Part shown: positions 1 through 12,819 of the stretch, piece by piece | Numbering within the stretch: position 1 is the first letter of the stretch | How the letters are laid out: every line of letters starts with the position of its first letter | Virus record (IMG/VR): IMGVR_UViG_2778260995_000007 | Coordinates: 1 to 12,819 of that record | Source: a virus | Lineage: Duplodnaviria; Heunggongvirae; Uroviricota; Caudoviricetes | Reading direction: 5' to 3' (one strand) | Length of the DNA: 12,819 nt | The notes under the pieces: model-generated | What the model saw: the letters and a program-made list of their open reading frames with translations, nothing else | The model's database searches: none | What the model was told of the DNA's origin: nothing | Program-made: the position numbers and the translations under genes

Positions 1-117
1 GTTTCGCCGATTGTTTCCGGTGAGGTTATCCGTTCCCGTGGCGGCTCCACCTCTGAATTTACGCCGGGATATGTCAAACCCAAGCACTTAGCATGGCTTT
101 CTGAGGCTTTCGTGTAG
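1..117 (+). pseudogene. E: 5' fragment of lambda-type major capsid protein gene E; frame enters from upstream of the window, is broken after codons ...GYVKPKH (nt 87) and runs into element sequence to a TAG at 115-117
   Basis: Frame 1 translates VSPIVSGEVIRSRGGSTSEFTPGYVKPKH, which matches my recollection of lambda gpE; the continuation ...KPKHEVNPQMTLRRL is found at 10733 onward. Confidence 0.8.
77..86. repeat. Left copy of 10-bp direct repeat AACCCAAGCA (putative attL core)
   Basis: Identical 10-mer at 10731-10740; flanking bases differ on both sides. Confidence 0.6.
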
Positions 118-249
118 TTGCTGGTTTTTACACTTAATCTTTTGATAATAAAGAATAAGTTTATCTGGTGCTTTCACTGAATTTTCCTCGTTATCTGTGT
201 GTTGCAATCATCTCTGTATTGCAGCTTGTATTGCTTTTTGGGGCTAAAA

Positions 250-1485
250 ATGGCTGGCGAGAACAAACTGAGCGACAAAGCGCTTAAAGGATATCTGGGG
301 AAACCCAGAGAAAAGCAGATCACCATTGCTGATGGAAAGGGGCTTTCTATTCGTGTGAGTACTAAAGGGGCTGTGAGCTTTGTTTTCTTCTACAGGTTAG
401 CAGGTGGCCGGGCTGCTCCGGTCTGGCTAACGTTGGGTAAATATCCTGATATGTCACTCAAACAGGCAAGGGAAAAGCGCGACGAGTGCCGTGGTTGGTT
501 GGCTGACAAACGTGATCCGCGTATCCAGATAAAGATTCAGGCTGAAGAACGCTTAAAGCCGGTCACAGTGGAGGATGCACTAAATTACTGGTATGAAAAT
601 TACTGTAAGGTGCGTCGTAAAACTCATGCTGTAACGCTTGGCAGATTTCGAAAGCATATCTTTCCCTATATCGGTCATTTGCCCGTAAATGACACTCACC
701 TATATGAATGGCTGGACTGTTTTGACCGAATTAAACGTAATGCACCAGTTATGGCGGCGTATGTTTTTTCTGACACTAAATTAGCTCTTCGTTTTTGTCG
801 GGTACGCCAGTACGCGACGTGTGATGCTTTAAAGGATTTGCGCATGAGTGATGTGGGGCAGATTGCAGGTAAGCGGGATCGGGTTCTGGATGAAGCCGAA
901 CTCGGCCAGCTCTGGAAGGCAATTTTTGTCGAGCCTGATTTAAAACTAATGTCTGAATACACGCGAAAAATGTTTGTGCTTTGTACACTATTTGGATGTC
1001 GAATGAGTGAAGCCCGATTATCAGAATGGAGCGAATGGGATCTCGAAAGTTGGGTTTGGACTGTACCAAAAGATCACTCAAAAACTGGTGTTGAAATCGT
1101 CAGACCAGTACCTGAAATTCTACGACAGTGGGTAACGGATGTTCACGAAGAGACAAAACATACTGGTTATGTGCTGGGAAGTCTGCGAATTAGAGAAAGC
1201 GTAAGCAAGATTGGGGGGAAAATCGGTAAACGTTTGGGCCATGAAAAACAATGGTCACTACACGACCTTAGAAGAACGCTATCTACTCATCTAAGTGATC
1301 TCGGTGTTGAATTTTATGTAGTAGAACAACTGTTAGGCCATGCGCTACCTGGCGTGGCAGGTGTTTACAACCGGAGTAAGTTTATGGCTAAAAAACTGGA
1401 TGCTCTGGAACTCTGGACTACATATCTCAATAGCATCGCAGGTGCTGATTCAAAAGTGACAATCCTCAAACAAAAGGCTGGTTAA
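250..1485 (+). CDS. int: Tyrosine site-specific integrase, P4-type
   Basis: ORF 199-1485; start placed at ATG 250 (MAGENKLSDKALKGYL...). N-terminal region and C-terminal ...HDLRRT...LLGHA... motifs are typical of P4-family integrases; sits next to the attL repeat. Confidence 0.88.
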   Translation: MAGENKLSDKALKGYLGKPREKQITIADGKGLSIRVSTKGAVSFVFFYRLAGGRAAPVWLTLGKYPDMSLKQAREKRDECRGWLADKRDPRIQIKIQAEERLKPVTVEDALNYWYENYCKVRRKTHAVTLGRFRKHIFPYIGHLPVNDTHLYEWLDCFDRIKRNAPVMAAYVFSDTKLALRFCRVRQYATCDALKDLRMSDVGQIAGKRDRVLDEAELGQLWKAIFVEPDLKLMSEYTRKMFVLCTLFGCRMSEARLSEWSEWDLESWVWTVPKDHSKTGVEIVRPVPEILRQWVTDVHEETKHTGYVLGSLRIRESVSKIGGKIGKRLGHEKQWSLHDLRRTLSTHLSDLGVEFYVVEQLLGHALPGVAGVYNRSKFMAKKLDALELWTTYLNSIAGADSKVTILKQKAG

Positions 1486-1486
1486 C

Positions 1487-1714
1487 ATGAAAAAAATGGC
1501 AATTGTTGATAAAAAGGGTCTGGAGTACATTCCTAACATTGATCGTATGATCCGTGAGAAAGAATGTCGGGAGCTAACCACTCTTGCGAACAGCACACGC
1601 TGGAAGCTGGAGAAGGAAGGAAAATTTCCTAAGCGGATCAAGATTGGCGCTACTGCGGTAGCTTACCGTCTCTCCGAAGTTCAGGCATGGATTAGGGGGG
1701 AATGGCGGACATAA
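1487..1714 (+). CDS. alpA: AlpA-family HTH regulator / excisionase-like protein
   Basis: 75 aa; ...LTTLANSTRWKLEKEGKFPKRIKIGATAVAYRLSEVQAWI is a typical AlpA (Phage_AlpA) HTH; ATG lies 1 nt after the int stop, suggesting translational coupling. Confidence 0.8.
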   Translation: MKKMAIVDKKGLEYIPNIDRMIREKECRELTTLANSTRWKLEKEGKFPKRIKIGATAVAYRLSEVQAWIRGEWRT

Positions 1715-1750
1715 ATGTTGTAGTAAATTGTTATATAAAAGGGTGTAAGC

Positions 1751-2626
1751 ATGGCTACTCGAAAAAAAAATAGCGTAGAAATGAAAACTGTTTGTGAACT
1801 AATCATATCAAGAGATGATATGAAAGATAAAATTCAAGACAGAATTCAAAAAGGATTATTACTCCTACAGAAAAGCATAAATAACAATAGTGACTTGGAG
1901 CTGTTTAATGCTGATTACAGGAAATGGAGTGATTTTAATGCTGAGCTACTGAAGCGTAGTTTCACAAATGATGATTTCAAAGAAGAATATGAAGGTGGGG
2001 CATTTGGTGTTATTTCATTGTACGAGACTTCCTTGGGAGAAAAAATCAGTGAGGCTACGCGTAAACTCCAGAGTAAGATAAGAAAACTAGAGTCGATTAT
2101 GGAGCGACTGGAGTTAATTCCTATATCTTCCAAAGTTGTTGAAGAAAATATTGAAGTACCTCAGAGTTCAGCGGTAAAAACCAAAAAAGTATTCATTGTT
2201 CATGGAAGAGATGAAGTATCAAAAACCAACTTAGAAGTGTTTTTAAGAGAAATTGGCTTAGAACCTATTGTTCTCCATAGGCAAGCTGATGTAGGTCAGA
2301 CAGTGATTGAGAAATTTGAAGCAAATAGTGATGTTGGTTTCGCATTCATTCTTCTCACACCTGATGAGATCGCTTATTTATTTCCGCAAGACTCTTTACC
2401 TGATAATGAAAGAGAAAAGGAGTTACGTGCACGACCAAATGTAATGTTTGAATTTGGTTATTTCGTAGGGAAATTAGGTCGTTCTAAGGTTTGTTGTCTA
2501 TACACAGGTGATGTAGTGATTCCAAGTGATTTGAATGGTCTTATTTATAAAAAATTCAATTCTTCTATTGAAGAAGTAGCATATAGCATTATTAAAGACT
2601 TGCGAGCTACTGGTTACGCAGTTTAG
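1751..2626 (+). CDS. Cargo protein with an N-terminal helical region and a C-terminal TIR-like domain (resembles the COG4271/CAP12-type TIR-like fold); candidate anti-phage effector
   Basis: 291-aa ORF, visibly AT-rich compared with neighbours. C-terminal KKVFIVHGRDE...FAFILLTPDE...RARPNVMFEFGYFVGKLGRSKV matches the motif pattern I recall for TIR-like proteins. Not confirmed by search. Confidence 0.6.
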   Translation: MATRKKNSVEMKTVCELIISRDDMKDKIQDRIQKGLLLLQKSINNNSDLELFNADYRKWSDFNAELLKRSFTNDDFKEEYEGGAFGVISLYETSLGEKISEATRKLQSKIRKLESIMERLELIPISSKVVEENIEVPQSSAVKTKKVFIVHGRDEVSKTNLEVFLREIGLEPIVLHRQADVGQTVIEKFEANSDVGFAFILLTPDEIAYLFPQDSLPDNEREKELRARPNVMFEFGYFVGKLGRSKVCCLYTGDVVIPSDLNGLIYKKFNSSIEEVAYSIIKDLRATGYAV

Positions 2627-2655
2627 TAAATTCTTTGAACTAAAAATCTGCATAG

Positions 2656-2688
2656 ATATAGAGCCATTCGAGATAAATGGCTCTATAT
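2656..2688. terminator. Perfect 13-bp inverted repeat (ATATAGAGCCATT / AATGGCTCTATAT, 7-nt loop) between convergent genes; possible bidirectional terminator or protein-binding palindrome
   Basis: Seen directly; lies 30 nt after the stop of the 1751-2626 gene and 14 nt after the stop of the minus-strand RHH ORF. AT-rich stem, and a T-run on the minus strand only after a 9-nt spacer, so terminator function is uncertain. Confidence 0.4.
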
Positions 2689-2701
2689 GAAATATTATCT
2701 G

Positions 2702-2881
2702 TTAAATTTTGACTTCATATCCGCGTTGCTGTAGTTCTTTGCGAATAATCCTTTTAATCCAGGCTGCTAAAGATTCGTCTCCATCTACTTGCTGTGCTTG
2801 CTCCATCAACTCCCTCAACTCAGGATCTAACCGAAACTGGAACGGAGGATTACCACGTCTTTGATTTTTGTGTGTTGACAC
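2702..2881 (-). CDS. Small Arc/MetJ-like ribbon-helix-helix DNA-binding protein (59 aa from GTG 2881; a 34-aa version from ATG 2806 would lack the ribbon strand)
   Basis: Minus-strand translation VSTHKNQRRGNPPFQFRLDPELRELMEQAQQVDGDESLAAWIKRIIRKELQQRGYEVKI has an Arc-like strand-helix-helix pattern. Below the length cut-off of the supplied ORF track; start codon uncertain. Confidence 0.4.
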   Translation of the reverse strand: MSTHKNQRRGNPPFQFRLDPELRELMEQAQQVDGDESLAAWIKRIIRKELQQRGYEVKI

Positions 2882-2929
2882 GTCAATTACACCCGATGTA
2901 ATGTGTTAATGTGTGATGACACATTACAT
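2875..2929. promoter_or_regulatory. Promoter/operator region: plus-strand TTGACA (2875-2880) - 16 nt - TGTAAT (2897-2902); 11-bp inverted repeat ATGTAATGTGT (2896-2906) / ACACATTACAT (2919-2929) plus tandem TAATGTGT (2899-2906, 2907-2914)
   Basis: Seen directly in the intergenic region between the minus-strand RHH ORF and the plus-strand operon starting at 3012; palindrome arms overlap the candidate -10 elements. Confidence 0.4.
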
Positions 2930-2948
2930 ACGTGTTTAGGAAAATGCA

Positions 2949-2981
2949 ACGCCTCGACGTGCGGGAACACCATCGAGGCGT
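2949..2981 (+). promoter_or_regulatory. GC-rich hairpin in the 5' leader of the replication operon (9-bp stem ACGCCTCGA / TCGAGGCGT, 15-nt loop); no downstream U-tract
   Basis: Perfect inverted repeat seen directly, 30 nt upstream of ATG 3012. Confidence 0.3.
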
Positions 2982-3011
2982 CTAACCAACCCGTTAAATG
3001 AGGTAACGATT

Positions 3012-3377
3012 ATGGCTGGAACACAGCATACCCAAACTCACCCTAAATTTATATACACCTTTCTGGCACTACACCACGACCGCATGGCAGATGGAGCAAC
3101 TACGGTACATGTAGCCGCTGACACGCTGGTTGATGCCCGCAAGATGGTTAAGGAGATGGGCTATACTGCGGCTTTCTGGAAAGGGCGTGAAGAAAACACG
3201 CTGTTTATTCAGAAATGCGAAAACAATTTCATCTGGCGTTTTATCGCCCTGAGCACCGCACAACCACGCGTAATACACATCGAGGCCGCCAGCGAACAGG
3301 AAGCCCGGCTGCAATCCCCAACTGGCTACGTGATGATATTCGCCGCCCGTATTCGTCAGGAGGTGTGCCATGAATGA
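3012..3377 (+). CDS. Hypothetical protein, first gene of replication-module operon
   Basis: 121-aa ORF with GAGGT RBS 6 nt upstream; stop overlaps the next start. Confidence 0.65.
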   Translation: MAGTQHTQTHPKFIYTFLALHHDRMADGATTVHVAADTLVDARKMVKEMGYTAAFWKGREENTLFIQKCENNFIWRFIALSTAQPRVIHIEAASEQEARLQSPTGYVMIFAARIRQEVCHE

Positions 3378-3594
3378 TCTTTATTTTAAAGTGCTGACAC
3401 ATGCTGAAAACGCGCTCGTTTGTGGCAAAAATATGCGAGAAATCTTATCAACCTGGCTTGATGGGACAACAAATGCGGAACACGATGAACGGGATGCTAA
3501 TTTAGCTGGAGCGTTAATTACGTTACTTGATCCTGTCATCAAAGAGCTGGATGAAGCTATAAAAATACACGACCAGAGCTATACCGGAGAATAA
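3370..3594 (+). CDS. Hypothetical small protein
   Basis: 74-aa ORF; AGGAGG 4 nt upstream of ATG; 8-nt overlap with the upstream ORF. Confidence 0.6.
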   Translation: MNDLYFKVLTHAENALVCGKNMREILSTWLDGTTNAEHDERDANLAGALITLLDPVIKELDEAIKIHDQSYTGE

Positions 3595-3597
3595 AAA

Positions 3598-3885
3598 ATG
3601 AAAAATAAATTTTCTGGCTTTATTGCCAGCGGTCAAACTCATTCAAAAATCAGCCTTGGGGATATTTTCAAAGACAGCTATGGCTATCGGGTAAAGATTA
3701 TTTCGGTTGATGATCGTCGTGTCTCTTATTTGCGTGATGGTTATGATTTTGAATGTGTTATGCCGCGTCAGCAGTTCGAAAGAGATTTCATTCTGGTAAA
3801 AAATTGCAAGACAGATAATCAGAGGCGTGCCGCAGGCTATATCCGCAAAATTCGGGCAATGTTAGTTGCCGGAGGTAACAAATGA
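3598..3885 (+). CDS. Hypothetical small protein
   Basis: 95-aa ORF packed tightly between neighbours; stop overlaps the primase start (ATGA). Confidence 0.6.
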   Translation: MKNKFSGFIASGQTHSKISLGDIFKDSYGYRVKIISVDDRRVSYLRDGYDFECVMPRQQFERDFILVKNCKTDNQRRAAGYIRKIRAMLVAGGNK

Positions 3886-5633
3886 AACGTGCTCCGAACT
3901 TAAAATACCAACCGCGCGACAAAATGACAGAAGTCATCATTTTTGCTGGCAGTGATGCCTGGAGCCATGCAAAAGAATGGAATGAATGGGCGGGTAAGCA
4001 TATTGCCGCCGACGATGTGCCGCCTGTCGTGCTGGCTGATGAGCAACTGAAAAATATCACCGATTACCGGATCATTGATGAAGATCGTCAGTGTGTGCGT
4101 GTTTACCGCGCAGGACATATCACAGAGCACAGCATGACGCAGATTGTTACGTTACTGGCTGTGGCTGGAGTGAAGACCGTACACGAATACGCGGGGATTA
4201 CTGACACCAGCCCAGTGGATTTATCCGAGCAGTTGCCGCGACTCAAAGAGGAATGCGAGCGTGGGGAAAGTCTGGTGCTTAATCTTCCGACGAAGCAAAA
4301 GGCGCAACTTTCACAGATGGCAGACAGTGAACGTGCACAACTACTTGCCGATCGCTTTGATGGTGTGTGTGTTCATGCAGAAAGTGAAATCGTCCACGTA
4401 TGGCGCGGCGGGGTATGGTGTCCGGTCAGCACAATGGAGCTGAGCCGCGAAATGGTGGCGATCTATTCAGAGCACAGGGCCACGTTCAGCAAACGTGTAA
4501 TCAATAACGCCGTGGAAGCGTTAAAAGTTATTGCCGACCCCATGGGGGAGCCGTCCGGTGATTTGCTACCGTTCACTAATGGTGTGCTTAACCTGAAAAC
4601 GGGGGAATTTTCTCCGCACTCGCCGGAGCACTGGAGCACCACGCACAATGGCATTGAGTACACGCCACCAGTAGCAGGGGAAAACATCCGCGATAATGCG
4701 CCAAATTTCCATAAATGGCTTGAACATGCTGCAAGAAAAGACCCGCGCAAGATGATGCGTATATGTGCCGCGTTATACATGATTATGGCGAACCGCTACG
4801 ACTGGCAGATGTTCATTGAGGCCACCGGAGACGGGGGAAGCGGTAAGAGTACATTTACCCATATTGCCACCCTGCTTGCTGGCAAACAGAACACCGTAAG
4901 CGCGGAGATGACATCACTCGATGATGCAGGAGGGCGCGCGCAGGTTGTCGGGAGTCGTCTTATCGTCCTTGCCGATCAGCCGAAATATACGGGGGAAGGC
5001 ACGGGCATCAAGAAAATCACGGGAGGCGATCCCGTTGAAATTAACCCGAAATATGAGAAGCGATTCACGACGATAATAAGGGCGGTGGTACTGGCAACCA
5101 ATAACGACCCGATGATCTTTACCGAACGAGCCGGAGGTGTGTCACGCCGTCGGGTGATTTTCCGGTTCGACAACATTGTAAGGGAGGACGAAAAAGACAA
5201 GGAATTACCGGAAAAGATAGCGGCAGAAATCCCCGTAATTATCCGCCGCTTGCTGGCTAATTTTGCTGACCCTGAAAAGGCACGGGCTTTATTACTGGAA
5301 CAGCGTGACGGTGATGAAGCTCTGGCAATAAAGCAGCAAACGGATCCGGTTGTTGAGCTTTGCGCGGCGCTGGAGTTTCTGGAGGAAGCTCGTGGGCTAA
5401 TGATGGGCGGTGGTGGTGACACCGTGAAGTACACGACCAGAAACAGCCTTTACCGTGTCTATATGGCCTTCATGGCATACACAGGAAAGGGGAAATGTTT
5501 GAGCGTGAATGAGTTCGGAAAGGCTATGAGGTCAGCGGCGAAAGTTTACGGATATGAATATATTACGCGAAAAGTTAAGGGAGTCACGCAGACCAACGCA
5601 ACGACTACTGATGATTGCGATGCGTTTTTATAA
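3882..5633 (+). CDS. Replication initiator: primase-associated SF3 helicase-type protein (P4 alpha C-terminal / D5-like family; the pri-rep of PICI-type satellites)
   Basis: 583 aa; Walker A GDGGSGKST and a downstream hydrophobic strand ending in D (LIVLAD) typical of P4-family primase-helicase C-terminal domains; GGAGG RBS; followed by an iteron array. Confidence 0.85.
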   Translation: MKRAPNLKYQPRDKMTEVIIFAGSDAWSHAKEWNEWAGKHIAADDVPPVVLADEQLKNITDYRIIDEDRQCVRVYRAGHITEHSMTQIVTLLAVAGVKTVHEYAGITDTSPVDLSEQLPRLKEECERGESLVLNLPTKQKAQLSQMADSERAQLLADRFDGVCVHAESEIVHVWRGGVWCPVSTMELSREMVAIYSEHRATFSKRVINNAVEALKVIADPMGEPSGDLLPFTNGVLNLKTGEFSPHSPEHWSTTHNGIEYTPPVAGENIRDNAPNFHKWLEHAARKDPRKMMRICAALYMIMANRYDWQMFIEATGDGGSGKSTFTHIATLLAGKQNTVSAEMTSLDDAGGRAQVVGSRLIVLADQPKYTGEGTGIKKITGGDPVEINPKYEKRFTTIIRAVVLATNNDPMIFTERAGGVSRRRVIFRFDNIVREDEKDKELPEKIAAEIPVIIRRLLANFADPEKARALLLEQRDGDEALAIKQQTDPVVELCAALEFLEEARGLMMGGGGDTVKYTTRNSLYRVYMAFMAYTGKGKCLSVNEFGKAMRSAAKVYGYEYITRKVKGVTQTNATTTDDCDAFL

Positions 5634-5646
5634 AAAATGGCAATGG

Positions 5647-5875
5647 TTATCTACCTTGTCTACCTGACTGAAAGAAAATACTTTTATTTCAATGTATTAA
5701 TGCAGGTAGATAACTATTTTTCACTGTCTACCTGTTATCTACCTTATCTACCCATTTTTGTAGACAGGTAAGGAGACGGGTAGAGATGAGGTAGACAGCT
5801 ATTTGGGGCTGTCTACCTCCCTGAAACCCGCGCCATTACTGGCCTGATAACTAATCAGGTAGACAAGGTAGACAA
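5647..5875. repeat. Iteron array, putative replication origin: about 12 copies of GGTAGA(C/T)A in both orientations around an AT-rich stretch (5667-5700)
   Basis: Seen directly: TTATCTACC/TTGTCTACC tandem at 5647-5664; GGTAGATAA at 5705-5713; three copies at 5725-5753; GGTAGACAA x2 at 5858-5875, and others. Confidence 0.7.
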
Positions 5876-5922
5876 GGTGGTGGTGCACAAAAAACTTTTT
5901 AAACGAGGGGGTAAAAATAAAA

Positions 5923-6165
5923 ATGCACACATCAGGAAAACTGAACAAACATATAAAGCCACATTACCGCGCCCTTGATATGGCTGAACACTGGCTAAGG
6001 GTGGCGATTAAGGCAATAGACCGCAACGCCGGGGAAGGATACGCGAAAGCACATCCCGAACTGATAAGCGCATTCATGACAACGGCGGCTGCAAACTTTG
6101 CCACGCTGACCGAACGGGAGATTGCCGAAGCGGAGGAAGTGACAACCATCAATATTAAGTCCTGA
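5923..6165 (+). CDS. Hypothetical protein
   Basis: 80-aa ORF with a G-rich RBS upstream; no recognisable motif. Confidence 0.5.
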   Translation: MHTSGKLNKHIKPHYRALDMAEHWLRVAIKAIDRNAGEGYAKAHPELISAFMTTAAANFATLTEREIAEAEEVTTINIKS

Positions 6166-6176
6166 GAGCAGGCAGC

Positions 6177-6626
6177 ATGACGGCGCAAATAGCAGCTTAC
6201 GGGCGGCTGGTGGACGAGCCACAGGTAAAACATACCAGCAAGGGAACACCCATGACACTGGCACGGATGGCGGTATCTTTGCCATGCAGCCAGGCAGATG
6301 ACGGAACGGCGACGATGTGGTTATCTGTGCTGGCGTTTGGCAGACAAGCCGACGCGCTGGCAAAGCATCACAAAGGCGAACTCCTGAGCGTGGCGGGTAA
6401 TATGCAGGTGAGCCAGTGGACTGGACAGAACGGTGAAACGCGGCAGGGCTGGCAGGTTATCGCAGACAGCGTAATCAGTGCGCGAACGGTGCGACCGGGC
6501 GGCAAAAAAGGTCAACAGGGTCAGGCTACTGACGCACTGAACAGAGCAAAACAACAGGCAGATCAGCAAGGAAGCCATCCACCAGTGGGAGATAATGAAC
6601 AATGGGGAGATGATATTCCGTTTTAA
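6177..6626 (+). CDS. Single-stranded DNA-binding protein-like (OB fold) with canonical acidic C-terminal tip ...DDIPF
   Basis: 149 aa; OB-fold pattern (...WLSVLAFGRQAD...KGELLSVAGNMQVSQWTGQNGETRQGWQV...) followed by a Gly/Gln-rich linker and C-terminal DDIPF, as in bacterial SSB. Confidence 0.7.
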   Translation: MTAQIAAYGRLVDEPQVKHTSKGTPMTLARMAVSLPCSQADDGTATMWLSVLAFGRQADALAKHHKGELLSVAGNMQVSQWTGQNGETRQGWQVIADSVISARTVRPGGKKGQQGQATDALNRAKQQADQQGSHPPVGDNEQWGDDIPF

Positions 6627-6645
6627 ATATTGCCAATAAAAAAAG

Positions 6646-6670
6646 GCCGGAAAAAAATAAATTTTCCGGC
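6646..6670. terminator. Hairpin (9-bp stem GCCGGAAAA / TTTTCCGGC, 7-nt loop) downstream of the SSB-like gene; A-tract on the 5' side only
   Basis: Seen directly; a T-run follows the stem only when read on the minus strand, so plus-strand termination is uncertain. Confidence 0.35.
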
Positions 6671-6844
6671 ATGCTACATAAATCCCGACCAAAGGGAGTG
6701 AAGATATTAACACTAATTATCCGCGCTGAAGTTGTTATCCCAAAACTTTATACAACATTGCACTCGGTTGCATGTATTCGCATGACAAATATCGGTGATA
6801 GCATATATCCACAATTATTTTTAATGAATGCAAAGAGGATGCGT

Positions 6845-7885
6845 ATGGTCGATTTATATTCGCCTACCCAGCTTGTACAGGTGGTTAATGCTGTAGATGT
6901 ACAAAAACAACTAAATGCGTTGTTTACCAGTTTGTTTTTTACTCGCTCTGTAATGTTTGAATCGCGCGATATTATTCTTGATACAATCGACGATCCAAAT
7001 ATCCCAATTGCAGCGTTTTGTTCTCCTATGGTGGGTAGTAAAGTTTCACGTGACGAAGGGTACGAATCAAAAACAATTCGTCCAGGCTATATGAAGCCGA
7101 AAAGCAGCATTGATCCAAATAAGTTAGCTGTGCGCCCTGCTGGTGTATCACCTGAGCAATACAATGCTTTTGGAGCGCGTAATATTAAAGTTAAACAGGC
7201 GATTGTAAATCAGGCTAAAGCTATTCGTGCACGTATTGAATGGCTTGCCGTTCAGGCAATCACAACGGGGAAAAATATCATTGAGGGCGATGGTATTGAA
7301 CGTTATGAACTGGACTGGAATATAAAACCACAAAATATTATCACGCAGTCTGGCGGTGCTGAGTGGTCAGGTAAGGATAAAGAAACTTTTGATCCAAATG
7401 ATGATATTGAGAGCTACGCAGAATTTAGTGAGGGCGTCACTAATATCATCATTATGGGCGGTAATGTATGGAAGAAATACCGTTCATTCAGAGCGATAAA
7501 AGAGGCTCTGGATACCCGCCGTGGTTCTAATTCCGAACTGGAAACGGCCCTTAAAGACCTTGGTGATTCGGTGAGTTTTAAAGGGTATATGGGCGATGTT
7601 GCGATTGTTGTTTACAGCGGACGTTATACCGACGAGGACGGAACTGAAAAACATTTCCTTGATCCTGATTTGATGGTGCTTGGCAATACGGCTCTTCAGG
7701 GGATTGTCGCCTATGGCGGTATTCAGGATCCGGAGCTAACCCGAATGGGGCTGACTAAAGCCGAACTTGCACCGAAAAACTATATTGTGCCTGGTGATCC
7801 GGCTATTGAGTACGTACAAACGCACTCTGCACCACAGCCAATACCGGCCCGCATCAATCGTTTTGTTACCGTTCGCATTGGCTAA
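6845..7885 (+). CDS. Major capsid protein, diverged homologue of lambda gpE, encoded by the element
   Basis: Start moved to ATG 6845 (AAGAGG RBS), giving 346 aa, close to lambda E in size. Shares blocks with lambda E as I recall it: PGYMKPK, ITQSGGAEW, LDTRRGSNSELETA, GDVAIVVYSG, VLGNT, GDPA (roughly 40-50% identity by eye). Confidence 0.8.
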   Translation: MVDLYSPTQLVQVVNAVDVQKQLNALFTSLFFTRSVMFESRDIILDTIDDPNIPIAAFCSPMVGSKVSRDEGYESKTIRPGYMKPKSSIDPNKLAVRPAGVSPEQYNAFGARNIKVKQAIVNQAKAIRARIEWLAVQAITTGKNIIEGDGIERYELDWNIKPQNIITQSGGAEWSGKDKETFDPNDDIESYAEFSEGVTNIIIMGGNVWKKYRSFRAIKEALDTRRGSNSELETALKDLGDSVSFKGYMGDVAIVVYSGRYTDEDGTEKHFLDPDLMVLGNTALQGIVAYGGIQDPELTRMGLTKAELAPKNYIVPGDPAIEYVQTHSAPQPIPARINRFVTVRIG

Positions 7886-7894
7886 GGGGGAGCA

Positions 7895-8236
7895 ATGGCT
7901 ACTCATTACACTGAACTCATGTCTGGCACTGAAGCACTGGTTACTACGCTGGGGATATTTTCAGCCAATAAAGGGGTAATACCTGCGTTTACGCCACTGA
8001 TGCAGGAAGATGCAACTGGTGCGCTAGTGGTATGGGATGGAACGAGCGCAGGCAAAGCGGTTTATGTTTCCGCTGTACAAATCGACACAGCGAAAAAAAC
8101 ACAGGCACAGGTTTATAAGACAGGTGTTTTAAATGTTGATGCTCTGAACTGGCCTGAGTCTGTAAGAGAACTGTCGGCAAAGGTTGCCGCGTTTGTTGGC
8201 TCAGGTATTTCTGTTCAGCCGCTGGCTCGTGTGTAA
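7895..8236 (+). CDS. Head decoration protein, homologue of lambda gpD
   Basis: 113 aa; ...PAFTPLMQEDATGALVVWDGTSAGKAV...YKTGVLNVDALNWPE...AAFVGSGISV parallels lambda D (...PAMTPLM...LVAWDGTTDGAAV...YKSGTFRYEDVLWPE...TAFAGTAISIV); AAGGGGGA RBS. Confidence 0.8.
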   Translation: MATHYTELMSGTEALVTTLGIFSANKGVIPAFTPLMQEDATGALVVWDGTSAGKAVYVSAVQIDTAKKTQAQVYKTGVLNVDALNWPESVRELSAKVAAFVGSGISVQPLARV

Positions 8237-8247
8237 AGGGGGATACA

Positions 8248-8631
8248 ATGCAGAATCATTACAATGACCTTAAGCCAATTGCCGAAATGATGTACCCGAA
8301 TCCAGCTGTAGAGGAATTAAAAGCTATCGCTGACAAAATGTGTTTAAGCGAGCGCCTTGTTGATATGAATCAGGTGATGGAAATTACAACCCTGAGTCGG
8401 CGTACACTGCTAAACCTTGAGGCTAGTGGAGAGTTCCCGGAGCGTGTGCAGGTTACGGAAGGGCGTAAGGCCTGGTATTTAAGTGAAGTGATCGACTGGA
8501 TAAATAATATTCCTCGCGCTTCTGAATATTGCCGCGTACCTGTCCCAAAAAAGCCAGATGCGGCGCTATGCCTCAAGATTGAGCGTGTACGCCGCAATGC
8601 ACGGGATGGTCGCTATAAGCTGATTGGTTGA
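8248..8631 (+). CDS. AlpA/MerR-like HTH DNA-binding protein, larger than a typical AlpA, function unknown
   Basis: 127 aa; central ...MEITTLSRRTLLNLEASGEFPERVQVTEGRKAWYLSEVIDWI is an AlpA-type HTH; AAAGGGGGA RBS; follows the capsid genes. Confidence 0.65.
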   Translation: MQNHYNDLKPIAEMMYPNPAVEELKAIADKMCLSERLVDMNQVMEITTLSRRTLLNLEASGEFPERVQVTEGRKAWYLSEVIDWINNIPRASEYCRVPVPKKPDAALCLKIERVRRNARDGRYKLIG

Positions 8632-9287
8632 TGAAATTAGGGCCCGCTCTGGCTGGCGGGTCCTTTCCGGCGATCCAGAACGTTACGGGGCGTCAGGCGC
8701 GCAGTTTTTTGCTATTTATGAAAATTTTCCGGTTTAAAGCGTTTCCGTTCTTCTTCGCCGTAACTTAATGTTTTTATTAGAAACACCCACTAAAAAGAAA
8801 GGAAACAACAGATGCTGAAAACGTGTTTTTTGGACAGTGTCGTTTCCTTTCTCTGGTTTTGTTGCCGTCTGTCGCGGTCTGTCACCAGAAAAAACTCTCA
8901 CCCCTGCGTTGAATCAGGCTCTACACTAAAGTAGACAATAACGCGCCGCTGGCTTCGCTTCATGGTCGTGGCCTACTTCTGCACTATCGCAACAGCCTTA
9001 TGCGCCCTGCTGGTGAGCTATTGAGTAAGCAGAATGCGGATTACAAGGCATCCTATGCGTTTTGTGGCGTACCGAACACAACCGCTCAGGTGAATCCCGT
9101 TTTGTTAGTTTATGGAAAGAGCCGTATCGGGGGCGCAATCATTTCTGCGTGGATCTATGTCGAAGACAAAATGTGGTATGCGCATCTGGCCGGAGGGTGA
9201 GCAATTTATCAGGGAAGTATCATCTCTACAGGTTTAAGACAACCAGAAGAAGTTATCGAGCAAGTTGGGTATGAAGATTTTCCTATA

Positions 9288-9551
9288 ATGGTAACGTTTA
9301 AGATTCCGGTGTTTGGTATCGTGGTGGGAACATGGAGGAATGTGGATCCGGCAAAATCATTCGGTTTTTTCCGTCAATTCATTGTGGACTGGGATTAGGA
9401 GAGTGTGCTTACTGACCAAGCTCTTAAGGGATATTTATATGCTTACCTAGGCACTGATGAAGCACTTTTCAAATGCTGGGCGGATTATATGAAATGCAGA
9501 TTGGCAGAAAATGAACATAGGTTTAAAAAATATACTGAGACTGTAAACTGA
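9288..9551 (+). pseudogene. Possible decayed ORF: 87-codon frame broken by an in-frame TAG at 9396-9398, no RBS
   Basis: Translation MVTFKIPVFGIVVGTWRNVDPAKSFGFFRQFIVDWD*ESVLTDQALKGYLYAYLGTDEALFKCWADYMKCRLAENEHRFKKYTETVN*; sits in a ~1 kb stretch (8632-9676) without convincing genes. Confidence 0.2.
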
Positions 9552-9676
9552 GTTCGCTGTGATTTAATTCGTGATTTAATCGAAGAGAGGAAAGTGAAAT
9601 GAGCCCTGCTAAGGGCCGCATCTTTATATTGAACGACTTATCACTAGATTAGGAAATCACTTCGAATGATATGCTG

Positions 9677-10549
9677 TTACTTTATAATTCCGTCTTTGAA
9701 AACCATTTTCTTAGCGCCAGAGGTATAGTTTTGAACAATTCCCAATAACTCTTTTGAATAGTCAATTGTAGAAATTGTCTCTGCCGGTTTGTTATATGTG
9801 TAATTAAGTGAGTAACCTCTCAGCTTTAATCTTAAATCACCATTTTCTAACTCTAAATAAGCGTCGGTTAGCTCTTCTTTGTAAGTGCCTGCACCATATT
9901 GGATGTTAGGTACTCTCGCGGATAAGGAGTTTTCTAAGTCGCAGAGAGAATACTTGTCGTGGGTAGTATTATCAACGATGAATATTTGGTTGTTAAGTAG
10001 TCGACTGAACCTTGAATTTAAATCATCTATGTTTAAATTTTTTTGCGACTCAAGCCAGCTTGCATCTATCATTGGTGAGAATGCAGTTATTCTGGGGGGA
10101 GTTATCGCGACGATATTCAATTGAATAGTTTTGATAAGTGGTGTTCCATCTGGCGCGCGCCAGTCTTCGTTATCAGCTTCACGAACTATTAGAAGGTCAA
10201 TTTTATATTGTTCGGCTTTTTTTTGAGCCCCACTTTGATACCCTGTTTTGGTTGCATAAATTAGTCTTAGGCCGGGAATATCTGCTGTTTTTCCGATGAA
10301 TGCGTCAATTTTCTCGATACTTACACTTGAAGCGTAGTCTTTGCATTCGATTACGGTCTTATATTCATAACCTCCTAAGTTAAATTCCCAATACACATCG
10401 AATTGCCTAGTTATGCCGTTTTTATCTACGATTTTTTTGTTTACTTCAACGGTGATGTTTTTCAAGTGAGAAATTTTCTCAGCTTGTATCAAGCTTTGAT
10501 GAATCGCCCCAACAAATTCCTCATAATCTCTGCCAGTGTTTTTAGTCAT
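9677..10549 (-). CDS. Mrr-type restriction-endonuclease-like (PD-(D/E)xK) protein with an uncharacterised C-terminal domain; candidate defence nuclease
   Basis: Start placed at ATG 10549 (GAGG RBS 8 nt upstream; the track's 10567 start is TTG), 290 aa. N-terminal half shows a PD-(D/E)xK pattern (...QFDVYWEF...YKTVIECKDY...SIEKIDAFIGK...LIYATKTGYQSGA...). Visibly AT-rich. Confidence 0.75.
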   Translation of the reverse strand: MTKNTGRDYEEFVGAIHQSLIQAEKISHLKNITVEVNKKIVDKNGITRQFDVYWEFNLGGYEYKTVIECKDYASSVSIEKIDAFIGKTADIPGLRLIYATKTGYQSGAQKKAEQYKIDLLIVREADNEDWRAPDGTPLIKTIQLNIVAITPPRITAFSPMIDASWLESQKNLNIDDLNSRFSRLLNNQIFIVDNTTHDKYSLCDLENSLSARVPNIQYGAGTYKEELTDAYLELENGDLRLKLRGYSLNYTYNKPAETISTIDYSKELLGIVQNYTSGAKKMVFKDGIIK

Positions 10550-10730
10550 TGTGCAGCCTCGTTCCAATCATCAGAGTAACGGTTAAATATTTATACACCT
10601 TGAATCTATGAACAGATTTATGTCACTTCACGCTGTATTGCACGCTGTATTGCATTAAGGAGGAATAATGTCGATTTGATGATGTTTTATCAAGTAAATT
10701 CATTCACATCCTTTCATATTTGACTCATGT

Positions 10731-10740
10731 AACCCAAGCA
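10731..10740. repeat. Right copy of 10-bp direct repeat AACCCAAGCA (putative attR core)
   Basis: Identical to 77-86; the E reading frame resumes directly here (CCC AAG CAT GAG GTG = P K H E V). Confidence 0.6.
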
Positions 10741-11521
10741 TGAGGTGAATCCGCAGATGACCCTGCGTCGCCTGCCGGATGAAGATCCGCAGAATCTGGC
10801 GGACCCAGCTTACCGCCGCCGTCGCATCATCATGCAGAACATGCGTGACGAAGAGCTGGCCATTGCTCAGGTCGAAGAGATGCAGGCAGTTTCTGCCGTG
10901 CTTAAGGGCAAATACACCATGACCGGTGAAGCCTTCGATCCGGTTGAGGTGGATATGGGCCGCAGTGCGGCGAATAACATCACGCAGTCCGGCGGCACGG
11001 AGTGGAGCAAGCGTGACAAGTCCACGTATGACCCGACCGACGATATCGAAGCCTACGCGCTGAACGCCAGCGGTGTGGTGAATATCATCGTGTTTGATCC
11101 GAAAGGCTGGGCGCTGTTCCGTTCCTTCAAAGCCGTCAAGGAGAAGCTGGATACCCGTCGTGGCTCTAATTCCGAGCTGGAGACAGCGGTGAAAGACCTG
11201 GGTAAAGCGGTGTCCTATAAGGGGATGTATGGCGATGTTGCCATCGTCGTGTATTCCGGACAGTACGTGGAAAACGGTGTCAAAAAGAACTTCCTGCCGG
11301 ACAACACGATGGTGCTGGGGAACACTCAGGCACGCGGTCTGCGTACCTATGGCTGTATTCAGGATTCGGACGCACAGCGCGAAGGCATTAACGCATCTGC
11401 CCGTTACCCGAAAAACTGGGTGACCACCGGCGATCCGGCGCGTGAGTTCACCATGATTCAGTCAGCACCGCTGATGCTGCTGGCTGACCCTGATGAGTTC
11501 GTGTCCGTACAACTGGCGTAA
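10733..11521 (+). pseudogene. E: 3' fragment of lambda-type major capsid protein gene E (from ...KPKHEVNPQMTLRRL to the C-terminus)
   Basis: Translation matches my recollection of the lambda gpE C-terminal ~260 aa almost residue for residue; an in-frame TAA at 10730-10732 closes the frame upstream. Confidence 0.85.
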
Positions 11522-11523
11522 TC

Positions 11524-11550
11524 ATGGCCCTTCGGGGCCATTTTCTCTCT
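11524..11550 (+). terminator. Rho-independent terminator-like hairpin after E (ATGGCCC-TTCG-GGGCCAT followed by a T-rich tract)
   Basis: 7-bp GC-rich stem with TTCG tetraloop and TTTTCTCTCT tail, seen directly 3 nt after the E stop. Confidence 0.6.
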
Positions 11551-11562
11551 GTGGAGGAGTCC

Positions 11563-11961
11563 ATGACGAAAGATGAACTGATTGCCCGCCTCCGCTCGTT
11601 GGGTGAGCAACTGAACCGTGATGTCAGCCTGACGGGGACGAAAGAAGAACTGGCGCTCCGTGTGGCAGAGCTGGAAGAGGAGCTTGATGACACGGATGAC
11701 ACTGCCGGTCAGGACACCCCTCTCAGCCCGGAAAATGTGCTGACCGGGCATGAAAATGAGGCTGTATCAGCGCAGCCGGATACCGTGATTCAGGATGCGG
11801 CTGATCTGGTCACCGTTGTGGCACTGGTGACGCTGCATACTGATGCACTTCACGCCATCCGGGATGAACCTGTGGCATTTGTGATGCCGGGAACGGCGTT
11901 CCGTGTCTCTGCCGGTGTGGCAACCGAAATGACAGAACGCGGCCTGGCCAGAATGCAATAA
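11563..11961 (+). CDS. FI: Lambda-type head assembly/DNA packaging protein FI
   Basis: Start at ATG 11563 with GGAGGAG RBS (the track's ORF begins upstream at 11524); MTKDELIARLRSLGEQLNRDVSLTGTKEELALRVAEL... matches lambda gpFI as I recall it. Confidence 0.88.
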   Translation: MTKDELIARLRSLGEQLNRDVSLTGTKEELALRVAELEEELDDTDDTAGQDTPLSPENVLTGHENEAVSAQPDTVIQDAADLVTVVALVTLHTDALHAIRDEPVAFVMPGTAFRVSAGVATEMTERGLARMQ

Positions 11962-11972
11962 CGGGAGGCGCT

Positions 11973-12326
11973 GTGGCTGATTTCGATAACCTGTTCGATG
12001 CTGCCATTGCCCGCGCCGATGAAACGATACGCGGGTACATGGGAACGTCAGCCACCATTACATCCGGTGAGCAGTCCGGTGCTGTGATACGTGGTGTTTT
12101 TGATGACCCTGAAAATATCAGCTATGCCGGACAGGGCGTGCGCGTTGAAGGCTCCAGCCCGTCCCTGTTTGTCCGGACTGATGAGGTGCGGCAGCTGCGG
12201 CGTGGAGACACGCTGACCATCGGTGAGGAAAACTTCTGGATAGACCGGGTTTCGCCGGATGATGGCGGAAGTTGTCATCTCTGGCTTGGACGGGGCGTAC
12301 CGCCTGCCGTTAACCGTCGCCGCTGA
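11973..12326 (+). CDS. FII: Lambda-type head-tail joining protein FII
   Basis: GTG start with GGGAGG RBS; MADFDNLFDAAIARADETIRGYMGTSATITSGEQSGAVIRGVFDDPENISYAGQGVRVEG... matches lambda gpFII. Confidence 0.88.
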   Translation: MADFDNLFDAAIARADETIRGYMGTSATITSGEQSGAVIRGVFDDPENISYAGQGVRVEGSSPSLFVRTDEVRQLRRGDTLTIGEENFWIDRVSPDDGGSCHLWLGRGVPPAVNRRR

Positions 12327-12337
12327 AAGGGGGATGT

Positions 12338-12819
12338 ATGGCCATAAAAGGTCTTGAGCAGGCCGTTGAAAACCTCAGCCGTATCAGCAAAACGGCGGTG
12401 CCCGGTGCCGCCGCAATGGCCATTAACCGCGTTGCGTCATCCGCGATATCGCAGTCGGCGTCACAGGTTGCCCGAGAGACAAAGGTACGCCGGAAACTGG
12501 TAAAGGAAAGGGCCATGCTGAAAAGGGCCACGGTCAAAAATCCGCAGGCCAGAATCAAAGTTAACCGGGGGGATTTGCCCGTAATAAAGCTGGGTAACGC
12601 GCGGGTTGTCCTGTCCCGACGCAGGCGTCGTAAAAAGGGGCAGCGTTCATCCCTGAAAGGTGGCGGCAGCGTGCTTGTGGTGGGAAACCGTCGTATTCCC
12701 GGCGCGTTTATTCAGCAACTGAAAAATGGCAGGTGGCATGTTATGCAGCGTGTGGCCGGGAAAAACCGTTACCCCATTGATGTGGTGAAAATCCCGATGG
12801 CGGTGCCGCTGACCACGGC
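12338..12819 (+). CDS. Z: Lambda-type tail protein Z, 5' partial (runs off the window end)
   Basis: ATG 12338 with AAAGGGGGA RBS; MAIKGLEQAVENLSRISKTAVPGAAAMAINRVASSAISQ... matches lambda gpZ; no stop before the window end. Confidence 0.85.
   Translation, partial: MAIKGLEQAVENLSRISKTAVPGAAAMAINRVASSAISQSASQVARETKVRRKLVKERAMLKRATVKNPQARIKVNRGDLPVIKLGNARVVLSRRRRRKKGQRSSLKGGGSVLVVGNRRIPGAFIQQLKNGRWHVMQRVAGKNRYPIDVVKIPMAVPLTT

What the first reader, a model, noticed from the sequence alone, without database searches (positions are those of the whole stretch)
77..10740. Satellite-like integrative element inserted inside the helper-type prophage's major capsid gene E
The window opens in frame with lambda-type gpE (...GYVKPKH) and the same frame resumes 10.65 kb later (PKHEVNPQMTLRRL...) and continues into FI, FII and Z. 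The intervening DNA is bounded by a 10-bp direct repeat and begins with a P4-type integrase and alpA, followed by a primase-helicase with an iteron origin. That is the layout of PICI/P4-type satellites, but the integration target here is a phage structural gene rather than a tRNA or chromosomal gene. The insertion knocks out the resident prophage's capsid gene, so the prophage is either defective or dependent on the element.
Basis: partly seen in the sequence, partly recalled or inferred. Interest (0 to 1): 0.8.

Follow-up and report, generated by a model that had tools for sequence, protein, structure and literature searches.

The report
Known satellite embedded in prophage capsid gene
A 10.65-kb phage satellite sits precisely inside the major capsid gene of a lambda-like prophage, but this is a further copy of the "helper-embedded PICI" 11capE family that Tommasini, Mageeney and Williams described in E. 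coli in 2023, so it is real but not new.

Summary
Window 87-10740 (10,654 bp) interrupts a lambda-type E gene at codons 79-82 and is bounded by the 10-bp repeat AACCCAAGCA. With the insert removed, the flanks align without gaps to lambda 6294-8458 at 97.4% identity. Four E. coli records carry an empty site 100% identical to the joined flanks.

It belongs to the HE-PICI family, site E:Phage_cap_E:80 (PMC10111431). Its integrase matches the prototype Eco567.11capE of strain NRG857c at 409/411 residues. The doubled TGTATTGC motif lies at the published spacing from the core. The same E|int junction occurs in 174 of 5,426 complete E. coli genomes.

- the satellite's own gpE-like capsid gene and gpD-like decoration gene;
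- a second AlpA-like gene;
- a cos site;
- two variable cargo zones, holding a PDC-S35 TIR protein and an Mrr-like nuclease.

Compared with the prototype, this copy has a swapped primase/iteron replicon and different cargo.

One detail I did not find in the paper: the satellite cos keeps a helper-like cosQ and cosB but has a different 12-nt cohesive end.

Novelty: already known. Interest: low to moderate.

The parts
1..86 (+). 5' part of the helper prophage major capsid gene E. The window starts inside the gene and this part ends at codon 82. As integrated, the frame runs on to a stop at 115-117.
77..86 (+). attL core: the 10-bp identity block AACCCAAGCA.
   Evidence: It is identical to the prototype 11capE attL.
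213..235 (+). Doubled arm-type motif (cTGTATTGCa gctTGTATTGCt). It starts 133 bp downstream of the attP core centre.
   Evidence: The published spacing is 132+/-2 bp.
250..1485 (+). Tyrosine integrase of the 11capE clade. The ORF could also start at GTG 199.
   Evidence: Pfam domains. 409/411 residues identical to the NRG857c 11capE integrase.
1487..1714 (+). AlpA-family excisionase/regulator.
   Evidence: Pfam Phage_AlpA, E = 6e-15.
1751..2626 (+). Cargo in the first variable ('Bro/dynamic') zone: a CAP12/Pycsar-type TIR protein, PADLOC candidate defence family PDC-S35.
   Evidence: The region 1706-2958 is not shared with the prototype.
3012..3377 (+). Icd-like / repressor-like small protein; only the C-terminal half matches.
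   Evidence: phrog_1743 and phrog_6196. Relatives are annotated as Icd-like.
3370..3885 (+). Two small conserved ORFs: phrog_2196 (3370-3594) and DUF4222 (3598-3885).
3882..5633 (+). Primase-helicase (D5_N + DUF5906 + Pox_D5). This is a different replicon allele from the prototype.
   Evidence: Only 49% identical to the 11capE primase. The same allele is found at 99.9% in other family members.
5645..5875 (.). Iteron origin: 10 copies of RTCTACCY in both orientations.
   Evidence: 0.77 copies expected by chance.
5923..6626 (+). phrog_1231 small ORF (5923-6165) and SSB (6177-6626).
6845..7885 (+). The satellite's own lambda-gpE-family major capsid protein. The open frame extends upstream to 6671.
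   Evidence: Pfam Phage_cap_E, E = 6.5e-42. 42% identical to lambda gpE. 345/346 identical to the 11capE copy. Best PDB match is 3bqw, E = 7e-121.
7895..8236 (+). The satellite's own gpD-family head decoration protein.
   Evidence: Pfam HDPD, E = 4.6e-15. 40% identical to lambda gpD.
8248..8631 (+). Second AlpA-family HTH protein, immediately upstream of cos.
   Evidence: No Rpp match in the PDB.
8657..8868 (+). cos site: cosQ, a variant cosN (cohesive end GGGCGTCAGGCG) and helper-like cosB R elements.
9000..9200 (+). Relic of a tail-assembly (gpI-like) gene.
   Evidence: phrog_32, E = 5.8e-13, C-terminal 50 aa only.
9677..10567 (-). Cargo in the second variable zone: an Mrr_cat-type restriction endonuclease-like protein.
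   Evidence: The region 8863-10719 is not shared with the prototype.
10632..10654 (+). Doubled arm-type motif (gcTGTATTGCa cgcTGTATTGCa). It ends 82 bp upstream of the attP core centre.
   Evidence: The published spacing is 81+/-2 bp.
10731..10740 (+). attR core AACCCAAGCA.
10741..11521 (+). 3' part of helper gene E (codon 83 to the stop).
11524..12819 (+). Helper late genes FI, FII and the start of Z.

Best explanation
Window 87-10740 is a helper-embedded phage-inducible chromosomal island (HE-PICI) of the 11capE / E:Phage_cap_E:80 group. The mechanism below marks each step as shown or inferred.

1. Integration (sequence shown here, chemistry inferred). The tyrosine integrase, probably positioned by four TGTATTGC arm half-sites, recombined the satellite attP with a 10-bp core in codons 79-82 of a lambda-type E gene. 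No replacement sequence is supplied, so E is split.

2. Expression (inferred). The satellite is co-oriented with the late operon. Helper induction and replication amplify it passively, and Q-antiterminated late transcription is expected to read into int-alpA. No + strand terminator-like site was predicted between E' and alpA.

3. Excision (shown for the prototype by qPCR and deep sequencing in PMC10111431; inferred for this copy). Int and AlpA excise the satellite late, regenerating an intact E.

4. Replication (inferred). The circle replicates from its own primase-helicase, iteron origin and SSB.

5. Packaging (inferred; no virions have yet been observed). The satellite is packaged by helper terminase at its own cos. 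That cos keeps a helper-type cosQ and cosB.

6. Capsid genes (role inferred, not established). The satellite's own gpE and gpD paralogues are the only intact shell genes available before excision. They may supply or modify capsids.

7. Cargo (inferred). Two variable zones carry defence-type genes that benefit the host and satellite.
For: Precise, frame-restoring insertion.

Identity to the prototype: int 409/411; attL-int-alpA region 98.6% at DNA level and attR region 95.9%; capsid gene 345/346.

Arm motif at -82 and +133 from the core centre, against the published 81+/-2 and 132+/-2.

Site specificity in E. coli complete genomes: 175 carry this int-alpA and 174 carry the E|int junction. 3,104 genomes hold an uninterrupted site, and 4 records are 100% identical to the joined flanks.

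Replicon. cos.

Orientation and absence of predicted + strand terminators upstream of 3184.

Published excision data and model.
Against: Nothing in the window shows that this particular copy is still active.

The helper cannot be judged from 2.2 kb of flank. In one relative (HYM1) the host prophage sits at the Qin site, and no integrase or immunity genes appear in the 18 kb upstream, where an ISNCY transposase fragment lies. The authors also note that many helpers look truncated.

No satellite or helper virions were recovered for the prototype, so packaging and transfer remain unproven.

The role of the satellite's E and D copies is unknown. According to PMC10111431, knocking out the capsid gene of a related PICI was tolerated.
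Confidence: 0.9

Rival explanations
1. This copy is a stranded relic. The satellite and its host prophage are both decaying remnants, and the split E gene is simply an inactivated pseudogene that will never be restored.
For: In HYM1 the host prophage lies at the Qin locus next to an ISNCY transposase fragment, and no prophage integrase or repressor is visible upstream. The authors state that many HE-PICI helpers look truncated. A gpI-like gene relic at 9000-9200 shows some decay inside the element.
Against: All core satellite ORFs are intact, and the integrase and capsid proteins differ from those of an element shown to excise by only 2 and 1 residues. Both att cores and all four arm half-sites are intact. 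The helper flank is open through E, FI and FII.
Confidence: 0.15
2. It is a P4-type satellite, as the first reader labelled the integrase. It would then work by the P4 route of Sid/Psu capsid-size redirection and delta/epsilon helper transactivation.
For: The P4-like integrase architecture with AlpA and a D5_N primase-helicase. The integrase clade sits within a larger PICI/P4 clade according to PMC10111431. Defence cargo sits in hotspots, as in P4-like elements.
Against: No Sid, Psu, delta or epsilon homologue was found by Pfam or PHROGs. No C4/isrK immunity RNA was found at E <= 0.1. The helper is lambda-like, not P2-like. The capsid genes are gpE and gpD paralogues, and the cos is lambda-type.
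Confidence: 0.03
3. It acts mainly as an anti-phage insertion weapon. The element integrates into the E gene of incoming or resident lambdoid phages to abort their capsid production, with satellite transfer being secondary.
For: Integration destroys E without supplying a replacement sequence. The target core is present in prophages of 3,104 of 5,426 genomes. The element carries defence cargo.
Against: The element has a complete cos and its own replicon, which fits mobilisation. The prototype excises at 42-98% late after induction, restoring E. No data exist on integration during lytic infection.
Confidence: 0.05
4. It is an assembly artefact or a chance juxtaposition.
For: None found.
Against: The same junction is present in 174 complete genomes from many sources. 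The flanks are exactly colinear with lambda. The element shares the att architecture of the prototype.
Confidence: 0.01

Closest known systems
Eco567.11capE, the prototype HE-PICI at site E:Phage_cap_E:80 in E. coli NRG857c (Tommasini, Mageeney & Williams 2023, NAR Genom Bioinform, PMC10111431)
   Same: - Same target codons and the same 10-bp core AACCCAAGCA.
- Same orientation relative to the late operon.
- Integrase 409/411 identical.
- Same doubled TGTATTGC motif and spacing.
- Same backbone: hyp-SSB-capsid-decoration-AlpA2-cos, 96% at DNA level.
- Capsid protein 345/346 identical.
- Same variant cosN.

   Different: - The primase-helicase is only 49% identical and the origin differs, indicating a replicon swap.
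- Cargo differs. This copy has a PDC-S35 TIR protein and an Mrr-like nuclease. The prototype has a hypothetical/YlcI-like pair and HEPN + DUF262.
- Length is 10,654 bp against 11,077 bp.
EcCICFT073, the model Gram-negative PICI (Fillol-Salom et al. 2018, 2019; PMC6092414, PMC6739421)
   Same: It shares the int-alpA ... primase ... capsid-homologue ... cos layout, a lambdoid helper and cos packaging by helper terminase. The best solved-structure match of the satellite capsid protein is 3bqw, 'putative capsid protein of prophage'. From memory, 3bqw comes from E. coli CFT073.
   Different: EcCICFT073 is integrated in the chromosome away from its helper. It keeps cosQ and cosN but has a foreign cosB, and it uses Rpp to retarget helper TerS. 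Here cosB and cosQ are helper-like, cosN is changed, and no Rpp homologue was detected.
Capsid-forming PICIs (cf-PICIs; bioRxiv 10.1101/2022.09.08.507074)
   Same: The satellite encodes its own capsid shell protein.
   Different: cf-PICIs encode the whole head and packaging module. My recollection is that this comprises portal, protease, HK97-type capsid protein, connectors, TerS and HNH, and that they take only tails from the helper; the abstract says they encode all proteins needed for their capsids. This element has only gpE-like and gpD-like genes.
Satellite P4
   Same: Related integrase superclade, an AlpA-type regulator, a D5_N-type primase-helicase, a size of about 11 kb and defence hotspots.
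   Different: No Sid, Psu, delta or epsilon, and no cI RNA. The helper is lambda-like and the target is a phage late gene rather than a tRNA gene.

Membership tests
HE-PICI, subgroup E:Phage_cap_E:80 (11capE) | Integrated inside a prophage late gene, co-oriented with it, with no replacement sequence for the target gene. | tested here: met
   The E frame is broken at codon 82 and ends in a 9-codon foreign tail. int, alpA, primase and capsid genes are all on the + strand, like E, FI and FII.
HE-PICI, subgroup E:Phage_cap_E:80 (11capE) | Integrase belongs to the 11capE integrase clade. | tested here: met
   409/411 residues identical to the NRG857c 11capE integrase. No phylogenetic tree was built.
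HE-PICI, subgroup E:Phage_cap_E:80 (11capE) | Attachment site at about codon 80 of Phage_cap_E, with a 10-bp attL/attR identity block. | tested here: met
   The core AACCCAAGCA covers lambda E codons 79-82. Lambda E residues 5-339 map to profile positions 1-328. The junction sequences match the prototype.
HE-PICI, subgroup E:Phage_cap_E:80 (11capE) | Doubled motif tgTGTATTGCantgTGTATTGCa, 81+/-2 bp upstream and 132+/-2 bp downstream of the attP centre. | tested here: met
   In the reconstructed attP, half-sites lie at -102..-94 and -90..-82 and at +133..+141 and +145..+153.
HE-PICI, subgroup E:Phage_cap_E:80 (11capE) | Four ordered zones: Integration, Bro/dynamic, Replication, Late. | tested here: met
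   The order is int-alpA, then variable cargo plus Icd-like, then primase/ori/SSB, then capsid/decoration/cos/cargo. No Bro-N domain as such was detected in this copy.
HE-PICI, subgroup E:Phage_cap_E:80 (11capE) | cos-like segment shared with the helper cos. | tested here: met
   Window 8657-8868 is 85-87% identical to the region just upstream of nohA/nohD in two helper prophages and aligns to lambda cos.
HE-PICI, subgroup E:Phage_cap_E:80 (11capE) | Excision after helper induction that regenerates the late gene. | not testable with these tools
   Shown for the prototype by qPCR and deep sequencing. Here there is only the in-silico restoration of E.
Phage satellite in the strict sense (PICI) | Helper-dependent packaging and transfer in virions. 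| not testable with these tools
   Not demonstrated even for the prototype: no plaque-forming or transducing particles were recovered.
P4-like satellites | Sid, Psu, delta and epsilon genes, and cI/C4 immunity RNA. | tested here: not met
   No such Pfam or PHROG hits. No Rfam hit at E <= 0.1.
Capsid-forming PICI (cf-PICI) | Complete head and packaging module of its own (portal, protease, capsid protein, connectors, TerS/HNH). | tested here: not met
   Only gpE-like and gpD-like genes are present. No portal, protease or terminase ORF was found.
Rpp-type packaging redirection (EcCICFT073-like) | An Rpp protein together with a non-helper cosB. | tested here: not met
   cosB R elements are helper-like. 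The ORF beside cos is AlpA-family, with no RppC hit in the PDB.

The most novel reading that the evidence does not exclude
The terS-less members of this satellite family (three examined) have private cohesive ends: cosN is GGGCGTCAGGCG instead of GGGCGGCGACCT, while the helper's cosQ and cosB are kept. They also carry their own gpE and gpD paralogues, which are the only intact shell genes while the helper's E is split.

Together these features could mean that the embedded satellite first builds satellite-specific capsids, possibly smaller, and packages DNA whose ends cannot anneal to helper ends. That would be a packaging and interference strategy distinct from both Rpp-type and cf-PICI satellites, and I did not find it discussed in the 2023 paper.
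Probability: 0.15. Interest if true: 0.6.

Novelty: already known. Interest (0 to 1): 0.22.

Why it matters
Helper-embedded satellites show that integrases can target phage late genes. This ties satellite excision, replication and expression to the helper's late programme and makes the helper's capsid gene a case of 'regulated gene integrity'. That point was established in 2023.

This window adds another mosaic member: the same integration and late backbone, an alternative replicon and new defence-type cargo. It also offers two testable details. One is the cohesive-end variant of cosN. The other is that the att core can co-vary with the target allele. Neither changes the overall picture.

Tried and rejected
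- Rfam scan of the whole window at E <= 0.1 found nothing, so there is no P4-type C4/isrK immunity RNA.
- The promoter and terminator scan was not enriched over shuffles. It was used only to note that no + strand terminator-like site lies upstream of 3184.
- I tested whether the AlpA-like ORF beside cos is an Rpp or TerS mimic. It has only a weak similarity to the gpNu1 N-terminus (E = 0.11) and no Rpp hit in the PDB. Rejected.
- PADLOC gave nothing for the Mrr-like protein.
- The attR query with this window's own right end matched fully in only 3 genomes, because the adjacent cargo is variable. Occupancy was therefore counted from attL.
- The cos-segment search mixes satellite and helper cos sites (H193 is a helper cos), so its count of 141 is not a count of satellites.
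- I did not run the large protein searches, structure prediction or metagenome scans. Identification with a published family made them unnecessary.


Full report
**1. Observation**

The window opens inside a lambda-type major capsid gene. Frame 1 of bases 1-86 reads ...SEFTPGYVKPKH. It then continues into unrelated DNA for nine codons and stops at 115-117.

The decamer AACCCAAGCA occurs exactly twice in the window, at 77-86 and 10731-10740. After the second copy the E frame resumes (EVNPQMTLRRL...) and runs to its stop at 11521. FI, FII and the start of Z follow.

Deleting 87-10740 gives a single open E frame. The 2,165-nt joined sequence aligns base for base, without gaps, to lambda J02459 6294-8458 at 97.4% identity.

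A 169-nt joined-flank probe finds uninterrupted sites in 3,104 of 5,426 complete E. coli genomes, and four records are 100% identical. The attL probe (E|int, window 1-300) is covered at >=80% in 174 genomes. The juxtaposition is therefore real and recurrent, not an assembly artefact.

**2. Anatomy of the 10,654-bp insert**

All genes are on the + strand unless stated.

| Coordinates | Feature |
|---|---|
| 250-1485 | Integrase (Arm-DNA-bind_3 + Phage_integrase) |
| 1487-1714 | AlpA |
| 1751-2626 | CAP12/Pycsar-type TIR protein, PADLOC candidate family PDC-S35 |
| 3012-3377 | Icd-like / repressor-like ORF |
| 3370-3885 | Two small conserved ORFs, one of them DUF4222 |
| 3882-5633 | D5_N/DUF5906 primase-helicase |
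| 5649-5873 | Iteron field: 10 x RTCTACCY against 0.77 expected |
| 5923-6165 | Small ORF (phrog_1231) |
| 6177-6626 | SSB |
| 6845-7885 | Full-length gpE-family capsid protein, 42% identical to lambda gpE |
| 7895-8236 | gpD-family decoration protein, 40% identical to lambda gpD |
| 8248-8631 | Second AlpA-family protein |
| 8657-8868 | cos site |
| 9000-9200 | gpI-like gene relic |
| 9677-10567 (- strand) | Mrr_cat nuclease-like gene |

It missed the satellite's own capsid and decoration genes, the cos site and the cargo.

**3. It is a published family**

A literature search led to Tommasini, Mageeney & Williams 2023 (PMC10111431). They describe Eco567.11capE in E. coli NRG857c:

- It is an 11-kb PICI-type island inside a lambda-type E gene of prophage 50icd.
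- It has a 10-bp identity block and its own capsid gene.
- It is co-oriented with the late operon.
- They name the configuration helper-embedded PICI (HE-PICI) and the site E:Phage_cap_E:80, with 201 instances at this site.
- They report a doubled motif, tgTGTATTGCantgTGTATTGCa, at 81+/-2 bp upstream and 132+/-2 bp downstream of the attP centre.
- They could not recover virions.

**4. Membership tests run here**

- The NRG857c locus was fetched.
- The window's integrase is 409/411 identical to the prototype's.
- The capsid protein is 345/346 identical.
- attL-int-alpA is 98.6% identical and the attR side 95.9% identical at DNA level, with the same core at the same place.
- In the reconstructed attP, the TGTATTGC half-sites end 82 bp upstream and begin 133 bp downstream of the core centre. 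The prototype gives the same downstream values.
- The core lies in lambda E codons 79-82, and E residues 5-339 map to Pfam profile positions 1-328.

Every sequence-level defining feature is met. Excision and helper-dependent transfer cannot be tested computationally.

P4-type membership fails: no Sid, Psu, delta, epsilon or immunity RNA was found. cf-PICI membership fails: there is no portal, protease or terminase. Rpp-type redirection is not supported.

**5. Site specificity**

In complete E. coli genomes, 175 carry this int-alpA at >=80% coverage and 174 carry the E|int junction. Essentially every copy is in E. That is about 3.2% of the genomes.

The satellite's own capsid gene differs from the core at 5 of 10 positions (AGCCGAAAAG). 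This fits the authors' remark that self-integration is unlikely.

**6. How this copy differs from the prototype**

- The primase-helicase is identical for about 45 residues and then diverges, giving 49% identity overall.
- The origin region is not shared with the prototype. The same replicon allele occurs at 99.9% in other members of the family (overlapping the genomes).
- The two variable zones (1706-2958 and 8863-10719) hold different cargo.
- No complete genome covers more than 74% of the window. This module combination is therefore not in that collection, although each module is.

**7. Mechanism**

The best-supported account is the published one: integration by Int at the E core, passive amplification, read-through expression from the helper late operon, late Int/AlpA-mediated excision restoring E, autonomous replication, and cos packaging by helper terminase.

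- Shown here: the architecture, site specificity, intactness of all parts, and the absence of predicted + strand terminators between E' and alpA (weak evidence).
- Shown elsewhere, for the prototype: excision timing and precision.
- Inferred: read-through, packaging, transfer, and any role for the gpE and gpD paralogues.

A composite of a roughly 50-kb helper plus 10.65 kb would exceed the roughly 10% excess over genome size that lambda packaging tolerates (the authors raise this point). Excision is therefore needed for helper packaging.

**8. Details noticed beyond the paper's text**

I searched the paper for cosN, decoration and defense.

(a) cos. The satellite cos keeps cosQ and the cosB R elements but has GGGCGTCAGGCG where lambda and three helper prophages have GGGCGGCGACCT. 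The prototype and a third satellite share the variant. A sister satellite that carries its own terS has the canonical cosN and a foreign cosB. This is the reverse of EcCICFT073.

(b) Core alleles. In strain HYM1 both attL and attR carry the lambda-type core allele AGCCGAAGCA. The attP core therefore exists in at least two alleles that match synonymous variants of E codons 79-80.

(c) Cargo. The cargo is defence-type: PDC-S35 TIR and Mrr-like.

**9. Verdict**

The phenomenon, the site and the family are already in the literature. This is one more mosaic member, so novelty is 'already known' and interest is low to moderate.

Noticed in passing
window 8657-8868 (cosN about 8687-8712); L002 about 20600-20740; L007; L006: The satellite cos has a helper-like cosQ and cosB but a different 12-nt cohesive-end sequence: GGGCGTCAGGCG against GGGCGGCGACCT in lambda and three helper prophages. 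The variant is shared by the prototype 11capE and a third satellite. A sister satellite with its own terS has the canonical cosN but a non-lambda cosB. The word cosN does not occur in the main text of the 2023 paper.
   Followed up: partly
L001 (E. coli HYM1) attL about 18078-18087 and attR about 29026-29035, compared with window 77-86 and 10731-10740: The 10-bp core exists in two alleles. The window and NRG857c have AACCCAAGCA. HYM1 has the lambda-type AGCCGAAGCA at both attL and attR. The differences are synonymous changes in E codons 79-80, so the satellite attP core appears to track the target allele.
   Followed up: partly
window 4176-5969: Replicon swap relative to the prototype. The primase-helicase is identical for about the first 45 residues and only 49% identical overall, and it has a different iteron origin. 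The same allele is found at 99.9% in other capE HE-PICIs.
   Followed up: yes
window 1751-2626 and 9677-10567 (- strand): The two variable zones carry defence-type cargo: a CAP12/Pycsar-type TIR protein matching PADLOC candidate family PDC-S35, and an Mrr_cat restriction-endonuclease-like protein with no PADLOC or PHROG hit. Relatives carry DUF2971, DUF262+HEPN, SWIM or terS at the same places.
   Followed up: partly
window 9000-9200: A 66-aa ORF matches only the C-terminal 50 residues of tail assembly protein families (phrog_32, gpI-like). It is probably a relic of captured helper late genes.
   Followed up: no
window 6671-6844: The satellite capsid ORF is open for 58 codons upstream of the annotated ATG at 6845. 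A strong hairpin with a T-run lies on the minus strand at 6646-6670, in the SSB-capsid gap. The true start and any regulation were not examined.
   Followed up: no
window 8248-8631: A second AlpA-family HTH protein (127 aa, phrog_2790) sits directly upstream of cos. Its HTH has a weak resemblance to the gpNu1 N-terminus (E = 0.11). Its function is unknown and it is not an Rpp homologue by sequence.
   Followed up: partly
L001 1-18000 (E. coli HYM1): In this relative the host prophage occupies the Qin locus (ydfJ side) and has a complete lambda-like late operon. The upstream end has an ISNCY transposase fragment, and no integrase or repressor is visible in the stretch fetched, so some helpers may be defective.
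   Followed up: no

What the first reader, a model, noticed from the sequence alone, without database searches (positions are those of the whole stretch)
1751..2626. AT-rich cargo gene with a TIR-like C-terminal domain directly after alpA - candidate single-gene anti-phage effector
The gene is visibly more AT-rich than the flanking integrase and replication genes, which suggests recent acquisition. Its C-terminal half carries motifs I associate with TIR-like nucleotide-binding/NADase domains used in Thoeris-, CBASS- and Pycsar-type defence (VFIVHGRDE...; NVMFEFGYFVGKLGRSKV), fused to a ~140-aa helical N-terminal region of unknown function. Satellite accessory slots are known defence hotspots. 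No partner gene is adjacent, so it may act alone.
Basis: partly seen in the sequence, partly recalled or inferred. Interest (0 to 1): 0.8.

Follow-up and report, generated by a model that had tools for sequence, protein, structure and literature searches.

The report
Stand-alone TIR-like NADase gene on satellite
The gene is real and encodes a helical N-terminal domain fused to a TIR-like, probably NAD-destroying, domain with no partner gene, carried in a cargo slot of a phage satellite; it belongs to a family already catalogued as an untested anti-phage candidate, so it is a sound but not a new lead.

Summary
ORF 1751..2626 (+) encodes 291 aa, lies 36 bp after alpA, and has 34.8% GC against 45-51% in int, alpA and primase.

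Residues 146-270 match Pfam PF10137 (CAP12/Pycsar TIR domain, E=1.5e-33). The predicted fold best matches the TIR-STING NADase. The SfSTING active-site residues R78, N80, E84 and D110 correspond to R228, N230, E234 and D260; three are invariant and D260 is at least 90% conserved.

The whole protein matches PADLOC candidate PDC-S35 (E=4.9e-67), one of 145 untested candidates. RefSeq already calls it a TIR domain protein.

There is no cyclase, STING or cNMP domain and no conserved neighbour, so it is not CBASS, Pycsar or Thoeris.

The N-terminal ~125 aa form a confident helical bundle with no Pfam family. Elsewhere the same module is fused to TIR_2, HEPN-like, DpnII/MboI nuclease or GGDEF domains. 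The same TIR subfamily carries at least four other unrelated N-domain families. This sensor-by-effector shuffling supports a one-protein abortive-infection system.

The carrier is a known helper-embedded PICI inside a lambdoid capsid gene, with two cargo hotspots.

Anti-phage activity and NADase activity are inferred, not shown.

The parts
1751..2626 (+). CDS of the 291-aa protein: N-terminal helical bundle plus PF10137 TIR-like domain. Member of PADLOC candidate family PDC-S35.
   Evidence: ORF. PADLOC PDC-S35 E=4.9e-67 over residues 39-291. 37 of 5426 complete E. coli genomes carry it at >=99.6% identity, annotated 'TIR domain-containing protein'.
1739..1743 (+). Shine-Dalgarno-like AAGGG, 7 nt upstream of the ATG.
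   Evidence: Sequence read. No sigma-70-like promoter was found in the 36-bp gap after alpA, so co-transcription with int-alpA is likely (inference).
1751..2122 (+). N-terminal domain (residues 1-124): helical bundle with no Pfam family; proposed sensor or regulatory module.
2123..2185 (+). Variable, disordered linker (residues 125-145).
   Evidence: pLDDT <50 for residues 129-142. Mean identity is 18% for residues 125-144 in family members from outside the enterobacterial satellites, against 47% for the N-domain and 75% for the TIR domain.
2186..2623 (+). TIR-like domain (residues 146-291), CAP12/Pycsar effector type.
   Evidence: Pfam PF10137 E=1.5e-33, 115.8 bits against a cutoff of 24.7. 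Foldseek best hits are TIR-STING.
2450..2452 (+). Codon GAA for E234, the predicted catalytic glutamate in the FEFG motif.
   Evidence: E234 aligns with SfSTING E84 (residue roles from PMC9402430). It is invariant in 35 aligned family members.
2656..2688 (.). 13-bp perfect hairpin between the convergent TIR gene and orf59; possible bidirectional terminator.
   Evidence: RNA fold -20.9 kcal/mol, z=-3.05. It has no T-run, so the terminator scan did not call it.
1487..1714 (+). alpA, the left boundary of cargo slot 1.
   Evidence: ORF. Annotated as an AlpA family regulator in sibling elements. Homology with the sibling carrying different cargo ends at 1693.
2702..2881 (-). orf59, YlcI/YnfO-family small protein. 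It is a satellite backbone gene divergent from the icd-primase operon and forms the right boundary of slot 1. It is not a TIR partner.
   Evidence: Homologues at 48-90% identity sit at the same position in satellites with other cargo or none.
77..86 (+). attL core AACCCAAGCA, the junction of the lambda-E-like capsid gene and the satellite.
   Evidence: Sequence. The 10-bp identity block is as described for the 11capE HE-PICI (PMC10111431).
10731..10740 (+). attR core AACCCAAGCA; the capsid gene resumes here (..KPKHEVNPQ..).
   Evidence: The flanking pseudogene halves are annotated 'major capsid protein' in siblings.
9677..10567 (-). Second AT-rich cargo gene (slot 2): Mrr_cat-like restriction endonuclease.
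   Evidence: Pfam Mrr_cat E=1.2e-4. GC 0.375. Siblings carry PD-T4-2/NsnA-like or AbiJ-like genes in this slot.

Best explanation
The gene encodes a self-contained anti-phage abortive-infection protein.

Shown here: the C-terminal domain is a CAP12/PycTIR-type TIR domain with an intact NAD+ glycohydrolase active site, comprising R228 and N230 for substrate binding, E234 as the catalytic residue, and D260, which in the TIR-STING filament completes the neighbouring protomer's site.

Inferred, by analogy with TIR-STING, PycTIR and amoeba TirC, where enzymes of this clade are inactive until they oligomerise: the protein is kept off in uninfected cells. The N-terminal helical bundle then responds to an infection cue, most likely a phage protein. 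This drives TIR-TIR assembly through the hydrophobic alphaC face (F233, F235, Y237, V239). The assembled enzyme hydrolyses cellular NAD+, and the infected cell stops growing before the phage completes its cycle.

No second-messenger synthase or separate effector is required. The gene rides as exchangeable cargo in slot 1 (between alpA and the orf59 regulator) of a helper-embedded PICI. There it would protect the lysogen, and therefore the satellite and its helper, from competing phages.
For: Domain and catalytic residues:
- PF10137 matches at E=1.5e-33.
- The fold best matches the TIR-STING NADase.
- R228, N230 and E234 are invariant and D260 is at least 90% conserved in 35 family members. All four align with the functionally defined SfSTING residues.
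- PF10137 TIRs form the NAD-depleting clade, and TirC from that clade is an oligomerising NADase.

Stand-alone status:
- No CD-NTase, cyclase, ThsA, STING or cNMP domain is in the window.
- No neighbour is conserved in 38 loci from many phyla.
- The same gene sits in the same slot with different regulators and replicases in Klebsiella and Citrobacter satellites.

Modularity typical of immune sensor-effectors:
- The N-domain is also fused to TIR_2, GGDEF, Hypoth_Ymh (matching PADLOC Aga_HEPN and PD-Lambda-3_B) and a DpnII/MboI REase (matching Aga_Helical-REase), and occurs with a C-terminal SieB extension.
- The same TIR subfamily, at 50-72% identity, carries at least four unrelated N-domain families.
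- The N-domain evolves faster than the TIR domain, 47% against 75% identity.

Defence context:
- The protein matches PADLOC PDC-S35, a family found by guilt-by-embedding in known systems.
- Slot 2 of sibling satellites holds PD-T4-2/NsnA-like and AbiJ-like genes.
- Some distant loci lie next to RM or type IV restriction genes.
Against: - No experiment exists. PDC-S35 is explicitly untested, and no paper in the searchable library names it.
- The TIR region 203-227 is modelled with low confidence.
- Enrichment of defence genes among neighbours is modest and has no baseline.
- No own promoter was detected. The gene is co-oriented with the helper late operon, so its expression may be tied to the satellite or helper life cycle rather than being constitutive.
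- GGDEF fusions of the N-domain are not obviously toxic effectors.
- Some TIRs of this clade (amoeba TirB and TirD) showed no NADase activity.
Confidence: 0.6

Rival explanations
1. The gene serves the satellite-helper relationship rather than general defence. Read-through from the helper's late operon or the AlpA-driven int-alpA transcript would express the NADase during induction. This could modulate helper development, time cell death, or penalise cells where the satellite fails to excise.
For: The gene is co-oriented with the interrupted late capsid gene and lies 36 bp after alpA, with no detectable promoter of its own. The HE-PICI configuration is described as cis-regulatory with the helper late operon.
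Against: The same architecture occurs in many chromosomal, non-satellite contexts across phyla. Slot 1 holds unrelated cargo (DUF2971) or nothing in sibling satellites, so the gene is dispensable for the satellite life cycle. Slot 2 of siblings carries recognised anti-phage genes.
Confidence: 0.12
2. The TIR-like domain acts on a substrate other than NAD+, for example as a nucleoside or nucleotide N-glycosidase or on nucleic acids. Growth arrest or phage inhibition would then come from nucleotide-pool or nucleic-acid damage.
For: The fold is shared with nucleoside 2-deoxyribosyltransferase and DNPH1-type hydrolases (DNPH1 hit, E=0.012). One N-domain fusion has a weak Nuc_deoxyrib_tr match. Some clade members lack NADase activity in vitro.
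Against: The residues that bind NAD+ in SfSTING are conserved one for one. TIR NADases rank far above DNPH1 in the fold search.
Confidence: 0.1
3. The protein is a Thoeris-like signal generator. The TIR domain would make an NAD-derived messenger for an effector encoded elsewhere in the genome.
For: Bacterial TIR domains can be signal synthases. Weak PADLOC ThsB hits exist for a TIR_2 protein sharing the N-domain.
Against: The window protein has no ThsB_TIR Pfam hit. No ThsA-like or other effector is adjacent in any locus examined. A systematic TIR-signalling survey explicitly sets aside stand-alone TIRs and CBASS/Pycsar-type TIRs as NAD-depleting effectors. A mobile cargo gene that depends on an unlinked effector is unlikely to function after transfer.
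Confidence: 0.06
4. The protein is a TIR-domain virulence factor of the TcpC/TirS type that interferes with host Toll-like receptor signalling.
For: Carriers include urinary, avian and mastitis isolates. Bacterial TIR proteins can be virulence factors.
Against: The family is spread through environmental bacteria of many phyla. The domain belongs to the prokaryotic effector clade PF10137, not to the TIR_2 type known from my own knowledge for TcpC. No secretion signal was seen in the sequence, by visual inspection only.
Confidence: 0.03

Closest known systems
PADLOC phage defence candidate PDC-S35 (Payne et al., guilt-by-embedding set)
   Same: Near full-length HMM match (E=4.9e-67, residues 39-291 onto profile positions 10-257 of 264) and a single-gene layout.
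   Different: No difference in kind; the window protein is a member. The family itself is one of 145 untested candidates, with no described mechanism or domain analysis that I could find.
Cap12 / TIR-STING (CBASS effector; SfSTING, PDB 7UN8 and 9LMQ)
   Same: Same TIR subfamily (PF10137), best structural match, and identical catalytic constellation: R, N and E in cis, D in trans, and a hydrophobic alphaC interface. Activation by oligomerisation is the likely shared logic.
   Different: No STING domain and no CD-NTase gene. The domain order is reversed, with the sensor N-terminal here. The NCBIfam Cap12 equivalog scores 42 bits against a cutoff of 450.
PycTIR (Pycsar effector, PDB 8JSJ)
   Same: The TIR domain is of the same Pfam family and C-terminal to a sensor domain (PADLOC PycTIR E=1.3e-7 over residues 144-273).
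   Different: The N-terminal region is a helical bundle, not a cyclic-nucleotide-binding domain, and no pyrimidine cyclase gene is adjacent.
Swarozyc / Evangelion (DUF4062 TIR-like single-gene NADase defence systems, 2026 preprints)
   Same: One polypeptide combines a TIR-like NADase core with a diversified auxiliary region, is carried by mobile elements and causes abortive infection through NAD+ loss. Swarozyc is activated by assembling with a phage portal. These are the best functional analogues for the model proposed here.
   Different: The TIR-like family differs: there is no DUF4062 Pfam hit for the window protein at E<=1. The auxiliary domain is unrelated.
Satellite- and phage-borne TIR systems of Rousset et al. 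2022 (TIR-NLR on P4-like satellites; 2TM-1TM-TIR on P2-like phages)
   Same: TIR-containing defence cargo in a variable hotspot of a phage satellite or phage.
   Different: TIR-NLR has STAND NTPase and TPR sensor domains. The P2 system has three genes including membrane effectors. The carrier here is a helper-embedded PICI, not P4 or P2.

Membership tests
Pfam PF10137 (CAP12/Pycsar effector TIR domain) | Profile score above the curated gathering threshold | tested here: met
   115.8 bits against 24.7, E=1.5e-33, residues 146-270 covering profile positions 1-118 of 119.
Pfam PF10137 (CAP12/Pycsar effector TIR domain) | TIR (flavodoxin-like) fold closest to solved members | tested here: met
   AF2 model: Foldseek top hits are TIR-STING 9lmq, 9lmr and 7un8 (E 3e-7 to 1e-4), followed by SARM1, SPARTA and plant TIRs.
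Pfam PF10137 (CAP12/Pycsar effector TIR domain) | Catalytic glutamate in alphaC plus NAD-binding R/N and trans-acting Asp | tested here: met
   R228, N230, E234 and D260 align with SfSTING R78, N80, E84 and D110. They are invariant or at least 90% conserved.
Pfam PF10137 (CAP12/Pycsar effector TIR domain) | NAD+ glycohydrolase activity | not testable with these tools
   Needs an enzyme assay.
PADLOC PDC-S35 | Match to the family HMM over most of its length, as a single gene | tested here: met
   PDLC05005 E=4.9e-67 over residues 39-291. No conserved neighbour.
PADLOC PDC-S35 | Anti-phage activity | not testable with these tools
   The authors list it among 145 untested candidates.
CBASS (Cap12 effector) | Adjacent CD-NTase and a cyclic-oligonucleotide sensor domain (STING or SAVED) on the effector | tested here: not met
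   No such gene is in the window. NCBIfam Cap12 scores 42 bits against a cutoff of 450, covering only residues 221-277.
Pycsar (PycTIR effector) | Adjacent pyrimidine cyclase and a cNMP-binding domain on the effector | tested here: not met
   No cyclase ORF. The N-terminus is a helical bundle with no cNMP-binding Pfam hit.
Thoeris (ThsB) | ThsB-type TIR with an adjacent ThsA or other effector | tested here: not met
   No PF08937 hit at E<=1. No effector gene is adjacent in the window or related loci.
Swarozyc / Evangelion (DUF4062) | DUF4062 TIR-like core | tested here: not met
   No DUF4062 hit in the Pfam scan at E<=1.
Helper-embedded PICI, capE type (the carrier element) | int-alpA-primase satellite integrated in, and co-oriented with, the lambdoid major capsid gene through a 10-bp identity block | tested here: met
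   att cores at 77-86 and 10731-10740. Split capsid pseudogene halves in siblings. Description in PMC10111431.

The most novel reading that the evidence does not exclude
The ~125-aa N-terminal helical bundle, which has no Pfam family and only generic structural neighbours, may be a portable infection-sensing module. It has been recombined with at least five output domains: PF10137 TIR, TIR_2, Ymh/HEPN, DpnII-MboI nuclease and GGDEF. Meanwhile the same TIR is recombined with several other unknown N-domains. If so, these proteins form a large, uncharacterised combinatorial family of one-chain sensor-effector immune proteins. Their triggers could be mapped domain by domain, and helper-embedded satellites use them to guard their helper lysogen.
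Probability: 0.35. Interest if true: 0.65.

Novelty: new member of a known kind. Interest (0 to 1): 0.42.

Why it matters
If the model is right, this is a compact, single-protein NAD-depleting immune sensor spread widely across bacteria. PADLOC already lists the family, but nobody has tested it.

The domain-swap pattern found here gives a concrete handle. The N-domain is shared among TIR, HEPN-like, nuclease and GGDEF outputs, and the TIR domain is shared among unrelated N-domains. Escaper phages against proteins that share an N-domain but differ in effector should map to the same trigger.

It also shows that helper-embedded PICIs, described so far for their integration biology, carry two exchangeable defence slots.

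For E. coli genomics it is a minor point: 37 of 5426 complete genomes carry the gene.

Tried and rejected
- **CBASS, Pycsar or Thoeris membership:** rejected. There is no cyclase, CD-NTase or ThsA gene and no STING or cNMP domain. NCBIfam Cap12 scores far below its cutoff.
- **orf59 (2702-2881, minus strand) as partner or antitoxin:** rejected. Homologues occupy the same position in satellites with other cargo or none.
- **Conserved neighbour in 38 same-architecture loci:** none found. The only recurrences are lineage-specific: a ~76-aa ORF in Flavobacteriia and a ~555-aa P-loop protein in Pseudomonas. PADLOC gave only a weak hit for the latter.
- **Homology between this N-domain and the other N-domains attached to the same TIR:** hhalign probability <2%, so they are treated as unrelated. 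Pfam finds nothing in them either.
- **Own promoter:** none detected upstream of the gene, and no canonical terminator, only a hairpin.
- **Literature:** searches for PDC-S35, the RefSeq accessions and COG4271 found no experimental work on this family.
- **TerS remnant in the 8.6-9.7 kb gap:** none found.

Full report
**1. The observation**

The ORF at 1751..2626 (+) is real. It has an ATG start and encodes 291 aa. An AAGGG ribosome-binding motif lies 7 nt upstream, and the gene begins 36 bp after the alpA stop at 1714.

Its GC content is 0.348. The neighbouring int, alpA and primase genes have 0.451, 0.465 and 0.513.

The ORF is not a chance reading frame. 4659 clusters of homologues were found, most of them 291-296 aa and alignable end to end.

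**2. The C-terminal domain**

- Residues 146-270 match Pfam PF10137 (CAP12/Pycsar effector TIR domain) at E=1.5e-33, 115.8 bits against a cutoff of 24.7.
- An AlphaFold2 model built on 35 homologues has mean pLDDT 75.6 and shows an alpha/beta domain from residue 146 to 287.
- Foldseek against the PDB ranks the TIR-STING NADase structures 9lmq, 9lmr and 7un8 first (E 3e-7 to 1e-4). SARM1, SPARTA and plant TIR domains follow.

The HMMER alignment with the 7un8 chain is ungapped over residues 211-272. The Morehouse et al. cryo-EM paper defines the residue roles (PMC9402430). Together they give these correspondences:

| SfSTING residue | Role | Window protein |
|---|---|---|
| R78, N80 | bind phosphate and ribose | R228, N230 |
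| E84 | catalytic | E234 |
| D110 | completes the active site of the dimer mate | D260 |
| F83, F85, L87, L89 | alphaC dimer interface | F233, F235, Y237, V239 |

R228, N230 and E234 are invariant and D260 is at least 90% conserved in the 35-sequence alignment.

The domain is of the CBASS/Pycsar effector type. The Thoeris ThsB family (PF08937) does not hit at E<=1. A recent TIR phylogeny places PF10137 domains in a single clade. That clade contains SfSTING and the oligomerising NADase TirC.

**3. The systems it does not belong to**

The window has no CD-NTase, pyrimidine cyclase or ThsA gene, and the protein has no STING, SAVED or cNMP-binding domain.

The NCBIfam Cap12 equivalogs score 42 and 35 bits against cutoffs of 450, and only around the FEFG motif. 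The PADLOC PycTIR and CBASS TIR-effector models match only the TIR part. The DUF4062 TIR-like family does not hit.

**4. What it does belong to**

The near full-length match is to PADLOC PDC-S35 (E=4.9e-67, residues 39-291). PDC systems come from the guilt-by-embedding screen of Payne et al. That paper states that the 145 PDC candidates are untested.

No paper in the searchable library names PDC-S35. A study that tested eight PDC/HEC candidates did not include it. RefSeq already annotates the gene as 'TIR domain-containing protein' or 'nucleotide-binding protein' in all 37 complete E. coli genomes that carry it, out of 5426, at >=99.6% identity.

**5. The N-terminal domain**

The model shows three long helices (21-39, 46-70, 95-122) and a short one (75-81), with pLDDT above 90. 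A domain-only model reaches pLDDT 86 and pTM 0.76.

An exhaustive phmmer search with residues 1-126 against 1.84 billion representative proteins found 848 proteins at E<=0.001. Of the 150 best hits listed, roughly half show the same N-domain plus PF10137 architecture. Many of the rest are short fragments, and several full-length proteins carry a different C-terminal domain:

- TIR_2 (P0162).
- GGDEF (P0165, P0175).
- Hypoth_Ymh (P0170, P0263). This domain matches the PADLOC models Aga_HEPN and PD-Lambda-3_B.
- DpnII/MboI-type REase (P0261). This domain matches Aga_Helical-REase.
- PF10137 followed by a SieB-like C-terminus (P0259).
- Tandem duplications of the N-domain (P0169, P0179, P0180, P0194).

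The converse also holds. Among 80 loci from GTDB species genomes, only 38 have this N-domain. The others carry the same TIR subfamily at 50-72% identity behind N-terminal regions of similar size. These regions fall into at least four multi-member families, plus several singletons. They are unrelated to this N-domain (hhalign probability <2%) and unknown to Pfam.

Some genomes have two or three such paralogues in tandem (L032, L035, L071, L078).

Within the family outside the enterobacterial satellites, the N-domain is 47% identical to the window protein, the linker 18% and the TIR domain 75%.

A conserved toxic output joined to fast-evolving, exchangeable input domains is the pattern seen in single-chain immune sensors. 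This is the main argument for treating the N-domain as the sensor or regulator. It remains an inference.

**6. Whether it has a partner**

Comparison with sibling elements sets the limits of the variable segment. Homology with E. coli HYM1 stops at 1693 and resumes at 3230. HYM1 carries a DUF2971 gene and a SWIM gene instead of the TIR gene.

The only other gene in that interval is orf59 (2702..2881, minus strand), annotated as YlcI/YnfO family. Homologues at 48-90% identity occupy the same position, divergent from the icd-like/primase operon, in all of these:

- HYM1, which carries the DUF2971 and SWIM genes in slot 1.
- Satellites with no large slot-1 cargo gene (only small hypothetical ORFs).
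- P4-like elements.
- The Citrobacter satellite.

orf59 is therefore a backbone gene, and the cargo of slot 1 is the TIR gene alone.

The K. oxytoca (90% identical) and Citrobacter amalonaticus (77% identical) orthologues sit in the same slot. The Citrobacter satellite has a different replicase (AAA_25) and an extra SWIM gene.

In Plesiomonas, Aeromonas and a metagenomic proteobacterium, the neighbours are all different. Clustering of the +/-3 ORFs around the 38 same-architecture loci found no shared family. The only recurrences were two lineage-restricted downstream ORFs.

**7. Defence context**

Slot 2 of the same satellite family (window 8862-10720) holds different genes in different strains:

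- An Mrr_cat-like endonuclease in this window and in HYM1.
- A DUF262 plus HEPN pair in W284 and TUM9757. It matches NsnA and PD-T4-2_A/B.
- An AbiJ-like gene in KE47.

Among 140 neighbours of distant family members, a handful match type III and type II methyltransferases, type IV and type I restriction enzymes, PbeA, PD-T4-10_B and RT-protease models at E<=1e-10. This suggests an association, but I have no background rate, so I give it little weight.

**8. The carrier**

The window covers a ~10.65-kb satellite with this gene order: int, alpA, [slot 1], orf59, icd-like, DUF4222, D5-type primase, ssb, lambda-E-like capsid, D-like decoration protein, a second alpA-like gene, [slot 2].

The satellite is inserted in frame in the major capsid gene of a lambdoid prophage. 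A 10-bp repeat, AACCCAAGCA, lies at 77-86 and 10731-10740. This is the helper-embedded PICI of the 11capE type described by Tommasini et al. (PMC10111431). That paper does not discuss defence cargo.

**9. Expression**

No sigma-70-like promoter was found in the short gap after alpA. A 13-bp perfect hairpin follows the gene (z=-3.05).

The gene is co-oriented with int-alpA and with the helper late operon. Its transcription may therefore depend on those promoters. That keeps open a role in the satellite-helper life cycle, which I list as the main rival.

**10. Mechanism and confidence**

Shown: domain identity, an intact active site, stand-alone gene structure, modular architecture, and a position as exchangeable cargo on a satellite.

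Inferred: NADase activity, activation by oligomerisation, sensing by the N-domain, abortive infection, and anti-phage benefit.

The closest functional analogues are the DUF4062 single-gene NADase systems Swarozyc and Evangelion. [quoted passage not shown] I put about 0.6 on the stand-alone NAD-depleting defence model.

**11. Novelty and interest**

The gene is a new member of a catalogued yet uncharacterised candidate family. The added value here is the reciprocal domain-swap analysis and the two-slot picture of helper-embedded PICIs. I rate interest as moderate.

Noticed in passing
window 77-10740: The whole region is a ~10.65-kb satellite inserted in frame in a lambda-E-like major capsid gene, with a 10-bp att core AACCCAAGCA at 77-86 and 10731-10740. 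It matches the published 'helper-embedded PICI' 11capE type. The satellite carries its own E-like capsid and D-like decoration genes.
   Followed up: yes
window 9677-10567 (-): A second AT-rich cargo gene (GC 0.375) encodes an Mrr_cat-like restriction endonuclease with no PADLOC match. The same slot in sibling satellites holds PD-T4-2/NsnA-like (DUF262 plus HEPN) or AbiJ-like genes, so this is a second defence hotspot.
   Followed up: partly
window 214-223, 10633-10642, 10645-10654: The decamer CTGTATTGCA occurs once just inside attL and twice in tandem just inside attR. These may be integrase arm-type binding sites.
   Followed up: no
window 5646-5664 and 5734-5752: 19-nt direct repeats (GTTATCTACCTTGTCTACC, 95% identical) lie immediately downstream of the primase gene. 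This is where GN-PICI origins are reported, so they are candidate ori iterons.
   Followed up: no
window 4160-5970: The primase segment does not match the otherwise 96-98% identical sibling satellites at megablast level (583 aa here against 606 aa). This points to a mosaic replacement of the replication module.
   Followed up: no
window 6671-7885: The mechanically listed 404-aa capsid ORF probably starts at the ATG at 6845 (346 aa, with an AAAGAGGA ribosome-binding site), as annotated in relatives.
   Followed up: partly
L032, L035, L071, L078 (GTDB loci): These loci carry tandem arrays of two or three PF10137 TIR genes with different, mutually unrelated N-terminal domains. They look like local diversification of sensor specificity.
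   Followed up: partly
L068, L069, L073, L078, L080 (Flavobacteriia); L021, L022, L024, L029 (Pseudomonas): There are lineage-specific genes immediately downstream on the same strand: a ~76-aa ORF in Flavobacteriia and a ~555-aa P-loop protein in Pseudomonas. The latter gave only a weak PADLOC hit, PDC-M28C. They could be local partners or regulators.
   Followed up: partly
plasmid and phage collections: Relatives of the TIR-like domain (<60% identity) are present on more than 1100 plasmids, mostly from Klebsiella and E. coli. Relatives at ~35% identity occur in P2-like E. coli phages, annotated 'TIR-like domain-containing protein'.
   Followed up: no
L014 (E. coli TUM9757) 9501-10485: In one carrier the satellite's int is replaced by IS66/ISCro1 insertions. 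The TIR gene has a 1-nt deletion and is annotated with a shorter N-terminus, so the element is decaying in that strain.
   Followed up: no

What the first reader, a model, noticed from the sequence alone, without database searches (positions are those of the whole stretch)
2702..3011. Unannotated Arc-like RHH ORF divergent from the replication operon, with overlapping promoter and palindromic operators
A minus-strand ORF too short for the supplied track translates to an Arc-like ribbon-helix-helix sequence. Between it and the plus-strand operon (3012-5633) lie a near-consensus promoter (TTGACA-16-TGTAAT), an 11-bp inverted repeat whose arms overlap the plus and candidate minus -10 elements, and a tandem TAATGTGT half-site. 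This looks like an autoregulated repressor switch controlling the replication genes, which Gram-negative PICIs are generally thought to lack.
Basis: partly seen in the sequence, partly recalled or inferred. Interest (0 to 1): 0.55.

Follow-up and report, generated by a model that had tools for sequence, protein, structure and literature searches.

The report
Hidden repressor and antisense RNA in PICI
A small, conserved DNA-binding protein gene, its binding sites and a previously unnoticed antisense RNA sit in front of the replication genes of an E. coli phage satellite, which suggests that these satellites have a repressor-type control layer that the current AlpA-activator model does not include.

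Summary

Its start codon is the reverse complement of the -35 box of a conserved rightward promoter (TTGACA-18-TAATGT). The non-coding block 2865-2928 is the most conserved DNA in the locus. Five RHH subfamilies differ in their DNA-reading beta-strand, and each carries different repeats at the same promoter positions.

Beyond the finding, the leader 2940-3018 most likely encodes a roughly 77-nt cis-antisense RNA over the ribosome-binding site and start codon of the Icd-like gene. Covarying hairpins, a strand-specific wobble bias, a minus-strand terminator and a near-invariant TAnnnT -10 inside variable codons support this.

The window is a helper-embedded PICI (11capE type). The prototype EcCICFT073 has a positional equivalent.

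Most likely the region is a repressor plus antisense-RNA control of the Icd-like/primase operon, similar to plasmid copy control or phage P22 immI. No experiment has tested DNA binding, repression or expression.

The parts
2702..2881 (-). Gene for a 59-aa ribbon-helix-helix protein (GTG start; beta-strand PPFQFRL, helix A 20-33, helix B 38-53)
2890..2894 (-). Shine-Dalgarno-like GGGTG, 8 nt upstream of the RHH start codon
   Evidence: Read from the sequence. (A/G)GGTG-N8-(A/G)TG recurs in the rows of the other subfamilies that I inspected by eye. Inference.
2875..2904 (+). Rightward promoter P_R: -35 TTGACA 2875-2880, 18-nt spacer, -10 TAATGT 2899-2904; predicted transcription start about 2911. 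The -35 box is the reverse complement of the RHH start codon plus the Ser codon.
   Evidence: TTGACA-17/18-TAnnnT is kept in all RHH subfamilies. Promoter activity is inferred.
2886..2929 (.). Operator-like array: hexamers ATTACA 2886-2891, TGTAAT 2897-2902, TGTGAT 2912-2917 (degenerate here; TGTAAT in most relatives) and ATTACA 2923-2928, paired at 11-bp spacing. Includes the perfect 11-nt inverted repeat 2896-2906 / 2919-2929 and the tandem TAATGTGT 2899-2914.
   Evidence: Block 2865-2928 is the most conserved DNA of the locus (0.82-0.91 identity). Subfamilies with a different beta-strand have different repeats at the same positions.
2921..2949 (-). Candidate leftward promoter P_L for the RHH gene: -35 TTGCAT 2949->2944, 17-nt spacer, -10 TAATGT 2926->2921; predicted start about 2914, face to face with P_R
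   Evidence: Read from the sequence. By-eye reading of representative rows gives TTGyTT-17/18-TACACT in subfamily B and TTACAT-17-TACACT in subfamily C. Weak by consensus. Inference.
2940..3018 (-). Predicted cis-antisense RNA of about 77 nt. A 5' stem (AGCCA/UGGUU) encloses a hairpin whose loop carries the anti-Shine-Dalgarno CCUC. It is followed by terminator hairpin 2981->2949 and the tail UGCAUUUUCC.
   Evidence: MFE -32.2 kcal/mol, z -4.06. 12 of 17 pairs covary, 0 of 500 shuffles reach the observed values. 57 C.A cells against 6 G.U cells favour the minus-strand RNA. Weak full-length Rfam hits lie at the same borders: symR E=0.043, RF00043 E=0.68.
3025..3053 (-). Promoter of the antisense RNA: -10 TATGCT 3030->3025, 17-nt spacer, weak -35 TATAAA 3053->3048; predicted start about 3018
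   Evidence: The same register is found in nearly every locus. ORF positions +14 A (100%), +18 T (98%) and +19 A (98%) are near-invariant while 18 different tripeptides occupy codons 5-7.
2949..3014 (+). Leader of the Icd-like operon: SL1 2949-2981, CTAACCA 2982-2988, SL2 CGTTA 2992-2996 / TAACG 3004-3008 with SD GAGG 3000-3003 in its loop, ATG 3012
3012..5633 (+). Controlled operon: Icd-like (3012-3377), orf74 (3370-3594), DUF4222 (3598-3885), D5-type primase (3882-5633)
   Evidence: The reading frames overlap or abut.
2656..2688 (.). 13-bp perfect hairpin between the convergent TIR gene and RHH gene; likely end of the RHH transcript
   Evidence: Not conserved in relatives, because the neighbouring cargo differs.

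Best explanation
The region 2702-3053 is a two-layer negative control module for the early/replication operon of the satellite (Icd-like, orf74, DUF4222, primase).

Layer 1, transcription. The 59-aa RHH protein binds as dimers to the TGTAAT/ATTACA hexamer array at 2886-2929. This array covers the -10 element and start site of P_R (TTGACA-18-TAATGT). It also covers the -10 of the opposing candidate promoter P_L, which would make the RHH mRNA. Binding would therefore shut off the operon and limit the protein's own synthesis. The two promoters face each other with predicted starts about 3 nt apart, so they also exclude one another.

Layer 2, translation. A roughly 77-nt antisense RNA is transcribed from a promoter inside codons 5-14 of the Icd-like gene and ends at the SL1 terminator. 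It pairs with the leader, the Shine-Dalgarno sequence and the AUG of the Icd-like gene. This would block translation and, through polarity, expression of the primase.

Induction. By analogy with EcCICFT073, induction would come from AlpA-dependent rightward transcription entering from the int-alpA side.

Shown by computation here: the gene is real and RHH-like; the promoter and repeats are conserved; the repeats change together with the beta-strand; the RNA structure covaries and fits the minus strand; a -10 element is conserved inside coding sequence.

Inferred: DNA binding, repression, autoregulation, expression of the RNA, and how AlpA overrides the module.
For: Gene reality:
- 113 homologues at 60-100% identity from E. 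coli to Mannheimia.
- Median dN/dS 0.057.
- The third codon position is the least conserved.

RHH fold:
- AF2 predicts two helices with pLDDT above 90.
- The Foldseek list is dominated by RHH proteins.
- hhalign aligns PPFQFRLDP with Arc PQFNLRWP.
- PHROG 228 'Arc-like repressor' matches at E=1.6e-5.

Operator:
- The 11-nt inverted repeat has P about 6e-4 in shuffles.
- Block 2865-2928 is more conserved than the coding sequence.
- In 69 loci from other species plus 7 E. coli loci, TTGACA overlaps the start codon and is followed by TAnnnT after 17-18 nt.
- Subfamilies A to D and the L001 allele have beta-strands PPFQFRL, KQIALRV, KQIAFRV, DQYQIRL and PQFRMRI. Their repeats are TGTAAT arrays, CAAGTGT, (C)AGTGTA, two copies of TTGTAATTACAA, and GGTGACCACC.
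- The variable block (beta-strand, helix A and operators) is flanked by more conserved helix B and leader sequence.

Linkage to the operon rather than to cargo:
- The Icd-like, DUF4222 or primase genes lie on the P_R side in at least 31 of 69 loci. The TIR gene occurs only in the window's own lineage.

Antisense RNA: as listed under parts.

Context:
- EcCICFT073 has a divergent 59-aa ORF and two GTGGGCCACACCT repeats flanking the -10 of its equivalent promoter.
- AlpA is the known activator, and its over-expression triggers replication.
Against: - No experimental evidence exists for a transcript, a protein, DNA binding or repression.
- The window protein reaches no curated family cut-off. Pfam gives nothing. 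NCBIfam YlcI_YnfO_N scores 18.8 against a cut-off of 30, and VapB 19.3 against 60.
- Foldseek E-values are all above 1, and the AF2 monomer did not form the beta-strand.
- The beta-strand codons and the operators are physically adjacent. Their joint variation could therefore reflect block inheritance rather than co-adaptation.
- P_L and the -35 of the antisense promoter are weak by consensus.
- The protein and its operators are about 80-90% conserved across genera, whereas immunity repressors usually diversify.
- AlpA over-expression alone induces EcCICFT073, so in that prototype any repressor is subordinate to AlpA.
- The Icd-like protein matches PHROGs labelled 'transcriptional repressor' and could be the protein that reads the repeats.
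Confidence: 0.58

Rival explanations
1. The RHH and the antisense RNA form a replication (copy-number) feedback circuit that acts after excision, like CopG/RNAII of pMV158 or CopB/CopA of R1. They would not be the maintenance repressor of the quiescent island. Quiescence would be due simply to the absence of AlpA.
For: The architecture is a small RHH at the promoter of the replication operon plus a 70-80-nt countertranscript over the ribosome-binding site. AlpA alone is enough to induce EcCICFT073. The RHH is strongly conserved across genera, which fits a housekeeping replication control better than an immunity function.
Against: PICIs are reported to have no plasmid state and no copy-control genes (PMC6092414). 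The allelic cassette pattern of beta-strand plus operators resembles immunity-type diversification. This rival overlaps mechanistically with the best explanation and differs only in timing.
Confidence: 0.2
2. The repeats at P_R are read by another protein, either AlpA or the Icd-like first gene product. The RHH protein would have a different role, for example binding the conserved leader, excision or partition, or sensing a helper protein through its conserved C-terminal tail.
For: The Icd-like protein matches PHROG 1743 and 6196, annotated 'transcriptional repressor' (E=5e-29). AlpA is the demonstrated regulator. Helix B and the tail SAWIKRIIRKELQSRGIEPKG are conserved across all RHH subfamilies, which suggests a shared partner.
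Against: The repeats differ whenever the RHH beta-strand differs. On plasmid L003 the RHH, operators and leader are kept without a detectable Icd-like domain. The RHH start codon is embedded in the promoter.
Confidence: 0.12
3. The RHH is an antitoxin or a regulator of the adjacent TIR-domain defence gene (1751-2626), or of a toxin-antitoxin pair.
For: There are weak matches to VapB and HicB RHH antitoxins. JGI names some homologues 'HicB family'. The gene lies next to a PADLOC PDC-S35 TIR gene. In L004, L005 and EcCICFT073 a small ORF follows the RHH-like gene.
Against: The TIR gene is convergent and separated by a hairpin, and it is present only in the window's own lineage. The window has no partner ORF downstream of the RHH. 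The module always travels with P_R and the leader, not with the cargo.
Confidence: 0.05
4. The ORF is not expressed, and its conservation reflects DNA-level signals only.
For: The start codon is GTG with only a weak Shine-Dalgarno. There is no strong promoter for it. No Pfam family matches.
Against: dN/dS is about 0.06 with saturated dS. Conservation shows codon periodicity. The ORF is intact at 56-63 aa in most of about 75 loci across three bacterial families. (A/G)GGTG-N8-start recurs in the rows inspected.
Confidence: 0.03

Closest known systems
Phage P22 immI region (Mnt and Arc RHH repressors, overlapping Pant/Pmnt promoters, sar antisense RNA). Comparison is from established knowledge, not tested here.
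   Different: There is no family membership: Pfam Arc does not match the window protein, and the best relative scores E=0.14. The controlled operon encodes an Icd-like protein and a primase rather than an antirepressor. The antisense RNA covers the first gene's start, not an internal junction. Only one RHH gene is present.
Plasmid dual copy control: CopG plus RNAII (pMV158), CopB plus CopA (R1), and the R1162/RSF1010 countertranscript. Comparison is from established knowledge.
   Different: CopG is co-transcribed with repB, whereas here the repressor gene is divergent. The RF00043 match is at chance level (E=0.68) and is absent from the EcCICFT073 leader, so homology is not claimed. The element is an integrated phage satellite, not a plasmid.
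Phage P1/P7 immI (c4 RNA, icd, ant) and the P4 CI immunity RNA
   Same: An Icd-like ORF comes first in an operon whose translation is controlled by an antisense RNA. Some PICIs and HE-PICIs are reported to carry C4/IsrK-type RNAs (PMC10111431).
   Different: Rfam C4 and IsrK do not match this window even at E<=10. The RNA here is a true cis-antisense transcript with its own promoter, not an RNA processed from the same-strand leader.
Stl/Rpr master repressors of Gram-positive PICIs (SaPIs)
   Same: The position and orientation match: a regulator gene transcribed away from the excision/replication operon, at the border of the integration module (PMC6092414).
   Different: By established knowledge, not tested here, Stl proteins are larger helix-turn-helix proteins. 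They are inactivated by helper-phage proteins. Here the protein is a 59-aa RHH, no helper interaction is known, and the known inducer of Gram-negative PICIs is the activator AlpA.
YlcI/YnfO (DUF3950) family, the name RefSeq gives the ORF in some records
   Same: Similar size, the N-terminal 'MST' and an RHH-like pattern. There is a sub-threshold NCBIfam match. The EcCICFT073 gene in the equivalent position carries this name.
   Different: The score is 18.8 bits against a cut-off of 30, and the window protein has no Pfam DUF3950 hit. hhalign of the family against the EcCICFT073 protein is not significant (P=0.13). I found no reported function for the family in the library.

Membership tests
Ribbon-helix-helix (RHH / MetJ-Arc) fold | Beta-strand, helix, turn, helix topology of about 45 residues | tested here: met
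Ribbon-helix-helix (RHH / MetJ-Arc) fold | Alternating polar/hydrophobic beta-strand followed by a conserved turn between the helices | tested here: met
   PPFQFRLDP aligns with Arc PQFNLRWP. R17 and G34 are invariant, and D33 is nearly invariant, in alignment A4.
Ribbon-helix-helix (RHH / MetJ-Arc) fold | Dimerisation and sequence-specific DNA binding through the paired beta-strands | not testable with these tools
   Only indirect evidence: the repeats change together with the beta-strand residues.
Pfam Arc (PF03869) / Pfam RHH families | Score above the gathering threshold | tested here: not met
   The window protein has no RHH-family hit. Relatives give only sub-threshold hits: HicB 5e-4, RepB-RCR_reg 1.6e-3, Arc 0.14.
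NCBIfam YlcI_YnfO_N (NF041551) | Score of at least 30 bits | tested here: not met
   18.8 bits, E=1.3e-3.
PHROG 228 'Arc-like repressor' | Significant profile match (the library has no curated cut-off) | tested here: met
   E=1.6e-5, residues 5-56.
Type II toxin-antitoxin antitoxin (VapB/HicB-type RHH) | Co-transcribed adjacent toxin gene | tested here: not met
   There is no credible ORF downstream of 2702 on the minus strand. The 51-aa ORF 2498-2653 lies mostly inside the TIR gene. VapB scores 19.3 bits against a cut-off of 60.
Autoregulated repressor with divergent/overlapping promoters | Operator repeats overlap the -10/+1 of the target promoter and the repressor's own promoter | tested here: inconclusive
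   The geometry fits, but promoter activity, start sites and binding have not been measured.
Cis-antisense (countertranscript) RNA | Own promoter, intrinsic terminator and conserved structure on the strand opposite a ribosome-binding site | tested here: met
   A -10 TAnnnT is near-invariant inside variable codons. The register is the same in nearly all loci. 12 of 17 pairs covary, with 0 of 500 shuffles reaching the observed values. C.A outnumbers G.U 57 to 6. The fold has z -4.06 and a U-rich tail. Expression itself cannot be tested here.
Rfam C4 / IsrK (P1/P4-type immunity RNA) | Covariance-model match | tested here: not met
   No match at gathering score or at E<=10.
Gram-negative PICI / helper-embedded PICI (11capE type) | int, alpA and primase co-oriented, a size of about 10-20 kb, and integration inside a prophage late gene | tested here: met
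   Int, AlpA and a D5 primase are present. Partial prophage capsid E genes lie on both flanks in close relatives, and a capsid fragment lies at 10745-11521. The element type is described in PMC10111431.

The most novel reading that the evidence does not exclude
Gram-negative PICIs and helper-embedded PICIs, with the prototype EcCICFT073 carrying a positional equivalent, have an overlooked immunity-like control cassette. It consists of an RHH repressor with allele-specific operators plus a cis-antisense RNA over the first gene of the replication operon. On this reading, AlpA-dependent induction works by overriding this cassette, for example by read-through transcription that runs antisense through the RHH gene. 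The exchangeable beta-strand/operator block would define hetero-immune groups of satellites. That would bring Gram-negative PICIs much closer to the divergent Stl/Rpr logic of Gram-positive PICIs, and to plasmid copy control, than the field currently assumes.
Probability: 0.35. Interest if true: 0.8.

Novelty: new member of a known kind. Interest (0 to 1): 0.6.

Why it matters
The published model for Gram-negative PICIs makes three statements. They are transcribed in one direction. [quoted passage not shown] They are switched on by the activator AlpA (PMC6092414). The paper itself calls it 'a mystery' why Gram-positive and Gram-negative islands use different logics.

A conserved, divergently transcribed RHH gene with matching operators and an antisense RNA sits exactly at the entry to the replication operon. 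The prototype island carries a positional equivalent. This turns the open question into concrete experiments: reporter fusions, EMSA, a Northern blot and gene deletions.

The allelic beta-strand/operator cassettes would give a simple marker for compatibility or immunity groups of satellites. The compact 250-bp module could serve as an orthogonal set of repressor/operator pairs.

It also shows that small ORFs and non-coding RNAs are being missed in satellite annotation. In one close relative (L001) the RHH allele is annotated as a pseudogene on the wrong strand.

Tried and rejected
- Pfam, NCBIfam and PADLOC give no above-threshold family for the ORF.
- A sequence search of the PDB finds nothing significant, either with the single protein or with a profile.
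- Rfam at gathering score finds nothing in the window.
- The weak RF00043 (R1162 antisense RNA) resemblance is not reproduced in the EcCICFT073 leader, so I dropped homology to the IncQ leader.
- The only promoter the scanner called (ATGACA-18-GAAAAT, 2916-2945) loses the T at the last position of its -10 hexamer in the relatives I inspected by eye. I rejected it as the operon promoter.
- SL1 as a plus-strand terminator or attenuator (for example a target for AlpA antitermination) is rejected. No T-run follows it on the plus strand, and the wobble bias favours the minus strand.
- A link between the RHH and the TIR defence gene is rejected, because TIR occurs only in this lineage.
- Homology between the window RHH family and the EcCICFT073 YlcI/YnfO-type protein could not be shown. 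I treat that protein only as a positional equivalent.
- Two look-ups in CFT073 hit the wrong region before EcCICFT073 was found.
- Literature searches for an RHH repressor or an antisense RNA in PICIs found no description.

Full report
**What the window is.** The window carries these genes:
- integrase, 199-1485
- AlpA, 1487-1714
- a TIR-domain gene, 1751-2626
- the minus-strand ORF 2702-2881
- an Icd-like gene (3012-3377), orf74, DUF4222 and a D5-type primase (3882-5633)
- SSB, a lambda-E-type capsid gene, a head-decoration gene and a second AlpA-family gene
- an Mrr-like gene on the minus strand
- the C-terminal fragment of a prophage capsid gene, 10745-11521

In near-identical E. coli loci the element interrupts the major capsid gene of a lambdoid prophage. 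It is therefore a helper-embedded PICI of the '11capE' type described in PMC10111431.

**The observation.**
- The 59-aa GTG-start ORF is present.
- TTGACA at 2875-2880 is followed after 16 nt by TGTAAT.
- The perfect 11-nt inverted repeat lies at 2896-2906 / 2919-2929.
- The tandem TAATGTGT is present.

An 11-nt inverted repeat occurs in only 3 of 5000 dinucleotide shuffles of the intergenic region.

Three corrections apply:
- TGTAAT has G at the essential second position, so the scan did not call it. The register TTGACA-18-TAATGT (2899-2904) is better. Every subfamily of relatives keeps TTGACA-17/18-TAnnnT.
- The ORF is not unannotated in public databases. RefSeq has it as WP_024190704.1, 'hypothetical' or 'YlcI/YnfO family' protein.
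- Most relatives do not conserve the second tandem copy.

**The ORF is a real gene with an RHH fold.** The exact protein occurs on about 997 contigs. Homologues at 60-98% identity occur in Escherichia, Klebsiella, Pantoea, Yersinia, Serratia, Proteus, Xenorhabdus, Edwardsiella and Mannheimia. Among 29 distinct coding sequences the median dN/dS is 0.057, with saturated dS. Identity by codon position is 0.73, 0.81 and 0.52.

No curated family threshold is reached, but every weak signal points to RHH proteins:
- PHROG 228 'Arc-like repressor', E=1.6e-5
- VapB and YlcI_YnfO_N in NCBIfam
- HicB, RepB-RCR_reg, PSK_trans_fac and Arc in Pfam, for relatives
- a CopG-family chain in the PDB

**Promoter and operators.** I compared 69 loci from other species and seven E. 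coli loci. In these loci the RHH start codon is the reverse complement of the -35 box ((G/A)TGTCAA = TTGACA(C/T)). A TAnnnT element follows 17-18 nt later, pointing toward the Icd-like gene.

The block 2865-2928 is the best-conserved DNA of the locus, at 0.82-0.91 identity. The coding sequence is at 0.6-0.8, and the region beyond the stop codon at 0.28.

In the window's subfamily the block holds four TGTAAT/ATTACA hexamers, at 2886, 2897, 2912 (degenerate in the window) and 2923, paired at 11-bp spacing. Both arms of the 11-nt inverted repeat contain TAATGT. One copy is the -10 of P_R. The other, on the opposite strand, is the -10 of a candidate P_L (TTGCAT-17-TAATGT). The predicted starts are about 3 nt apart and face each other. 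A GGTG Shine-Dalgarno sits 8 nt before the start codon in the window and in the rows of other subfamilies that I inspected.

**Co-variation of protein and DNA.** The relatives fall into subfamilies. These share helix B and the tail (SAWIKRIIRKELQSRGIEPKG) but differ in the N-terminal arm, the beta-strand and helix A. Each has its own repeats at the same promoter positions:

| Subfamily | Beta-strand | Repeats at the promoter |
|---|---|---|
| A (window) | PPFQFRL | TGTAAT/ATTACA arrays |
| B | KQIALRV | CAAGTGT |
| C | KQIAFRV | (C)AGTGTA |
| D | DQYQIRL | two perfect copies of TTGTAATTACAA, one in the spacer and one just after the -10 |
| L001 allele | PQFRMRI | GGTGACCACC |

Between subfamilies the block 'beta-strand + helix A + operators' is the least conserved segment (0.58-0.65). 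The flanking helix-B half (0.63-0.75) and the leader (0.76-0.78) are more conserved. Within the window's subfamily the block is the most conserved segment. This is the pattern of an exchangeable specificity cassette. Because the segments are adjacent, simple block inheritance cannot be excluded.

**What the module is linked to.** Icd-like, DUF4222 or primase homologues lie on the P_R side in at least 31 of the 69 loci, with AlpA and integrase on the other side. The primase can be D5-type or TOPRIM/DUF927. The TIR gene is found only in the window's lineage. In the closest whole-element relative its slot holds DUF2971 and SWIM genes instead. The module therefore belongs to the replication operon, not to the defence cargo. 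The same module also occurs upstream of a WYL/BREX cluster on a plasmid and in degraded remnants.

**A second layer: an antisense RNA.** Between the operators and the ATG lie two hairpins. SL1 is at 2949-2981. SL2 is at 2992-3008, with the SD GAGG in its loop. In 44 distinct sequences, 12 of 17 pairs change on both sides, giving 63 compensated cells. None of 500 shuffles reach the observed values, and the slid controls are far lower.

Four observations place the structured RNA on the minus strand:
- The non-Watson-Crick cells are mostly C.A (57) rather than G.U (6). C.A on the plus strand is a G.U wobble on the minus strand.
- An A-tract always precedes SL1 on the plus strand. On the minus strand this is a U-tract after the hairpin, which is the form of an intrinsic terminator.
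- A promoter scan of the minus strand finds a -10 in the same register in nearly every locus, with a predicted start at ATG+7.
- Within the Icd-like ORF, positions +14 (A, 100%), +18 (T, 98%; a third codon position) and +19 (A, 98%) are near-invariant, while 18 different tripeptides occupy codons 5-7. Read on the minus strand, these are the T, A and T of TAnnnT.

The predicted RNA (3018 to about 2940) folds at -32.2 kcal/mol, z -4.06. A 5' stem is formed by the near-invariant ATGGCT and CTAACCA complements, an anti-SD CCUC sits in a loop, and a terminator follows. The plus-strand leader folds less distinctively (z -2.16).

Rfam has no family for it. Only weak full-length matches of symR and RF00043 fall at the same borders, and RF00043 is not found in the EcCICFT073 leader.

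**Relation to the published model.** PMC6092414 states that Gram-negative PICIs are transcribed unidirectionally and that a global repressor is 'unclear'. It shows that AlpA is an activator whose over-expression alone causes uncontrolled replication of EcCICFT073. [quoted passage not shown]

EcCICFT073 itself (L080 27931-38655) has a divergent 59-aa 'YlcI/YnfO family' ORF with an RHH-like pattern, followed by a 57-aa ORF. Two GTGGGCCACACCT repeats flank the -10 of TTGACG-18-TATAGT, and the same leader precedes its Icd-like gene. Sequence homology of that protein to the window family is not demonstrable, so it is a positional equivalent only. I found no description of either the RHH or the RNA in the searchable literature.

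**Mechanism proposed.** RHH dimers occupy the hexamer array. This blocks P_R (the Icd-like/primase operon) and limits P_L (their own mRNA). The antisense RNA pairs with any leader that escapes, blocking the Icd-like ribosome-binding site and, through polarity, primase expression.

Induction would come from AlpA-driven rightward transcription. The hairpins between alpA (or the cargo) and the RHH gene look like terminators for the RHH strand rather than for the alpA strand. Read-through that silences the RHH gene and enters the operon is therefore plausible but untested.

The nearest functional analogues are P22 immI (Mnt/Arc plus sar), plasmid copy control (CopG plus RNAII, CopB plus CopA) and P1 immI (c4-icd). 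The position matches that of Stl/Rpr in Gram-positive PICIs.

**Verdict.** This is a new, uncharacterised RHH family with cognate operators and an antisense RNA. As a kind of system it is known. Its presence at the heart of Gram-negative PICIs is new and directly testable. All functional statements remain inferences from comparative sequence analysis.

Noticed in passing
window 1-12819 (flank 10745-11521); L001, L002: [quoted passage not shown] It carries its own E-type capsid and D-type decoration genes. This matches the published 11capE type (PMC10111431).
   Followed up: partly
L080 30243-30860 (EcCICFT073, NC_004431.1 1380242-1380859): The prototype Gram-negative PICI has a divergent 59-aa 'YlcI/YnfO family' ORF plus a 57-aa ORF. 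Two GTGGGCCACACCT repeats flank the -10 of TTGACG-18-TATAGT, and the same SL1/SL2 leader follows. The literature describes the island as unidirectional.
   Followed up: partly
L001 about 4540-4760: The closest whole-element relative carries a different RHH allele (TTG start, ...SPQFRMRISPELK...) with GGTGACCACC repeats. RefSeq instead annotates a plus-strand 'hypothetical protein' pseudogene there.
   Followed up: partly
window 1751-2626: The TIR-domain protein (Pfam CAP12-PCTIR_TIR) matches the PADLOC candidate defence system PDC-S35 (E=5e-67). The slot between alpA and the RHH gene is variable cargo; L001 has DUF2971 and SWIM genes there.
   Followed up: partly
window 9677-10567 (-) and 8248-8631 (+): A minus-strand 296-aa ORF has a weak Mrr_cat restriction-endonuclease match and no PADLOC hit. 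A second AlpA-family gene lies in the late region.
   Followed up: no
L003 3982-4702 (plasmid NZ_CP021681.1): The same RHH, operator and leader module, with a 105-aa ORF sharing only the N-terminus of the Icd-like gene, sits directly upstream of a WYL (BrxR-like) gene and a BREX cluster, next to IS fragments.
   Followed up: no
RHH residues 38-59 (window 2705-2770): Helix B and the C-terminal tail (SAWIKRIIRKELQSRGIEPKG) are almost invariant across RHH subfamilies whose DNA-reading halves differ. This suggests a shared partner or oligomerisation surface. It is unexplained.
   Followed up: no
window 3024-3050 and relatives: The N-terminus of the first operon gene keeps a peptide motif (Q/K)-(H/S)-T-Q-T-(R/H)-P-(K/E)-(F/Y), even when the rest of the protein differs. 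Its C-terminal Icd-like domain matches PHROGs labelled 'transcriptional repressor'.
   Followed up: no
L004 3734-4859; L005 3982-4971; L034, L040, L051, L054: Some islands carry two RHH-type modules in tandem, or an RHH gene followed by a small ORF of 57-75 aa and unknown function. This could be a partner protein.
   Followed up: no

Follow-up and report, generated by a model that had tools for sequence, protein, structure and literature searches.

Three small genes, here called ORF1, ORF2 and ORF3, lie directly upstream of a P4 alpha-like primase-helicase gene in the window, the whole stretch of 12,819 nucleotides that we analyzed (Table 1). Their lengths of 121, 74 and 95 aa stand as given in the initial annotation, and RefSeq/PGAP annotates the same three coding sequences with identical starts. 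Each is preceded by a Shine-Dalgarno motif, in agreement with the good ribosome-binding sites that had been described for them, and the primase-helicase has a motif of its own (GGAGG, 6 nt before the ATG). The genes are tightly packed and lead the replication operon, as had also been proposed; the overlapping stop and start codons ascribed to them are found at two of the junctions but not at the third. ORF1 and ORF2 share 8 nt (ATGAATGA), an overlap that is conserved among related loci, and ORF3 shares 4 nt (ATGA) with the primase gene, whereas ORF2 and ORF3 are separated by a gap of 3 nt (TAAAAAATG).

Table 1. Positions of the genes and candidate regulatory features in the window.
Feature	Position	Strand	Description
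Integrase	199-1485		
AlpA	1487-1714		
YlcI/YnfO / Arc-like (ribbon-helix-helix type) protein	2702-2881	-	59 aa, divergent; weak profile matches
Candidate operator	2896-2929		Perfect 11-bp inverted repeat (ATGTAATGTGT / ACACATTACAT), 12 nt between arms
Sigma-70-like promoter candidate	2916-2945	+	ATGACA, 18 nt, GAAAAT; 9/12 matches; for the ORF1-ORF2-ORF3-primase operon
Candidate cis-antisense RNA	2941-3018	-	About 75-78 nt; fold, covariation, U-tract, -10-like hexamer
ORF1	3012-3377	+	121 aa, ATG; Shine-Dalgarno GAGG at 3000-3003, 8 nt before ATG
-10-like hexamer (candidate)	3025-3030	-	TATGCT, inside ORF1 codons 5-7; predicts antisense start near 3018
ORF1 N unit	about aa 12-61	+	Degenerate; BLASTP against P4 Kil; halves match each other
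ORF1 C unit	aa 73-116, nt 3228-3359	+	Canonical Icd-like core; NCBIfam NF033153
ORF2	3370-3594	+	74 aa; Shine-Dalgarno AGGAGG, 6 nt before ATG
ORF3	3598-3885	+	95 aa; Shine-Dalgarno GGAG, 8 nt before ATG
Primase-helicase, P4 alpha-like	3882-5633	+	Gene to which ORF1-3 lead in; D5_N, DUF5906 and Pox_D5 C-terminal domain
Capsid E gene, 3' fragment	10745-11521		Matches Phage_cap_E profile positions 94-328

The window is a helper-embedded PICI within the capsid gene of a lambdoid prophage, and its class has been published (PMC10111431) under the name '11capE'/HE-PICI, with the site E:Phage_cap_E:80, by Tommasini, Mageeney and Williams (2023). Its element genes comprise an integrase, AlpA, the primase, SSB and capsid E and D genes of its own. 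Integrase and AlpA stand at one end, and the helper capsid E gene is split near profile codon 80; three E. coli genomes have lambdoid prophages whose major capsid gene is interrupted by the same island, with a capsid fragment on either side of it. Strains that carry the island include E. coli TUM9757 and E04. The insertion site is identical to that of the 11capE elements, which likewise carry a capsid gene of their own and share the division into four zones (integration, Bro, replication and late; PMC10111431); ORF1-3 are located where the Bro zone meets the replication zone. The published account makes no mention of Icd-like proteins, DUF4222, the ORF2 family or an antisense RNA such as the one considered below, and its RNA matches are C4 and isrK only, in some islands (PMC10111431). 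Overall, we see here an ordinary representative of a known system, with some details that are new. The primase-helicase matches D5_N (E 1.3e-15) and phrog_864 (E 4e-161), and scores 103.5 bits against TIGR01613, slightly below the cut-off of 108.7.

The initial annotation had named a lack of conservation across related elements as grounds for rejecting its proposal; conservation is, on the contrary, extensive. Each of the three ORFs has a protein-family match and recurs in conserved form in numerous E. coli genomes and IMG/VR contigs, with identities down to about 35-45%. Purifying selection acts on all three, with a pN/pS of 0.23 for the N half and 0.27 for the C half of ORF1, a pN of about 0.29 against a pS of about 0.72 for ORF2, and a pN of 0.24 against a pS of 0.60 for ORF3; the median dN/dS is about 0.22-0.23 for ORF2 and ORF3 alike. 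The order of an Icd-like gene, zero to four small ORFs, an ORF2-family gene, a DUF4222 gene and a primase gene recurs in loci from E. coli, Citrobacter and IMG/VR, a sample that is biased because these loci were gathered through similarity to ORF2 or DUF4222.

ORF1 and the Icd/Kil family

ORF1 was initially described as being of unknown function, which is incorrect; its RefSeq name is already Icd-like protein, and sequence comparison identifies it as a tandem duplication of the Icd/Kil unit. The C-terminal unit scores 76.9 bits against NF033153 (cut-off 25), compared with 52.6 bits for P1 Icd (aa 12-51) and 73.9 bits for P4 Kil. In BLASTP comparisons, aa 73-114 of ORF1 align with aa 12-50 of P1 Icd (45% identity, E 3e-6), P4 Kil is matched by both halves of ORF1 (E 7e-5 and 5e-4), and the two halves match each other at an E of 0.003. 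The FIWRF motif is kept, with F73-I-W-R76-F of ORF1 standing opposite F12-I-W-R15-F of P1 Icd. P1 Icd binds FtsZ and blocks division, and its core of residues 12-51 suffices for FtsZ binding and filamentation (PMC11897509). The FtsZ contacts of P1 Icd are AlphaFold3 predictions (PMC11897509); the predicted contact residues R15, E32 and R49 are retained in ORF1 as R76, E95 and R113, while Y24 is not conserved in the BLASTP alignment. According to PMC10111431, which cites Forti 1999 on this point, P4 Kil kills cells and is translated first among the products of the P4 left operon.

The N-terminal unit has T16 where P1 Icd has R15 and lacks residues that are conserved in the core, so the doubled protein may behave unlike P1 Icd. 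The AF2 model of ORF1, of moderate confidence (pLDDT 69), shows a repeated beta-beta-alpha-beta unit. A Foldseek search of the PDB with this model returned only low-TM ribosomal-protein noise, and none of the three ORFs had a meaningful match among PDB sequences. The single match in a tblastn search of phage genomes with ORF1 and ORF2 was the cf-PICI-like 'phage' record vB_KppS-Ant. ORF1 also carries a PHROG label of 'transcriptional repressor', which does not amount to evidence of DNA binding. This label most likely derives from the obsolete annotation 'cI gene product / transcriptional repressor' of the kil-containing P4 ORF; P4 Kil corresponds to the C-terminal 65 residues of the ORF labelled 'cI gene product' in NC_001609.

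The setting of ORF1 recalls two known operons. Like icd (73 aa) in the P1 immI operon c4-icd-ant, it is the first gene of its operon and overlaps the next gene, and both appear to be under RNA control. It differs from P1 Icd in being a two-unit tandem without the Icd C-terminal tail and in being followed by a gene that does not encode an antirepressor; furthermore, the C4 RNA of P1 is processed from the same transcript, whereas the candidate RNA of the window would be a true cis-antisense transcript. The P4 left operon (kil - epsilon - orf151 - cnr - alpha) likewise has an Icd/Kil homologue first and a primase-helicase last, with the same 8-nt overlap between its first gene and the small gene that follows. 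The order in P4-like satellites of E. coli is Icd-like protein, 74/75-aa acidic protein, Cnr and alpha (cf. PMC8628076). Unlike in P4, nested long (Eta) and short (Kil) products are not evident in the window, and none of the P4 hallmark genes epsilon/Ash, cnr (DUF5375), sid, delta and psu was found among the window proteins scanned.

On induction of the satellite, ORF1 most likely brings division of the host cell to a halt, and at high dose it would probably be toxic. Of the host takeover or helper interference first suggested for these small proteins, the former is thus in keeping with the family of ORF1, while there is no sign of helper interference by ORF2 or ORF3. A different role for ORF1 would be to act mainly in cis, its translation averting Rho-dependent termination and feeding ribosomes downstream, with toxicity being secondary. 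In P4, translation of eta and kil prevents termination, such that transcription reads into the downstream genes (PMC10111431), and the GenBank record of P1 describes icd as 'apparently required for expression of ant', the gene that it overlaps. The conservation of the 8-nt overlap between ORF1 and ORF2 is consistent with such a role. So is the swapping of the first gene's N-terminal portion, of which there are at least five unrelated forms, with the leader and the core both retained. However, the Icd-like core, nearly invariant over about 45 residues, ranks with the best-conserved protein segments in these islands, and its pN/pS is about 0.3, which a mere translated spacer would not need. We therefore consider a principally cis-acting ORF1 rather unlikely, and favor the division inhibitor.

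ORF2 and ORF3 upstream of the replication initiator

ORF2 encodes an acidic protein (pI 4.6, net charge -8), whose AF2 model is a two-helix hairpin (pLDDT 89.9) with helices at residues 2-32 and 37-72. It matches phrog_2196 (E 3.9e-35), and profile searches returned no Pfam or NCBIfam match. The family is very small and restricted to satellites: only 23 matches were obtained among 1.84 billion representative proteins, 17 of them to small proteins, and none in a scan of one genome per species. Foldseek comparison of the model with the PDB gave generic helical hairpins only, none of them at E <= 1e-3. In hhalign comparisons ORF2 showed no similarity to P4 epsilon, P4 orf151 or the 74/75-aa proteins of P4-like satellites, the probability being about 0.1 for ORF2 and ORF3 against epsilon, orf151 and Cnr. 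An identification of ORF2 with the '75-aa family' of P4-like satellites (PMC8628076) is accordingly unsupported at the sequence level by hhalign.

ORF3, in contrast to the initial description, is only in part a protein of unknown function, since it belongs to the Pfam family DUF4222, which has one characterized member, RgdR. It scores 78.2 bits against PF13973 (gathering cut-off 27), with aa 17-68 covering the whole 53-position profile. The protein is basic (pI 9.9, net charge +9), including a basic C-terminal tail at aa 69-95. No similarity of DUF4222 to P4 Cnr or to a Cnr-like protein was detected with hhalign. Although the organization is shared with P4, no similarity could be detected between ORF2 or ORF3 and the P4 proteins of the corresponding slots, and as these two resemble none of epsilon, orf151, Cnr and the 75-aa family, the analogy with P4 is positional only.

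Consideration of the position of these two genes gives some insight into their possible role. A member of the ORF2 family lies 2-5 nt upstream of the DUF4222 gene in 76 of 85 distinct regions, and the stop codon of the DUF4222 gene overlaps the ATG of the primase gene by 4 nt in 90/94. DUF4222 genes directly precede primases with D5_N/DUF5906 or with DUF927 domains, and are found before a replication-initiator gene in an ordinary temperate phage as well; in SfIV, the replication protein gene begins within a DUF4222 ORF of 73 aa, with an overlap of 11 nt. DUF4222 alleles track the N-terminal 120 aa of the primase better than any other segment (Spearman 0.44), a signal of co-inheritance that is also expected from simple linkage. 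From this gene context, the fixed and coupled position of ORF2 and ORF3 before replication-initiator genes points towards a replication module.

The only characterized DUF4222 protein counts against a role in replication, as RgdR is a virulence-gene regulator. Encoded by the O-island 51 prophage of EHEC, it activates the LEE and its type III secretion system by way of Ler, an activity that depends on an RGD motif near residue 20 (PMC10877973). ORF3 has the same Pfam domain, and both proteins are small and encoded by prophage-type elements. ORF3 differs in its extra basic C-terminal tail and in reading L20-G21-D22, without the arginine of an RgdR-type RGD (R20), where the position is taken from the residue number in PMC10877973 and not from an alignment. 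One relative (L035) has an RGD at the aligned place.

ORF2 and ORF3, or one of them, might thus be directed outwards, with the helper prophage or host transcription as the target in place of satellite replication. The activity of RgdR on the LEE is one precedent, and P4 epsilon, a helper derepressor encoded directly after kil with the same 8-nt overlap, is another. The content of the ORF2 slot can be exchanged: strain PK8261 has an unrelated 106-aa ORF there, in an island that is nearly identical apart from this, a pattern more in line with an accessory gene than with an essential cofactor. The G+C content of ORF2-ORF3 is 40%, as against 51% in the neighboring genes, which is expected of a swapped cassette. 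Against outward action stand the lack of similarity to epsilon/Ash, the LGD of ORF3 in place of the RGD of RgdR, the 4-nt overlap with the initiator gene in nearly all regions, and the similar overlap in at least one ordinary temperate phage, SfIV, which has no helper. We regard outward action as doubtful, and prefer to view ORF2 and ORF3 as probable partners of the initiator.

Candidate control elements in the leader

A divergent gene upstream of ORF1 encodes a 59-aa protein that RefSeq names a YlcI/YnfO family protein. Its profile matches are to phrog_228, an Arc-like repressor (E 1.6e-5), and, at 18.8 bits and below the cut-off of 30, to NCBIfam NF041551 (YlcI_YnfO_N). A divergent gene of the YlcI/YnfO type occupies this position in the related PICIs inspected, and the Citrobacter locus has an unassigned 101-aa ORF there. 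The YlcI/YnfO-type protein is a probable repressor of the early operon. The inverted repeat that we propose as its operator overlaps the -35 hexamer of the rightward promoter candidate. The number of promoter-like sites in the region is not above shuffle expectation, and position is therefore the main argument for the promoter; A/T-rich -10-like hexamers are found 5-8 nt before the hairpin in the other leader variants too. Both the promoter and the operator are candidates that fit the consensus and are not statistically distinctive.

Likely control at the RNA level was missed in the initial annotation. The minus strand of the leader can be folded into two hairpins, of which the 5' hairpin (3008-2992) has a loop, CCUCAUU, that contains the anti-Shine-Dalgarno sequence, and the GC-rich 3' hairpin (2982-2948) is followed by UUGCAUUUU. 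An RNA of this sequence would be complementary to the ORF1 Shine-Dalgarno motif and to its start codon (3012-3014). The fold of the minus strand has an energy of -32.2 kcal/mol and a z of -4.70 (0/200 shuffles), compared with -22.0 and a z of -1.97 for the plus strand. In all 34 leader variants, which cover five unrelated first-gene N-termini, the two hairpins are formed and the minus strand is the more stable (mean -35.1 versus -21.8), and G.U pairs number 69 on the minus strand versus 4 on the plus strand. RNAalifold predicted 14 pairs, five of which show compensatory double changes. In the leader hairpin 96.7% of cells are paired, against at most 52% in slid controls, with a covariation of 0.308 against 0.167 when shuffled (0/500). 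TATG(C/A)T or TATATG stands at the place equivalent to the -10-like hexamer in 33 of the 34 variants, and TATAAT in the remaining one; no recognizable -35 element accompanies it. The leader therefore has the general features of an antisense RNA gene, with a strand-specific covarying hairpin, a U-tract after it, and a promoter-like -10 at a fixed distance. A reading of the hairpin at 2949-2981 as a 5'-UTR structure of the plus strand, an mRNA stabilizer or a nut-like site was rejected because the G.U pairs, the energies and the U-tract all fall on the minus strand.

An Rfam search of the whole window gave nothing at gathering score. Two sub-threshold matches cover exactly the interval of the candidate RNA: SymR (RF01809) on the minus strand at 24.1 bits and the R1162 countertranscript (RF00043) at 20.4 bits, both so far below the gathering thresholds of 61 and 55 bits that the candidate is not a member of either family. 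There was no match to C4 (RF01695) or isrK, even at E <= 10 on the leader alone, which indicates that an immunity RNA of the P1/P4 type is absent here. Immunity of P4 depends on the CI RNA and Rho-dependent termination, and in this leader we found no RNA of the CI/C4 type with seqA/seqC targets. The candidate is nevertheless similar in layout to SymR, the 75-nt countertranscript of R1162/RSF1010 and P1 C4/P4 CI, being an RNA of about 75 nt with two hairpins that would lie over the ribosome-binding site of the first gene; the gene covered is toxic in the SymE and icd/kil cases, and heads a replication operon in R1162. The resemblance to SymR and to the R1162 countertranscript is one of architecture only.

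These observations lead us to a tentative proposal, to which we attach less than even odds: that the leaders of most enterobacterial PICIs of this type may encode an undescribed family of cis-antisense RNAs of about 75 nt that mask the ribosome-binding site of the Icd-like gene. In the same proposal, translational coupling would gate the initiator, the RNA would serve as an immunity or copy-number switch, and ORF2 and DUF4222 would be dedicated partners of the initiator. Such an arrangement would join the logic of type I toxin-antitoxin systems with that of plasmid countertranscripts, and DUF4222 would be a component common to satellites and lambdoid phages.

A proposed early operon and its significance

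We propose, with a probability of roughly 0.6, that the locus is an early operon under repressor control, which encodes a division inhibitor and two replication-linked cofactors and has an antisense RNA in its leader. ORF1-3 would be the genes closest to the promoter in the early (replication) operon of the helper-embedded PICI, in a layout like that of the P4 left operon. The operon would be transcribed from the promoter whose -35 overlaps the inverted repeat, and would probably be kept off by the divergent YlcI/YnfO-type repressor. A single mRNA would carry ORF1, ORF2, ORF3 and the primase gene, with the overlapping or abutting stop and start codons coupling their translation. The C-terminal unit of ORF1 retains the core of 40 residues with which P1 Icd binds FtsZ and prevents the Z-ring from forming, and arrest of division on induction is the most likely outcome. 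ORF2 and ORF3 form a conserved pair that would be made together with the replication initiator, most likely as small cofactors or regulators of it, from the slots that in P4-like satellites belong to a 75-aa protein and to Cnr, a regulator of copy number. As long as induction of the operon is incomplete, the antisense RNA would probably block the ribosome-binding site of ORF1, thereby silencing the toxic first gene and, through coupling, dampening the downstream replication genes.

The block of an Icd-like gene, small ORFs and a primase gene could alternatively be chiefly an abortive-infection or superinfection-exclusion module. A prophage-borne locus of E. coli ECOR61 has an effect that is abolished without its Icd-like gene, although the effect is weak on reconstitution (Silas et al., bioRxiv 10.1101/2023.04.06.535777), and the island carries candidate defense cargo in the form of a TIR protein matching PADLOC PDC-S35 and a Mrr-like nuclease. 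However, the likeness to the ECOR61 locus is one of 'Icd-like plus primase', no PADLOC model matches ORF1-3, and the same gene order is that of the P4 replication operon. We judge a primarily defensive function to be unlikely; it is compatible with the early operon proposed here, because one protein could serve both purposes. The reading of some or all of the ORFs as chance open frames that are not expressed, which draws on their small size and on the absence of a Pfam or NCBIfam family for ORF2, is refuted by a pN well below pS for all three, and is further opposed by their family matches, Shine-Dalgarno motifs and conservation and by the confidently predicted structure of ORF2.

As a finding, the three ORFs are ordinary, being early genes of a published class of satellite with two of the three in named families. 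Three details would nevertheless, if confirmed, be of use in work on satellites. In the P4-like satellites and PICIs that we examined, the cf-PICI-like and helper-embedded ones included, the replication operon almost always starts with a gene for an inhibitor of the Icd/Kil type. If confirmed, the tandem Icd/Kil protein described here links the old genetics of P1 and P4 to the FtsZ result of 2025, and the placement of these inhibitors suggests a general "freeze the cell while replicating" step. For DUF4222, the very rigid coupling to initiator genes of different domain types provides a concrete and testable hypothesis. Finally, a family of regulatory RNAs not represented in Rfam is predicted from the covarying hairpin of the minus strand with its promoter, and this predicted RNA, if confirmed, could explain the silence of both the toxic gene and the replication genes in these islands.

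The three-ORF unit and its island

The three small ORFs in front of the primase-helicase gene are real genes and are under purifying selection. As the initial annotation held, and as coordinates and motifs bear out, they are consecutive, lie directly before the primase-helicase gene and each carry a Shine-Dalgarno motif, which in all three and in the primase-helicase gene sits 6-8 nt 5' of the ATG. The overlapping stop and start codons that it described are found at the ORF1/ORF2 (8 nt) and ORF3/primase (4 nt) junctions, but ORF2 and ORF3 are separated by a 3-nt gap; this is the sole correction to the layout. The same three CDSs are annotated in RefSeq, and conservation across related elements is present. 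Megablast with positions 2650-4000 matched 727 of 5,426 complete E. coli genomes, and sensitive blastn with 3012-3885 matched 1,612 genomes, mainly through the ORF1 core, with at least 80% of this three-ORF query covered by a match in 46 genomes. Codon-level comparison gives a pN of about 0.29 against a pS of about 0.72 for ORF2, and 0.24 against 0.60 for ORF3, with a median dN/dS of about 0.22-0.23 for both; the two halves of ORF1 are each constrained (pN/pS 0.23 and 0.27, n=11 distinct alleles), which identifies the upstream ATG at 3012 as the true start. The reading of these ORFs as chance frames is excluded.

Features of the three-ORF unit, its leader and the surrounding island
Feature	Position	Strand	Details
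Island	199-10700		
TIR protein	1751-2626	+	291 aa; CAP12/Pycsar-type TIR domain
Perfect 11-bp inverted repeat	2896-2906 / 2919-2929		overlapped by promoter-like site
Promoter-like site	2916-2945		ATGACA, 18 nt, GAAAAT
Candidate antisense RNA	3018 to 2941	-	predicted
Leader hairpin	arms 2949-2957 and 2973-2981		between promoter and ORF1
ORF1	3012-3377	+	121 aa; Shine-Dalgarno GAGG
ORF2	3370-3594	+	74 aa; Shine-Dalgarno AGGAGG
ORF3	3598-3885	+	95 aa; Shine-Dalgarno GGAG
Primase-helicase	3882-5633	+	583 aa; Shine-Dalgarno GGAGG
Island E-type capsid and D-type decoration genes	6671-8236		
Second AlpA-family helix-turn-helix gene	8248-8631	+	127 aa; PF05930, E 7.6e-9
Mrr-like protein	9677-10567	-	296 aa; Mrr_cat restriction-endonuclease domain, 22.6 bits, barely over the Pfam cut-off
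Truncated capsid gene	10745-11521		Phage_cap_E profile positions 94-328
FI/FII	11524-12326		

The entire island interrupts the major capsid (lambda E-type) gene of a lambdoid prophage, a location that the same island also has in E. coli genomes. It matches the helper-embedded PICI class '11capE', site E:Phage_cap_E:80, published by Tommasini, Mageeney and Williams (PMC10111431), and the element class is hence already known; ORF1-3 fall at the border between the 'Bro' and 'Replication' zones of that scheme. The gene order is integrase, AlpA, TIR protein, a divergent 59-aa YlcI/YnfO/Arc-like protein, ORF1-3 and primase-helicase, followed by an 80-aa protein, SSB, the island's own capsid and decoration genes and a second AlpA-like gene; the Mrr-like nuclease, the 3' part of the other capsid E gene, FI and FII make up the right end.

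Several observations concern the cargo of the island. Encoded between AlpA and the repressor gene, the TIR protein has a match (E 5e-67) to PDC-S35, a candidate single-gene defence family in PADLOC. BRO-N, AntA/AntB or other genes take its place in related islands, which marks the position as a variable cargo slot. The Mrr-like gene lies between the late genes and the right-hand capsid fragment, where two sister islands (L001 and L002) have a different TIR protein or a HEPN and DUF262 pair, suggesting a second defence-cargo hotspot. The second AlpA-family gene, directly 3' of the capsid and decoration genes and kept in the same two sister islands, could be a late-gene regulator. In near-identical loci from E. 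coli and IMG/VR (e.g. L001 13233-15053) the primase-helicase is 606 aa long, so that its C-terminal end differs from that in the window, possibly through a frameshift or an alternative end.

ORF1 and the Icd/Kil family

Residues 73-116 of ORF1 match the NCBIfam model NF033153, 'host cell division inhibitor Icd-like', with 76.9 bits against a cut-off of 25. The initial description of the three ORFs as of unknown function does not hold for ORF1 and is only half right for ORF3 (DUF4222), both of which have standard database names. The P1 icd product matches NF033153 at residues 12-51, a stretch that coincides exactly with the minimal Icd core that binds FtsZ, abolishes Z rings and filaments E. 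coli (Zhao et al. 2025, PMC11897509). ORF1 and P1 Icd align with 45% identity (E 3e-6), with FIWRF, E95 and R113 of ORF1 aligned to FIWRF, E32 and R49 of Icd, and ORF1 may likewise target FtsZ.

The terminal 65 residues of a phage P4 ORF labelled 'cI gene product / transcriptional repressor' also match NF033153 (73.9 bits); we take these residues to be Kil. In P4 the actual immunity factor is an RNA, and this obsolete label still stands in the P4 record (NC_001609, 8168-8584, minus strand); it most likely explains the PHROG 'transcriptional repressor' annotation of ORF1, and seems to have been passed on to the annotations of phrog_1743, 6196 and 6928. P4 Kil is reportedly nested in a longer protein, Eta, as Forti et al. 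are said to have described in 1999. Kil kills cells and is the product translated first from the P4 left operon (PMC10111431). It aligns with each half of ORF1 (aa 3-48, E 7e-5; aa 72-114, E 5e-4), the two halves align with each other (E 0.003), and an AF2 model from a 37-sequence alignment (pLDDT 69) contains a beta-beta-alpha-beta unit twice; we therefore regard ORF1 as a tandem duplication of the Icd/Kil unit, an architecture of which we found no description in the literature.

Among ORF1 relatives the C-terminal core is almost invariant and the N-terminal part is mosaic; the variants comprise, among others, 67-aa forms with a single unit, fusions of Ash to Icd and proteins with other extensions. 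ORF1 might instead act chiefly through its translation, preventing polarity and coupling the downstream genes, much as P4 eta/kil and P1 icd work through translation or coupling; however, the near-invariance of the core speaks for a role of the protein itself, and we consider this alternative unlikely.

ORF2 and ORF3 at the replication initiator

ORF2 matches phrog_2196 (E 3.9e-35), and searches of Pfam and NCBIfam gave no family match. Of 1.84 billion representative proteins searched exhaustively with a profile, 23 matched; 17 of these are proteins of 44-84 aa, and the remainder are long repetitive proteins and probably spurious hits. The protein is acidic (pI 4.6, net charge -8), and its AF2 model from 14 sequences is a confident two-helix hairpin (pLDDT 89.9), with which a structural-neighbour search found nothing informative. 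Wherever context is visible, the family lies in PICI-type islands between an Icd-like gene and DUF4222; in the cf-PICI-like record vB_KppS-Ant it is immediately 5' of the primase, and in the otherwise near-identical island of strain PK8261 the slot holds an unrelated 106-aa ORF that is acidic too.

ORF3 matches Pfam DUF4222 (78.2 bits) and has a satellite-specific basic C-terminal tail (net charge +9). From E. coli genomes and IMG/VR contigs we compiled 94 distinct regions that run from the Icd-like gene to the primase, a biased sample recruited by ORF2 or DUF4222 similarity. In 90 of the 94 there is a 4-nt overlap between the DUF4222 stop and the primase start, and in 76 of 85 an ORF2-family gene ends 2-5 nt 5' of DUF4222. 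Between the Icd-like gene and ORF2 there are 0-4 extra small ORFs, a spacing of 0 to about 1 kb, and the adjacent primase is either DUF927-type or D5_N/DUF5906-type. The best DUF4222 matches in temperate phages fall where O-like or 'primosomal' replication genes begin. Shigella phage SfIV (KC814930) has an unannotated 73-aa DUF4222 ORF at 2438-2659 that overlaps the replication gene start by 11 nt. This ORF is contained, in another frame, within SfIV_40, a 112-aa 'hypothetical protein' whose annotation may be a mis-call; in several other phage records DUF4222 matches straddle the junction of a 'hypothetical protein' and a replication gene. No description of this ORF2-DUF4222-initiator context rule was found in the literature. 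In pairwise-identity correlations DUF4222 alleles follow the first 120 primase residues (rho 0.44) more closely than they do the remainder of the primase or ORF2 (0.32), a suggestive pattern for which simple linkage would account as well.

These arrangements parallel those of P4-like satellites. The order in P4 is kil, epsilon (with an 8-nt overlap), orf151, cnr and alpha, and in P4-like islands of E. coli it is AlpA, Icd-like, a 74/75-aa acidic protein, Cnr and alpha, in agreement with the report that the epsilon-alpha interval is filled by the cnr family and an unknown 75-aa family (PMC8628076); the island has Icd-like, ORF2, DUF4222 and primase. Profile comparisons between the window and P4-like proteins in equivalent slots showed no sequence similarity, and the analogy is therefore positional only. 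Immediately 5' of Cnr or DUF4222, P4-like satellites and PICIs alike encode a small protein that is acidic, with a net charge of -3 to -8 (L124 2238-2462, L125 2277-2504, L120 4359-4679 and ORF2); these proteins are unrelated in sequence, and the shared slot may reflect coincidence or convergent function.

We propose that ORF2 and ORF3 probably have a cofactor role in replication. Action of either protein on host or helper, as with epsilon or RgdR and in line with the helper interference or host takeover suggested initially, seems doubtful. The exchangeable ORF2 slot fits such outward action, as does the low G+C of the ORF2-ORF3 pair (3370-3885; 40%, GC3 about 35%) against that of ORF1 and the primase (about 51%, GC3 about 54%), a contrast which suggests a cassette brought in from a different background; outward action is at odds, however, with how rigidly DUF4222 is coupled to initiator genes. 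RgdR, the one studied DUF4222 protein, regulates LEE expression and depends on an RGD motif (PMC10877973), where ORF3 reads LGD, not RGD, at the corresponding residue numbers.

The leader and proposed control of the early operon

The promoter-like site and the inverted repeat adjoin the divergent YlcI/YnfO gene, whose product may repress the operon. Homology with other islands starts at about 2959, indicating that the repressor-operator unit is swapped as a module. The leader hairpin is kept in essentially all related islands, regardless of the version of the first gene, and is a feature of the minus strand. Over 24 variants of it, the fold energy averages -24.0 kcal/mol on the minus and -16.7 kcal/mol on the plus strand, with 69 and 4 G.U pairs, respectively; RNAalifold finds 14 pairs on the minus strand, five with compensatory double changes. 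In a structure count 96.7% of cells pair (slid controls, at most 52%), and covariation is 0.308 against 0.167 when shuffled (0/500). A U-rich tract follows 3' of the hairpin on the minus strand, where the plus strand has TCTAACCA.

About 75 nt upstream on the minus strand, inside first-gene codons 4-7, lies a -10-like hexamer, TATG(C/A)T or TATATG in 33 of 34 variants and TATAAT in the other, which is kept across five unrelated N-termini and is seen in the protein as a conserved His codon. The antisense RNA predicted from these signals would form two hairpins in all 34 variants; it folds at -32.2 kcal/mol (z -4.7), against -22.0 (z -2.0) for the sense strand, and in the window has the anti-Shine-Dalgarno CCUC in the loop of its first hairpin. 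Over its exact span Rfam gives two sub-threshold matches, SymR (minus strand, 24.1 bits) and the R1162 countertranscript (20.4 bits), the consensus of the latter having CUAACCAccAac, GGAG and AUGGCU in common with the leader. We found no description of such an antisense RNA in E. coli PICIs in the literature.

Somewhat less likely than the alternatives for the individual ORFs, and compatible with control as an early operon, is that the ORF1-primase block is an abortive-infection module. In E. coli ECOR61 an N-terminally extended Icd-like protein and five linked genes, including a primase, cause phage-triggered cell death (bioRxiv 10.1101/2023.04.06.535777); the likeness to the island is one of gene content (Icd-like, primase).

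Taken together, our data favor a model in which the unit is probably an early operon held off by the divergent YlcI/YnfO repressor, with its first gene, ORF1, probably a dose-sensitive division inhibitor kept untranslated by the predicted cis-antisense RNA. Upon induction, ORF1 would arrest host division, and ORF2, the DUF4222 protein and the replication initiator would all be made from one message.

Follow-up and report, generated by a model that had tools for sequence, protein, structure and literature searches.

An iteron array of two inverted halves downstream of rep as the probable replication origin of a helper-embedded PICI of Escherichia coli

The repeat array at positions 5648-5874 of the analysed DNA, together with flanks that extend over approximately 5634-5903, is very probably the vegetative replication origin of a helper-embedded Gram-negative PICI. 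We put the probability of this reading, which is based on sequence comparison, at about 0.88. The window, i.e. the whole stretch of 12,819 bases that was analysed, is an EcCICFT073-like Gram-negative PICI embedded in the capsid gene of a lambdoid prophage. Both this type of island and this type of origin have been described before, and the origin type, of which the present one is an allele, has also been tested. The array occupies the non-coding gap 5634-5922 between two ORFs of the plus strand, 3882-5633 (the gene of the Rep initiator) and 5923-6165, and no ORF of at least 50 aa spans this gap. The first iteron begins 15 nt past the stop codon (5633) of the initiator gene, i.e. immediately downstream of it, exactly where the sequence-only reading had placed the array.

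The iteron array and its two halves

A scan of the whole window finds ten exact copies of the motif GGTAGAYA, all of them located within 5648-5874 and none elsewhere. Dinucleotide-preserving shuffles contain 0.42 copies on average and four at maximum, and at least ten copies are reached in none of 200 shuffles. Two further copies with one mismatch (TGTAGACA at 5759-5766 and GGTAGAGA at 5779-5786) lie inside the same span and bring the total to 12 iterons in 227 bp, six on each strand, with the 8-9 bp consensus (A/G)GGTAGA(C/T)A. The earlier count of about twelve copies of an 8-9 bp motif in both orientations within some 230 bp is confirmed. The repeats had also been described as surrounding an AT-rich stretch. 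This stretch is real but off-centre, between copies 2 and 3 in the left part of the array, and instead of a single central AT-rich region there are two inverted halves, only one of which contains an AT-rich spacer.

Half A (5648-5752), which resembles ori of P4, is defined by six exact GGTAGAYA matches at 5648-5655 (minus strand), 5657-5664 (minus), 5705-5712 (plus), 5725-5732 (minus), 5736-5743 (minus) and 5745-5752 (minus). Half B (5759-5874), which resembles crr of P4, contains six exact or one-mismatch matches, namely the two degenerate copies mentioned above (both on the plus strand) followed by 5790-5797 (plus), 5810-5817 (minus), 5858-5865 (plus) and 5867-5874 (plus). No strand is assigned to the halves themselves or to the spacers, block and tract described below. 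Read from core to core in the direction of rep the array has the signature '- 9 - 46 + 22 - 11 - 9 - 32 + 11 + 22 - 46 + 9 +'. Each half consists of six sites arranged as 2+1+3. The 8-mers of half A start at 5648, 5657, 5705, 5725 and 5736, with spacings of 9/48/20/11, and the corresponding positions of half B on the opposite strand (5874, 5865, 5817, 5797 and 5786) give identical spacings. Together the outer tandem pairs make up an inverted repeat of 21 nt (5647-5667 and 5855-5875) with 95% complementarity.

The spacer of half A (5665-5704, 40 nt) is the presumed DNA-unwinding element, judged from its A+T content of 77.5% (87% in the richest 30-mer, 5671-5700) and from a local minimum of duplex stability with z = 2.4 relative to all 40-mers of the window, the lowest of which lies elsewhere. 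It contains a conserved TCA...TTA motif whose TCA and TA columns are invariant across the lineages. With one mismatch this motif also fits an IHF site at 5687-5699. Such one-mismatch matches are no more frequent in the window than expected by chance (10 found versus 15.5 expected), and the IHF site is retained as a weak lead on account of the conserved TCA...TTA columns. The 40-nt spacer of half B (5818-5857) has approximately 50% G+C and includes a conserved block outside the iterons, CTGAAACCCGCGCCATTACTGGC at 5821-5843, which is nearly unchanged in the islands of CFT073 and O121 and in some 30 relatives from IMG/VR, the columns T.AAA.CC..G being invariant. After the right iteron pair there is an A6-C-T5 tract (5889-5900), and a tract of the form A(4-8)CT(4-6) is kept at this place in all lineages examined, both crr units of P4 included. 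A hairpin in the half-B spacer was considered as a possible priming signal and rejected as a conserved feature because the z-scores of DNA folding are inconsistent (-3.0 in the window, -1.4 in CFT073 and +1.15 in O121).

No Rfam match falls in 5634-5922 when the whole window is scanned. The sole Rfam match in the window is a sub-threshold symR at 2945-3017 (E = 0.61). No promoter was found in the array, the one promoter-like site, at 6252, being at chance level, and no terminator was found between rep and the array. With neither signal in the gap, transcription of the rep operon probably reads through, and hence crosses, the origin. A reading of the array as a packaging site was discarded as well, since the window contains no 12-mer that resembles cosN of lambda.

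The homologous EcCICFT073 origin and the Rep initiator

The 289-bp gap 5634-5922 matches 567 of 5,426 complete E. coli genomes, and in 75 of these the identity is at least 99%. The phage collection yielded no DNA match to the array. In CFT073 the match (75% identity over 98% of 5634-5922) follows pri-rep in an island flanked by roxA and phoQ, which is EcCICFT073. The rep-ori segment of this island sustains a temperature-sensitive plasmid at the restrictive temperature, a rep mutant does not replicate the plasmid, and deletion of ori strongly reduces replication (Fillol-Salom et al. 2018, ISME J, PMC6092414). Both origins lie immediately 3' of pri-rep and share the GGTAGAYA iteron and the AT-rich spacer as well as the surrounding gene order of DUF4222, rep, ori, small ORF, ssb, capsid and decoration genes. 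The EcCICFT073-type layout is found in the window as the tandem pair 5648/5657, the AT-rich spacer 5665-5704 and inverted iterons from 5705 on. Six GGTAGA cores have the same offsets from the rep stop codon in the window and in CFT073 (17, 26, 72, 94, 105 and 114), and the other five differ by at most 1 nt. The two elements differ in the N-terminal 130 residues of Rep and in the spacers, which have diverged, in their cargo genes, and in their location, since the island of the window is found inside a prophage capsid gene and not at a chromosomal site. Among eight diverged origins of the GGTAGA class, 50 of 66 iteron-core positions are invariant versus 23 of 223 other positions, which shows that the repeats themselves are under selection.

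The initiator gene (3882-5633, plus strand) encodes a Rep of 583 aa with matches to Pfam D5_N, DUF5906 and Pox_D5. Its domains follow in the order N-terminal alpha/beta domain (aa 1-136), D5_N, SF3 helicase core (DUF5906) and C-terminal winged-helix domain. The latter (aa 487-578, encoded by 5340-5615 on the plus strand) is presumed to be the origin-binding domain that reads the iterons; it matches PDB 1KA8, a crystal structure of the origin-binding winged-helix domain of P4 alpha, with E = 2.2e-7, and Pox_D5 with E = 4e-5. Residues 137-578 align with residues 321-762 of P4 alpha at 41% identity (E = 1e-116), and similarity to the SaPI5 primase-helicase 7OLA is found in the ATPase core (E = 5e-15). 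Rep is 80% identical to Pri-Rep of EcCICFT073, with the differences mostly in the first 130 residues.

The product had been termed a primase-helicase. The helicase-initiator part of this name stands but the primase part does not, as residues 1-136 are unlike the primase domain of P4 alpha or any Pfam family. BLASTP detected no similarity of these residues to residues 1-320 of P4 alpha or to the 794-aa relative from Morganella, no Pfam match was obtained up to E = 10, and the PHROG to which they are assigned is one of unknown function. AlphaFold2 predicts a four-stranded alpha/beta domain for residues 1-125 (pLDDT 70-91; beyond residue 125 the model is of low quality, averaging 45 owing to a shallow alignment), and a Foldseek search with this N-terminal model against the PDB gave nothing significant (best E = 0.1). 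A primase domain in residues 1-136 thus finds no support in BLASTP, Pfam, PHROGs or AlphaFold2 combined with Foldseek. Because no primase domain is detectable, priming would be left to the host primase or to the N-terminal domain of Rep, one of which would have to supply the primers.

Relatives of Rep were taken from one genome per species (3 loci) and from IMG/VR (80 loci) and comprise 61 distinct sequences. The diversity among them comes from IMG/VR, a large protein search having yielded nothing but near-identical E. coli proteins. At least six copies of one 6-mer occur within 300 nt after rep in 58 of the 61 distinct relatives; background windows from the same loci contain 3.0 copies on average and seven at maximum, and only 0.36% of them reach six. 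The exceptions (L080-82) have a terminator after rep and no iterons within 1.5 kb of rep, which means that not every relative has its origin next to rep.

Iteron sequence and C-terminal domain class vary together. GGTAGA-type iterons pair with domains that end in '...QTN..xF(L/I)', and TGAACA- or GTATAC-type iterons with domains that end in '...EDWLP'. Within the former class the window and CFT073 use GGTAGAYA, the O121-type elements (with N-to-A and G-to-S in 'LNVNDFGKAM') use GGTAGAGG, and the group L073-77 uses GGTAGATAA. Among the P4-like C-terminal domains, GTGAACAG is found in Serratia (with the '...EDWLP' ending), ATGAACA in Morganella and L086, GGTGAACA in P4 itself, and GGTATACA in L083-85 and L087. 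The Rep of L086 is almost identical to those of L083-87, with a handful of exchanges in the C-terminal domain (Y-to-R, A-to-K, the residue that follows a conserved F, and the wing), and the iterons change from GGTATACAT in L083-87 to GGTGTTCAT in L086 at unchanged array positions. Despite differing iterons the skeleton of the array is kept in CFT073, O121, L057, L073, L075, L079, Serratia, Morganella and L086. The co-change of iteron and C-terminal domain is the pattern that would be expected if the domain reads the repeats, with few independent switches and hence no statistical proof. The comparison of these relatives shows that iteron specificity apparently switches in nature via few winged-helix changes together with the iterons.

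The proposal of the sequence-only reading that the array is an origin recognised by the upstream initiator, and part of an autonomous replication module, is supported by the homologous EcCICFT073 origin with its iterons at the same positions, by the similarity of Rep to 1KA8 and P4 alpha, and by the regular occurrence of iteron arrays after rep that change with the C-terminal domain.

Correspondence with P4 ori and crr and competing readings

The alpha protein of P4 binds type 1 repeats in ori and crr. According to the annotation of GenBank record NC_001609, from which the repeats and their positions were taken, the type 1 repeats of P4 ori follow each other in the direction of alpha as '- 10 - 45 + 20 - 11 - 10 -', and half A reads '- 9 - 46 + 22 - 11 - 9 -'. 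Order, orientation and spacing of the sites agree, and both are composed of two iterons, an AT-rich spacer of about 40 nt, one inverted iteron and three more iterons. Half A, P4 ori and seven other elements align in register, and in this alignment the T.T..A columns of the six iterons and the 'CA' of the spacer are invariant. P4 crr lies directly after the alpha gene, which is the position of the array here, and is made up of two 120-bp units, each with GGTGAACA, inverted iterons, CTGAAA, a spacer of some 35 nt, a tandem pair at a distance of 9 bp, and A8CT6. Half B shares with these units the skeleton '- 45/46 + 9 +', CTGAAA and the A-tract/T-tract, whereas the inner iterons of crr are oriented differently.

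In P4 ori and crr are 4.5 kb apart and crr is duplicated, whereas the window has one of each, fused in a dyad of 230 bp. The window Rep is homologous to alpha over the helicase and the origin-binding domain but has no counterpart of the alpha primase domain (aa 1-320), to which alpha owes its self-sufficiency, and the t-alpha terminator of P4 has no equivalent between rep and the array. The type 1 iteron of P4, TGTTCACC, differs from TGTCTACC/TATCTACC of the window at two central positions; likewise GGTAGACA of the window and GGTGAACA of P4 differ only at positions 4-5. Iterons of the TGTTCA type are also used by the Serratia and Morganella relatives and by L086. In L065 and L067, with a Rep that is 78-79% identical, the order is reversed, and the A-type half lies approximately 70 nt behind the B-type half. 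The halves therefore look like separable modules, in the order A-B in the window and B-A in these two loci, and apart from each other with two copies of B in P4. The correspondence between P4 ori/crr and PICI origins is probably unreported; a literature search of incomplete coverage revealed no statement of it and no paper in which crr, PICI and ori appear together.

More distant systems show similar organisation. SaPI Reps are self-loading hexamers whose C-terminal winged-helix domain binds iterons, and SaPI origins contain 6-12 iterons around an AT-rich region where two hexamers are proposed to load (PMC9371898). As in SaPIs the origin of the window lies directly downstream of rep and has an AT-rich region among its iterons (12 here, in the order - - | AT | +) with the two sides oppositely oriented, and the helicase core of SaPI5 PriRep5 is detectably similar to that of the window Rep. 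In contrast, SaPI iterons have 5-6 nt and an unrelated sequence, the hosts are Gram-positive, and outside the ATPase core the proteins cannot be aligned with the window Rep. Classical iteron plasmids (Rep_3/RepA, pi or TrfA type) differ by tandem direct iterons of 17-22 bp, a WH1-WH2 Rep and DnaA boxes; the repeats of the window have 8-9 bp and occur in both orientations, and its initiator is an SF3 helicase and not a Rep_3 protein. SV40 large T antigen and papillomavirus E1 are SF3 helicases with an origin-binding domain of their own that assemble as double hexamers, and their origins combine short inverted recognition repeats and dyad symmetry with an AT-rich element on one side. Those origins have no sequence relationship to the present one and the folds of the origin-binding domains differ, so that this likeness is an analogy only.

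By homology to P4 alpha, the SaPI Reps and EcCICFT073 a mechanism of initiation can be proposed. The C-terminal winged-helix domain of Rep would bind the iterons (A/G)GGTAGA(C/T)A, and Rep seated on the tandem pair and the inverted sites of half A would melt the AT-rich spacer 5665-5704 and then assemble around the DNA as a self-loading hexameric SF3 helicase. Half B would most likely load a second, oppositely oriented hexamer, or else represent a crr-like cis-acting partner, and the SSB of the island would coat the opened strands. Counting and symmetry suggest that the six sites of each half may serve one hexamer and that the two inverted halves may serve two opposed helicases, which would give bidirectional replication. 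We tentatively consider, at somewhat below even odds, that the PICI origin is composed of two inverted six-iteron half-origins equivalent to P4 ori plus crr, which are separable modules and would each receive one hexamer.

Alternatively, half A (5648-5752) may be the true origin and half B, here taken as 5759-5903, a Rep-bound and crr-like auxiliary site in cis that stimulates or regulates initiation by looping or pairing and does not load a second helicase. We regard this as rather unlikely, with several points in its favour: in P4 crr is annotated in GenBank as a separate region required in cis, and it occupies the same place after alpha as the array does after rep; its units have the skeleton, CTGAAA and tract of half B; the half-B spacer with half of its bases G+C is poorly suited for melting; and the halves are separable and permuted in L065 and L067. 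On the other hand, the opposite-strand spacing of half B equals that of half A, as would be expected of a mirror-image loading site, and the orientation of the inner iterons in crr is not that of half B.

It is improbable that the repeats are mainly sites of Rep titration or handcuffing, which would control copy number and incompatibility of co-resident islands while initiation takes place elsewhere. Iterons have a dual role in replication and its control in many replicons, and the window shares GGTAGAYA with CFT073-type islands despite the differing N-terminal 130 residues of Rep, which would allow cross-talk; yet no additional iteron copy is present in the window, the homologous EcCICFT073 segment is needed for replication, and the layout is that of the mapped P4 ori. 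Still less credible are operators for AlpA or another island regulator that would control the genes from 5923 on. The array does lie a short distance upstream of a gene whose ribosome-binding site is strong, and is not separated from rep by a terminator, but it contains no promoter-like site, P4 ori has this layout in another gene context, the repeat sequence tracks the C-terminal domain of Rep and not the AlpA genes, and L065 and L067 have the two halves in exchanged order with respect to the downstream gene. Finally, that the cluster consists of chance matches or decayed repeats without function has a negligible probability. Two of the 12 iterons are degenerate and nothing else speaks for it, whereas the copy number is never reached in the shuffles, 75 E. 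coli genomes share the array with an identity of at least 99%, and diverged origins have variable spacers but invariant iteron cores. The explanation by chance is already refuted.

Island context and significance

The vegetative origin proposed here is surrounded by the hallmark genes of a PICI, all on the plus strand. Matches to Pfam and NCBIfam identify a P4-type tyrosine integrase (199-1485), AlpA (1487-1714), an Icd-like gene (3012-3377) and DUF4222 (3598-3885) upstream of rep, and a lambda-E-type major capsid gene (6671-7885), a D-type decoration gene (7895-8236) and a second AlpA (8248-8631) downstream of it. The same databases reveal a cargo gene similar to TIR/CAP12 effectors (1751-2626) and an Mrr-like nuclease on the minus strand (9677-10567). 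Directly downstream of the origin there is a small conserved gene of 80 aa (5923-6165, plus strand; phrog_1231, E = 8.5e-46), the position of which is kept in the CFT073 and O121 islands, followed by SSB (6177-6626, plus strand; Pfam SSB, E = 2.3e-14; phrog_44, E = 1e-36) as part of the replication module.

Both ends of the window derive from a lambdoid prophage. Bases 1-86 match a phage major capsid gene that is present in 3,207 of the 5,426 E. coli genomes, and 10745-11521 encode only the C-terminal part of capsid E (profile positions 94-328), with FI and a gene for head-tail attachment behind it. E. coli strain 10 carries a related island that interrupts the prophage capsid gene likewise, and the capsid-integrase junction of the window is present in 175 of the 5,426 complete E. 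coli genomes. This helper-embedded arrangement of PICIs ('11capE' type) has already been published (PMC10111431). The induction data reported there for the related island 11capE gave only weak or inconsistent evidence that it replicates once excised, a point against the origin reading.

The finding mainly confirms the annotation. It locates the cis-acting origin of a phage satellite that is widespread in E. coli. A minimal replicon would consist of rep and 5634-5905 and could be useful for vector building or for tracking the replication of the satellite. A Rep without recognisable primase domain raises the question of how primers are synthesised at this origin. If the two halves are indeed half-origins that each load one hexamer, they would be the bacterial equivalent of origins at which SF3 helicases of eukaryotic viruses assemble as double hexamers, and a simple system for asking what role crr plays. 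The comparison ties PICI origins to the long-studied but poorly understood pair of P4 ori and crr, and the natural switches of specificity make iteron recognition directly testable.

Position of the island within the helper capsid gene

The whole island (EcCICFT073-like PICI) is seated in a lambdoid prophage, whose major capsid gene it splits. On the prophage side, an N-terminal fragment of this gene occupies the left edge of the window (1-86), while the C-terminal fragment, which covers profile positions 94-328, lies at 10745-11521 and is followed on its 3' side by FI and then by a head-tail attachment gene. In the IMG/VR locus L001, the corresponding segments of the split capsid gene are located at 5715-5960 and 17121-17909. 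A search of 5,426 E. coli genomes finds the capsid-integrase junction in 175 of them. The configuration is the same as that of the already published “helper-embedded PICI” of the 11capE-type (PMC10111431). Near the left attachment junction, just 5' of the integrase gene, a perfect IHF consensus (TATCAAAAGATTA, 135-147, minus strand) is found, as expected for the arm of an att site.

The island interrupts the capsid gene of its helper yet brings its own major capsid gene of the lambda E-type, accompanied by a D-type decoration gene (6671-8236). The tested relative EcCICFT073 from E. coli CFT073 possesses a pair of capsid and decoration genes identical in kind.

The predicted initiator and its probable origins

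The N-terminal domain of the predicted initiator Rep (aa 1-136, encoded at 3882-4289) takes the place of the primase domain of the P4 alpha protein. It has no match in Pfam but is assigned to phrog_2850, and a small α/β domain is predicted for it with confidence. Among the island alleles it is the most divergent part of the protein, with about 50% identity versus more than 90% in the remainder.

The right, crr-like half of the origin array contains two conserved elements besides its iterons, namely CTGAAACCCGCGCCATTACTGGC (5821-5843) and an A6CT5 tract (5889-5900). Both CTGAAA and an A-tract/T-tract, seen in this half, are also found in both crr units of P4. A conserved hairpin in the same half was considered as well and is not supported.

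Among the Rep relatives from IMG/VR, L065 and L067 (2827-3140) show the two origin halves in reversed order, i.e. the crr-like half leads and the ori-like half follows after about 70 nt; the spacer of their crr-like half harbours a clear palindrome, CTGAAaCCCTTGcgccaCAAGGGatTTCAG. L080, L081 and L082 encode Reps with P4-like C-terminal domains, and a strong terminator hairpin (2854-2900) follows the Rep gene. Since no iteron array is present within 1.5 kb on either side, their origin must be located elsewhere, likewise as in P4 with its ori away from the initiator gene.

Cargo genes and a sub-threshold RNA match

At 2945-3017 (minus strand), the Rfam family of the SymR antitoxin RNA gives a sub-threshold hit of 24 bits (E 0.61; gathering score 61), which is probably due to chance. 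In the product of the first cargo gene (1751-2626), a TIR effector domain of the CAP12/Pycsar type is recognised (E 1.5e-33); the related island of E. coli strain 10 has a gene for a DUF2971 protein at this position instead. The product of the second (9677-10567, minus strand) is 296 aa long and shows a weak match to a restriction endonuclease domain of the Mrr type (E 1e-4). Judged from these domains, both cargo genes look like putative determinants of anti-phage defence.

Follow-up and report, generated by a model that had tools for sequence, protein, structure and literature searches.

A single-stranded-DNA-binding protein gene in the replication module of a helper-embedded PICI

Background

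The closest described relatives of the element analyzed here are the PICIs and, among them, the helper-embedded PICIs (HE-PICIs), whose configuration was set out by Tommasini, Mageeney & Williams 2023 (PMC10111431). The founding HE-PICI, 11capE, occupies gene E, measures 11 kb, and shows a 10-bp block of att identity, and 201 HE-PICI instances were reported at the gene E site (PMC10111431). The same study places SSB together with Primase in the PICI replication zone (Tommasini et al. 2023, PMC10111431), and SSB appears in two of four PICI gene profiles among those listed in its supplement. For the model PICI EcCICFT073, characterized by Fillol-Salom et al. 2018 (PMC6092414), a clone described as containing rep + ori replicates autonomously in DH5alpha. 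The main text of that characterization (PMC6092414) never mentions ssb, and in the literature that we searched we found no experiments on any PICI SSB.

Mobile elements of other kinds also encode SSBs. Those of F/IncI-type plasmids (PRK13732) keep a host-type tip, as does the satellite protein examined here, but they are located in the conjugative leading region rather than in a replication module. The tip is of interest because replisome and repair proteins of E. coli bind the C-terminal tip of the host SSB, a set of contacts known as the SSB interactome. Among satellites, phage P4 offers a useful comparison: it is likewise integrative, operates a D5_N-type primase/helicase on iterons (ori/crr), and uses the host polymerase. 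Replication of P4 in vitro needs host SSB, Pol III holoenzyme, and gyrase, and to our knowledge P4 encodes no SSB of its own. The present element differs from P4 in having no recognizable sid, psu, or delta and in having lambda E- and D-like genes.

In the present manuscript, we examine an ssb gene within a stretch of 12,819 nucleotides (hereafter, “the window”; positions 1 to 12,819 of IMG/VR record IMGVR_UViG_2778260995_000007). An earlier note on this DNA had proposed that the window holds an element-encoded SSB-like protein with the host-type DDIPF tip, which could recruit the host replisome to an adjacent iteron origin or act as a decoy or competitor for helper or host SSB. Elements of this type, an SSB among the replication-zone genes of PICIs, and the annotation of the protein itself have all been recorded before; our analysis concerns the identity of the protein, its setting, and the role that it may have.

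Results

The element

The window contains a helper-embedded PICI that has inserted into gene E of a lambda-like prophage. A 10-bp direct repeat, AACCCAAGCA, occurs exactly twice in the window, compared to 0.05 copies expected by chance, and delimits an insert of 10.65 kb (Table 1). At the left end, window positions 1-93 encode part of the interior of a major capsid protein E of the lambda type. At the right end, the C-terminal gene E fragment matches Phage_cap_E profile positions 94-328. The ORFs that follow, FI and FII, correspond in the RefSeq annotation of E. coli HYM1 to a DNA-packaging protein (FI) and a protein for head-tail joining. The ssb gene lies inside the insert between the two repeats, which makes it element-encoded, and the identification of the element as an HE-PICI makes it satellite-encoded, both as the earlier note had supposed.

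The insert begins with the integrase, the AlpA-position regulator, the TIR protein, and small ORFs, and continues through DUF4222, primase, iterons, and an 80-aa ORF to ssb. Downstream of ssb come the lambda E and D homologues, a second AlpA-type regulator, and, on the opposite strand, an Mrr-like nuclease. The unidirectional succession of int, alpA, a variable zone, primase + ori, and late genes is the GN-PICI order. With the PICIs and HE-PICIs of PMC10111431, the element has in common the rightward layout, the gene E insertion, the 10-bp att block, and the position of ssb after the ori. E. coli HYM1 carries the same element within gene E of a complete lambdoid prophage, with ~97% DNA identity over 74% of the window and with different cargo genes; the HYM1 SSB is annotated as WP_000126719.1. 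More broadly, elements at the gene E site show ~97% DNA identity, with 72-74% of the window covered. Given the target site and this level of identity, the integrase would belong to the late-gene-targeting clade of HE-PICIs. A tRNA scan of the window found none, so the element has no tRNA attachment site. Some PICIs are reported to have C4/isrK immunity RNAs; at gathering thresholds, Rfam finds neither these nor any other match across the window.

Table 1 Features of the window (nucleotide positions unless marked as residues)
Feature	Position	Strand	Remarks
attL core AACCCAAGCA	77-86	+	End of N-terminal fragment of prophage major capsid gene E
Tyrosine integrase	199-1485	+	RefSeq orthologue annotated with a later start
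Small helix-turn-helix regulator, AlpA position	1487-1714	+	
TIR-domain protein, 291 aa	1751-2626	+	CAP12/Pycsar-type TIR, Pfam 1.5e-33
DUF4222-family ORF	3598-3885	+	Precedes primase; DUF4222 annotation of orthologue in locus L001
Primase/replicase (D5_N + DUF5906 + Pox_D5-like)	3882-5633	+	Pfam
Iteron origin	5648-5874	both orientations	10 copies of GGTAGAYA
Small ORF	5923-6165	+	80 aa, phrog_1231; directly upstream of ssb
ssb	6177-6626	+	ATG start, 149 aa, stop included; ORF listing
ssb product: OB fold	residues ~1-103		
ssb product: low-confidence tail	residues 104-141		
ssb product: tip	residues 142-149		QWGDDIPF
GC-rich hairpin GCCGGAAAA...TTTTCCGGC	6646-6670		After ssb, ends replication module
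E-like gene	~6845-7885		Carried by satellite
D-like gene	7895-8236		Carried by satellite
Mrr-like nuclease, 296 aa	9677-10567	-	Weak Mrr_cat match, 1.2e-4
attR core AACCCAAGCA	10731-10740	+	Just before C-terminal gene E fragment (10745-11521)

Several features of the insert lie apart from ssb. The satellite interrupts gene E of its prophage yet brings its own E-like and D-like genes, an arrangement that stands out more than any other feature of the window but is already published. The slot after the AlpA-position regulator is variable, holding the TIR protein here and a DUF2971 protein in HYM1; the TIR protein matches the PADLOC candidate defense system PDC-S35 (4.9e-67). The nuclease ORF near the right end is called “restriction endonuclease” in the HYM1 annotation, is not matched by PADLOC, and probably represents accessory defense cargo. 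The ~1 kb (8632-9676) that separates the nuclease gene from the second AlpA-type regulator is devoid of a convincing ORF; the HE-PICI paper places a cos-like sequence, common to the helper, in the corresponding region (PMC10111431).

Identity and predicted structure of the SSB

By family and by predicted fold, the ssb ORF encodes a genuine bacterial-type single-stranded-DNA-binding protein, which would be expected to bind ssDNA. The product, whose C-terminal residues are NEQWGDDIPF, matches Pfam PF00436 SSB over residues 5-99 (E=2.3e-14; 53.7 bits against a cut-off of 26 bits), NCBIfam TIGR00621 “ssb” (62.5 bits against a cut-off of 53.95 bits), and PHROG 44 “single strand DNA binding protein” (9.6e-37). 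As the TIGR00621 alignment spans residues 5-149 and runs up to the final profile position, the C-terminal tip is included in the family match. A sequence search of the PDB (E up to 1) returned 28 matches, 26 of which are SSB entries; the top match is 1z9f (1.6e-10), and E. coli SSB 1eyg is found at 3.7e-5. The two non-SSB matches, to a catalase (E of 0.003) and to a globulin (E of 0.57), are weak. Near-identical copies, at 94-99% DNA identity, are already annotated as SSB in RefSeq. The SSB-like protein had been proposed in the earlier note at exactly these coordinates, and the PF00436, TIGR00621, and PHROG 44 matches bear this out.

We modeled the protein with AlphaFold2, using an input alignment of 49 family sequences. 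In the model, residues 2-102 consist of beta strands and a single short helix (55-62) in an OB-fold topology, with pLDDT of 70-88 in the OB blocks; pLDDT falls below 50 in the tail (104-149), except for a weak helix at 116-130. When the model was compared with the PDB by Foldseek, all 50 best matches were SSB structures (bacterial, plus one mitochondrial), with a probability of 1.0 and TM-scores of 0.64-0.78 normalized to the target. An OB fold in the structure prediction, on which the earlier note had made its reading depend, is therefore found both in the model and in the fold comparison. The predicted architecture is an N-terminal OB fold, then a flexible linker, then an acidic/hydrophobic C-terminal tip, as expected of the bacterial SSB family.

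Comparison with E. coli SSB

Identity to E. coli K-12 SSB (EcSSB; b4059) is only 24% in the OB domain. Three of the four aromatic ssDNA contacts of EcSSB are retained: the stacking residues W54, F60, and W88 correspond to W48, F54, and W81 in the satellite SSB, whereas W40 is replaced by Cys37, a cysteine that is conserved across the satellite SSB family. At the tetramer interface, H55 of EcSSB is replaced by Leu49. The tips of the two proteins (DFDDDIPF in EcSSB, QWGDDIPF in the satellite SSB) have aromatic-x-D-D-I-P-F in common, but the satellite tip contains fewer acidic residues; the “host-type” label given to it earlier thus holds for the motif and not for its acidity. The tail is also shorter (~46 aa versus ~65 aa) and of a different character, being partly conserved, K/R-containing, and possibly helical at 104-130, whereas that of EcSSB is Gly/Gln/Pro-rich. 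Because of the less acidic tip and the W40-to-Cys and H55-to-Leu replacements, the binding mode, oligomeric state, and partner range of the satellite SSB may differ from those of EcSSB.

Two possible sources of the gene can be dismissed at this point. A recent copy of the host ssb was rejected on account of the 24% identity. Against the enterobacterial subfamily model PRK09010, the satellite SSB scores 23 bits compared to a cut-off of 260. EcSSB reaches 227 bits with the plasmid model PRK13732; this model is not among the matches of the satellite SSB, which argues against a plasmid-type SSB.

Conservation across the family

Conservation was computed by column from 108 aligned sequences, namely the query and 107 full-length homologues. 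The mean top-residue frequency is 0.88 in the OB domain (1-103), 0.68 in the linker (104-141), where indels occur at 131-141, and 0.82 in the tip (142-149), with 0.86 for the final five residues (145-149). A terminal F is present in 113 of the 120 listed homologues, and the remainder look partial or truncated. The family tip consensus is P-[YWF]-G-D-x-I-P-F, with IPF conserved; common tips are PYGDNIPF, PYGDGIPF, PYEDEIPF, PFSDDIPF, PYGDDIPF, and QWGDDIPF. What stays constant among them is a core of aromatic-x-D-x-I-P-F, while the number of acidic residues is variable. Pairwise dN/dS values of 0.13-0.20 over six loci, with dS up to 1.6, indicate that ssb is under purifying selection.

The start of the linker (residues 104-130; nt 6486-6566, TVRPGGKKGQQGQATDALNRAKQQ) is fairly conserved, contains K/R, and has a weak helix prediction. 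A motif resembling “SARTxRPGG” after the OB fold recurs in distant short SSBs.

Distribution of the family

Searching 5.8 billion proteins yielded 722 relatives of the SSB. The best 120 of these 722 are 66-97% identical and almost all come from Escherichia, Shigella, or Salmonella, and every protein among them that is named by its source is called SSB. At the DNA level, the gene is present in 1797 of 5426 complete E. coli genomes, in up to six copies, nearly all of them chromosomal. Among 60 E. coli matches to the stretch from primase to ssb, taken as a spread sample, 50 coincide with an annotated SSB. When 1.84 billion cluster representatives were searched exhaustively without a profile, 308 clusters were found at E <= 1e-10, many of which are short SSBs of 125-170 aa with tips of the form [FY]-[DN]-D-x-[ILV]-P-F; the ten distant relatives that we looked up are mostly metagenome proteins, with one from Hafnia. 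Matches by tblastn were found in 34 of 72,556 plasmid records, and no relative above 31% identity was found in 50,697 phage genome records. With no close homologue in these phage records, capture of the gene from a helper phage was rejected as well.

The replication module

The ten GGTAGAYA iterons occupy the stretch that separates the primase stop codon (5633) from the small ORF, the same position, 3' of the replicase gene, to which the Gram-negative PICI ori has been mapped (Fillol-Salom et al. 2018, PMC6092414). Only 0.42 copies of this sequence would be expected, and none of 200 shuffles attained 10, so the adjacent iteron origin of the earlier note is confirmed as a feature of the locus. 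The hairpin that follows ssb was scored as a terminator on the minus strand only in a consensus scan. No polymerase is annotated in the element or detectable in it by Pfam, and the ORF listing, Pfam, and PHROG reveal no recombinase or annealing protein.

The small ORF is of the same kind as its counterparts in related PICIs except that it stops five codons early. Its relatives are 85 aa long, with a stop that overlaps the ATG of ssb as ATGA. Through the early TGA, this overlap, with any translational coupling, is replaced here by an 11-nt gap; the TGA occupies 6163-6165, five codons before the stop of the 85-aa relatives. No Pfam or NCBIfam family matches the small ORF, and its sole family match, phrog_1231, is a PHROG with no assigned function. 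Its 163 homologues are essentially all from Escherichia, Shigella, or Citrobacter. AlphaFold2 predicts a two-helix hairpin, for which Foldseek against the PDB gave nothing usable (best E = 4.2).

The small ORF and ssb recur together as a cassette at seven of the loci compared (L001, L003-L006, L011, and L014). In capsid-forming PICIs, which have a D5_N primase and a full HK97 head module downstream, the cassette follows the replicase and ori, as it also does in a PICI whose helicase is of the RepA family. In the DUF927-type Salmonella islands, 400 nt lacking any called small ORF separate the replicase from the ssb gene that follows it. Thus, three replicase types precede ssb. The model PICI EcCICFT073 has the cassette too (L014; NC_004431.1 1384284-1384948), in the order DUF4222, primase, 85-aa ORF, SSB, PerC, capsid c1499, and decoration c1500. 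Its SSB (WP_000126698.1) is 136 aa long, ends in PYGDDIPF, and is 69% identical to the satellite SSB. Compared with the SSBs of EcCICFT073 and other PICIs, the protein in the window is a 149-aa form with a longer linker and with QWGDDIPF in place of PYGDDIPF or PYGDNIPF. Two related PICIs with a TerS-type late module, those of E. coli 2015C-3101 (L015) and OkiPb01699 (L016), have DUF4222, the replicase, and the small ORF without ssb. As some related PICIs do without it, the gene is common but accessory.

Discussion

The satellite ssb is a correct but ordinary finding: the NCBI pipeline annotates the gene routinely, the model PICI shares it, and the family is very common in complete E. coli genomes. 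As EcCICFT073 has the same gene, the role of the SSB in Gram-negative PICIs can be addressed in an existing genetic system, and knowing that role would bear on defense systems that sense foreign SSBs.

The role that we favor, and consider probable though well short of assured, is that of an accessory replication protein: the satellite SSB would boost the local supply of SSB and couple satellite forks to the host replisome, without being essential. After induction and excision, the satellite primase/helicase would open the iteron origin ~300 bp upstream of ssb, and the satellite SSB, as a product of the same rightward gene set, would coat the single strands so exposed. Its D-D-I-P-F tip may then dock host readers of the EcSSB motif, e.g., the chi subunit of Pol III, or PriA. 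The local SSB supply would be raised at a time when helper and satellite DNA both replicate heavily, and satellite forks would be coupled to the host replisome through the SSB tip. Docking of host proteins would matter because the satellite brings its own replicase, whereas a polymerase is neither annotated in it nor detectable by Pfam. That the cassette is paired with three replicase types suggests a conserved partner among the host proteins, not one specific to a given replicase. On the question of necessity, the autonomous replication of the EcCICFT073 rep + ori clone implies that host SSB suffices for basal replication, and, together with the PICIs that have no ssb, it argues that ssb is not essential. 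The ssDNA binding, oligomeric state, tip-host contacts, expression timing, and replication benefit of the satellite SSB are all things that we infer here, and a conserved gene position is no proof of function.

Other roles have to be weighed against the same observations. The satellite SSB might interfere with the helper, by favoring satellite forks or by titrating host SSB-interacting proteins via its tip; this would slow helpers of the lambda type, which depend on host SSB. The earlier note had suggested competition with a helper SSB, but there is no annotated ssb in the Qin-like prophage that hosts the element in HYM1, nor in the CFT073 icd prophage (lambda O/P, exo/bet/gam) that is the helper of EcCICFT073, so this suggestion misfits both of the helper-type prophages inspected. 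The same two prophages do count in favor of interference through host SSB or its partners, as do the absence of the family, at more than 31% identity, from the 50,697 phage records searched, a tip that is kept yet less acidic, and the fact that EcCICFT073 interferes with lambda, with no relief when its capsid or decoration homologues are deleted. Nevertheless, we regard interference as unlikely, since ssb is located in the replication zone and not among the late-zone or accessory genes, and many PICIs are without it; moreover, the interference by EcCICFT073 was reportedly attributed later to redirection of packaging by Rpp. A bolder form of this idea, which strikes us as slightly less likely again, is that the PICI SSBs form a satellite-specific lineage, absent from sequenced phages and with only 24% identity to host SSB, whose altered features (a conserved basic and possibly helical tail segment, a less acidic tip, and Cys at the W40 position) would capture the host replisome preferentially for satellite DNA and so starve lambda-type helpers that have no SSB. 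If true, the satellite SSB would be a replication-level interference factor and not a housekeeping duplicate.

Defense ranks lower still in our estimation. Here the SSB would serve as a decoy, shield, or trigger of SSB or ssDNA sensors, or as a partner of the element's own defense cargo. Phage SSBs do trigger several defense systems (Retron-Eco8, AbpAB, Hna, and DRT10 have a documented phage-SSB precedent), and the element has both the PDC-S35-type TIR protein and the Mrr-like nuclease. However, a PADLOC scan of the SSB gave no match, and ssb does not adjoin the cargo genes, its constant neighbors being the replicase and ori; the cargo differs between otherwise near-identical elements while the position of ssb stays the same. 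We find it just as improbable that the SSB aids recombination-dependent replication or multimerization, by which a 10.6-kb genome could fill phage-sized heads from cos to cos. GN-PICI DNA is packaged at phage length, some phage SSB genes are annotated next to genes for single-strand-annealing proteins, and a conserved small ORF is coupled to ssb, all of which would suit such a role. On the other hand, no recombinase or annealing protein was detected in the element, and the partner ORF, predicted as a helical hairpin of 80 aa, has no informative match and is also found where ssb is missing. Recruitment of the host replisome to the satellite origin would be the reading that fits the anatomy of the locus best.

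A minor observation concerns Salmonella islands. Four of the loci compared (L007-L010) contain a second, shorter SSB-domain ORF of 114 aa at ~11117-11461 in the coordinates of these loci, located ~3 kb downstream of the first ssb.

Follow-up and report, generated by a model that had tools for sequence, protein, structure and literature searches.

Gram-negative PICIs are elements of about 10-15 kb whose packaging signal is either a helper-type cos site or a terS gene of their own (Fillol-Salom 2018). Among those described to date, the helper-embedded PICI 11capE, reported by Tommasini et al. 2023 (PMC10111431), was seen to excise and replicate while its virions were not detected, and 201 instances of PICIs have been recorded at the same E:Phage_cap_E_80 site (PMC10111431). 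In EcCICFT073, in turn, a capsid and a head decoration protein are encoded by c1499 and c1500, respectively (Fillol-Salom et al. 2018; PMC6092414), and helper-dependent induction, packaging and high-frequency transfer of this PICI have been demonstrated (PMC6092414). The initial annotation of the DNA studied here assumed that satellites described so far are either remodellers of helper capsids or owners of a complete head module. That premise was mistaken: classical Gram-negative PICIs with just a capsid homologue, accompanied or not by a decoration homologue, were on record already, as with c1499/c1500 (PMC6092414), and 21 of the 29 Gram-negative PICIs taken as references are reported to have a capsid gene (PMC10111431).

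The window, by which we mean the whole stretch of 12,819 nucleotides analysed here, contains a 10,654-bp element that is almost certainly a helper-embedded PICI of the published 11capE or E:Phage_cap_E_80 type, co-oriented with the gene E of a lambdoid prophage in which it lies. Positions 6845-8236 almost certainly constitute the conserved late-zone capsid and decoration cassette of enterobacterial PICIs, the counterpart of c1499/c1500. Both the gene pair and the nesting of an island within a capsid gene have been published previously, and the element is not of a new kind; what goes beyond published work is the purifying selection on the cassette, the finding of no phage capsid more than 42% identical to its own, and its occurrence in portal-gene and chromosomal islands. 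The sequence features expected of a Gram-negative PICI were found, namely an int-alpA left end, rightward core genes (all on the plus strand, with int leftmost and alpA following), a primase with iterons, a length of 10,654 bp and a cos-like site. The features of the window are as follows.

1-117, plus strand: 5' fragment of the helper lambda-type capsid gene E, matching at 100% identity the E N-terminal fragments of locus L001 and other loci
77-86, plus strand: attL core AACCCAAGCA, one of exactly two copies in the window
250-1485, plus strand: tyrosine integrase (411 aa) like those of E-site helper-embedded PICIs (Pfam Arm-DNA-bind_3, Phage_integrase)
1487-1714, plus strand: AlpA-family regulator/excisionase (PF05930 at 6e-15)
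1751-2626, plus strand: cargo, TIR-domain protein (CAP12/Pycsar-effector type) of the PADLOC candidate defence family PDC-S35 (PF10137 1.5e-33; PDC-S35 4.9e-67)
2702-2881, minus strand: small Arc-like / YlcI-YnfO-type protein, 59 aa (PHROG 228 at 1.6e-5; the gene at this position in relatives is annotated YlcI/YnfO family)
3012-3377, plus strand: protein with an Icd-like (host cell-division inhibitor) domain (NCBIfam NF033153 at 8.8e-22)
3370-3885, plus strand: two small conserved PICI genes, of 74 aa and, DUF4222-type by its annotation in relatives, 95 aa (PHROG 2196, PHROG 285)
3882-5633, plus strand: primase/replication protein (Pfam D5_N, DUF5906 and Pox_D5 domains)
5640-5880: putative replication origin directly 3' of the primase gene, made up of roughly ten iterons (GGTAGAC/GGTAGAT) that occur in both orientations, in agreement with the published location of the PICI ori (PMC6092414)
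5923-6165, plus strand: conserved 80-aa protein (PHROG 1231 at 8.5e-46; syntenic in relatives)
6177-6626, plus strand: single-strand DNA-binding protein (PF00436 at 2.3e-14)
6845-7885, plus strand: island major capsid protein (MCP), lambda gpE family, 346 aa (Pfam, PHROG and structure-library matches, dN/dS)
7895-8236, plus strand: island head decoration protein (Dec), gpD/SHP family, 113 aa (Pfam, PHROG and structure-library matches, dN/dS)
8248-8631, plus strand: second AlpA-like winged-HTH protein, 127 aa (PF05930 7.6e-9; PHROG 2790 1.1e-49)
8656-8868, plus strand: cos-like packaging site (similarity to lambdoid and helper cos)
9677-10567, minus strand: cargo, Mrr-type restriction-endonuclease-like protein (PF04471 at 1.2e-4; close relatives annotated 'restriction endonuclease')
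10731-10740, plus strand: attR core AACCCAAGCA, the other of exactly two window copies
10731-11521, plus strand: remaining 3' portion of helper gene E from codon 79 onwards, without a start codon of its own (PF03864, identity to lambda-type E)
11524-12326, plus strand: helper head-completion genes FI (11524-11961) and FII (11973-12326), by comparison with L001

The disruption of the helper E gene, proposed from the initial annotation, is evident in the E fragments that flank the island with the 10-bp core at each junction. Helper E sequence stops inside the core at 77-86 (E codon 82), from where the frame of the 5' fragment continues into the island up to a stop codon at 115-117, while the 3' part matches PF03864 at 1e-50 (profile positions 94-328) and is 97-98% identical to lambda-type E. 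The att repeat is exactly 10 bp long, the flanking bases being unlike between the two junctions, and two copies of AACCCAAGCA were seen in 0 of 200 shuffles. The cores lie 10,654 bp apart and cover codons 79-82 of lambda-type E, and a crossover within them regenerates an E gene reading GYVKPKHEVNPQ, the same as lambda E. Downstream, FI and FII are 89-97% identical to the L001 genes annotated FI and head-tail joining protein, and the orthologous island in L001 is surrounded by a full helper head and tail operon. The integrase is 99.5% identical to that of L001, which uses the same insertion site, and at least 99% identical to the same-site integrases in 39 IMG/VR loci and L001, against 53% identity to the integrase of portal-site islands. 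Within the MCP gene, GGCTATATGAAGCCGAAAAGC occupies 7085-7105, where five of the ten positions equivalent to the att core carry another base, so that the att-equivalent site does have different nucleotides, as had been claimed; that the capsid gene of such an island is unable to serve as a self-insertion target was already remarked for 11capE in PMC10111431.

With Eco567.11capE, a PICI of 11 kb, the locus shares its placement within the lambda-type capsid gene of a lambdoid prophage, in the same orientation as that gene E, the 10-bp attL/attR block, and a same-family capsid gene of its own with different att-equivalent nucleotides (PMC10111431). The order int, alpA, pri and late zone and the helper-like cos in both island and prophage are likewise common to the two. 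Unlike Eco567.11capE, as far as its published description is concerned, the window carries as cargo a TIR/PDC-S35 gene and an Mrr-like nuclease. Resemblance to EcCICFT073 lies in a cassette made up of the same two genes, arranged alike, in the late zone, in lambda-type helpers and in an intact HK97-fold MCP. EcCICFT073 nevertheless represents another sub-clade (MCP 55% and Dec 51% identical to the window, via the CFT073-type locus L003), and occupies a chromosomal site, whereas the window island resides in a prophage. It also retargets the helper TerS by means of RppA (PMC6739421), whereas no Rpp homologue was detected beside the cos of the window island in a sequence search of the PDB library, provided that the library includes an Rpp structure.

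The assignment of the two cassette proteins, a full-length gpE homologue and a gpD homologue according to the initial annotation, withstood profile searches, which it had proposed as a check, and searches of solved structures, with strong matches for both (7VI9, 3BQW, 1TD0, 1C5E). The MCP reading frame starts with an ATG at 6845, preceded 7-8 nt upstream by the ribosome-binding site AGAGGA, and its product matches PF03864 (Phage_cap_E) with an E-value of 6.5e-42, aligning to positions 4-327 of the 329 in the profile and scoring 144 bits against a curated cutoff of 22.9, a full-length family match; for PHROG 29 ('major head protein') the E-value was 2.3e-92. Among solved structures, it matched lambda gpE (7VI9) at 1.3e-76 across residues 12-345 and 3BQW at 7e-121, the latter being 97% identical to the MCP of the CFT073-type PICI (L003) and 55% to that of the window. 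Identity to lambda E, which was the closest phage record among 50,697 (42% in that search), amounts to 42.8% end to end without truncation, and identity to the C-terminal fragment of helper E to 48%. Divergence from lambda E is greatest on the N-terminal side of the fold, the first ~160 residues being 27-38% identical as against 58-68% in the centre. Dec matches PF02924 (HDPD) over its full length at 4.6e-15 (56.2 bits, curated cutoff 29.1), PHROG 49 ('head decoration') at 1.9e-26, phage 21 SHP (1TD0) at 3.3e-16 and lambda gpD at ~2e-12 (7VII; 1C5E at 2.2e-12), with 35% identity to lambda D and 39% to helper-type D. No NCBIfam model matched MCP, Dec or the 127-aa HTH protein. Because the MCP is 43-55% identical over its full length to two solved structures (7VI9, 3BQW), with gpD and SHP matched by Dec, the predicted folds of both proteins can be taken as settled.

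Both proteins thus belong to the same families as lambda gpE/gpD and phage 21 SHP, with full-length matches and Dec closest to SHP. Unlike in lambda, the gene order is reversed, as had been noted, and no Nu3, C or B genes adjoin the pair: the E-like gene precedes the D-like one, with 9 nt between them, an order invariant across all cassette loci examined, whereas the helper prophage (L001) has D then E. We also confirmed the absence of other head genes, since Pfam, PHROG and NCBIfam scans of every element ORF recovered no family of portal, protease, scaffold or terminase proteins. There was no head-tail connector match in the element either, MCP and Dec being all that it has of a head module, and the same scans recovered no tail or lysis gene families in the island ORFs. 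In this the island departs from the cf-PICIs, which also encode an HK97-fold capsid protein (bioRxiv 10.1101/2022.09.08.507074) but possess a full repertoire for head building and packaging (capsid, portal, protease, connectors and terminase), taking only tails from the helper (bioRxiv 10.1101/2022.09.08.507074); the window island, with MCP and Dec only, lacks such a complete module. P4 is comparable as an enterobacterial satellite with an integrase, an AlpA/Vis-type regulator, a D5-type primase and helper cos packaging, although it exploits P2-type helpers, and neither its Psu, which decorates capsids, nor its Sid is related to gpD or gpE; homologues of Sid, Psu and Delta were absent from the island ORFs in the Pfam, PHROG and NCBIfam scans.

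The cassette was found in 421 of 5,426 complete E. coli genomes (~8%) and occurs in Escherichia, Kluyvera, Superficieibacter, Cedecea and Kosakonia, with intact ORFs of near-constant length in more than 130 loci; MCP and Dec have 346 and 113 aa in the window and six relatives, and 351 and 111 aa in L003, all of them intact. Amino-acid identities range over 77-92% for MCP and 66-87% for Dec, synonymous sites are saturated, and dN/dS amounts to 0.02-0.09 for MCP and 0.04-0.11 for Dec. Sequence comparison therefore places both genes under strong purifying selection across the five genera, and both products are, judging from this selection and from their intactness, functional proteins. Helper late-gene capture by PICI late zones does occur (PMC10111431), and the cassette could in principle be a non-functional leftover of an old capture of this kind, in keeping with its having no knockout phenotype (PMC6092414); this explanation retains a nearly negligible probability and is effectively refuted by the selection analysis (dN/dS 0.02-0.11), together with the intact ORFs in five genera and the number of loci and genomes that carry them. 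A recent capture from the helper was rejected as well, identity to the resident helper E being 41-50% in every locus and the order reversed. As the best phage match is only 42% identical and the E-then-D order is fixed, the cassette appears to be an old island lineage.

The initial annotation had linked the cassette to the disrupted E gene, a link that the analysis weakened. In its favour, both genes are kept in 59 of 59 E-site islands (those E-site-integrase loci with enough downstream sequence), under purifying selection. However, cassettes at least 97% identical are found in islands that split the portal gene B (L056, L061); these islands bring no copy of the portal gene, and the D and E genes of their helpers are uninterrupted. 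The cassette is also present in islands at chromosomal sites (L002, L003), so that the disrupted E alone does not explain the cassette. These observations bear on a backup role, also raised in PMC10111431, in which island MCP and Dec would replace helper gpE while E is still split, yielding heads before or without excision. Retention in all 59 E-site loci, compared with a capsid gene in 21 of the 29 reference PICIs (PMC10111431), and the co-orientation of the island with the late operon would suit such a role. We consider it quite unlikely, not only because of the portal-gene and chromosomal islands, but also because E is exactly restored on excision and the composite of prophage and island (~61 kb; PMC10111431) is above lambda head capacity, which implies that packaging of the phage requires excision of the island.

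We tentatively favour, as the most likely role, an auxiliary supply of shell built on the helper portal and scaffold. Upon helper induction, late transcription of the helper head operon would continue into the island, which points the same way, a read-through suggested by the co-orientation, and MCP and Dec would be expressed. The island would excise at the 10-bp core, restoring helper E, and would replicate through its own primase and origin. Since the MCP is a complete HK97-fold protein but scaffold, portal and protease are all missing from the island, island MCP would use the portal and scaffold of the helper to build lambda-sized shells, either by itself or together with helper gpE. The three-fold sites of these shells would be cemented by the cognate Dec rather than by helper gpD. 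Helper terminase would then fill these shells from the island cos with a concatemer of about four genomes (4 x 10.65 = 42.6 kb). The absence of other head genes and the helper-like cos site point to such dependence on the helper, and multimer packaging into phage-sized heads is suggested by the near-constant island length (10.16-10.77 kb from the int start to attR in 25 complete copies) and by the precedent of EcCICFT073, whose multimers are packaged into phage-sized heads (PMC6092414). The cassette would thus lower dependence on helper E and D, being redundant with them in laboratory tests, and would not be a specific replacement for the interrupted E gene. Weighing against shell supply are the null deletions in EcCICFT073, an MCP only ~43% identical to gpE, which would have to use Nu3 and the B portal, the deviant cosN position of the island, and a promoter and terminator scan around the cassette that did not exceed shuffled sequence.

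As to those deletions, removal of c1499 or c1500 from EcCICFT073 left transfer and lambda interference unchanged, with no phenotype (PMC6092414), and our literature searches found no later functional work on PICI capsid and decoration genes. The result also bears on the idea that island MCP lowers phage yield by co-assembling or competing with the capsid proteins of the helper or of superinfecting lambdoid phages, or acts as a decoy for capsid-sensing host immunity. Satellites commonly hinder helper morphogenesis (PMC6893505), and the divergence between MCP and gpE (43% identity) would be enough for defective mixed lattices; we nonetheless regard this as distinctly improbable, since lambda interference is intact after deletion of either gene (PMC6092414) and maps in EcCICFT073 to Rpp acting on TerS (PMC6739421). 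A dedicated Dec under purifying selection is, moreover, hard to reconcile with a poison subunit. As with lambda gpD, a decoration protein has a use only once the lattice has assembled and expanded. The co-retention of Dec with MCP would therefore favour shell formation over a poison subunit, as would the fact that the N-terminal ~160 residues of MCP are the most diverged from lambda E.

A further precedent is Ccm of SaPIbov5, likewise a satellite-encoded capsid homologue acting with other head genes from the helper (PMC6893505, PMC8569155), albeit one that is 23% identical to the helper capsid protein, requires that protein and has no decoration partner. Ccm changes capsid size and interferes strongly, neither effect having been tied to an E. 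coli PICI capsid gene. If island MCP behaved like Ccm (PMC6893505, PMC8569155), it would bias assembly towards small capsids that fit island DNA and not phage DNA, as might be expected from the 10.65-kb length of the island, far below helper genome size, and from PmCI172, which has small heads and an encoded capsid homologue (PMC6092414). Such redirection seems highly doubtful given that, with lambda as helper, all the packaged DNA of EcCICFT073 was phage-sized, that no island-monomer band was seen in its native host (PMC6092414, PMC6893505), and that interference was not relieved by deletion of c1499.

Auxiliary shell supply admits a stronger form, which we judge somewhat unlikely, where island MCP and Dec form an all-satellite, lambda-sized shell on the helper portal, scaffold and protease. 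Were this the case, classical PICIs would be 'half capsid-forming', a functional and evolutionary intermediate between whole-capsid thieves and the cf-PICIs that take only tails, and the null knockouts would reflect redundancy with helper gpE and gpD. The cassette is widespread, strongly selected and unlike sequenced phage capsid genes, yet without a known phenotype; the shell composition of island-transducing particles bears on whether classical Gram-negative PICIs are pure capsid thieves, and on what share of a virion a satellite can supply with no scaffold or portal of its own.

The cos-like site was located by similarity instead of by a cosN pattern, as canonical lambda cosN GGGCGGCGACCT was not found in the window with up to two mismatches. 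The region is 86-88% identical to lambdoid phage cos and to the L001 helper cos, which lies just upstream of Nu1. The cosN position, 8688-8699, reads GGGCGTCAGGCG and differs from the helper cosN at 5 of 12 bases, so that the packaging step is not straightforward; if the shell is all-satellite, the island-specific variant may possibly belong, with MCP and Dec, to one self-sufficient packaging module. A tblastn search of the window with the TerS proteins of related PICIs gave no match. Around the cassette, promoter and terminator counts were no higher than in shuffled sequence, and we make no claim of an independent promoter; an Rfam scan of the whole window at the gathering threshold gave no match, including to C4/isrK-type immunity RNA. 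None of the complete E. coli genomes covers more than 74% of the window.

The 127-aa HTH protein was also considered as a candidate Rpp and rejected on sequence grounds, since a PDB sequence search with an E limit of 1 matched AlpA (8C3T, 2.2e-9) and no other DNA-binding structure. With E 0.12, the protein shows no significant resemblance to the winged helix of Nu1. Its gene follows that of Dec in seven of the eight loci compared.

The ORF map and domain scans of the window delineate a compact island lying between the two halves of a lambda-type capsid gene, with the features listed below.

Features of the island in the window
250-1485, integrase
1487-1714, AlpA
1751-2626, TIR-domain cargo gene
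2702-3885, small Arc-like, Icd-like and DUF4222-type genes
3882-5633, D5-type primase
5640-5880, GGTAGAC iteron run
5923-6165, conserved 80-aa protein
6177-6626, SSB
6845-7885, capsid gene (product MCP)
7895-8236, decoration gene (product Dec)
8248-8631, second AlpA-like HTH gene
8656-8868, cos-like site
9677-10567, minus strand, Mrr-like nuclease

On the left flank, positions 1-86 encode the helper E residues ...VSPIVSGEVIRSRGGSTSEFTPGYVKPK, while on the right the remainder of E resumes from 10731 and is followed by FI and FII. The 10-bp core AACCCAAGCA occurs exactly twice in the window, at 77-86 and 10731-10740, and two copies were found in none of 200 shuffles. Because the flanking bases are unlike at the two junctions, the repeat measures exactly 10 bp, which sets the island length at 10,654 bp. 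When the halves are joined at the core, the result is GYVKPKHEVNPQ, which is what lambda E has at codons 76-87, so that E would be restored by excision. The island has the orientation of the helper late operon. This configuration was named helper-embedded PICI in a survey that counted 201 cases at this E site and a further 290 at other late-gene sites, among them the 11-kb Eco567.11capE of E. coli NRG857c, which has an attL/attR identity block of 10 bp and in which composite excision and replication precede island excision (Tommasini, Mageeney and Williams, PMC10111431). About ten GGTAGAC/GGTAGAT iterons, in both orientations, flank an AT-rich stretch directly 3' of the primase gene (5640-5880), which would be the expected replication origin of the island.

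The capsid-like ORF aligns collinearly and at full length with lambda gpE, matching Pfam Phage_cap_E (E 6.5e-42, 324 of 329 profile positions), PHROG 29 (2.3e-92) and the lambda capsid cryo-EM chain 7VI9 (1.3e-76). MCP shares 42.8% identity with lambda E overall (27-38% over residues 1-160, 58-68% over 161-280 and 38% in the C-terminal part) and 48% with the resident helper E fragment. No phage capsid protein more than 42% identical to it was found among 50,697 phage records, lambda being the best. 3BQW, titled "putative capsid protein of prophage" in the PDB, is 55% identical to MCP and 97% identical to the capsid gene of L003, a CFT073-type chromosomal-site island, so a crystal structure already exists for one member of the island capsid clade. 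Dec matches Pfam HDPD (4.6e-15), PHROG 49 (1.9e-26), phage 21 SHP (3.3e-16) and lambda gpD (~2e-12), with 35-39% identity to lambda-type D.

The Pfam, PHROG and structure-entry matches bear out the initial annotation of the pair as capsid-like and decoration-like ORFs. The capsid gene comes first and the decoration gene second, separated by 9 nt, whereas helper prophages have D then E; this reversal had been read correctly, as had the lack of portal, protease, scaffold and terminase genes, none of which was found among the ORFs of the window. The sequence quoted for 7085-7105, within the capsid gene, is present there; of the 10 positions compared with the att core, 5 differ. The observation was thus correct in every particular and its sequence reading accurate. 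Its premise, by which a satellite has either a complete head module of its own or the means to remodel helper capsids, is wrong for this island family: EcCICFT073 encodes capsid protein c1499 and head decoration protein c1500 (Fillol-Salom et al., PMC6092414), and 21 of 29 reference Gram-negative PICIs have a capsid gene (PMC10111431). The finding re-describes published biology and is already known; what is added here is the selection analysis, the finding that no phage capsid protein is closely related, the fixed synteny of capsid, decoration and HTH genes, and the occurrence of the two-gene cassette in portal-embedded islands, results that sharpen the question of its role without answering it.

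At least 80% of the 1,392-bp cassette was present in 421 of 5,426 complete E. coli genomes (365-404 by megablast), and the E'-int junction in 175 genomes. Orthologues with 79-87% amino-acid identity occur in Kluyvera, Superficieibacter, Cedecea and Kosakonia, those of the last two likewise embedded in an E gene. All cassette genes compared (the window and seven relatives) are intact, with 346 capsid and 113 decoration codons in the window and six of the relatives, and 351 and 111 in L003. Intergenus synonymous sites are saturated, protein identity still being 77-92% for MCP and 66-87% for Dec, and dN/dS, where estimable, is 0.02-0.09 and 0.04-0.11, respectively. On these comparative sequence grounds, namely spread, intact lengths, low dN/dS and the lack of a phage capsid above 42% identity, the cassette is a long-standing selected island component, and neither a decaying remnant nor a recent copy of helper genes. 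That it is a relic is refuted by the selection analysis and is hardly credible.

The initial annotation had further tied the cassette to the disrupted helper E, a link that holds in part. Both genes were carried by 59 of 59 integrase-anchored E-site loci in IMG/VR, counting those with enough downstream sequence, but the association extends beyond this site. In a capsid-anchored sample of 80 IMG/VR loci with MCP at least 97% identical to that of the window, an integrase was visible in 57, being of the E-site type in 39, only 53% identical in 11 and 25-44% identical in 7. Detailed mapping of two of the 53% loci (L056 and L061, about 2400-14400) places the islands in the portal gene B of a lambda-like prophage, interrupted near residue 275, with helper C, D and E intact downstream. 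These islands encode MCP, Dec and HTH proteins 98.6%, 95.6% and 96% identical to those of the window plus a Nu1-like TerS, and no portal copy was found on them. More distant cassette versions reside in chromosomal islands, next to tRNA-Pro/yejM and in the roxA-phoQ interval. The cassette therefore moves among islands differing in integrase, replicase and packaging genes, and compensation for the interrupted gene cannot alone explain it. A specific backup for the disrupted E gene is unlikely, given the near-identical cassette in portal-gene-B islands whose helper E is intact.

A further IMG/VR locus (L073, about 9000-16500) shows helper A and W followed directly by an SSB fragment, MCP, Dec, HTH, a TerS-like gene and the 3' part of B, and, beyond these, C, D and just the initial 120 codons of E. 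Lacking integrase, primase and the 5' portion of B, the locus looks like a degraded portal-site island fixed in its prophage.

The reading that we tentatively hold to be the most likely is one of shell supply. Late transcription would run into the island, leading to expression of MCP and Dec; using the portal and scaffold of the helper, MCP would form shells of lambda size, by itself or together with gpE, and the cognate Dec would stabilise them; and helper terminase would package about four island genomes (42.6 kb). Behind it stand two complete proteins under purifying selection and an island with its own primase and ori and no scaffold, portal, protease or terminase. A cement protein acts only on the expanded lattice, and such a protein would not persist for a poison or decoy subunit, which is the main argument for real shell formation. 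The most diverged part of MCP relative to lambda E, the first ~160 residues on the N-terminal side of the fold, fits a co-adapted MCP-Dec pair.

In EcCICFT073, deletion of c1499 or c1500 left both interference with lambda and transfer by the resident prophage unchanged (PMC6092414). These knockout data, together with the presence of a decoration protein, disfavour interference or a decoy function, which we consider quite improbable. With lambda as helper, the packaged EcCICFT073 DNA was phage-sized, and in relatives multimers are packaged into heads of full size (PMC6092414); the phage-sized DNA likewise speaks against a Ccm-like redirection of capsid size, a distinctly improbable role.

The cos-like site (8656-8868) is 86-88% identical to lambdoid and helper cos. 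Despite variable cargo, the distance from int start to attR is 10.16-10.77 kb in 25 complete E-site islands (L089-L152, IMG/VR), a narrow range consistent with island length being limited by cos packaging of a whole number of copies (4 copies, ~41-43 kb). At the 12-nt cosN position, E-site islands (window 8688-8699; about 15963 in the relative L001) have GGGCGTCAGGCG, differing at 5 of 12 bases from the canonical GGGCGGCGACCT of the helper prophage. This variant recurs, with unchanged position in the island, in 36 further loci retrieved (L001 and 35 more), and the site still has a left block of helper type (GGGTCCTTTCCGGCGATCC) and a cosB side resembling that of the helper. The canonical cosN is retained in portal-site and tRNA-site islands that encode a Nu1-like TerS themselves (L056, L002).

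A 127-aa AlpA-like winged-HTH protein (8248-8631) is encoded between the decoration gene and cos in seven of eight loci compared, with 64-99% identity across five genera, and is absent from L003. Its similarity to the Nu1 winged helix was not significant (E 0.12), and, to judge by the position of its gene, it may act in late regulation or in determining packaging specificity.

The TIR-domain cargo (1751-2626), of the CAP12/Pycsar-effector type, occupies a variable slot directly after alpA and matches the PADLOC candidate single-gene defence family PDC-S35 (4.9e-67). Just inside attR and opposed to the island direction, the gene for a 296-aa Mrr-type restriction-endonuclease-like protein (9677-10567, minus strand), which had no PADLOC match, is probably a second defence cargo. 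None of the 5,426 complete E. coli genomes covered more than 74% of the window (shared parts 97% identical), and its cargo combination is absent among them. Between cos and the Mrr-like gene, ~780 bp (8900-9676) contain only short ORFs (36-70 aa) of no assigned family; one part (about 9024-9169) shares 73% identity with its counterpart in the Kluyvera island L004, and the segment may represent decayed cargo or a non-coding element that is conserved.

Follow-up and report, generated by a model that had tools for sequence, protein, structure and literature searches.

A second AlpA-family protein at the end of a satellite capsid operon is a candidate regulator of PICI late genes

Introduction

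What is a second AlpA-family protein doing at the end of a satellite capsid operon, far from the integrase gene? The question is raised by a 127-aa protein encoded in the window, the 12,819-nucleotide stretch of viral DNA that was analysed here. Capsid and decoration genes are frequent in Gram-negative PICIs. In EcCICFT073 these genes are dispensable for both transfer and interference (PMC6092414). An earlier note on this DNA had proposed that the protein is a late-gene regulator or a packaging-specificity factor rather than an excisionase. A description of the protein was not found in the literature. We examined the island that encodes it, the protein and its relatives, the capsid promoter and the cos region.

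The island and its host prophage

The window contains an island seated inside a lambda-like E gene. The island splits E into a 5' fragment (1-86) and a 3' fragment (10731-11521), which is followed by FI- and FII-like genes. Based on the att block, the gene content, the composite prophage of a close relative and the match to the published description, it is one of the helper-embedded PICIs (HE-PICIs), of the '11capE' type described by Tommasini, Mageeney and Williams (PMC10111431). The relative is E. coli T-HYM1 (L007), in which an island copy 98% identical to ours is seen within a whole 42-kb composite prophage. That host prophage is Qin-like and lambdoid. Before the island it has nohA/Nu1, A, W, B, C, D and the 5' fragment of E; beyond the island come the remaining E sequence, then FI, FII and tail genes. 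The island genes run in the order int, 75-aa AlpA, TIR-domain gene, Icd-like, DUF4222, D5_N primase, SSB, lambda-E-type capsid gene (capE), gpD-type gene and 127-aa gene. Coordinates are given in Table 1.

The doubled TGTATTGC motif of HE-PICIs is present in the island. It occurs as TGTATTGCA(N3)TGTATTGCA near both ends (~202-240 and 10628-10655), and the left-end copy is immediately 5' of the int start codon. The doubled motif was reported for the att arms of HE-PICIs and as specific to them (PMC10111431).

Several other features of the island were recorded. The product of the TIR gene (1751-2626), 291 aa long, contains a TIR domain of the CAP12/Pycsar type and matched PDC-S35, a candidate defence family of PADLOC (E 5e-67). 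The gene occupies a variable slot 3' of alpA that holds other genes in relatives, such as DUF2971 in L007. A second accessory/defence slot near attR contains an Mrr_cat-type restriction-endonuclease-like gene (296 aa, 9677-10567, minus strand), for which PADLOC gave no match; an Abi_C gene is found there in relatives L015-L017. At least 10 iterons (GGTAGACA/TGTCTACC), dense and in both orientations, lie directly 3' of the primase gene (5640-5880) and are likely the satellite replication origin. What is left of a lambda gpI-like tail-assembly gene (9003-9170) is 71% identical to the C-terminus of an intact 194-aa gene located 3' of cos in Pluralibacter and Kluyvera satellites, which points to a late zone that was formerly larger and has since decayed.

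Table 1. Positions in the window of the island junctions, the int-proximal genes, the capsid cassette with its putative promoter, and the satellite cos region.
Feature	Position	Strand	Basis or remark
att identity block AACCCAAGCA, 10 bp	77-86 and 10731-10740		both island junctions
int	199-1485		
Canonical int-proximal AlpA, 75 aa, paralog of the 127-aa protein	1487-1714	+	PF05930, E 6e-15
Phased direct-repeat array, putative operator of the 127-aa protein	6749-6783	+	sequence, conservation, co-occurrence
Box 1, TATACA	6749-6754	+	
Box 2, TTGCAC	6758-6763	+	
Box 3, TTGCAT	6768-6773	+	
Box 4, TCGCAT	6778-6783	+	
Extended -10-like TGaTAGCAT, putative capE-operon promoter	6796-6804	+	sequence
capE, satellite major capsid protein, lambda E family, 346 aa; first in cassette	6845-7885	+	PF03864, E 6.5e-42
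gpD-like head decoration gene; second in cassette	7895-8236	+	PF02924, E 4.6e-15; PHROG 49
Ribosome-binding region of the 127-aa gene	8237-8247	+	sequence
127-aa AlpA-family winged-HTH gene	8248-8631	+	ATG to TGA
GC-rich hairpin (GGGCCCGC...GCGGGTCC) between the 127-aa stop and cosQ, overlapping the cosQ start	8640-8663	+	sequence
Satellite cos region	8658-8852	+	alignment with lambda and helper cos; repeats
cosQ	8658-8670	+	
cosN-equivalent GGGCGTCAGGCG	8688-8699	+	
Lambda-type cosB, R3	8740-8751	+	
Lambda-type cosB, R2 (inverted)	8796-8810	+	
Lambda-type cosB, R1	8838-8852	+	

The 127-aa protein

The Pfam profile Phage_AlpA (PF05930) matched two proteins of the element, in agreement with the earlier note. 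In the larger one the match covers residues 36-85 (E 7.6e-9, 35.8 bits against a gathering cut-off of 21 bits), with profile positions 2-51 of 51 aligned. The two paralogs are 36% identical over 67 residues. Both extensions described in the note are real, since most of the 98 homolog clusters are exactly 127 aa in length. The protein is composed of a core (~36-86), an N-terminal extension (1-35) with helices at 5-15 and 19-33, and a C-terminal extension (~87-127) with a helix at 105-120; both extensions are conserved.

The structure was modelled with AF2, which gave a pLDDT of 79.2 with a broader alignment and 58.7 with a shallow one. The protein has the winged-HTH fold of the excisionase/MerR superfamily. 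The top solved-structure match by sequence was 8C3T (E 2.2e-9, PDB sequence search). 8C3T was also first in the fold search with the model; the matches after it form a flat plateau made up of RDFs, Xis, BldC, MerR-type regulators, RppC and the DNA-binding domains of TerS. In the comparison that the note had called for, against AlpA, MerR and small terminase domains, the AlpA profile matched, the Nu1 profile (PF07471) did not, and the fold matches were mixed, with MerR-type and TerS domains among them. Fold similarity alone does not discriminate between functions for this protein. A Q-like antiterminator was considered because of the name. The 'AlpA' of Pseudomonas aeruginosa has a Q21-like fold of eight helices, in which the N-terminal part forms a ring and the C-terminal part an HTH (PMC9371919); this fold differs from our model, no Q21-like 'AlpA' chain was among the fold matches, and the two proteins share the name alone. 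An Rfam scan, and PADLOC run on the protein, returned nothing relevant.

A typical AlpA is a single domain of ~60-75 aa encoded beside the integrase. The 127-aa protein departs from this layout, as its gene follows gpD ~6.8 kb away from int. Canonical PICI AlpAs (62-75 aa, encoded after int) are 32-36% identical to it and lack its added conserved helices and its position at the capsid-operon end by cos.

The homolog search listed the 98 protein clusters, which are spread across Enterobacteriaceae and reach down to 56% BLASTP identity. The genera represented are Escherichia, Enterobacter, Citrobacter, Klebsiella, Salmonella, Pluralibacter, Trabulsiella, Kosakonia, Kluyvera, Cedecea, Buttiauxella and Scandinavium. 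The gene was found in 373/5,426 complete E. coli genomes, where it is annotated only as 'helix-turn-helix transcriptional regulator'. No full-length homolog was found in 50,697 phage records. One phage-collection match, H24, proved to be a PICI that forms capsids, and its AlpA-like gene is just the usual one beside int. The family is satellite-specific and Enterobacteriaceae-wide, and it extends beyond HE-PICIs to ordinary chromosomal PICIs (L002, L179). Synonymous sites of the gene are saturated (pS 0.52-1.10). Nonsynonymous divergence is lowest in the core (pN 0.04-0.07) and higher in the C-extension (0.21-0.27) and the N-extension (0.33-0.37).

Inheritance of the capsid cassette

The start of capE was placed at 6845, as annotated in relatives, and not at 6671, the start of a mechanical 404-aa ORF. 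The ribosome-binding site of the 127-aa gene, AAGGGGGA, begins inside the gpD stop codon, and 5 nt separate its end from the ATG. The same AAGGGGGA precedes gpD, and capE has AAGAGGA, so the type of ribosome-binding site is shared with the capsid genes. The 127-aa gene starts 11 nt after the gpD stop and is followed by the hairpin and cosQ; it therefore ends the capsid operon, as had been suggested. A consensus scan gave no canonical terminator call for the hairpin.

The order capE, gpD, 127-aa gene, cos is kept in every locus examined. cosQ lies 27-54 bp 3' of the 127-aa stop in 84/88 loci (27 bp in the window). Across divergent islands the core of the 127-aa protein is 69-93% identical and capE 72-87% identical, while in the same islands the primase is ~40-45% identical and the integrase 24-32% identical or undetectable. 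Judged from these identities, capE, gpD and the 127-aa gene form one inherited module that does not travel with the integrase or primase. The first capE scan of viral contigs yielded near-identical loci only, and the contrast loci came by other routes.

The slot after gpD is filled differently in other islands. EcCICFT073-like islands have a 137-aa, Nu3 scaffold-like gene, Lelliottia has a full S49 peptidase/scaffold gene, and Salmonella L181 has another AlpA-domain protein of 145 aa from a different subfamily. The EcCICFT073 gene c1501 (orf137) was considered as the slot equivalent and rejected as unrelated to the 127-aa protein. The c1501 region (L006 32083-32496) is 37% identical to the C-terminal Nu3-like part of a prophage S49 peptidase gene; homologs of capsid, decoration and scaffold genes thus all seem to be present in the model PICI EcCICFT073. 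In L181, cos-like sites lie on either side of the capE-gpD-AlpA-like cassette (5580-5700 and ~8100-8230), with GGTTCCGGTTCC repeats after the first.

The pattern of inheritance bears on excision. The 127-aa protein might be an RDF, that is, a second, late-expressed excisionase for the island's own integrase or for the helper prophage. A precedent is the second AlpA (AlpA_1) of EcCIMP1, the only published PICI noted to have two AlpA-family genes of different function, where AlpA_1 supports helper excision (PMC11773190). The two proteins are not orthologs, however. AlpA_1 is short and TorI/Xis-like, and its gene, at the far end of the EcCIMP1 island, is on the opposite strand, whereas the 127-aa protein is co-oriented with the capsid operon to which it belongs, has extensions and shows no link to excision. 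The GIsul2 excisionase (8C3T), RdfS and other AlpA/Xis-type RDFs match it over the ~55-residue core only and, unlike RDFs, it tracks neither integrase nor att site: its gene is inherited with capE-gpD and not with int, and its core is conserved between islands with divergent integrases and differing att sites. Every island already has its own int-proximal small HTH gene. The doubled att motif was reported as HE-PICI-specific, but the 127-aa gene is also present in the chromosomal PICIs L002 and L179. An excisionase role is quite unlikely. The claim of the earlier note that the protein is not an excisionase is backed indirectly by these sequence identities.

Phased repeats upstream of capE

In islands with the 127-aa gene the region 5' of capE contains 3-5 direct repeats with a period of 10-11 bp and the consensus TTGCAC (variants TATACA and TTGTAC). 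The window has four such boxes with a period of 9-10 bp. An extended -10 element, TGnTAnnAT, is kept in most loci, and the boxes and this element are the sole conserved blocks 5' of capE across divergent islands. A sigma-70 -35 hexamer is absent from the putative capE promoter, box 4 being in its place, and the consensus scan found no full sigma-70 promoter there. A search with a three-box pattern gave 8 matches in 239 kb of loci against 0.22 expected. 5/8 sit 78-103 bp 5' of a capE start, and the other three are elsewhere and chance-like.

The boxes are present in 89/90 loci with the 127-aa gene and in 1/72 without it, although these 162 loci represent about two large lineages and about a dozen divergent ones and are not independent cases. 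This result, with the location of the repeats at the capE promoter, favours the late-gene regulator over the packaging-specificity factor in the earlier either/or proposal. In the EcCICFT073-like lineage without the 127-aa gene, the capE promoter is near-consensus and contains palindromes, and a gene for a PerC-family regulator lies 5' of capE. No obvious TTGCAC array was seen in Salmonella L181, which has the different AlpA-domain protein in the slot.

Two other assignments of the boxes were ruled out. They are not sites for the int-proximal AlpA, since the int-proximal regulators of box-bearing islands are of three unrelated types, yet the boxes are unchanged. They are not replication iterons, which have a different motif, GGTAGACA, and lie beside the primase gene.

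The box sequences were then compared with the variants of the 127-aa protein. Near-identical arrays are found in Pluralibacter L002 and Kosakonia L009, whose int-proximal regulators are of the HTH_17 and AlpA type, respectively; the 127-aa protein is the only DNA-binding protein common to both. Serratia L179, with R52Q and wing changes, has five exactly phased repeats of the form TTAGAC/TTGGGT/TTGTGC. Cedecea L012, with R52G, has TTGTAC boxes, and Buttiauxella L001 has TATACA-type boxes. In these sequence comparisons the boxes covary with the variant of the 127-aa protein, in its recognition helix or wing, and not with the type of int-proximal regulator.

The TTGCA core is found in other contexts. 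It is part of the doubled HE-PICI att motif tgTGTATTGCantgTGTATTGCa, but TGTATTGCA in the att motif has a 12-bp period. As a half-site it forms inverted repeats in capsid-operon promoters of islands without the 127-aa gene (L006, L180). Since TTGCA is not exclusive to the 127-aa protein, another protein or a host factor could read the boxes. Clusters of inverted ATTGCA-N5/7-TGCAAT were recorded at L180 655-695, 5673-5715 and 7784-7825 and at L006 30299-30358; they look like operators for another regulator.

If something else reads the boxes, the 127-aa protein could act outward, on helper-phage or host genes. Outward-acting satellite regulators are known (PMC10111431, PMC11773190); models are CapR of PLE, which acts in interference, and the EcCIMP1 repressor of LEE, which acts in host cross-talk. 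That the DNA-binding core is strongly conserved from genus to genus would be in keeping with a conserved target in the helper. However, the 42-kb L007 composite, from helper Q through the tail genes, has no phased box array outside PcapE. No helper or host target was found, and an outward role leaves the co-variation of boxes and protein unexplained. We regard such a role as quite improbable.

The cos region and packaging

The position of the gene just 5' of cos suggests the other half of the earlier proposal, a packaging factor acting at or near cos. Such a factor could be a TerS/Rpp-like mimic that binds the helper small terminase or an accessory cos-binding protein; its winged helix and extensions would contact the helper TerS, and satellite packaging would be favoured or helper packaging hindered. 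Rpp proteins have an N-terminal winged HTH, are encoded ~100 bp 3' of the PICI cos and bind TerS, and the cosB of Rpp-bearing PICIs differs from that of the helper (PMC6739421, PMC9026076).

The 127-aa protein differs from RppA/B/C in sequence, in HTH position and in the side of cos on which it is encoded. RppA of CFT073 (c1503) gave no BLASTP alignment with it at E<=100, and no Rpp chain was found in the PDB sequence search. Nu1 gave a BLASTP match with E 0.49 over 48 aa, which is not significant. The HTH is internal and not N-terminal, and the gene lies 5' of cos, whereas rpp and terS lie 3' of it. The gene also coexists with a true Rpp (L004) or a Nu1-like terS (L001, L009, L011, L015).

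The satellite cos region was aligned with that of lambda and the helper. Its helper-like cosQ and full lambda-type cosB (R3-I1-R2-R1) suggest that the helper TerS should recognise the island directly, and with a cosB of the helper/lambda type a change of specificity is not needed. No TTGCAC-type array was found in the cos region. The cosN site differs: a canonical lambda cosN was not found in the window at <=2 mismatches, the satellite site differing at 5/12 positions. Lambda and the island's own helper (L007 6797-6840) have GGGCGGCGACCT in place of GGGCGTCAGGCG. The GGGCGTCAGGCG variant is common to 47 related loci, and cosN takes still other forms in other satellites.

The module past cos was compared in 176 capE-bearing loci and falls into three kinds: a GGTGG-rich (GGTGGTGG) cosB together with a Nu1-like terS; Rpp with a CCACC-rich (CCACCACC) cosB, CCACCACC being the reverse complement of the GGTGGTGG motif; and a lambda R-type cosB with no terS, as at 8740-8852 of the window. 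Each kind occurs both with and without the 127-aa gene, and identical cos modules are present in the lineage that lacks it. These findings make a packaging factor unlikely. The post-cos modules (L001, L009, L011, L015 and L017; L004 and L006; the window) are interchangeable cassettes found in both capE lineages.

In Pluralibacter L004 the 127-aa gene is found alongside an RppA homolog that is 70% identical to RppA. A 131-aa ORF lies between the 127-aa gene and cos in Pluralibacter (L002 10389-10781, L003 9033-9428, L004 1848-2243). It is ~35% identical to RppA residues 49-126, has no match to the N-terminal winged-HTH region of RppA, and could be an Rpp paralog without a DNA-binding domain. 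In L004 it coexists with the full Rpp.

Discussion

The reading we favour is that the 127-aa protein is a dedicated DNA-binding regulator of the satellite capsid (late) operon. Going by the phased boxes, their co-occurrence with the gene and their co-variation with its product, we put the chance of this at about even. Several copies of the protein would bind head-to-tail on the 3-5 phased TTGCAC-like repeats, at ~-75 to -35 of the extended -10 promoter, much as Xis/AlpA-type and BldC-type winged-helix proteins do on repeated sites. BldC and small MerR-like proteins and OmpR/PhoB-type activators are analogues in site architecture only and share no family with it. The bound protein would control transcription of capE, gpD, its own gene and whatever lies past cos. 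From the promoter geometry we infer that activation is likelier than repression, since the -35 hexamer is missing and the box nearest the promoter is at the position of a class II activator. The N- and C-terminal helices may serve in oligomerisation or in RNA polymerase contacts.

Because the gene is inside its own operon, the proposed control would form an autoregulatory loop. A close model is the AlpA of EcCICFT073, which like the 127-aa protein is a PICI-encoded winged-HTH protein of PF05930. It is the first AlpA of EcCICFT073, a master activator, and was shown by experiment to be a positive autoregulator (PMC6092414). By analogy the same mode of action is proposed for the 127-aa protein, with the difference that its promoter would be late and that of the canonical AlpA early.

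Besides the wider occurrence of the TTGCA core and the case of Salmonella L181, two further points stand against this regulator. An activator encoded at the end of its operon requires a separate priming route. The early/replication operon upstream could supply it by read-through, or the helper could do so by its late transcription while the island is embedded. The tight placement just 5' of cos is not accounted for by a purely transcriptional role. A bifunctional adaptor, found in this satellite lineage alone, would cover both sites: it would turn on the capsid operon via the boxes and engage the helper packaging or assembly machinery at the adjacent cos. The lineage-variable N-terminal helices and the basic C-terminal helix would then contact the helper, either TerS or the co-expressed capsid proteins. 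Such an adaptor is a long shot. If true, satellite capsid production would be coupled to satellite DNA packaging, and satellites would have a form of late control that is new and differs from Rpp.

The gene is real and conserved, and its product is a satellite-specific member of the AlpA family with new extensions and, as its setting suggests, a new genomic role. A Pfam 'AlpA' match in a satellite should therefore carry no automatic integration/excision label, contrary to current satellite annotation schemes. In one large PICI lineage, which includes the commonest helper-embedded type, three late genes form a conserved cassette that has a candidate regulator and a candidate operator of its own. 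This pair offers a testable handle on the timing and purpose of satellite capsid expression.

Follow-up and report, generated by a model that had tools for sequence, protein, structure and literature searches.

A predicted lambda-type cos site beside two decayed genes in a probable capE-type phage satellite

The satellite and its host prophage

The window analysed here, the whole 12,819-nt stretch of the viral record IMGVR_UViG_2778260995_000007, carries two parts of one interrupted gene: a lambda-E-type major capsid protein is encoded in part at positions 1-87 (residues 54-82, 100% identity) and in part at 10733-11518 (residues 80-341, 98.9% identity). The insertion point thus corresponds to codon ~80 of the lambda-E-like major capsid gene of a lambdoid prophage, and the 10-bp identity block of the capE site group is present at both ends. 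Near-identical and related genomes have the same layout, the element being flanked, within a lambdoid prophage, by gene D on one side and the 3' part of gene E on the other, with FI, FII and the tail genes coming next. The E. coli strains SCU-316, HYM1 and T-HYM1 carry this element. The island itself encodes an integrase, an AlpA-like protein, a primase, an SSB, a Phage_cap_E capsid protein, an HDPD decoration protein and a second AlpA-family HTH protein. Judged from the ORFs, the annotation of near-identical genomes and the Pfam matches to Phage_cap_E and HDPD, this is the gene content of HE-PICIs: int with AlpA, replication genes (primase, SSB), and a Late zone with a capsid gene of its own. 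The features that frame the stretch of interest are the following:

77-86, attL copy of the 10-bp identity block
6671-7885, Phage_cap_E capsid gene of the satellite (Pfam)
7895-8236, HDPD decoration gene of the satellite (Pfam)
8248-8631, plus strand, AlpA-family winged-HTH gene of 127 aa, directly upstream of the cos sequence (Pfam Phage_AlpA, E = 7.6e-9; AlpA, PDB 8c3t, E = 2e-9)
9677-10567, minus strand, Mrr_cat-type restriction endonuclease-like cargo gene, intact, 81% identical to the 290-aa gene of Citrobacter relatives
10730-10739, plus strand, attR identity block AACCCAAGCA

The capE site group of HE-PICIs has already been described (Tommasini, Mageeney, Williams 2023; PMC10111431), and the kilobase between the HTH and nuclease genes, which follows the capsid, decoration and HTH genes in the satellite's 3' portion, occupies a position equivalent to the dynamic Late zone of that study. 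We consider it highly probable that the window contains a capE-type helper-embedded PICI of ~10.6 kb, and that this kilobase consists of a lambda-type cos sequence and the decayed remains of two genes.

Several further properties of the island were observed. In the 6671-8236 region, the capsid gene of the satellite is E-like, with 42% identity to lambda E, and is accompanied by a D-like decoration gene (~40%), while the E gene of the helper is interrupted. A doubled motif, CTGTATTGCA / GCTGTATTGCA, is repeated on both sides of the att core (214-234 and 10632-10653), and probably corresponds to the doubled motif described by Tommasini et al. as specific to the attP of HE-PICIs. The two AlpA-family HTH genes of the island are located at 1487-1714 and 8248-8631; the second always abuts the cos sequence, accompanied by a hairpin that has cosQ as its 3' arm. 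It is 96-100% conserved among related satellites, in the order HDPD-HTH-cos. The cargo between cos and attR varies by lineage, comprising the Mrr_cat nuclease in the window (9677-10567), a 321-aa hypothetical protein in 07-4299 (L002, 10896-11861) and a TIR-domain protein in IAI39 (L008, 4371-5513), in agreement with the 3' immune hotspot known from PICIs. The nuclease has no match in PADLOC or NCBIfam, and a weak one in PHROGs (E = 0.005). In the variable zone after int and alpA, a 291-aa ORF (1751-2626, plus strand) matches the PADLOC candidate defence family PDC-S35 (E = 5e-67) as well as TIR effector models, and looks like a putative defence gene in the 5' hotspot of the island.

Composition of the kilobase between the HTH and nuclease genes

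A first, sequence-only reading of this DNA had found no convincing gene in the interval bounded by the HTH gene (8248-8631) and the minus-strand nuclease gene (9677-10567). This is correct: the ORFs in between encode at most 70 aa, and none exceeds a Pfam threshold. The same reading, however, had treated the kilobase as a single entity, whereas it is a mosaic of unrelated parts:

8639-8664, plus strand, GC-rich hairpin after the HTH stop codon (10-bp stem, 6-nt loop), with cosQ in its 3' arm
8658-8664, plus strand, cosQ heptamer GGGTCCT by alignment to lambda, 29 nt ahead of the final base preceding the predicted nick in the top strand, an offset as in lambda
8677-8710, plus strand, cosN region, with the predicted equivalent of the 12-nt cohesive end, GGGCGTCAGGCG, at 8688-8699
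8687, equivalent of the last base of lambda's right end
8740-8755, plus strand, cosB element R3, CGTTTCCGTTCTTCTT, which matches lambda R3 exactly and is as far from cosN as in lambda (position 53-68)
8756-8794, unstranded, I1 region between R3 and R2, predicted IHF bend site with IHF-consensus matches
8795-8810, minus strand, cosB element R2, inverted, by alignment to lambda; left arm of a 10-bp stem
8838-8852, plus strand, cosB element R1, by alignment to lambda; right arm of that stem
8867-9002, unstranded, post-cos block in place of nu1/terS, with no conserved reading frame
9003-9200, plus strand, 3' remnant of a 203-aa gene resembling lambda tail assembly protein I
9157-9551, plus strand, pseudogene of a 128-aa hypothetical-protein family (tblastn), starting at ATG 9157 or 9178
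9552-9676, unstranded, convergent intergenic spacer with a direct repeat, an inverted repeat (9553-9565 / 9654-9666) and a terminator-like hairpin
9559-9568 and 9571-9580, tandem of two GTGATTTAAT copies, 12 nt apart
9617-9602, minus strand, terminator-like hairpin, 60 nt past the nuclease stop codon

The identification of the first part comes from homology to phages. Among 50,697 phage records, 127 lambdoid phages match the window, exclusively at 8656-8868 and with 85-88% identity, in unannotated DNA that lies just upstream of Nu1 in the records inspected; no phage match extends beyond 8868. When the window is aligned base by base with the circularised ends of lambda, and likewise with the cos of a lambdoid phage located upstream of Nu1, the sequences are collinear from cosQ to R1. 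By this comparison, 8656-8866 is a complete predicted lambda-type cos, with cosQ, cosN, R3, I1, R2 and R1 in the order, orientation and spacing of lambda. Measured from the nick, the offsets of cosQ (-29), R3 (53-68) and R2 (108) equal those of lambda, whose cosQ we take to be at 48473-48479 (work of the Feiss laboratory). At cosN, TTACG/GGGCG......./CGC aligns to lambda without gaps, and seven of the 12 overhang bases are the same, including G2 and C11, as a matter of positional homology only; the predicted nicks are 12 nt apart and their flanks are conserved. The best IHF-consensus matches in I1 (8766-8778, and 8761-8773 on the minus strand) are identical to those at the homologous positions in lambda, and R3, R2 and R1 match both lambda and the helper prophage of a genome that is near-identical in this region. 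The cosQ heptamer and the cores of R2 and R1 do not differ from lambda at any base.

The site nevertheless differs from lambda cos in several respects. Its overhang is GGGCGTCAGGCG instead of GGGCGGCGACCT, which amounts to differences at five of 12 positions; R2 and R1 are 1 nt closer together than in lambda, as they also are in phage YDC107_1; there is no nu1 gene after it; and it is preceded by the AlpA-type HTH gene and the hairpin, not by a phage lysis region.

Two structural elements that had been noticed without recognition of their context, the stem as part of cosB and the hairpin as overlapping cosQ, belong to this site. Since the alignment to lambda is collinear there, the 10-bp stem is the pair formed by R2 and R1, whose lambda counterparts are binding sites of the terminase small subunit gpNu1 (PMC6739421). 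The stem is real and even longer than described, reaching 15 nt (8796-8810 / 8838-8852) with 93% complementarity, and as a conserved R2/R1 pair it is far from chance. The GC-rich hairpin is likewise present, although it folds as 8639-8648 / 8655-8664 and not within the 8643-8662 originally given. It is conserved in satellites, where two variants would turn a C-G pair of the stem into U-G, but at -19.2 kcal/mol (z = -0.83) its stability is unremarkable for its composition. We rejected it as an intrinsic terminator, as it is not followed by a U-run and the terminator scan makes no call.

Beyond the cos sequence, phage homology ends. The 8860-9130 stretch occurs in only 36 of 5426 E. coli genomes; the remaining E. 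coli matches (943 genomes in total) cover the cos part only and are mostly ordinary lambdoid prophages. Because single-nucleotide indels separate three lineages, 8867-9002 contains no conserved reading frame, and for the same reason we rejected a coding potential of 8867-9118, where 07-4299 has an 82-aa ORF.

The origin of the next part becomes apparent from four Citrobacter capE satellites, in which the intact order is capsid, HDPD, AlpA-like HTH, cos, Nu1-like terS (169 aa), a 203-aa gene, a 128-aa gene, the 290-aa nuclease gene on the minus strand, and attR. In tblastn searches with the proteins of these relatives, terS left no trace in the window, while the 203-aa protein matches 9003-9170 with its residues 148-202 (68% identity, E = 1e-16). 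The intact homologue contains a Lambda_tail_I domain above the Pfam cut-off (E = 2e-5). In the window, the 5' part of this gene is missing and its normal stop is lost, so that the frame continues to a TGA at 9198-9200; NCBI PGAP independently labels 9003-9200 as a pseudogene without an N-terminus. For the 128-aa protein, residues 6-18 align to 9181-9219 and residues 19-128 to 9219-9548 in another frame, indicating a 1-nt deletion in codon 19 (~9220), and an amber codon, TAG 9396-9398, stands where the homologues have a conserved Gln. Both lesions are common to all close copies, and an uninterrupted frame of ~128 codons, as in the family itself (P0002-P0009), does not occur in the window. The conceptual translation of the broken frame matches hypothetical proteins of 127-130 aa from Citrobacter, Pluralibacter and metagenome or read assemblies with 54-66% identity, and an 87-aa ORF with 98% identity to the broken frame has Gln in place of the amber. 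Neither the 128-aa nor the 203-aa homologue has a match in the PHROGs, PADLOC and NCBIfam libraries scanned, and the reconstructed pseudogene product has none among plasmids by tblastn. We also considered, and rejected, a link of the lost gpI-like gene to the Tai tail-assembly-inhibition systems of PICIs, as Tai is published as lying beside pri and not at this location.

Read from these alignments, 9003-9551 is what decay has left of two genes of which relatives retain intact copies, and the gpI-like remnant and the 128-aa pseudogene are apparently non-functional leftovers of a captured late-gene cluster. The amber-interrupted frame first seen at 9288-9551 is thus real, and it extends upstream to ~9003 via the TGA at 9198-9200 and the frameshift at ~9220. 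A search for intact homologues of this frame in related elements had been suggested at the outset, with an intact collinear gene as grounds for abandoning more exotic readings; such homologues exist, collinear, in the four Citrobacter loci. Two of the three explanations offered earlier for the kilobase therefore each apply to a part of it: packaging or regulatory DNA to the complete lambda-type cos at 8656-8866, and decayed cargo to 9003-9551, where both genes are intact and collinear in relatives.

In the remaining spacer, the tandem repeat reported at 9559-9581 consists of two exact GTGATTTAAT copies. The motif is not enriched in the window, with three matches at up to one mismatch versus 1.25 expected, a number equalled in 25 of 200 shuffles, and the tandem is present solely in near-identical copies of the element and absent from the Citrobacter relative. 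From its terminator-like hairpin, the 9552-9676 spacer probably serves to terminate the convergent nuclease gene.

The third explanation was a non-coding RNA locus, that is, a structured RNA (such as an immunity or antisense RNA of the P4 CI/seqA kind) of which the hairpins would be the structure. It would agree with the absence of a credible ORF and the presence of several stems, with a z of -2.46 for the minus-strand fold of 9545-9680, and with the C4/isrK-type RNAs reported for some HE-PICIs, albeit in the Bro zone. Yet the strongest stem is the R2/R1 protein-binding pair, which is also found in phage cos, the 8639-8664 hairpin is no better than shuffles, and fold energies in general are unexceptional. 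A covariance scan with Rfam 15 yielded no match at the gathering threshold in the whole window, nor at E ≤ 1 in 8550-9750, and a tRNA/tmRNA scan found nothing. Moreover, the lineages are separated by single-nucleotide indels, and 9119-9676, whose intergenic portion shows no conservation in the Citrobacter relatives, occurs in just three of the 5426 E. coli genomes. We therefore regard an RNA locus as very unlikely.

Across the junction of the two remnants, a 182-bp segment (9115-9296, compared with L002 10473-10654) reaches from the final part of the gpI-like remnant into the first part of the 128-aa pseudogene. Relative to the window, this segment is inverted in 17 E. coli genomes, at 89% identity, as would be expected of an invertible switch that takes opposite orientations in different strains. 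The orientation is fixed by lineage, however, with one in all 17 genomes of the 88% group and the other in all three of the 99% group, and the junctions share just GTTA-type microhomology, without long inverted repeats. As the orientation in the window is collinear with the intact Citrobacter genes, the other one represents a one-off rearrangement of already dead DNA; a switch is thus extremely improbable, and we ruled it out on account of the lineage-fixed orientation.

Conservation of cos and its pairing with terS

In 31 unique sequences of the lambda-cosB type, cosQ and the cores of R2 and R1 are invariant, while the R2-R1 spacer is variable; the conservation of cosN and R3 in this set is not countable as evidence, because both served as retrieval filters. 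Over its whole length, cos is 88.6% identical between the window and the 07-4299 lineage, compared with 90.4% for the adjacent junk. The GGGCGTCAGGCG overhang is invariant across three satellite lineages.

Among 89 satellites retrieved by their left flank, the type of cosB agrees in every case with the downstream terS gene. The satellite-type cosB is paired with a satellite Nu1-like gene in 47 of 47 loci, and the lambda-type cosB either with a lambda-like Nu1 (eight loci) or with no terS at all (24 loci, the class of the window). A related pattern emerged for cosN in 95 IMG/VR satellites that were retrieved independently of cosN and scored for cosN and cosB (the loci behind the cosN comparison being window 8688-8699, L014-L110, L006 5540-5600 and L071). 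The variant overhang occurs in 50 of the 95 and that of lambda in 39. Lambda-type cosB co-occurs solely with the variant GGGCGTCAGGCG overhang (33/33 loci), lambda-type cosN is nearly always found with a satellite-specific cosB and the satellite's own terS (36/39), and the combination of lambda-type cosN with lambda-type cosB was met in none of the 95.

The helper prophages in SCU-316 and 07-4299 carry lambda's GGGCGGCGACCT, and the satellites embedded in them are related to the window, one of them being near-identical here; in these two genomes, the cohesive ends of the helper are accordingly not complementary to those of the embedded satellite. It is conceivable, though in our estimation improbable, that capE satellites are selected never to bear a cos identical to that of their helper. 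If so, this avoidance could prevent viable hybrid chromosomes from arising through the two cos sites that a helper-satellite composite has as direct repeats, or alternatively could keep satellite and helper ends from annealing. True phages whose Nu1 is 98-99% identical to lambda's also have the variant cosN (L024, L057, L068), and the simplest reading is that the cos was captured from such a variant-cosN phage, with the cosN/cosB pattern resulting from linkage and sampling.

Packaging by a helper terminase and relation to known elements

The satellite relatives have a nu1-like terS, which the window has lost, and no Rpp is detectable, suggesting a direct dependence on a helper whose Nu1 reads the lambda-type cosB. 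Most likely, then, the satellite would be packaged by a helper terminase whose Nu1 binds the lambda-type R elements directly. In this proposal, the satellite would be excised after induction and then acted on by the helper terminase, the small subunit Nu1 of which would bind the lambda-type R elements, with R3 being identical to that of lambda, while IHF would bend the DNA at I1. The large subunit gpA would introduce staggered nicks into cosN, cutting the top strand at 8687/8688 and, 12 nt away, the bottom strand at 8699/8700, and satellite DNA would be packaged rightwards until cosQ-dependent termination at the next satellite cos. Because the overhang differs at five of 12 positions, efficient nicking of the satellite cosN by the helper is only assumed.

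One could alternatively argue that the cos-like segment is a dead relic, captured together with nu1 and other late genes and no longer used in packaging. The neighbouring captured genes are indeed deleted or broken, in both related genomes examined cosN mismatches the one in the helper prophage, cos is no more conserved between lineages than the neighbouring junk, and Tommasini et al. (2023) did not detect virions from their model composite (PMC10111431). Against this, all six sub-elements are intact and have lambda spacing, the cosQ, R2 and R1 cores have stayed constant while spacers drift, and the cosB type follows the terS type. The cosN variant is also that of phages with a Nu1 98-99% identical to lambda's, and a satellite without cos could not spread, yet the family is common (97 IMG/VR contigs). 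On balance, a relic appears unlikely to us, and packaging by the helper terminase the better account.

Much of this has already been described. Eco567.11capE resembles the window in element type, integration site (codon ~80 of E, with the 10-bp identity block) and gene order, and has a cos-like segment of ~258 bp, ~90% identical to the cos of its helper, at the equivalent position (PMC10111431). That study did not dissect the sub-elements or a difference in cosN from the helper, and the window differs from Eco567.11capE in its cargo, an Mrr-like nuclease with the remnants of the gpI-like and 128-aa genes. The element family and a cos-like segment at this position are thus already known, and what lies beside it are ordinary pseudogenes. 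The Citrobacter satellites (L010-L013) share the backbone of capsid, decoration and HTH genes, cos, nuclease and attR, but their cosB is non-lambda and matches a Nu1-like terS of their own, and their 203-aa and 128-aa genes are intact.

A different solution to the lack of terS is known from EcCICFT073, with its cos1 and Rpp (Fillol-Salom et al. 2019; PMC6739421). Like the window, it is a cos-type PICI of Gram-negative bacteria that lacks its own terS, has a phage-like cosQ and cosN, and needs the helper terminase, but its cosB is of a non-phage type and is read by an Rpp-TerS heterodimer (PMC6739421). The cosB of the window is lambda's own and does not diverge from the R elements of the helper, and no island-encoded Rpp homologue is detectable by sequence: with the RppC entries 6HLK and 6HN7, neither the 127-aa HTH protein nor six other small ORFs gave a match at E ≤ 10, a comparison made at the sequence level only.

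For the annotation of such elements, it follows that a packaging site and pseudogenes account for a seemingly empty kilobase of a prophage-embedded island, without the need for a new RNA or system. To the published family, the analysis adds a branch that has no small terminase of its own, a helper-type cosB and no Rpp; it also adds that the type of cosB tracks the type of terS, and that the cohesive ends differ from those of the helper in the two genomes checked. Together, the loss of terS, the cosB type and the cohesive-end details predict which helpers can mobilise an island that carries a nuclease and TIR-like defence genes.
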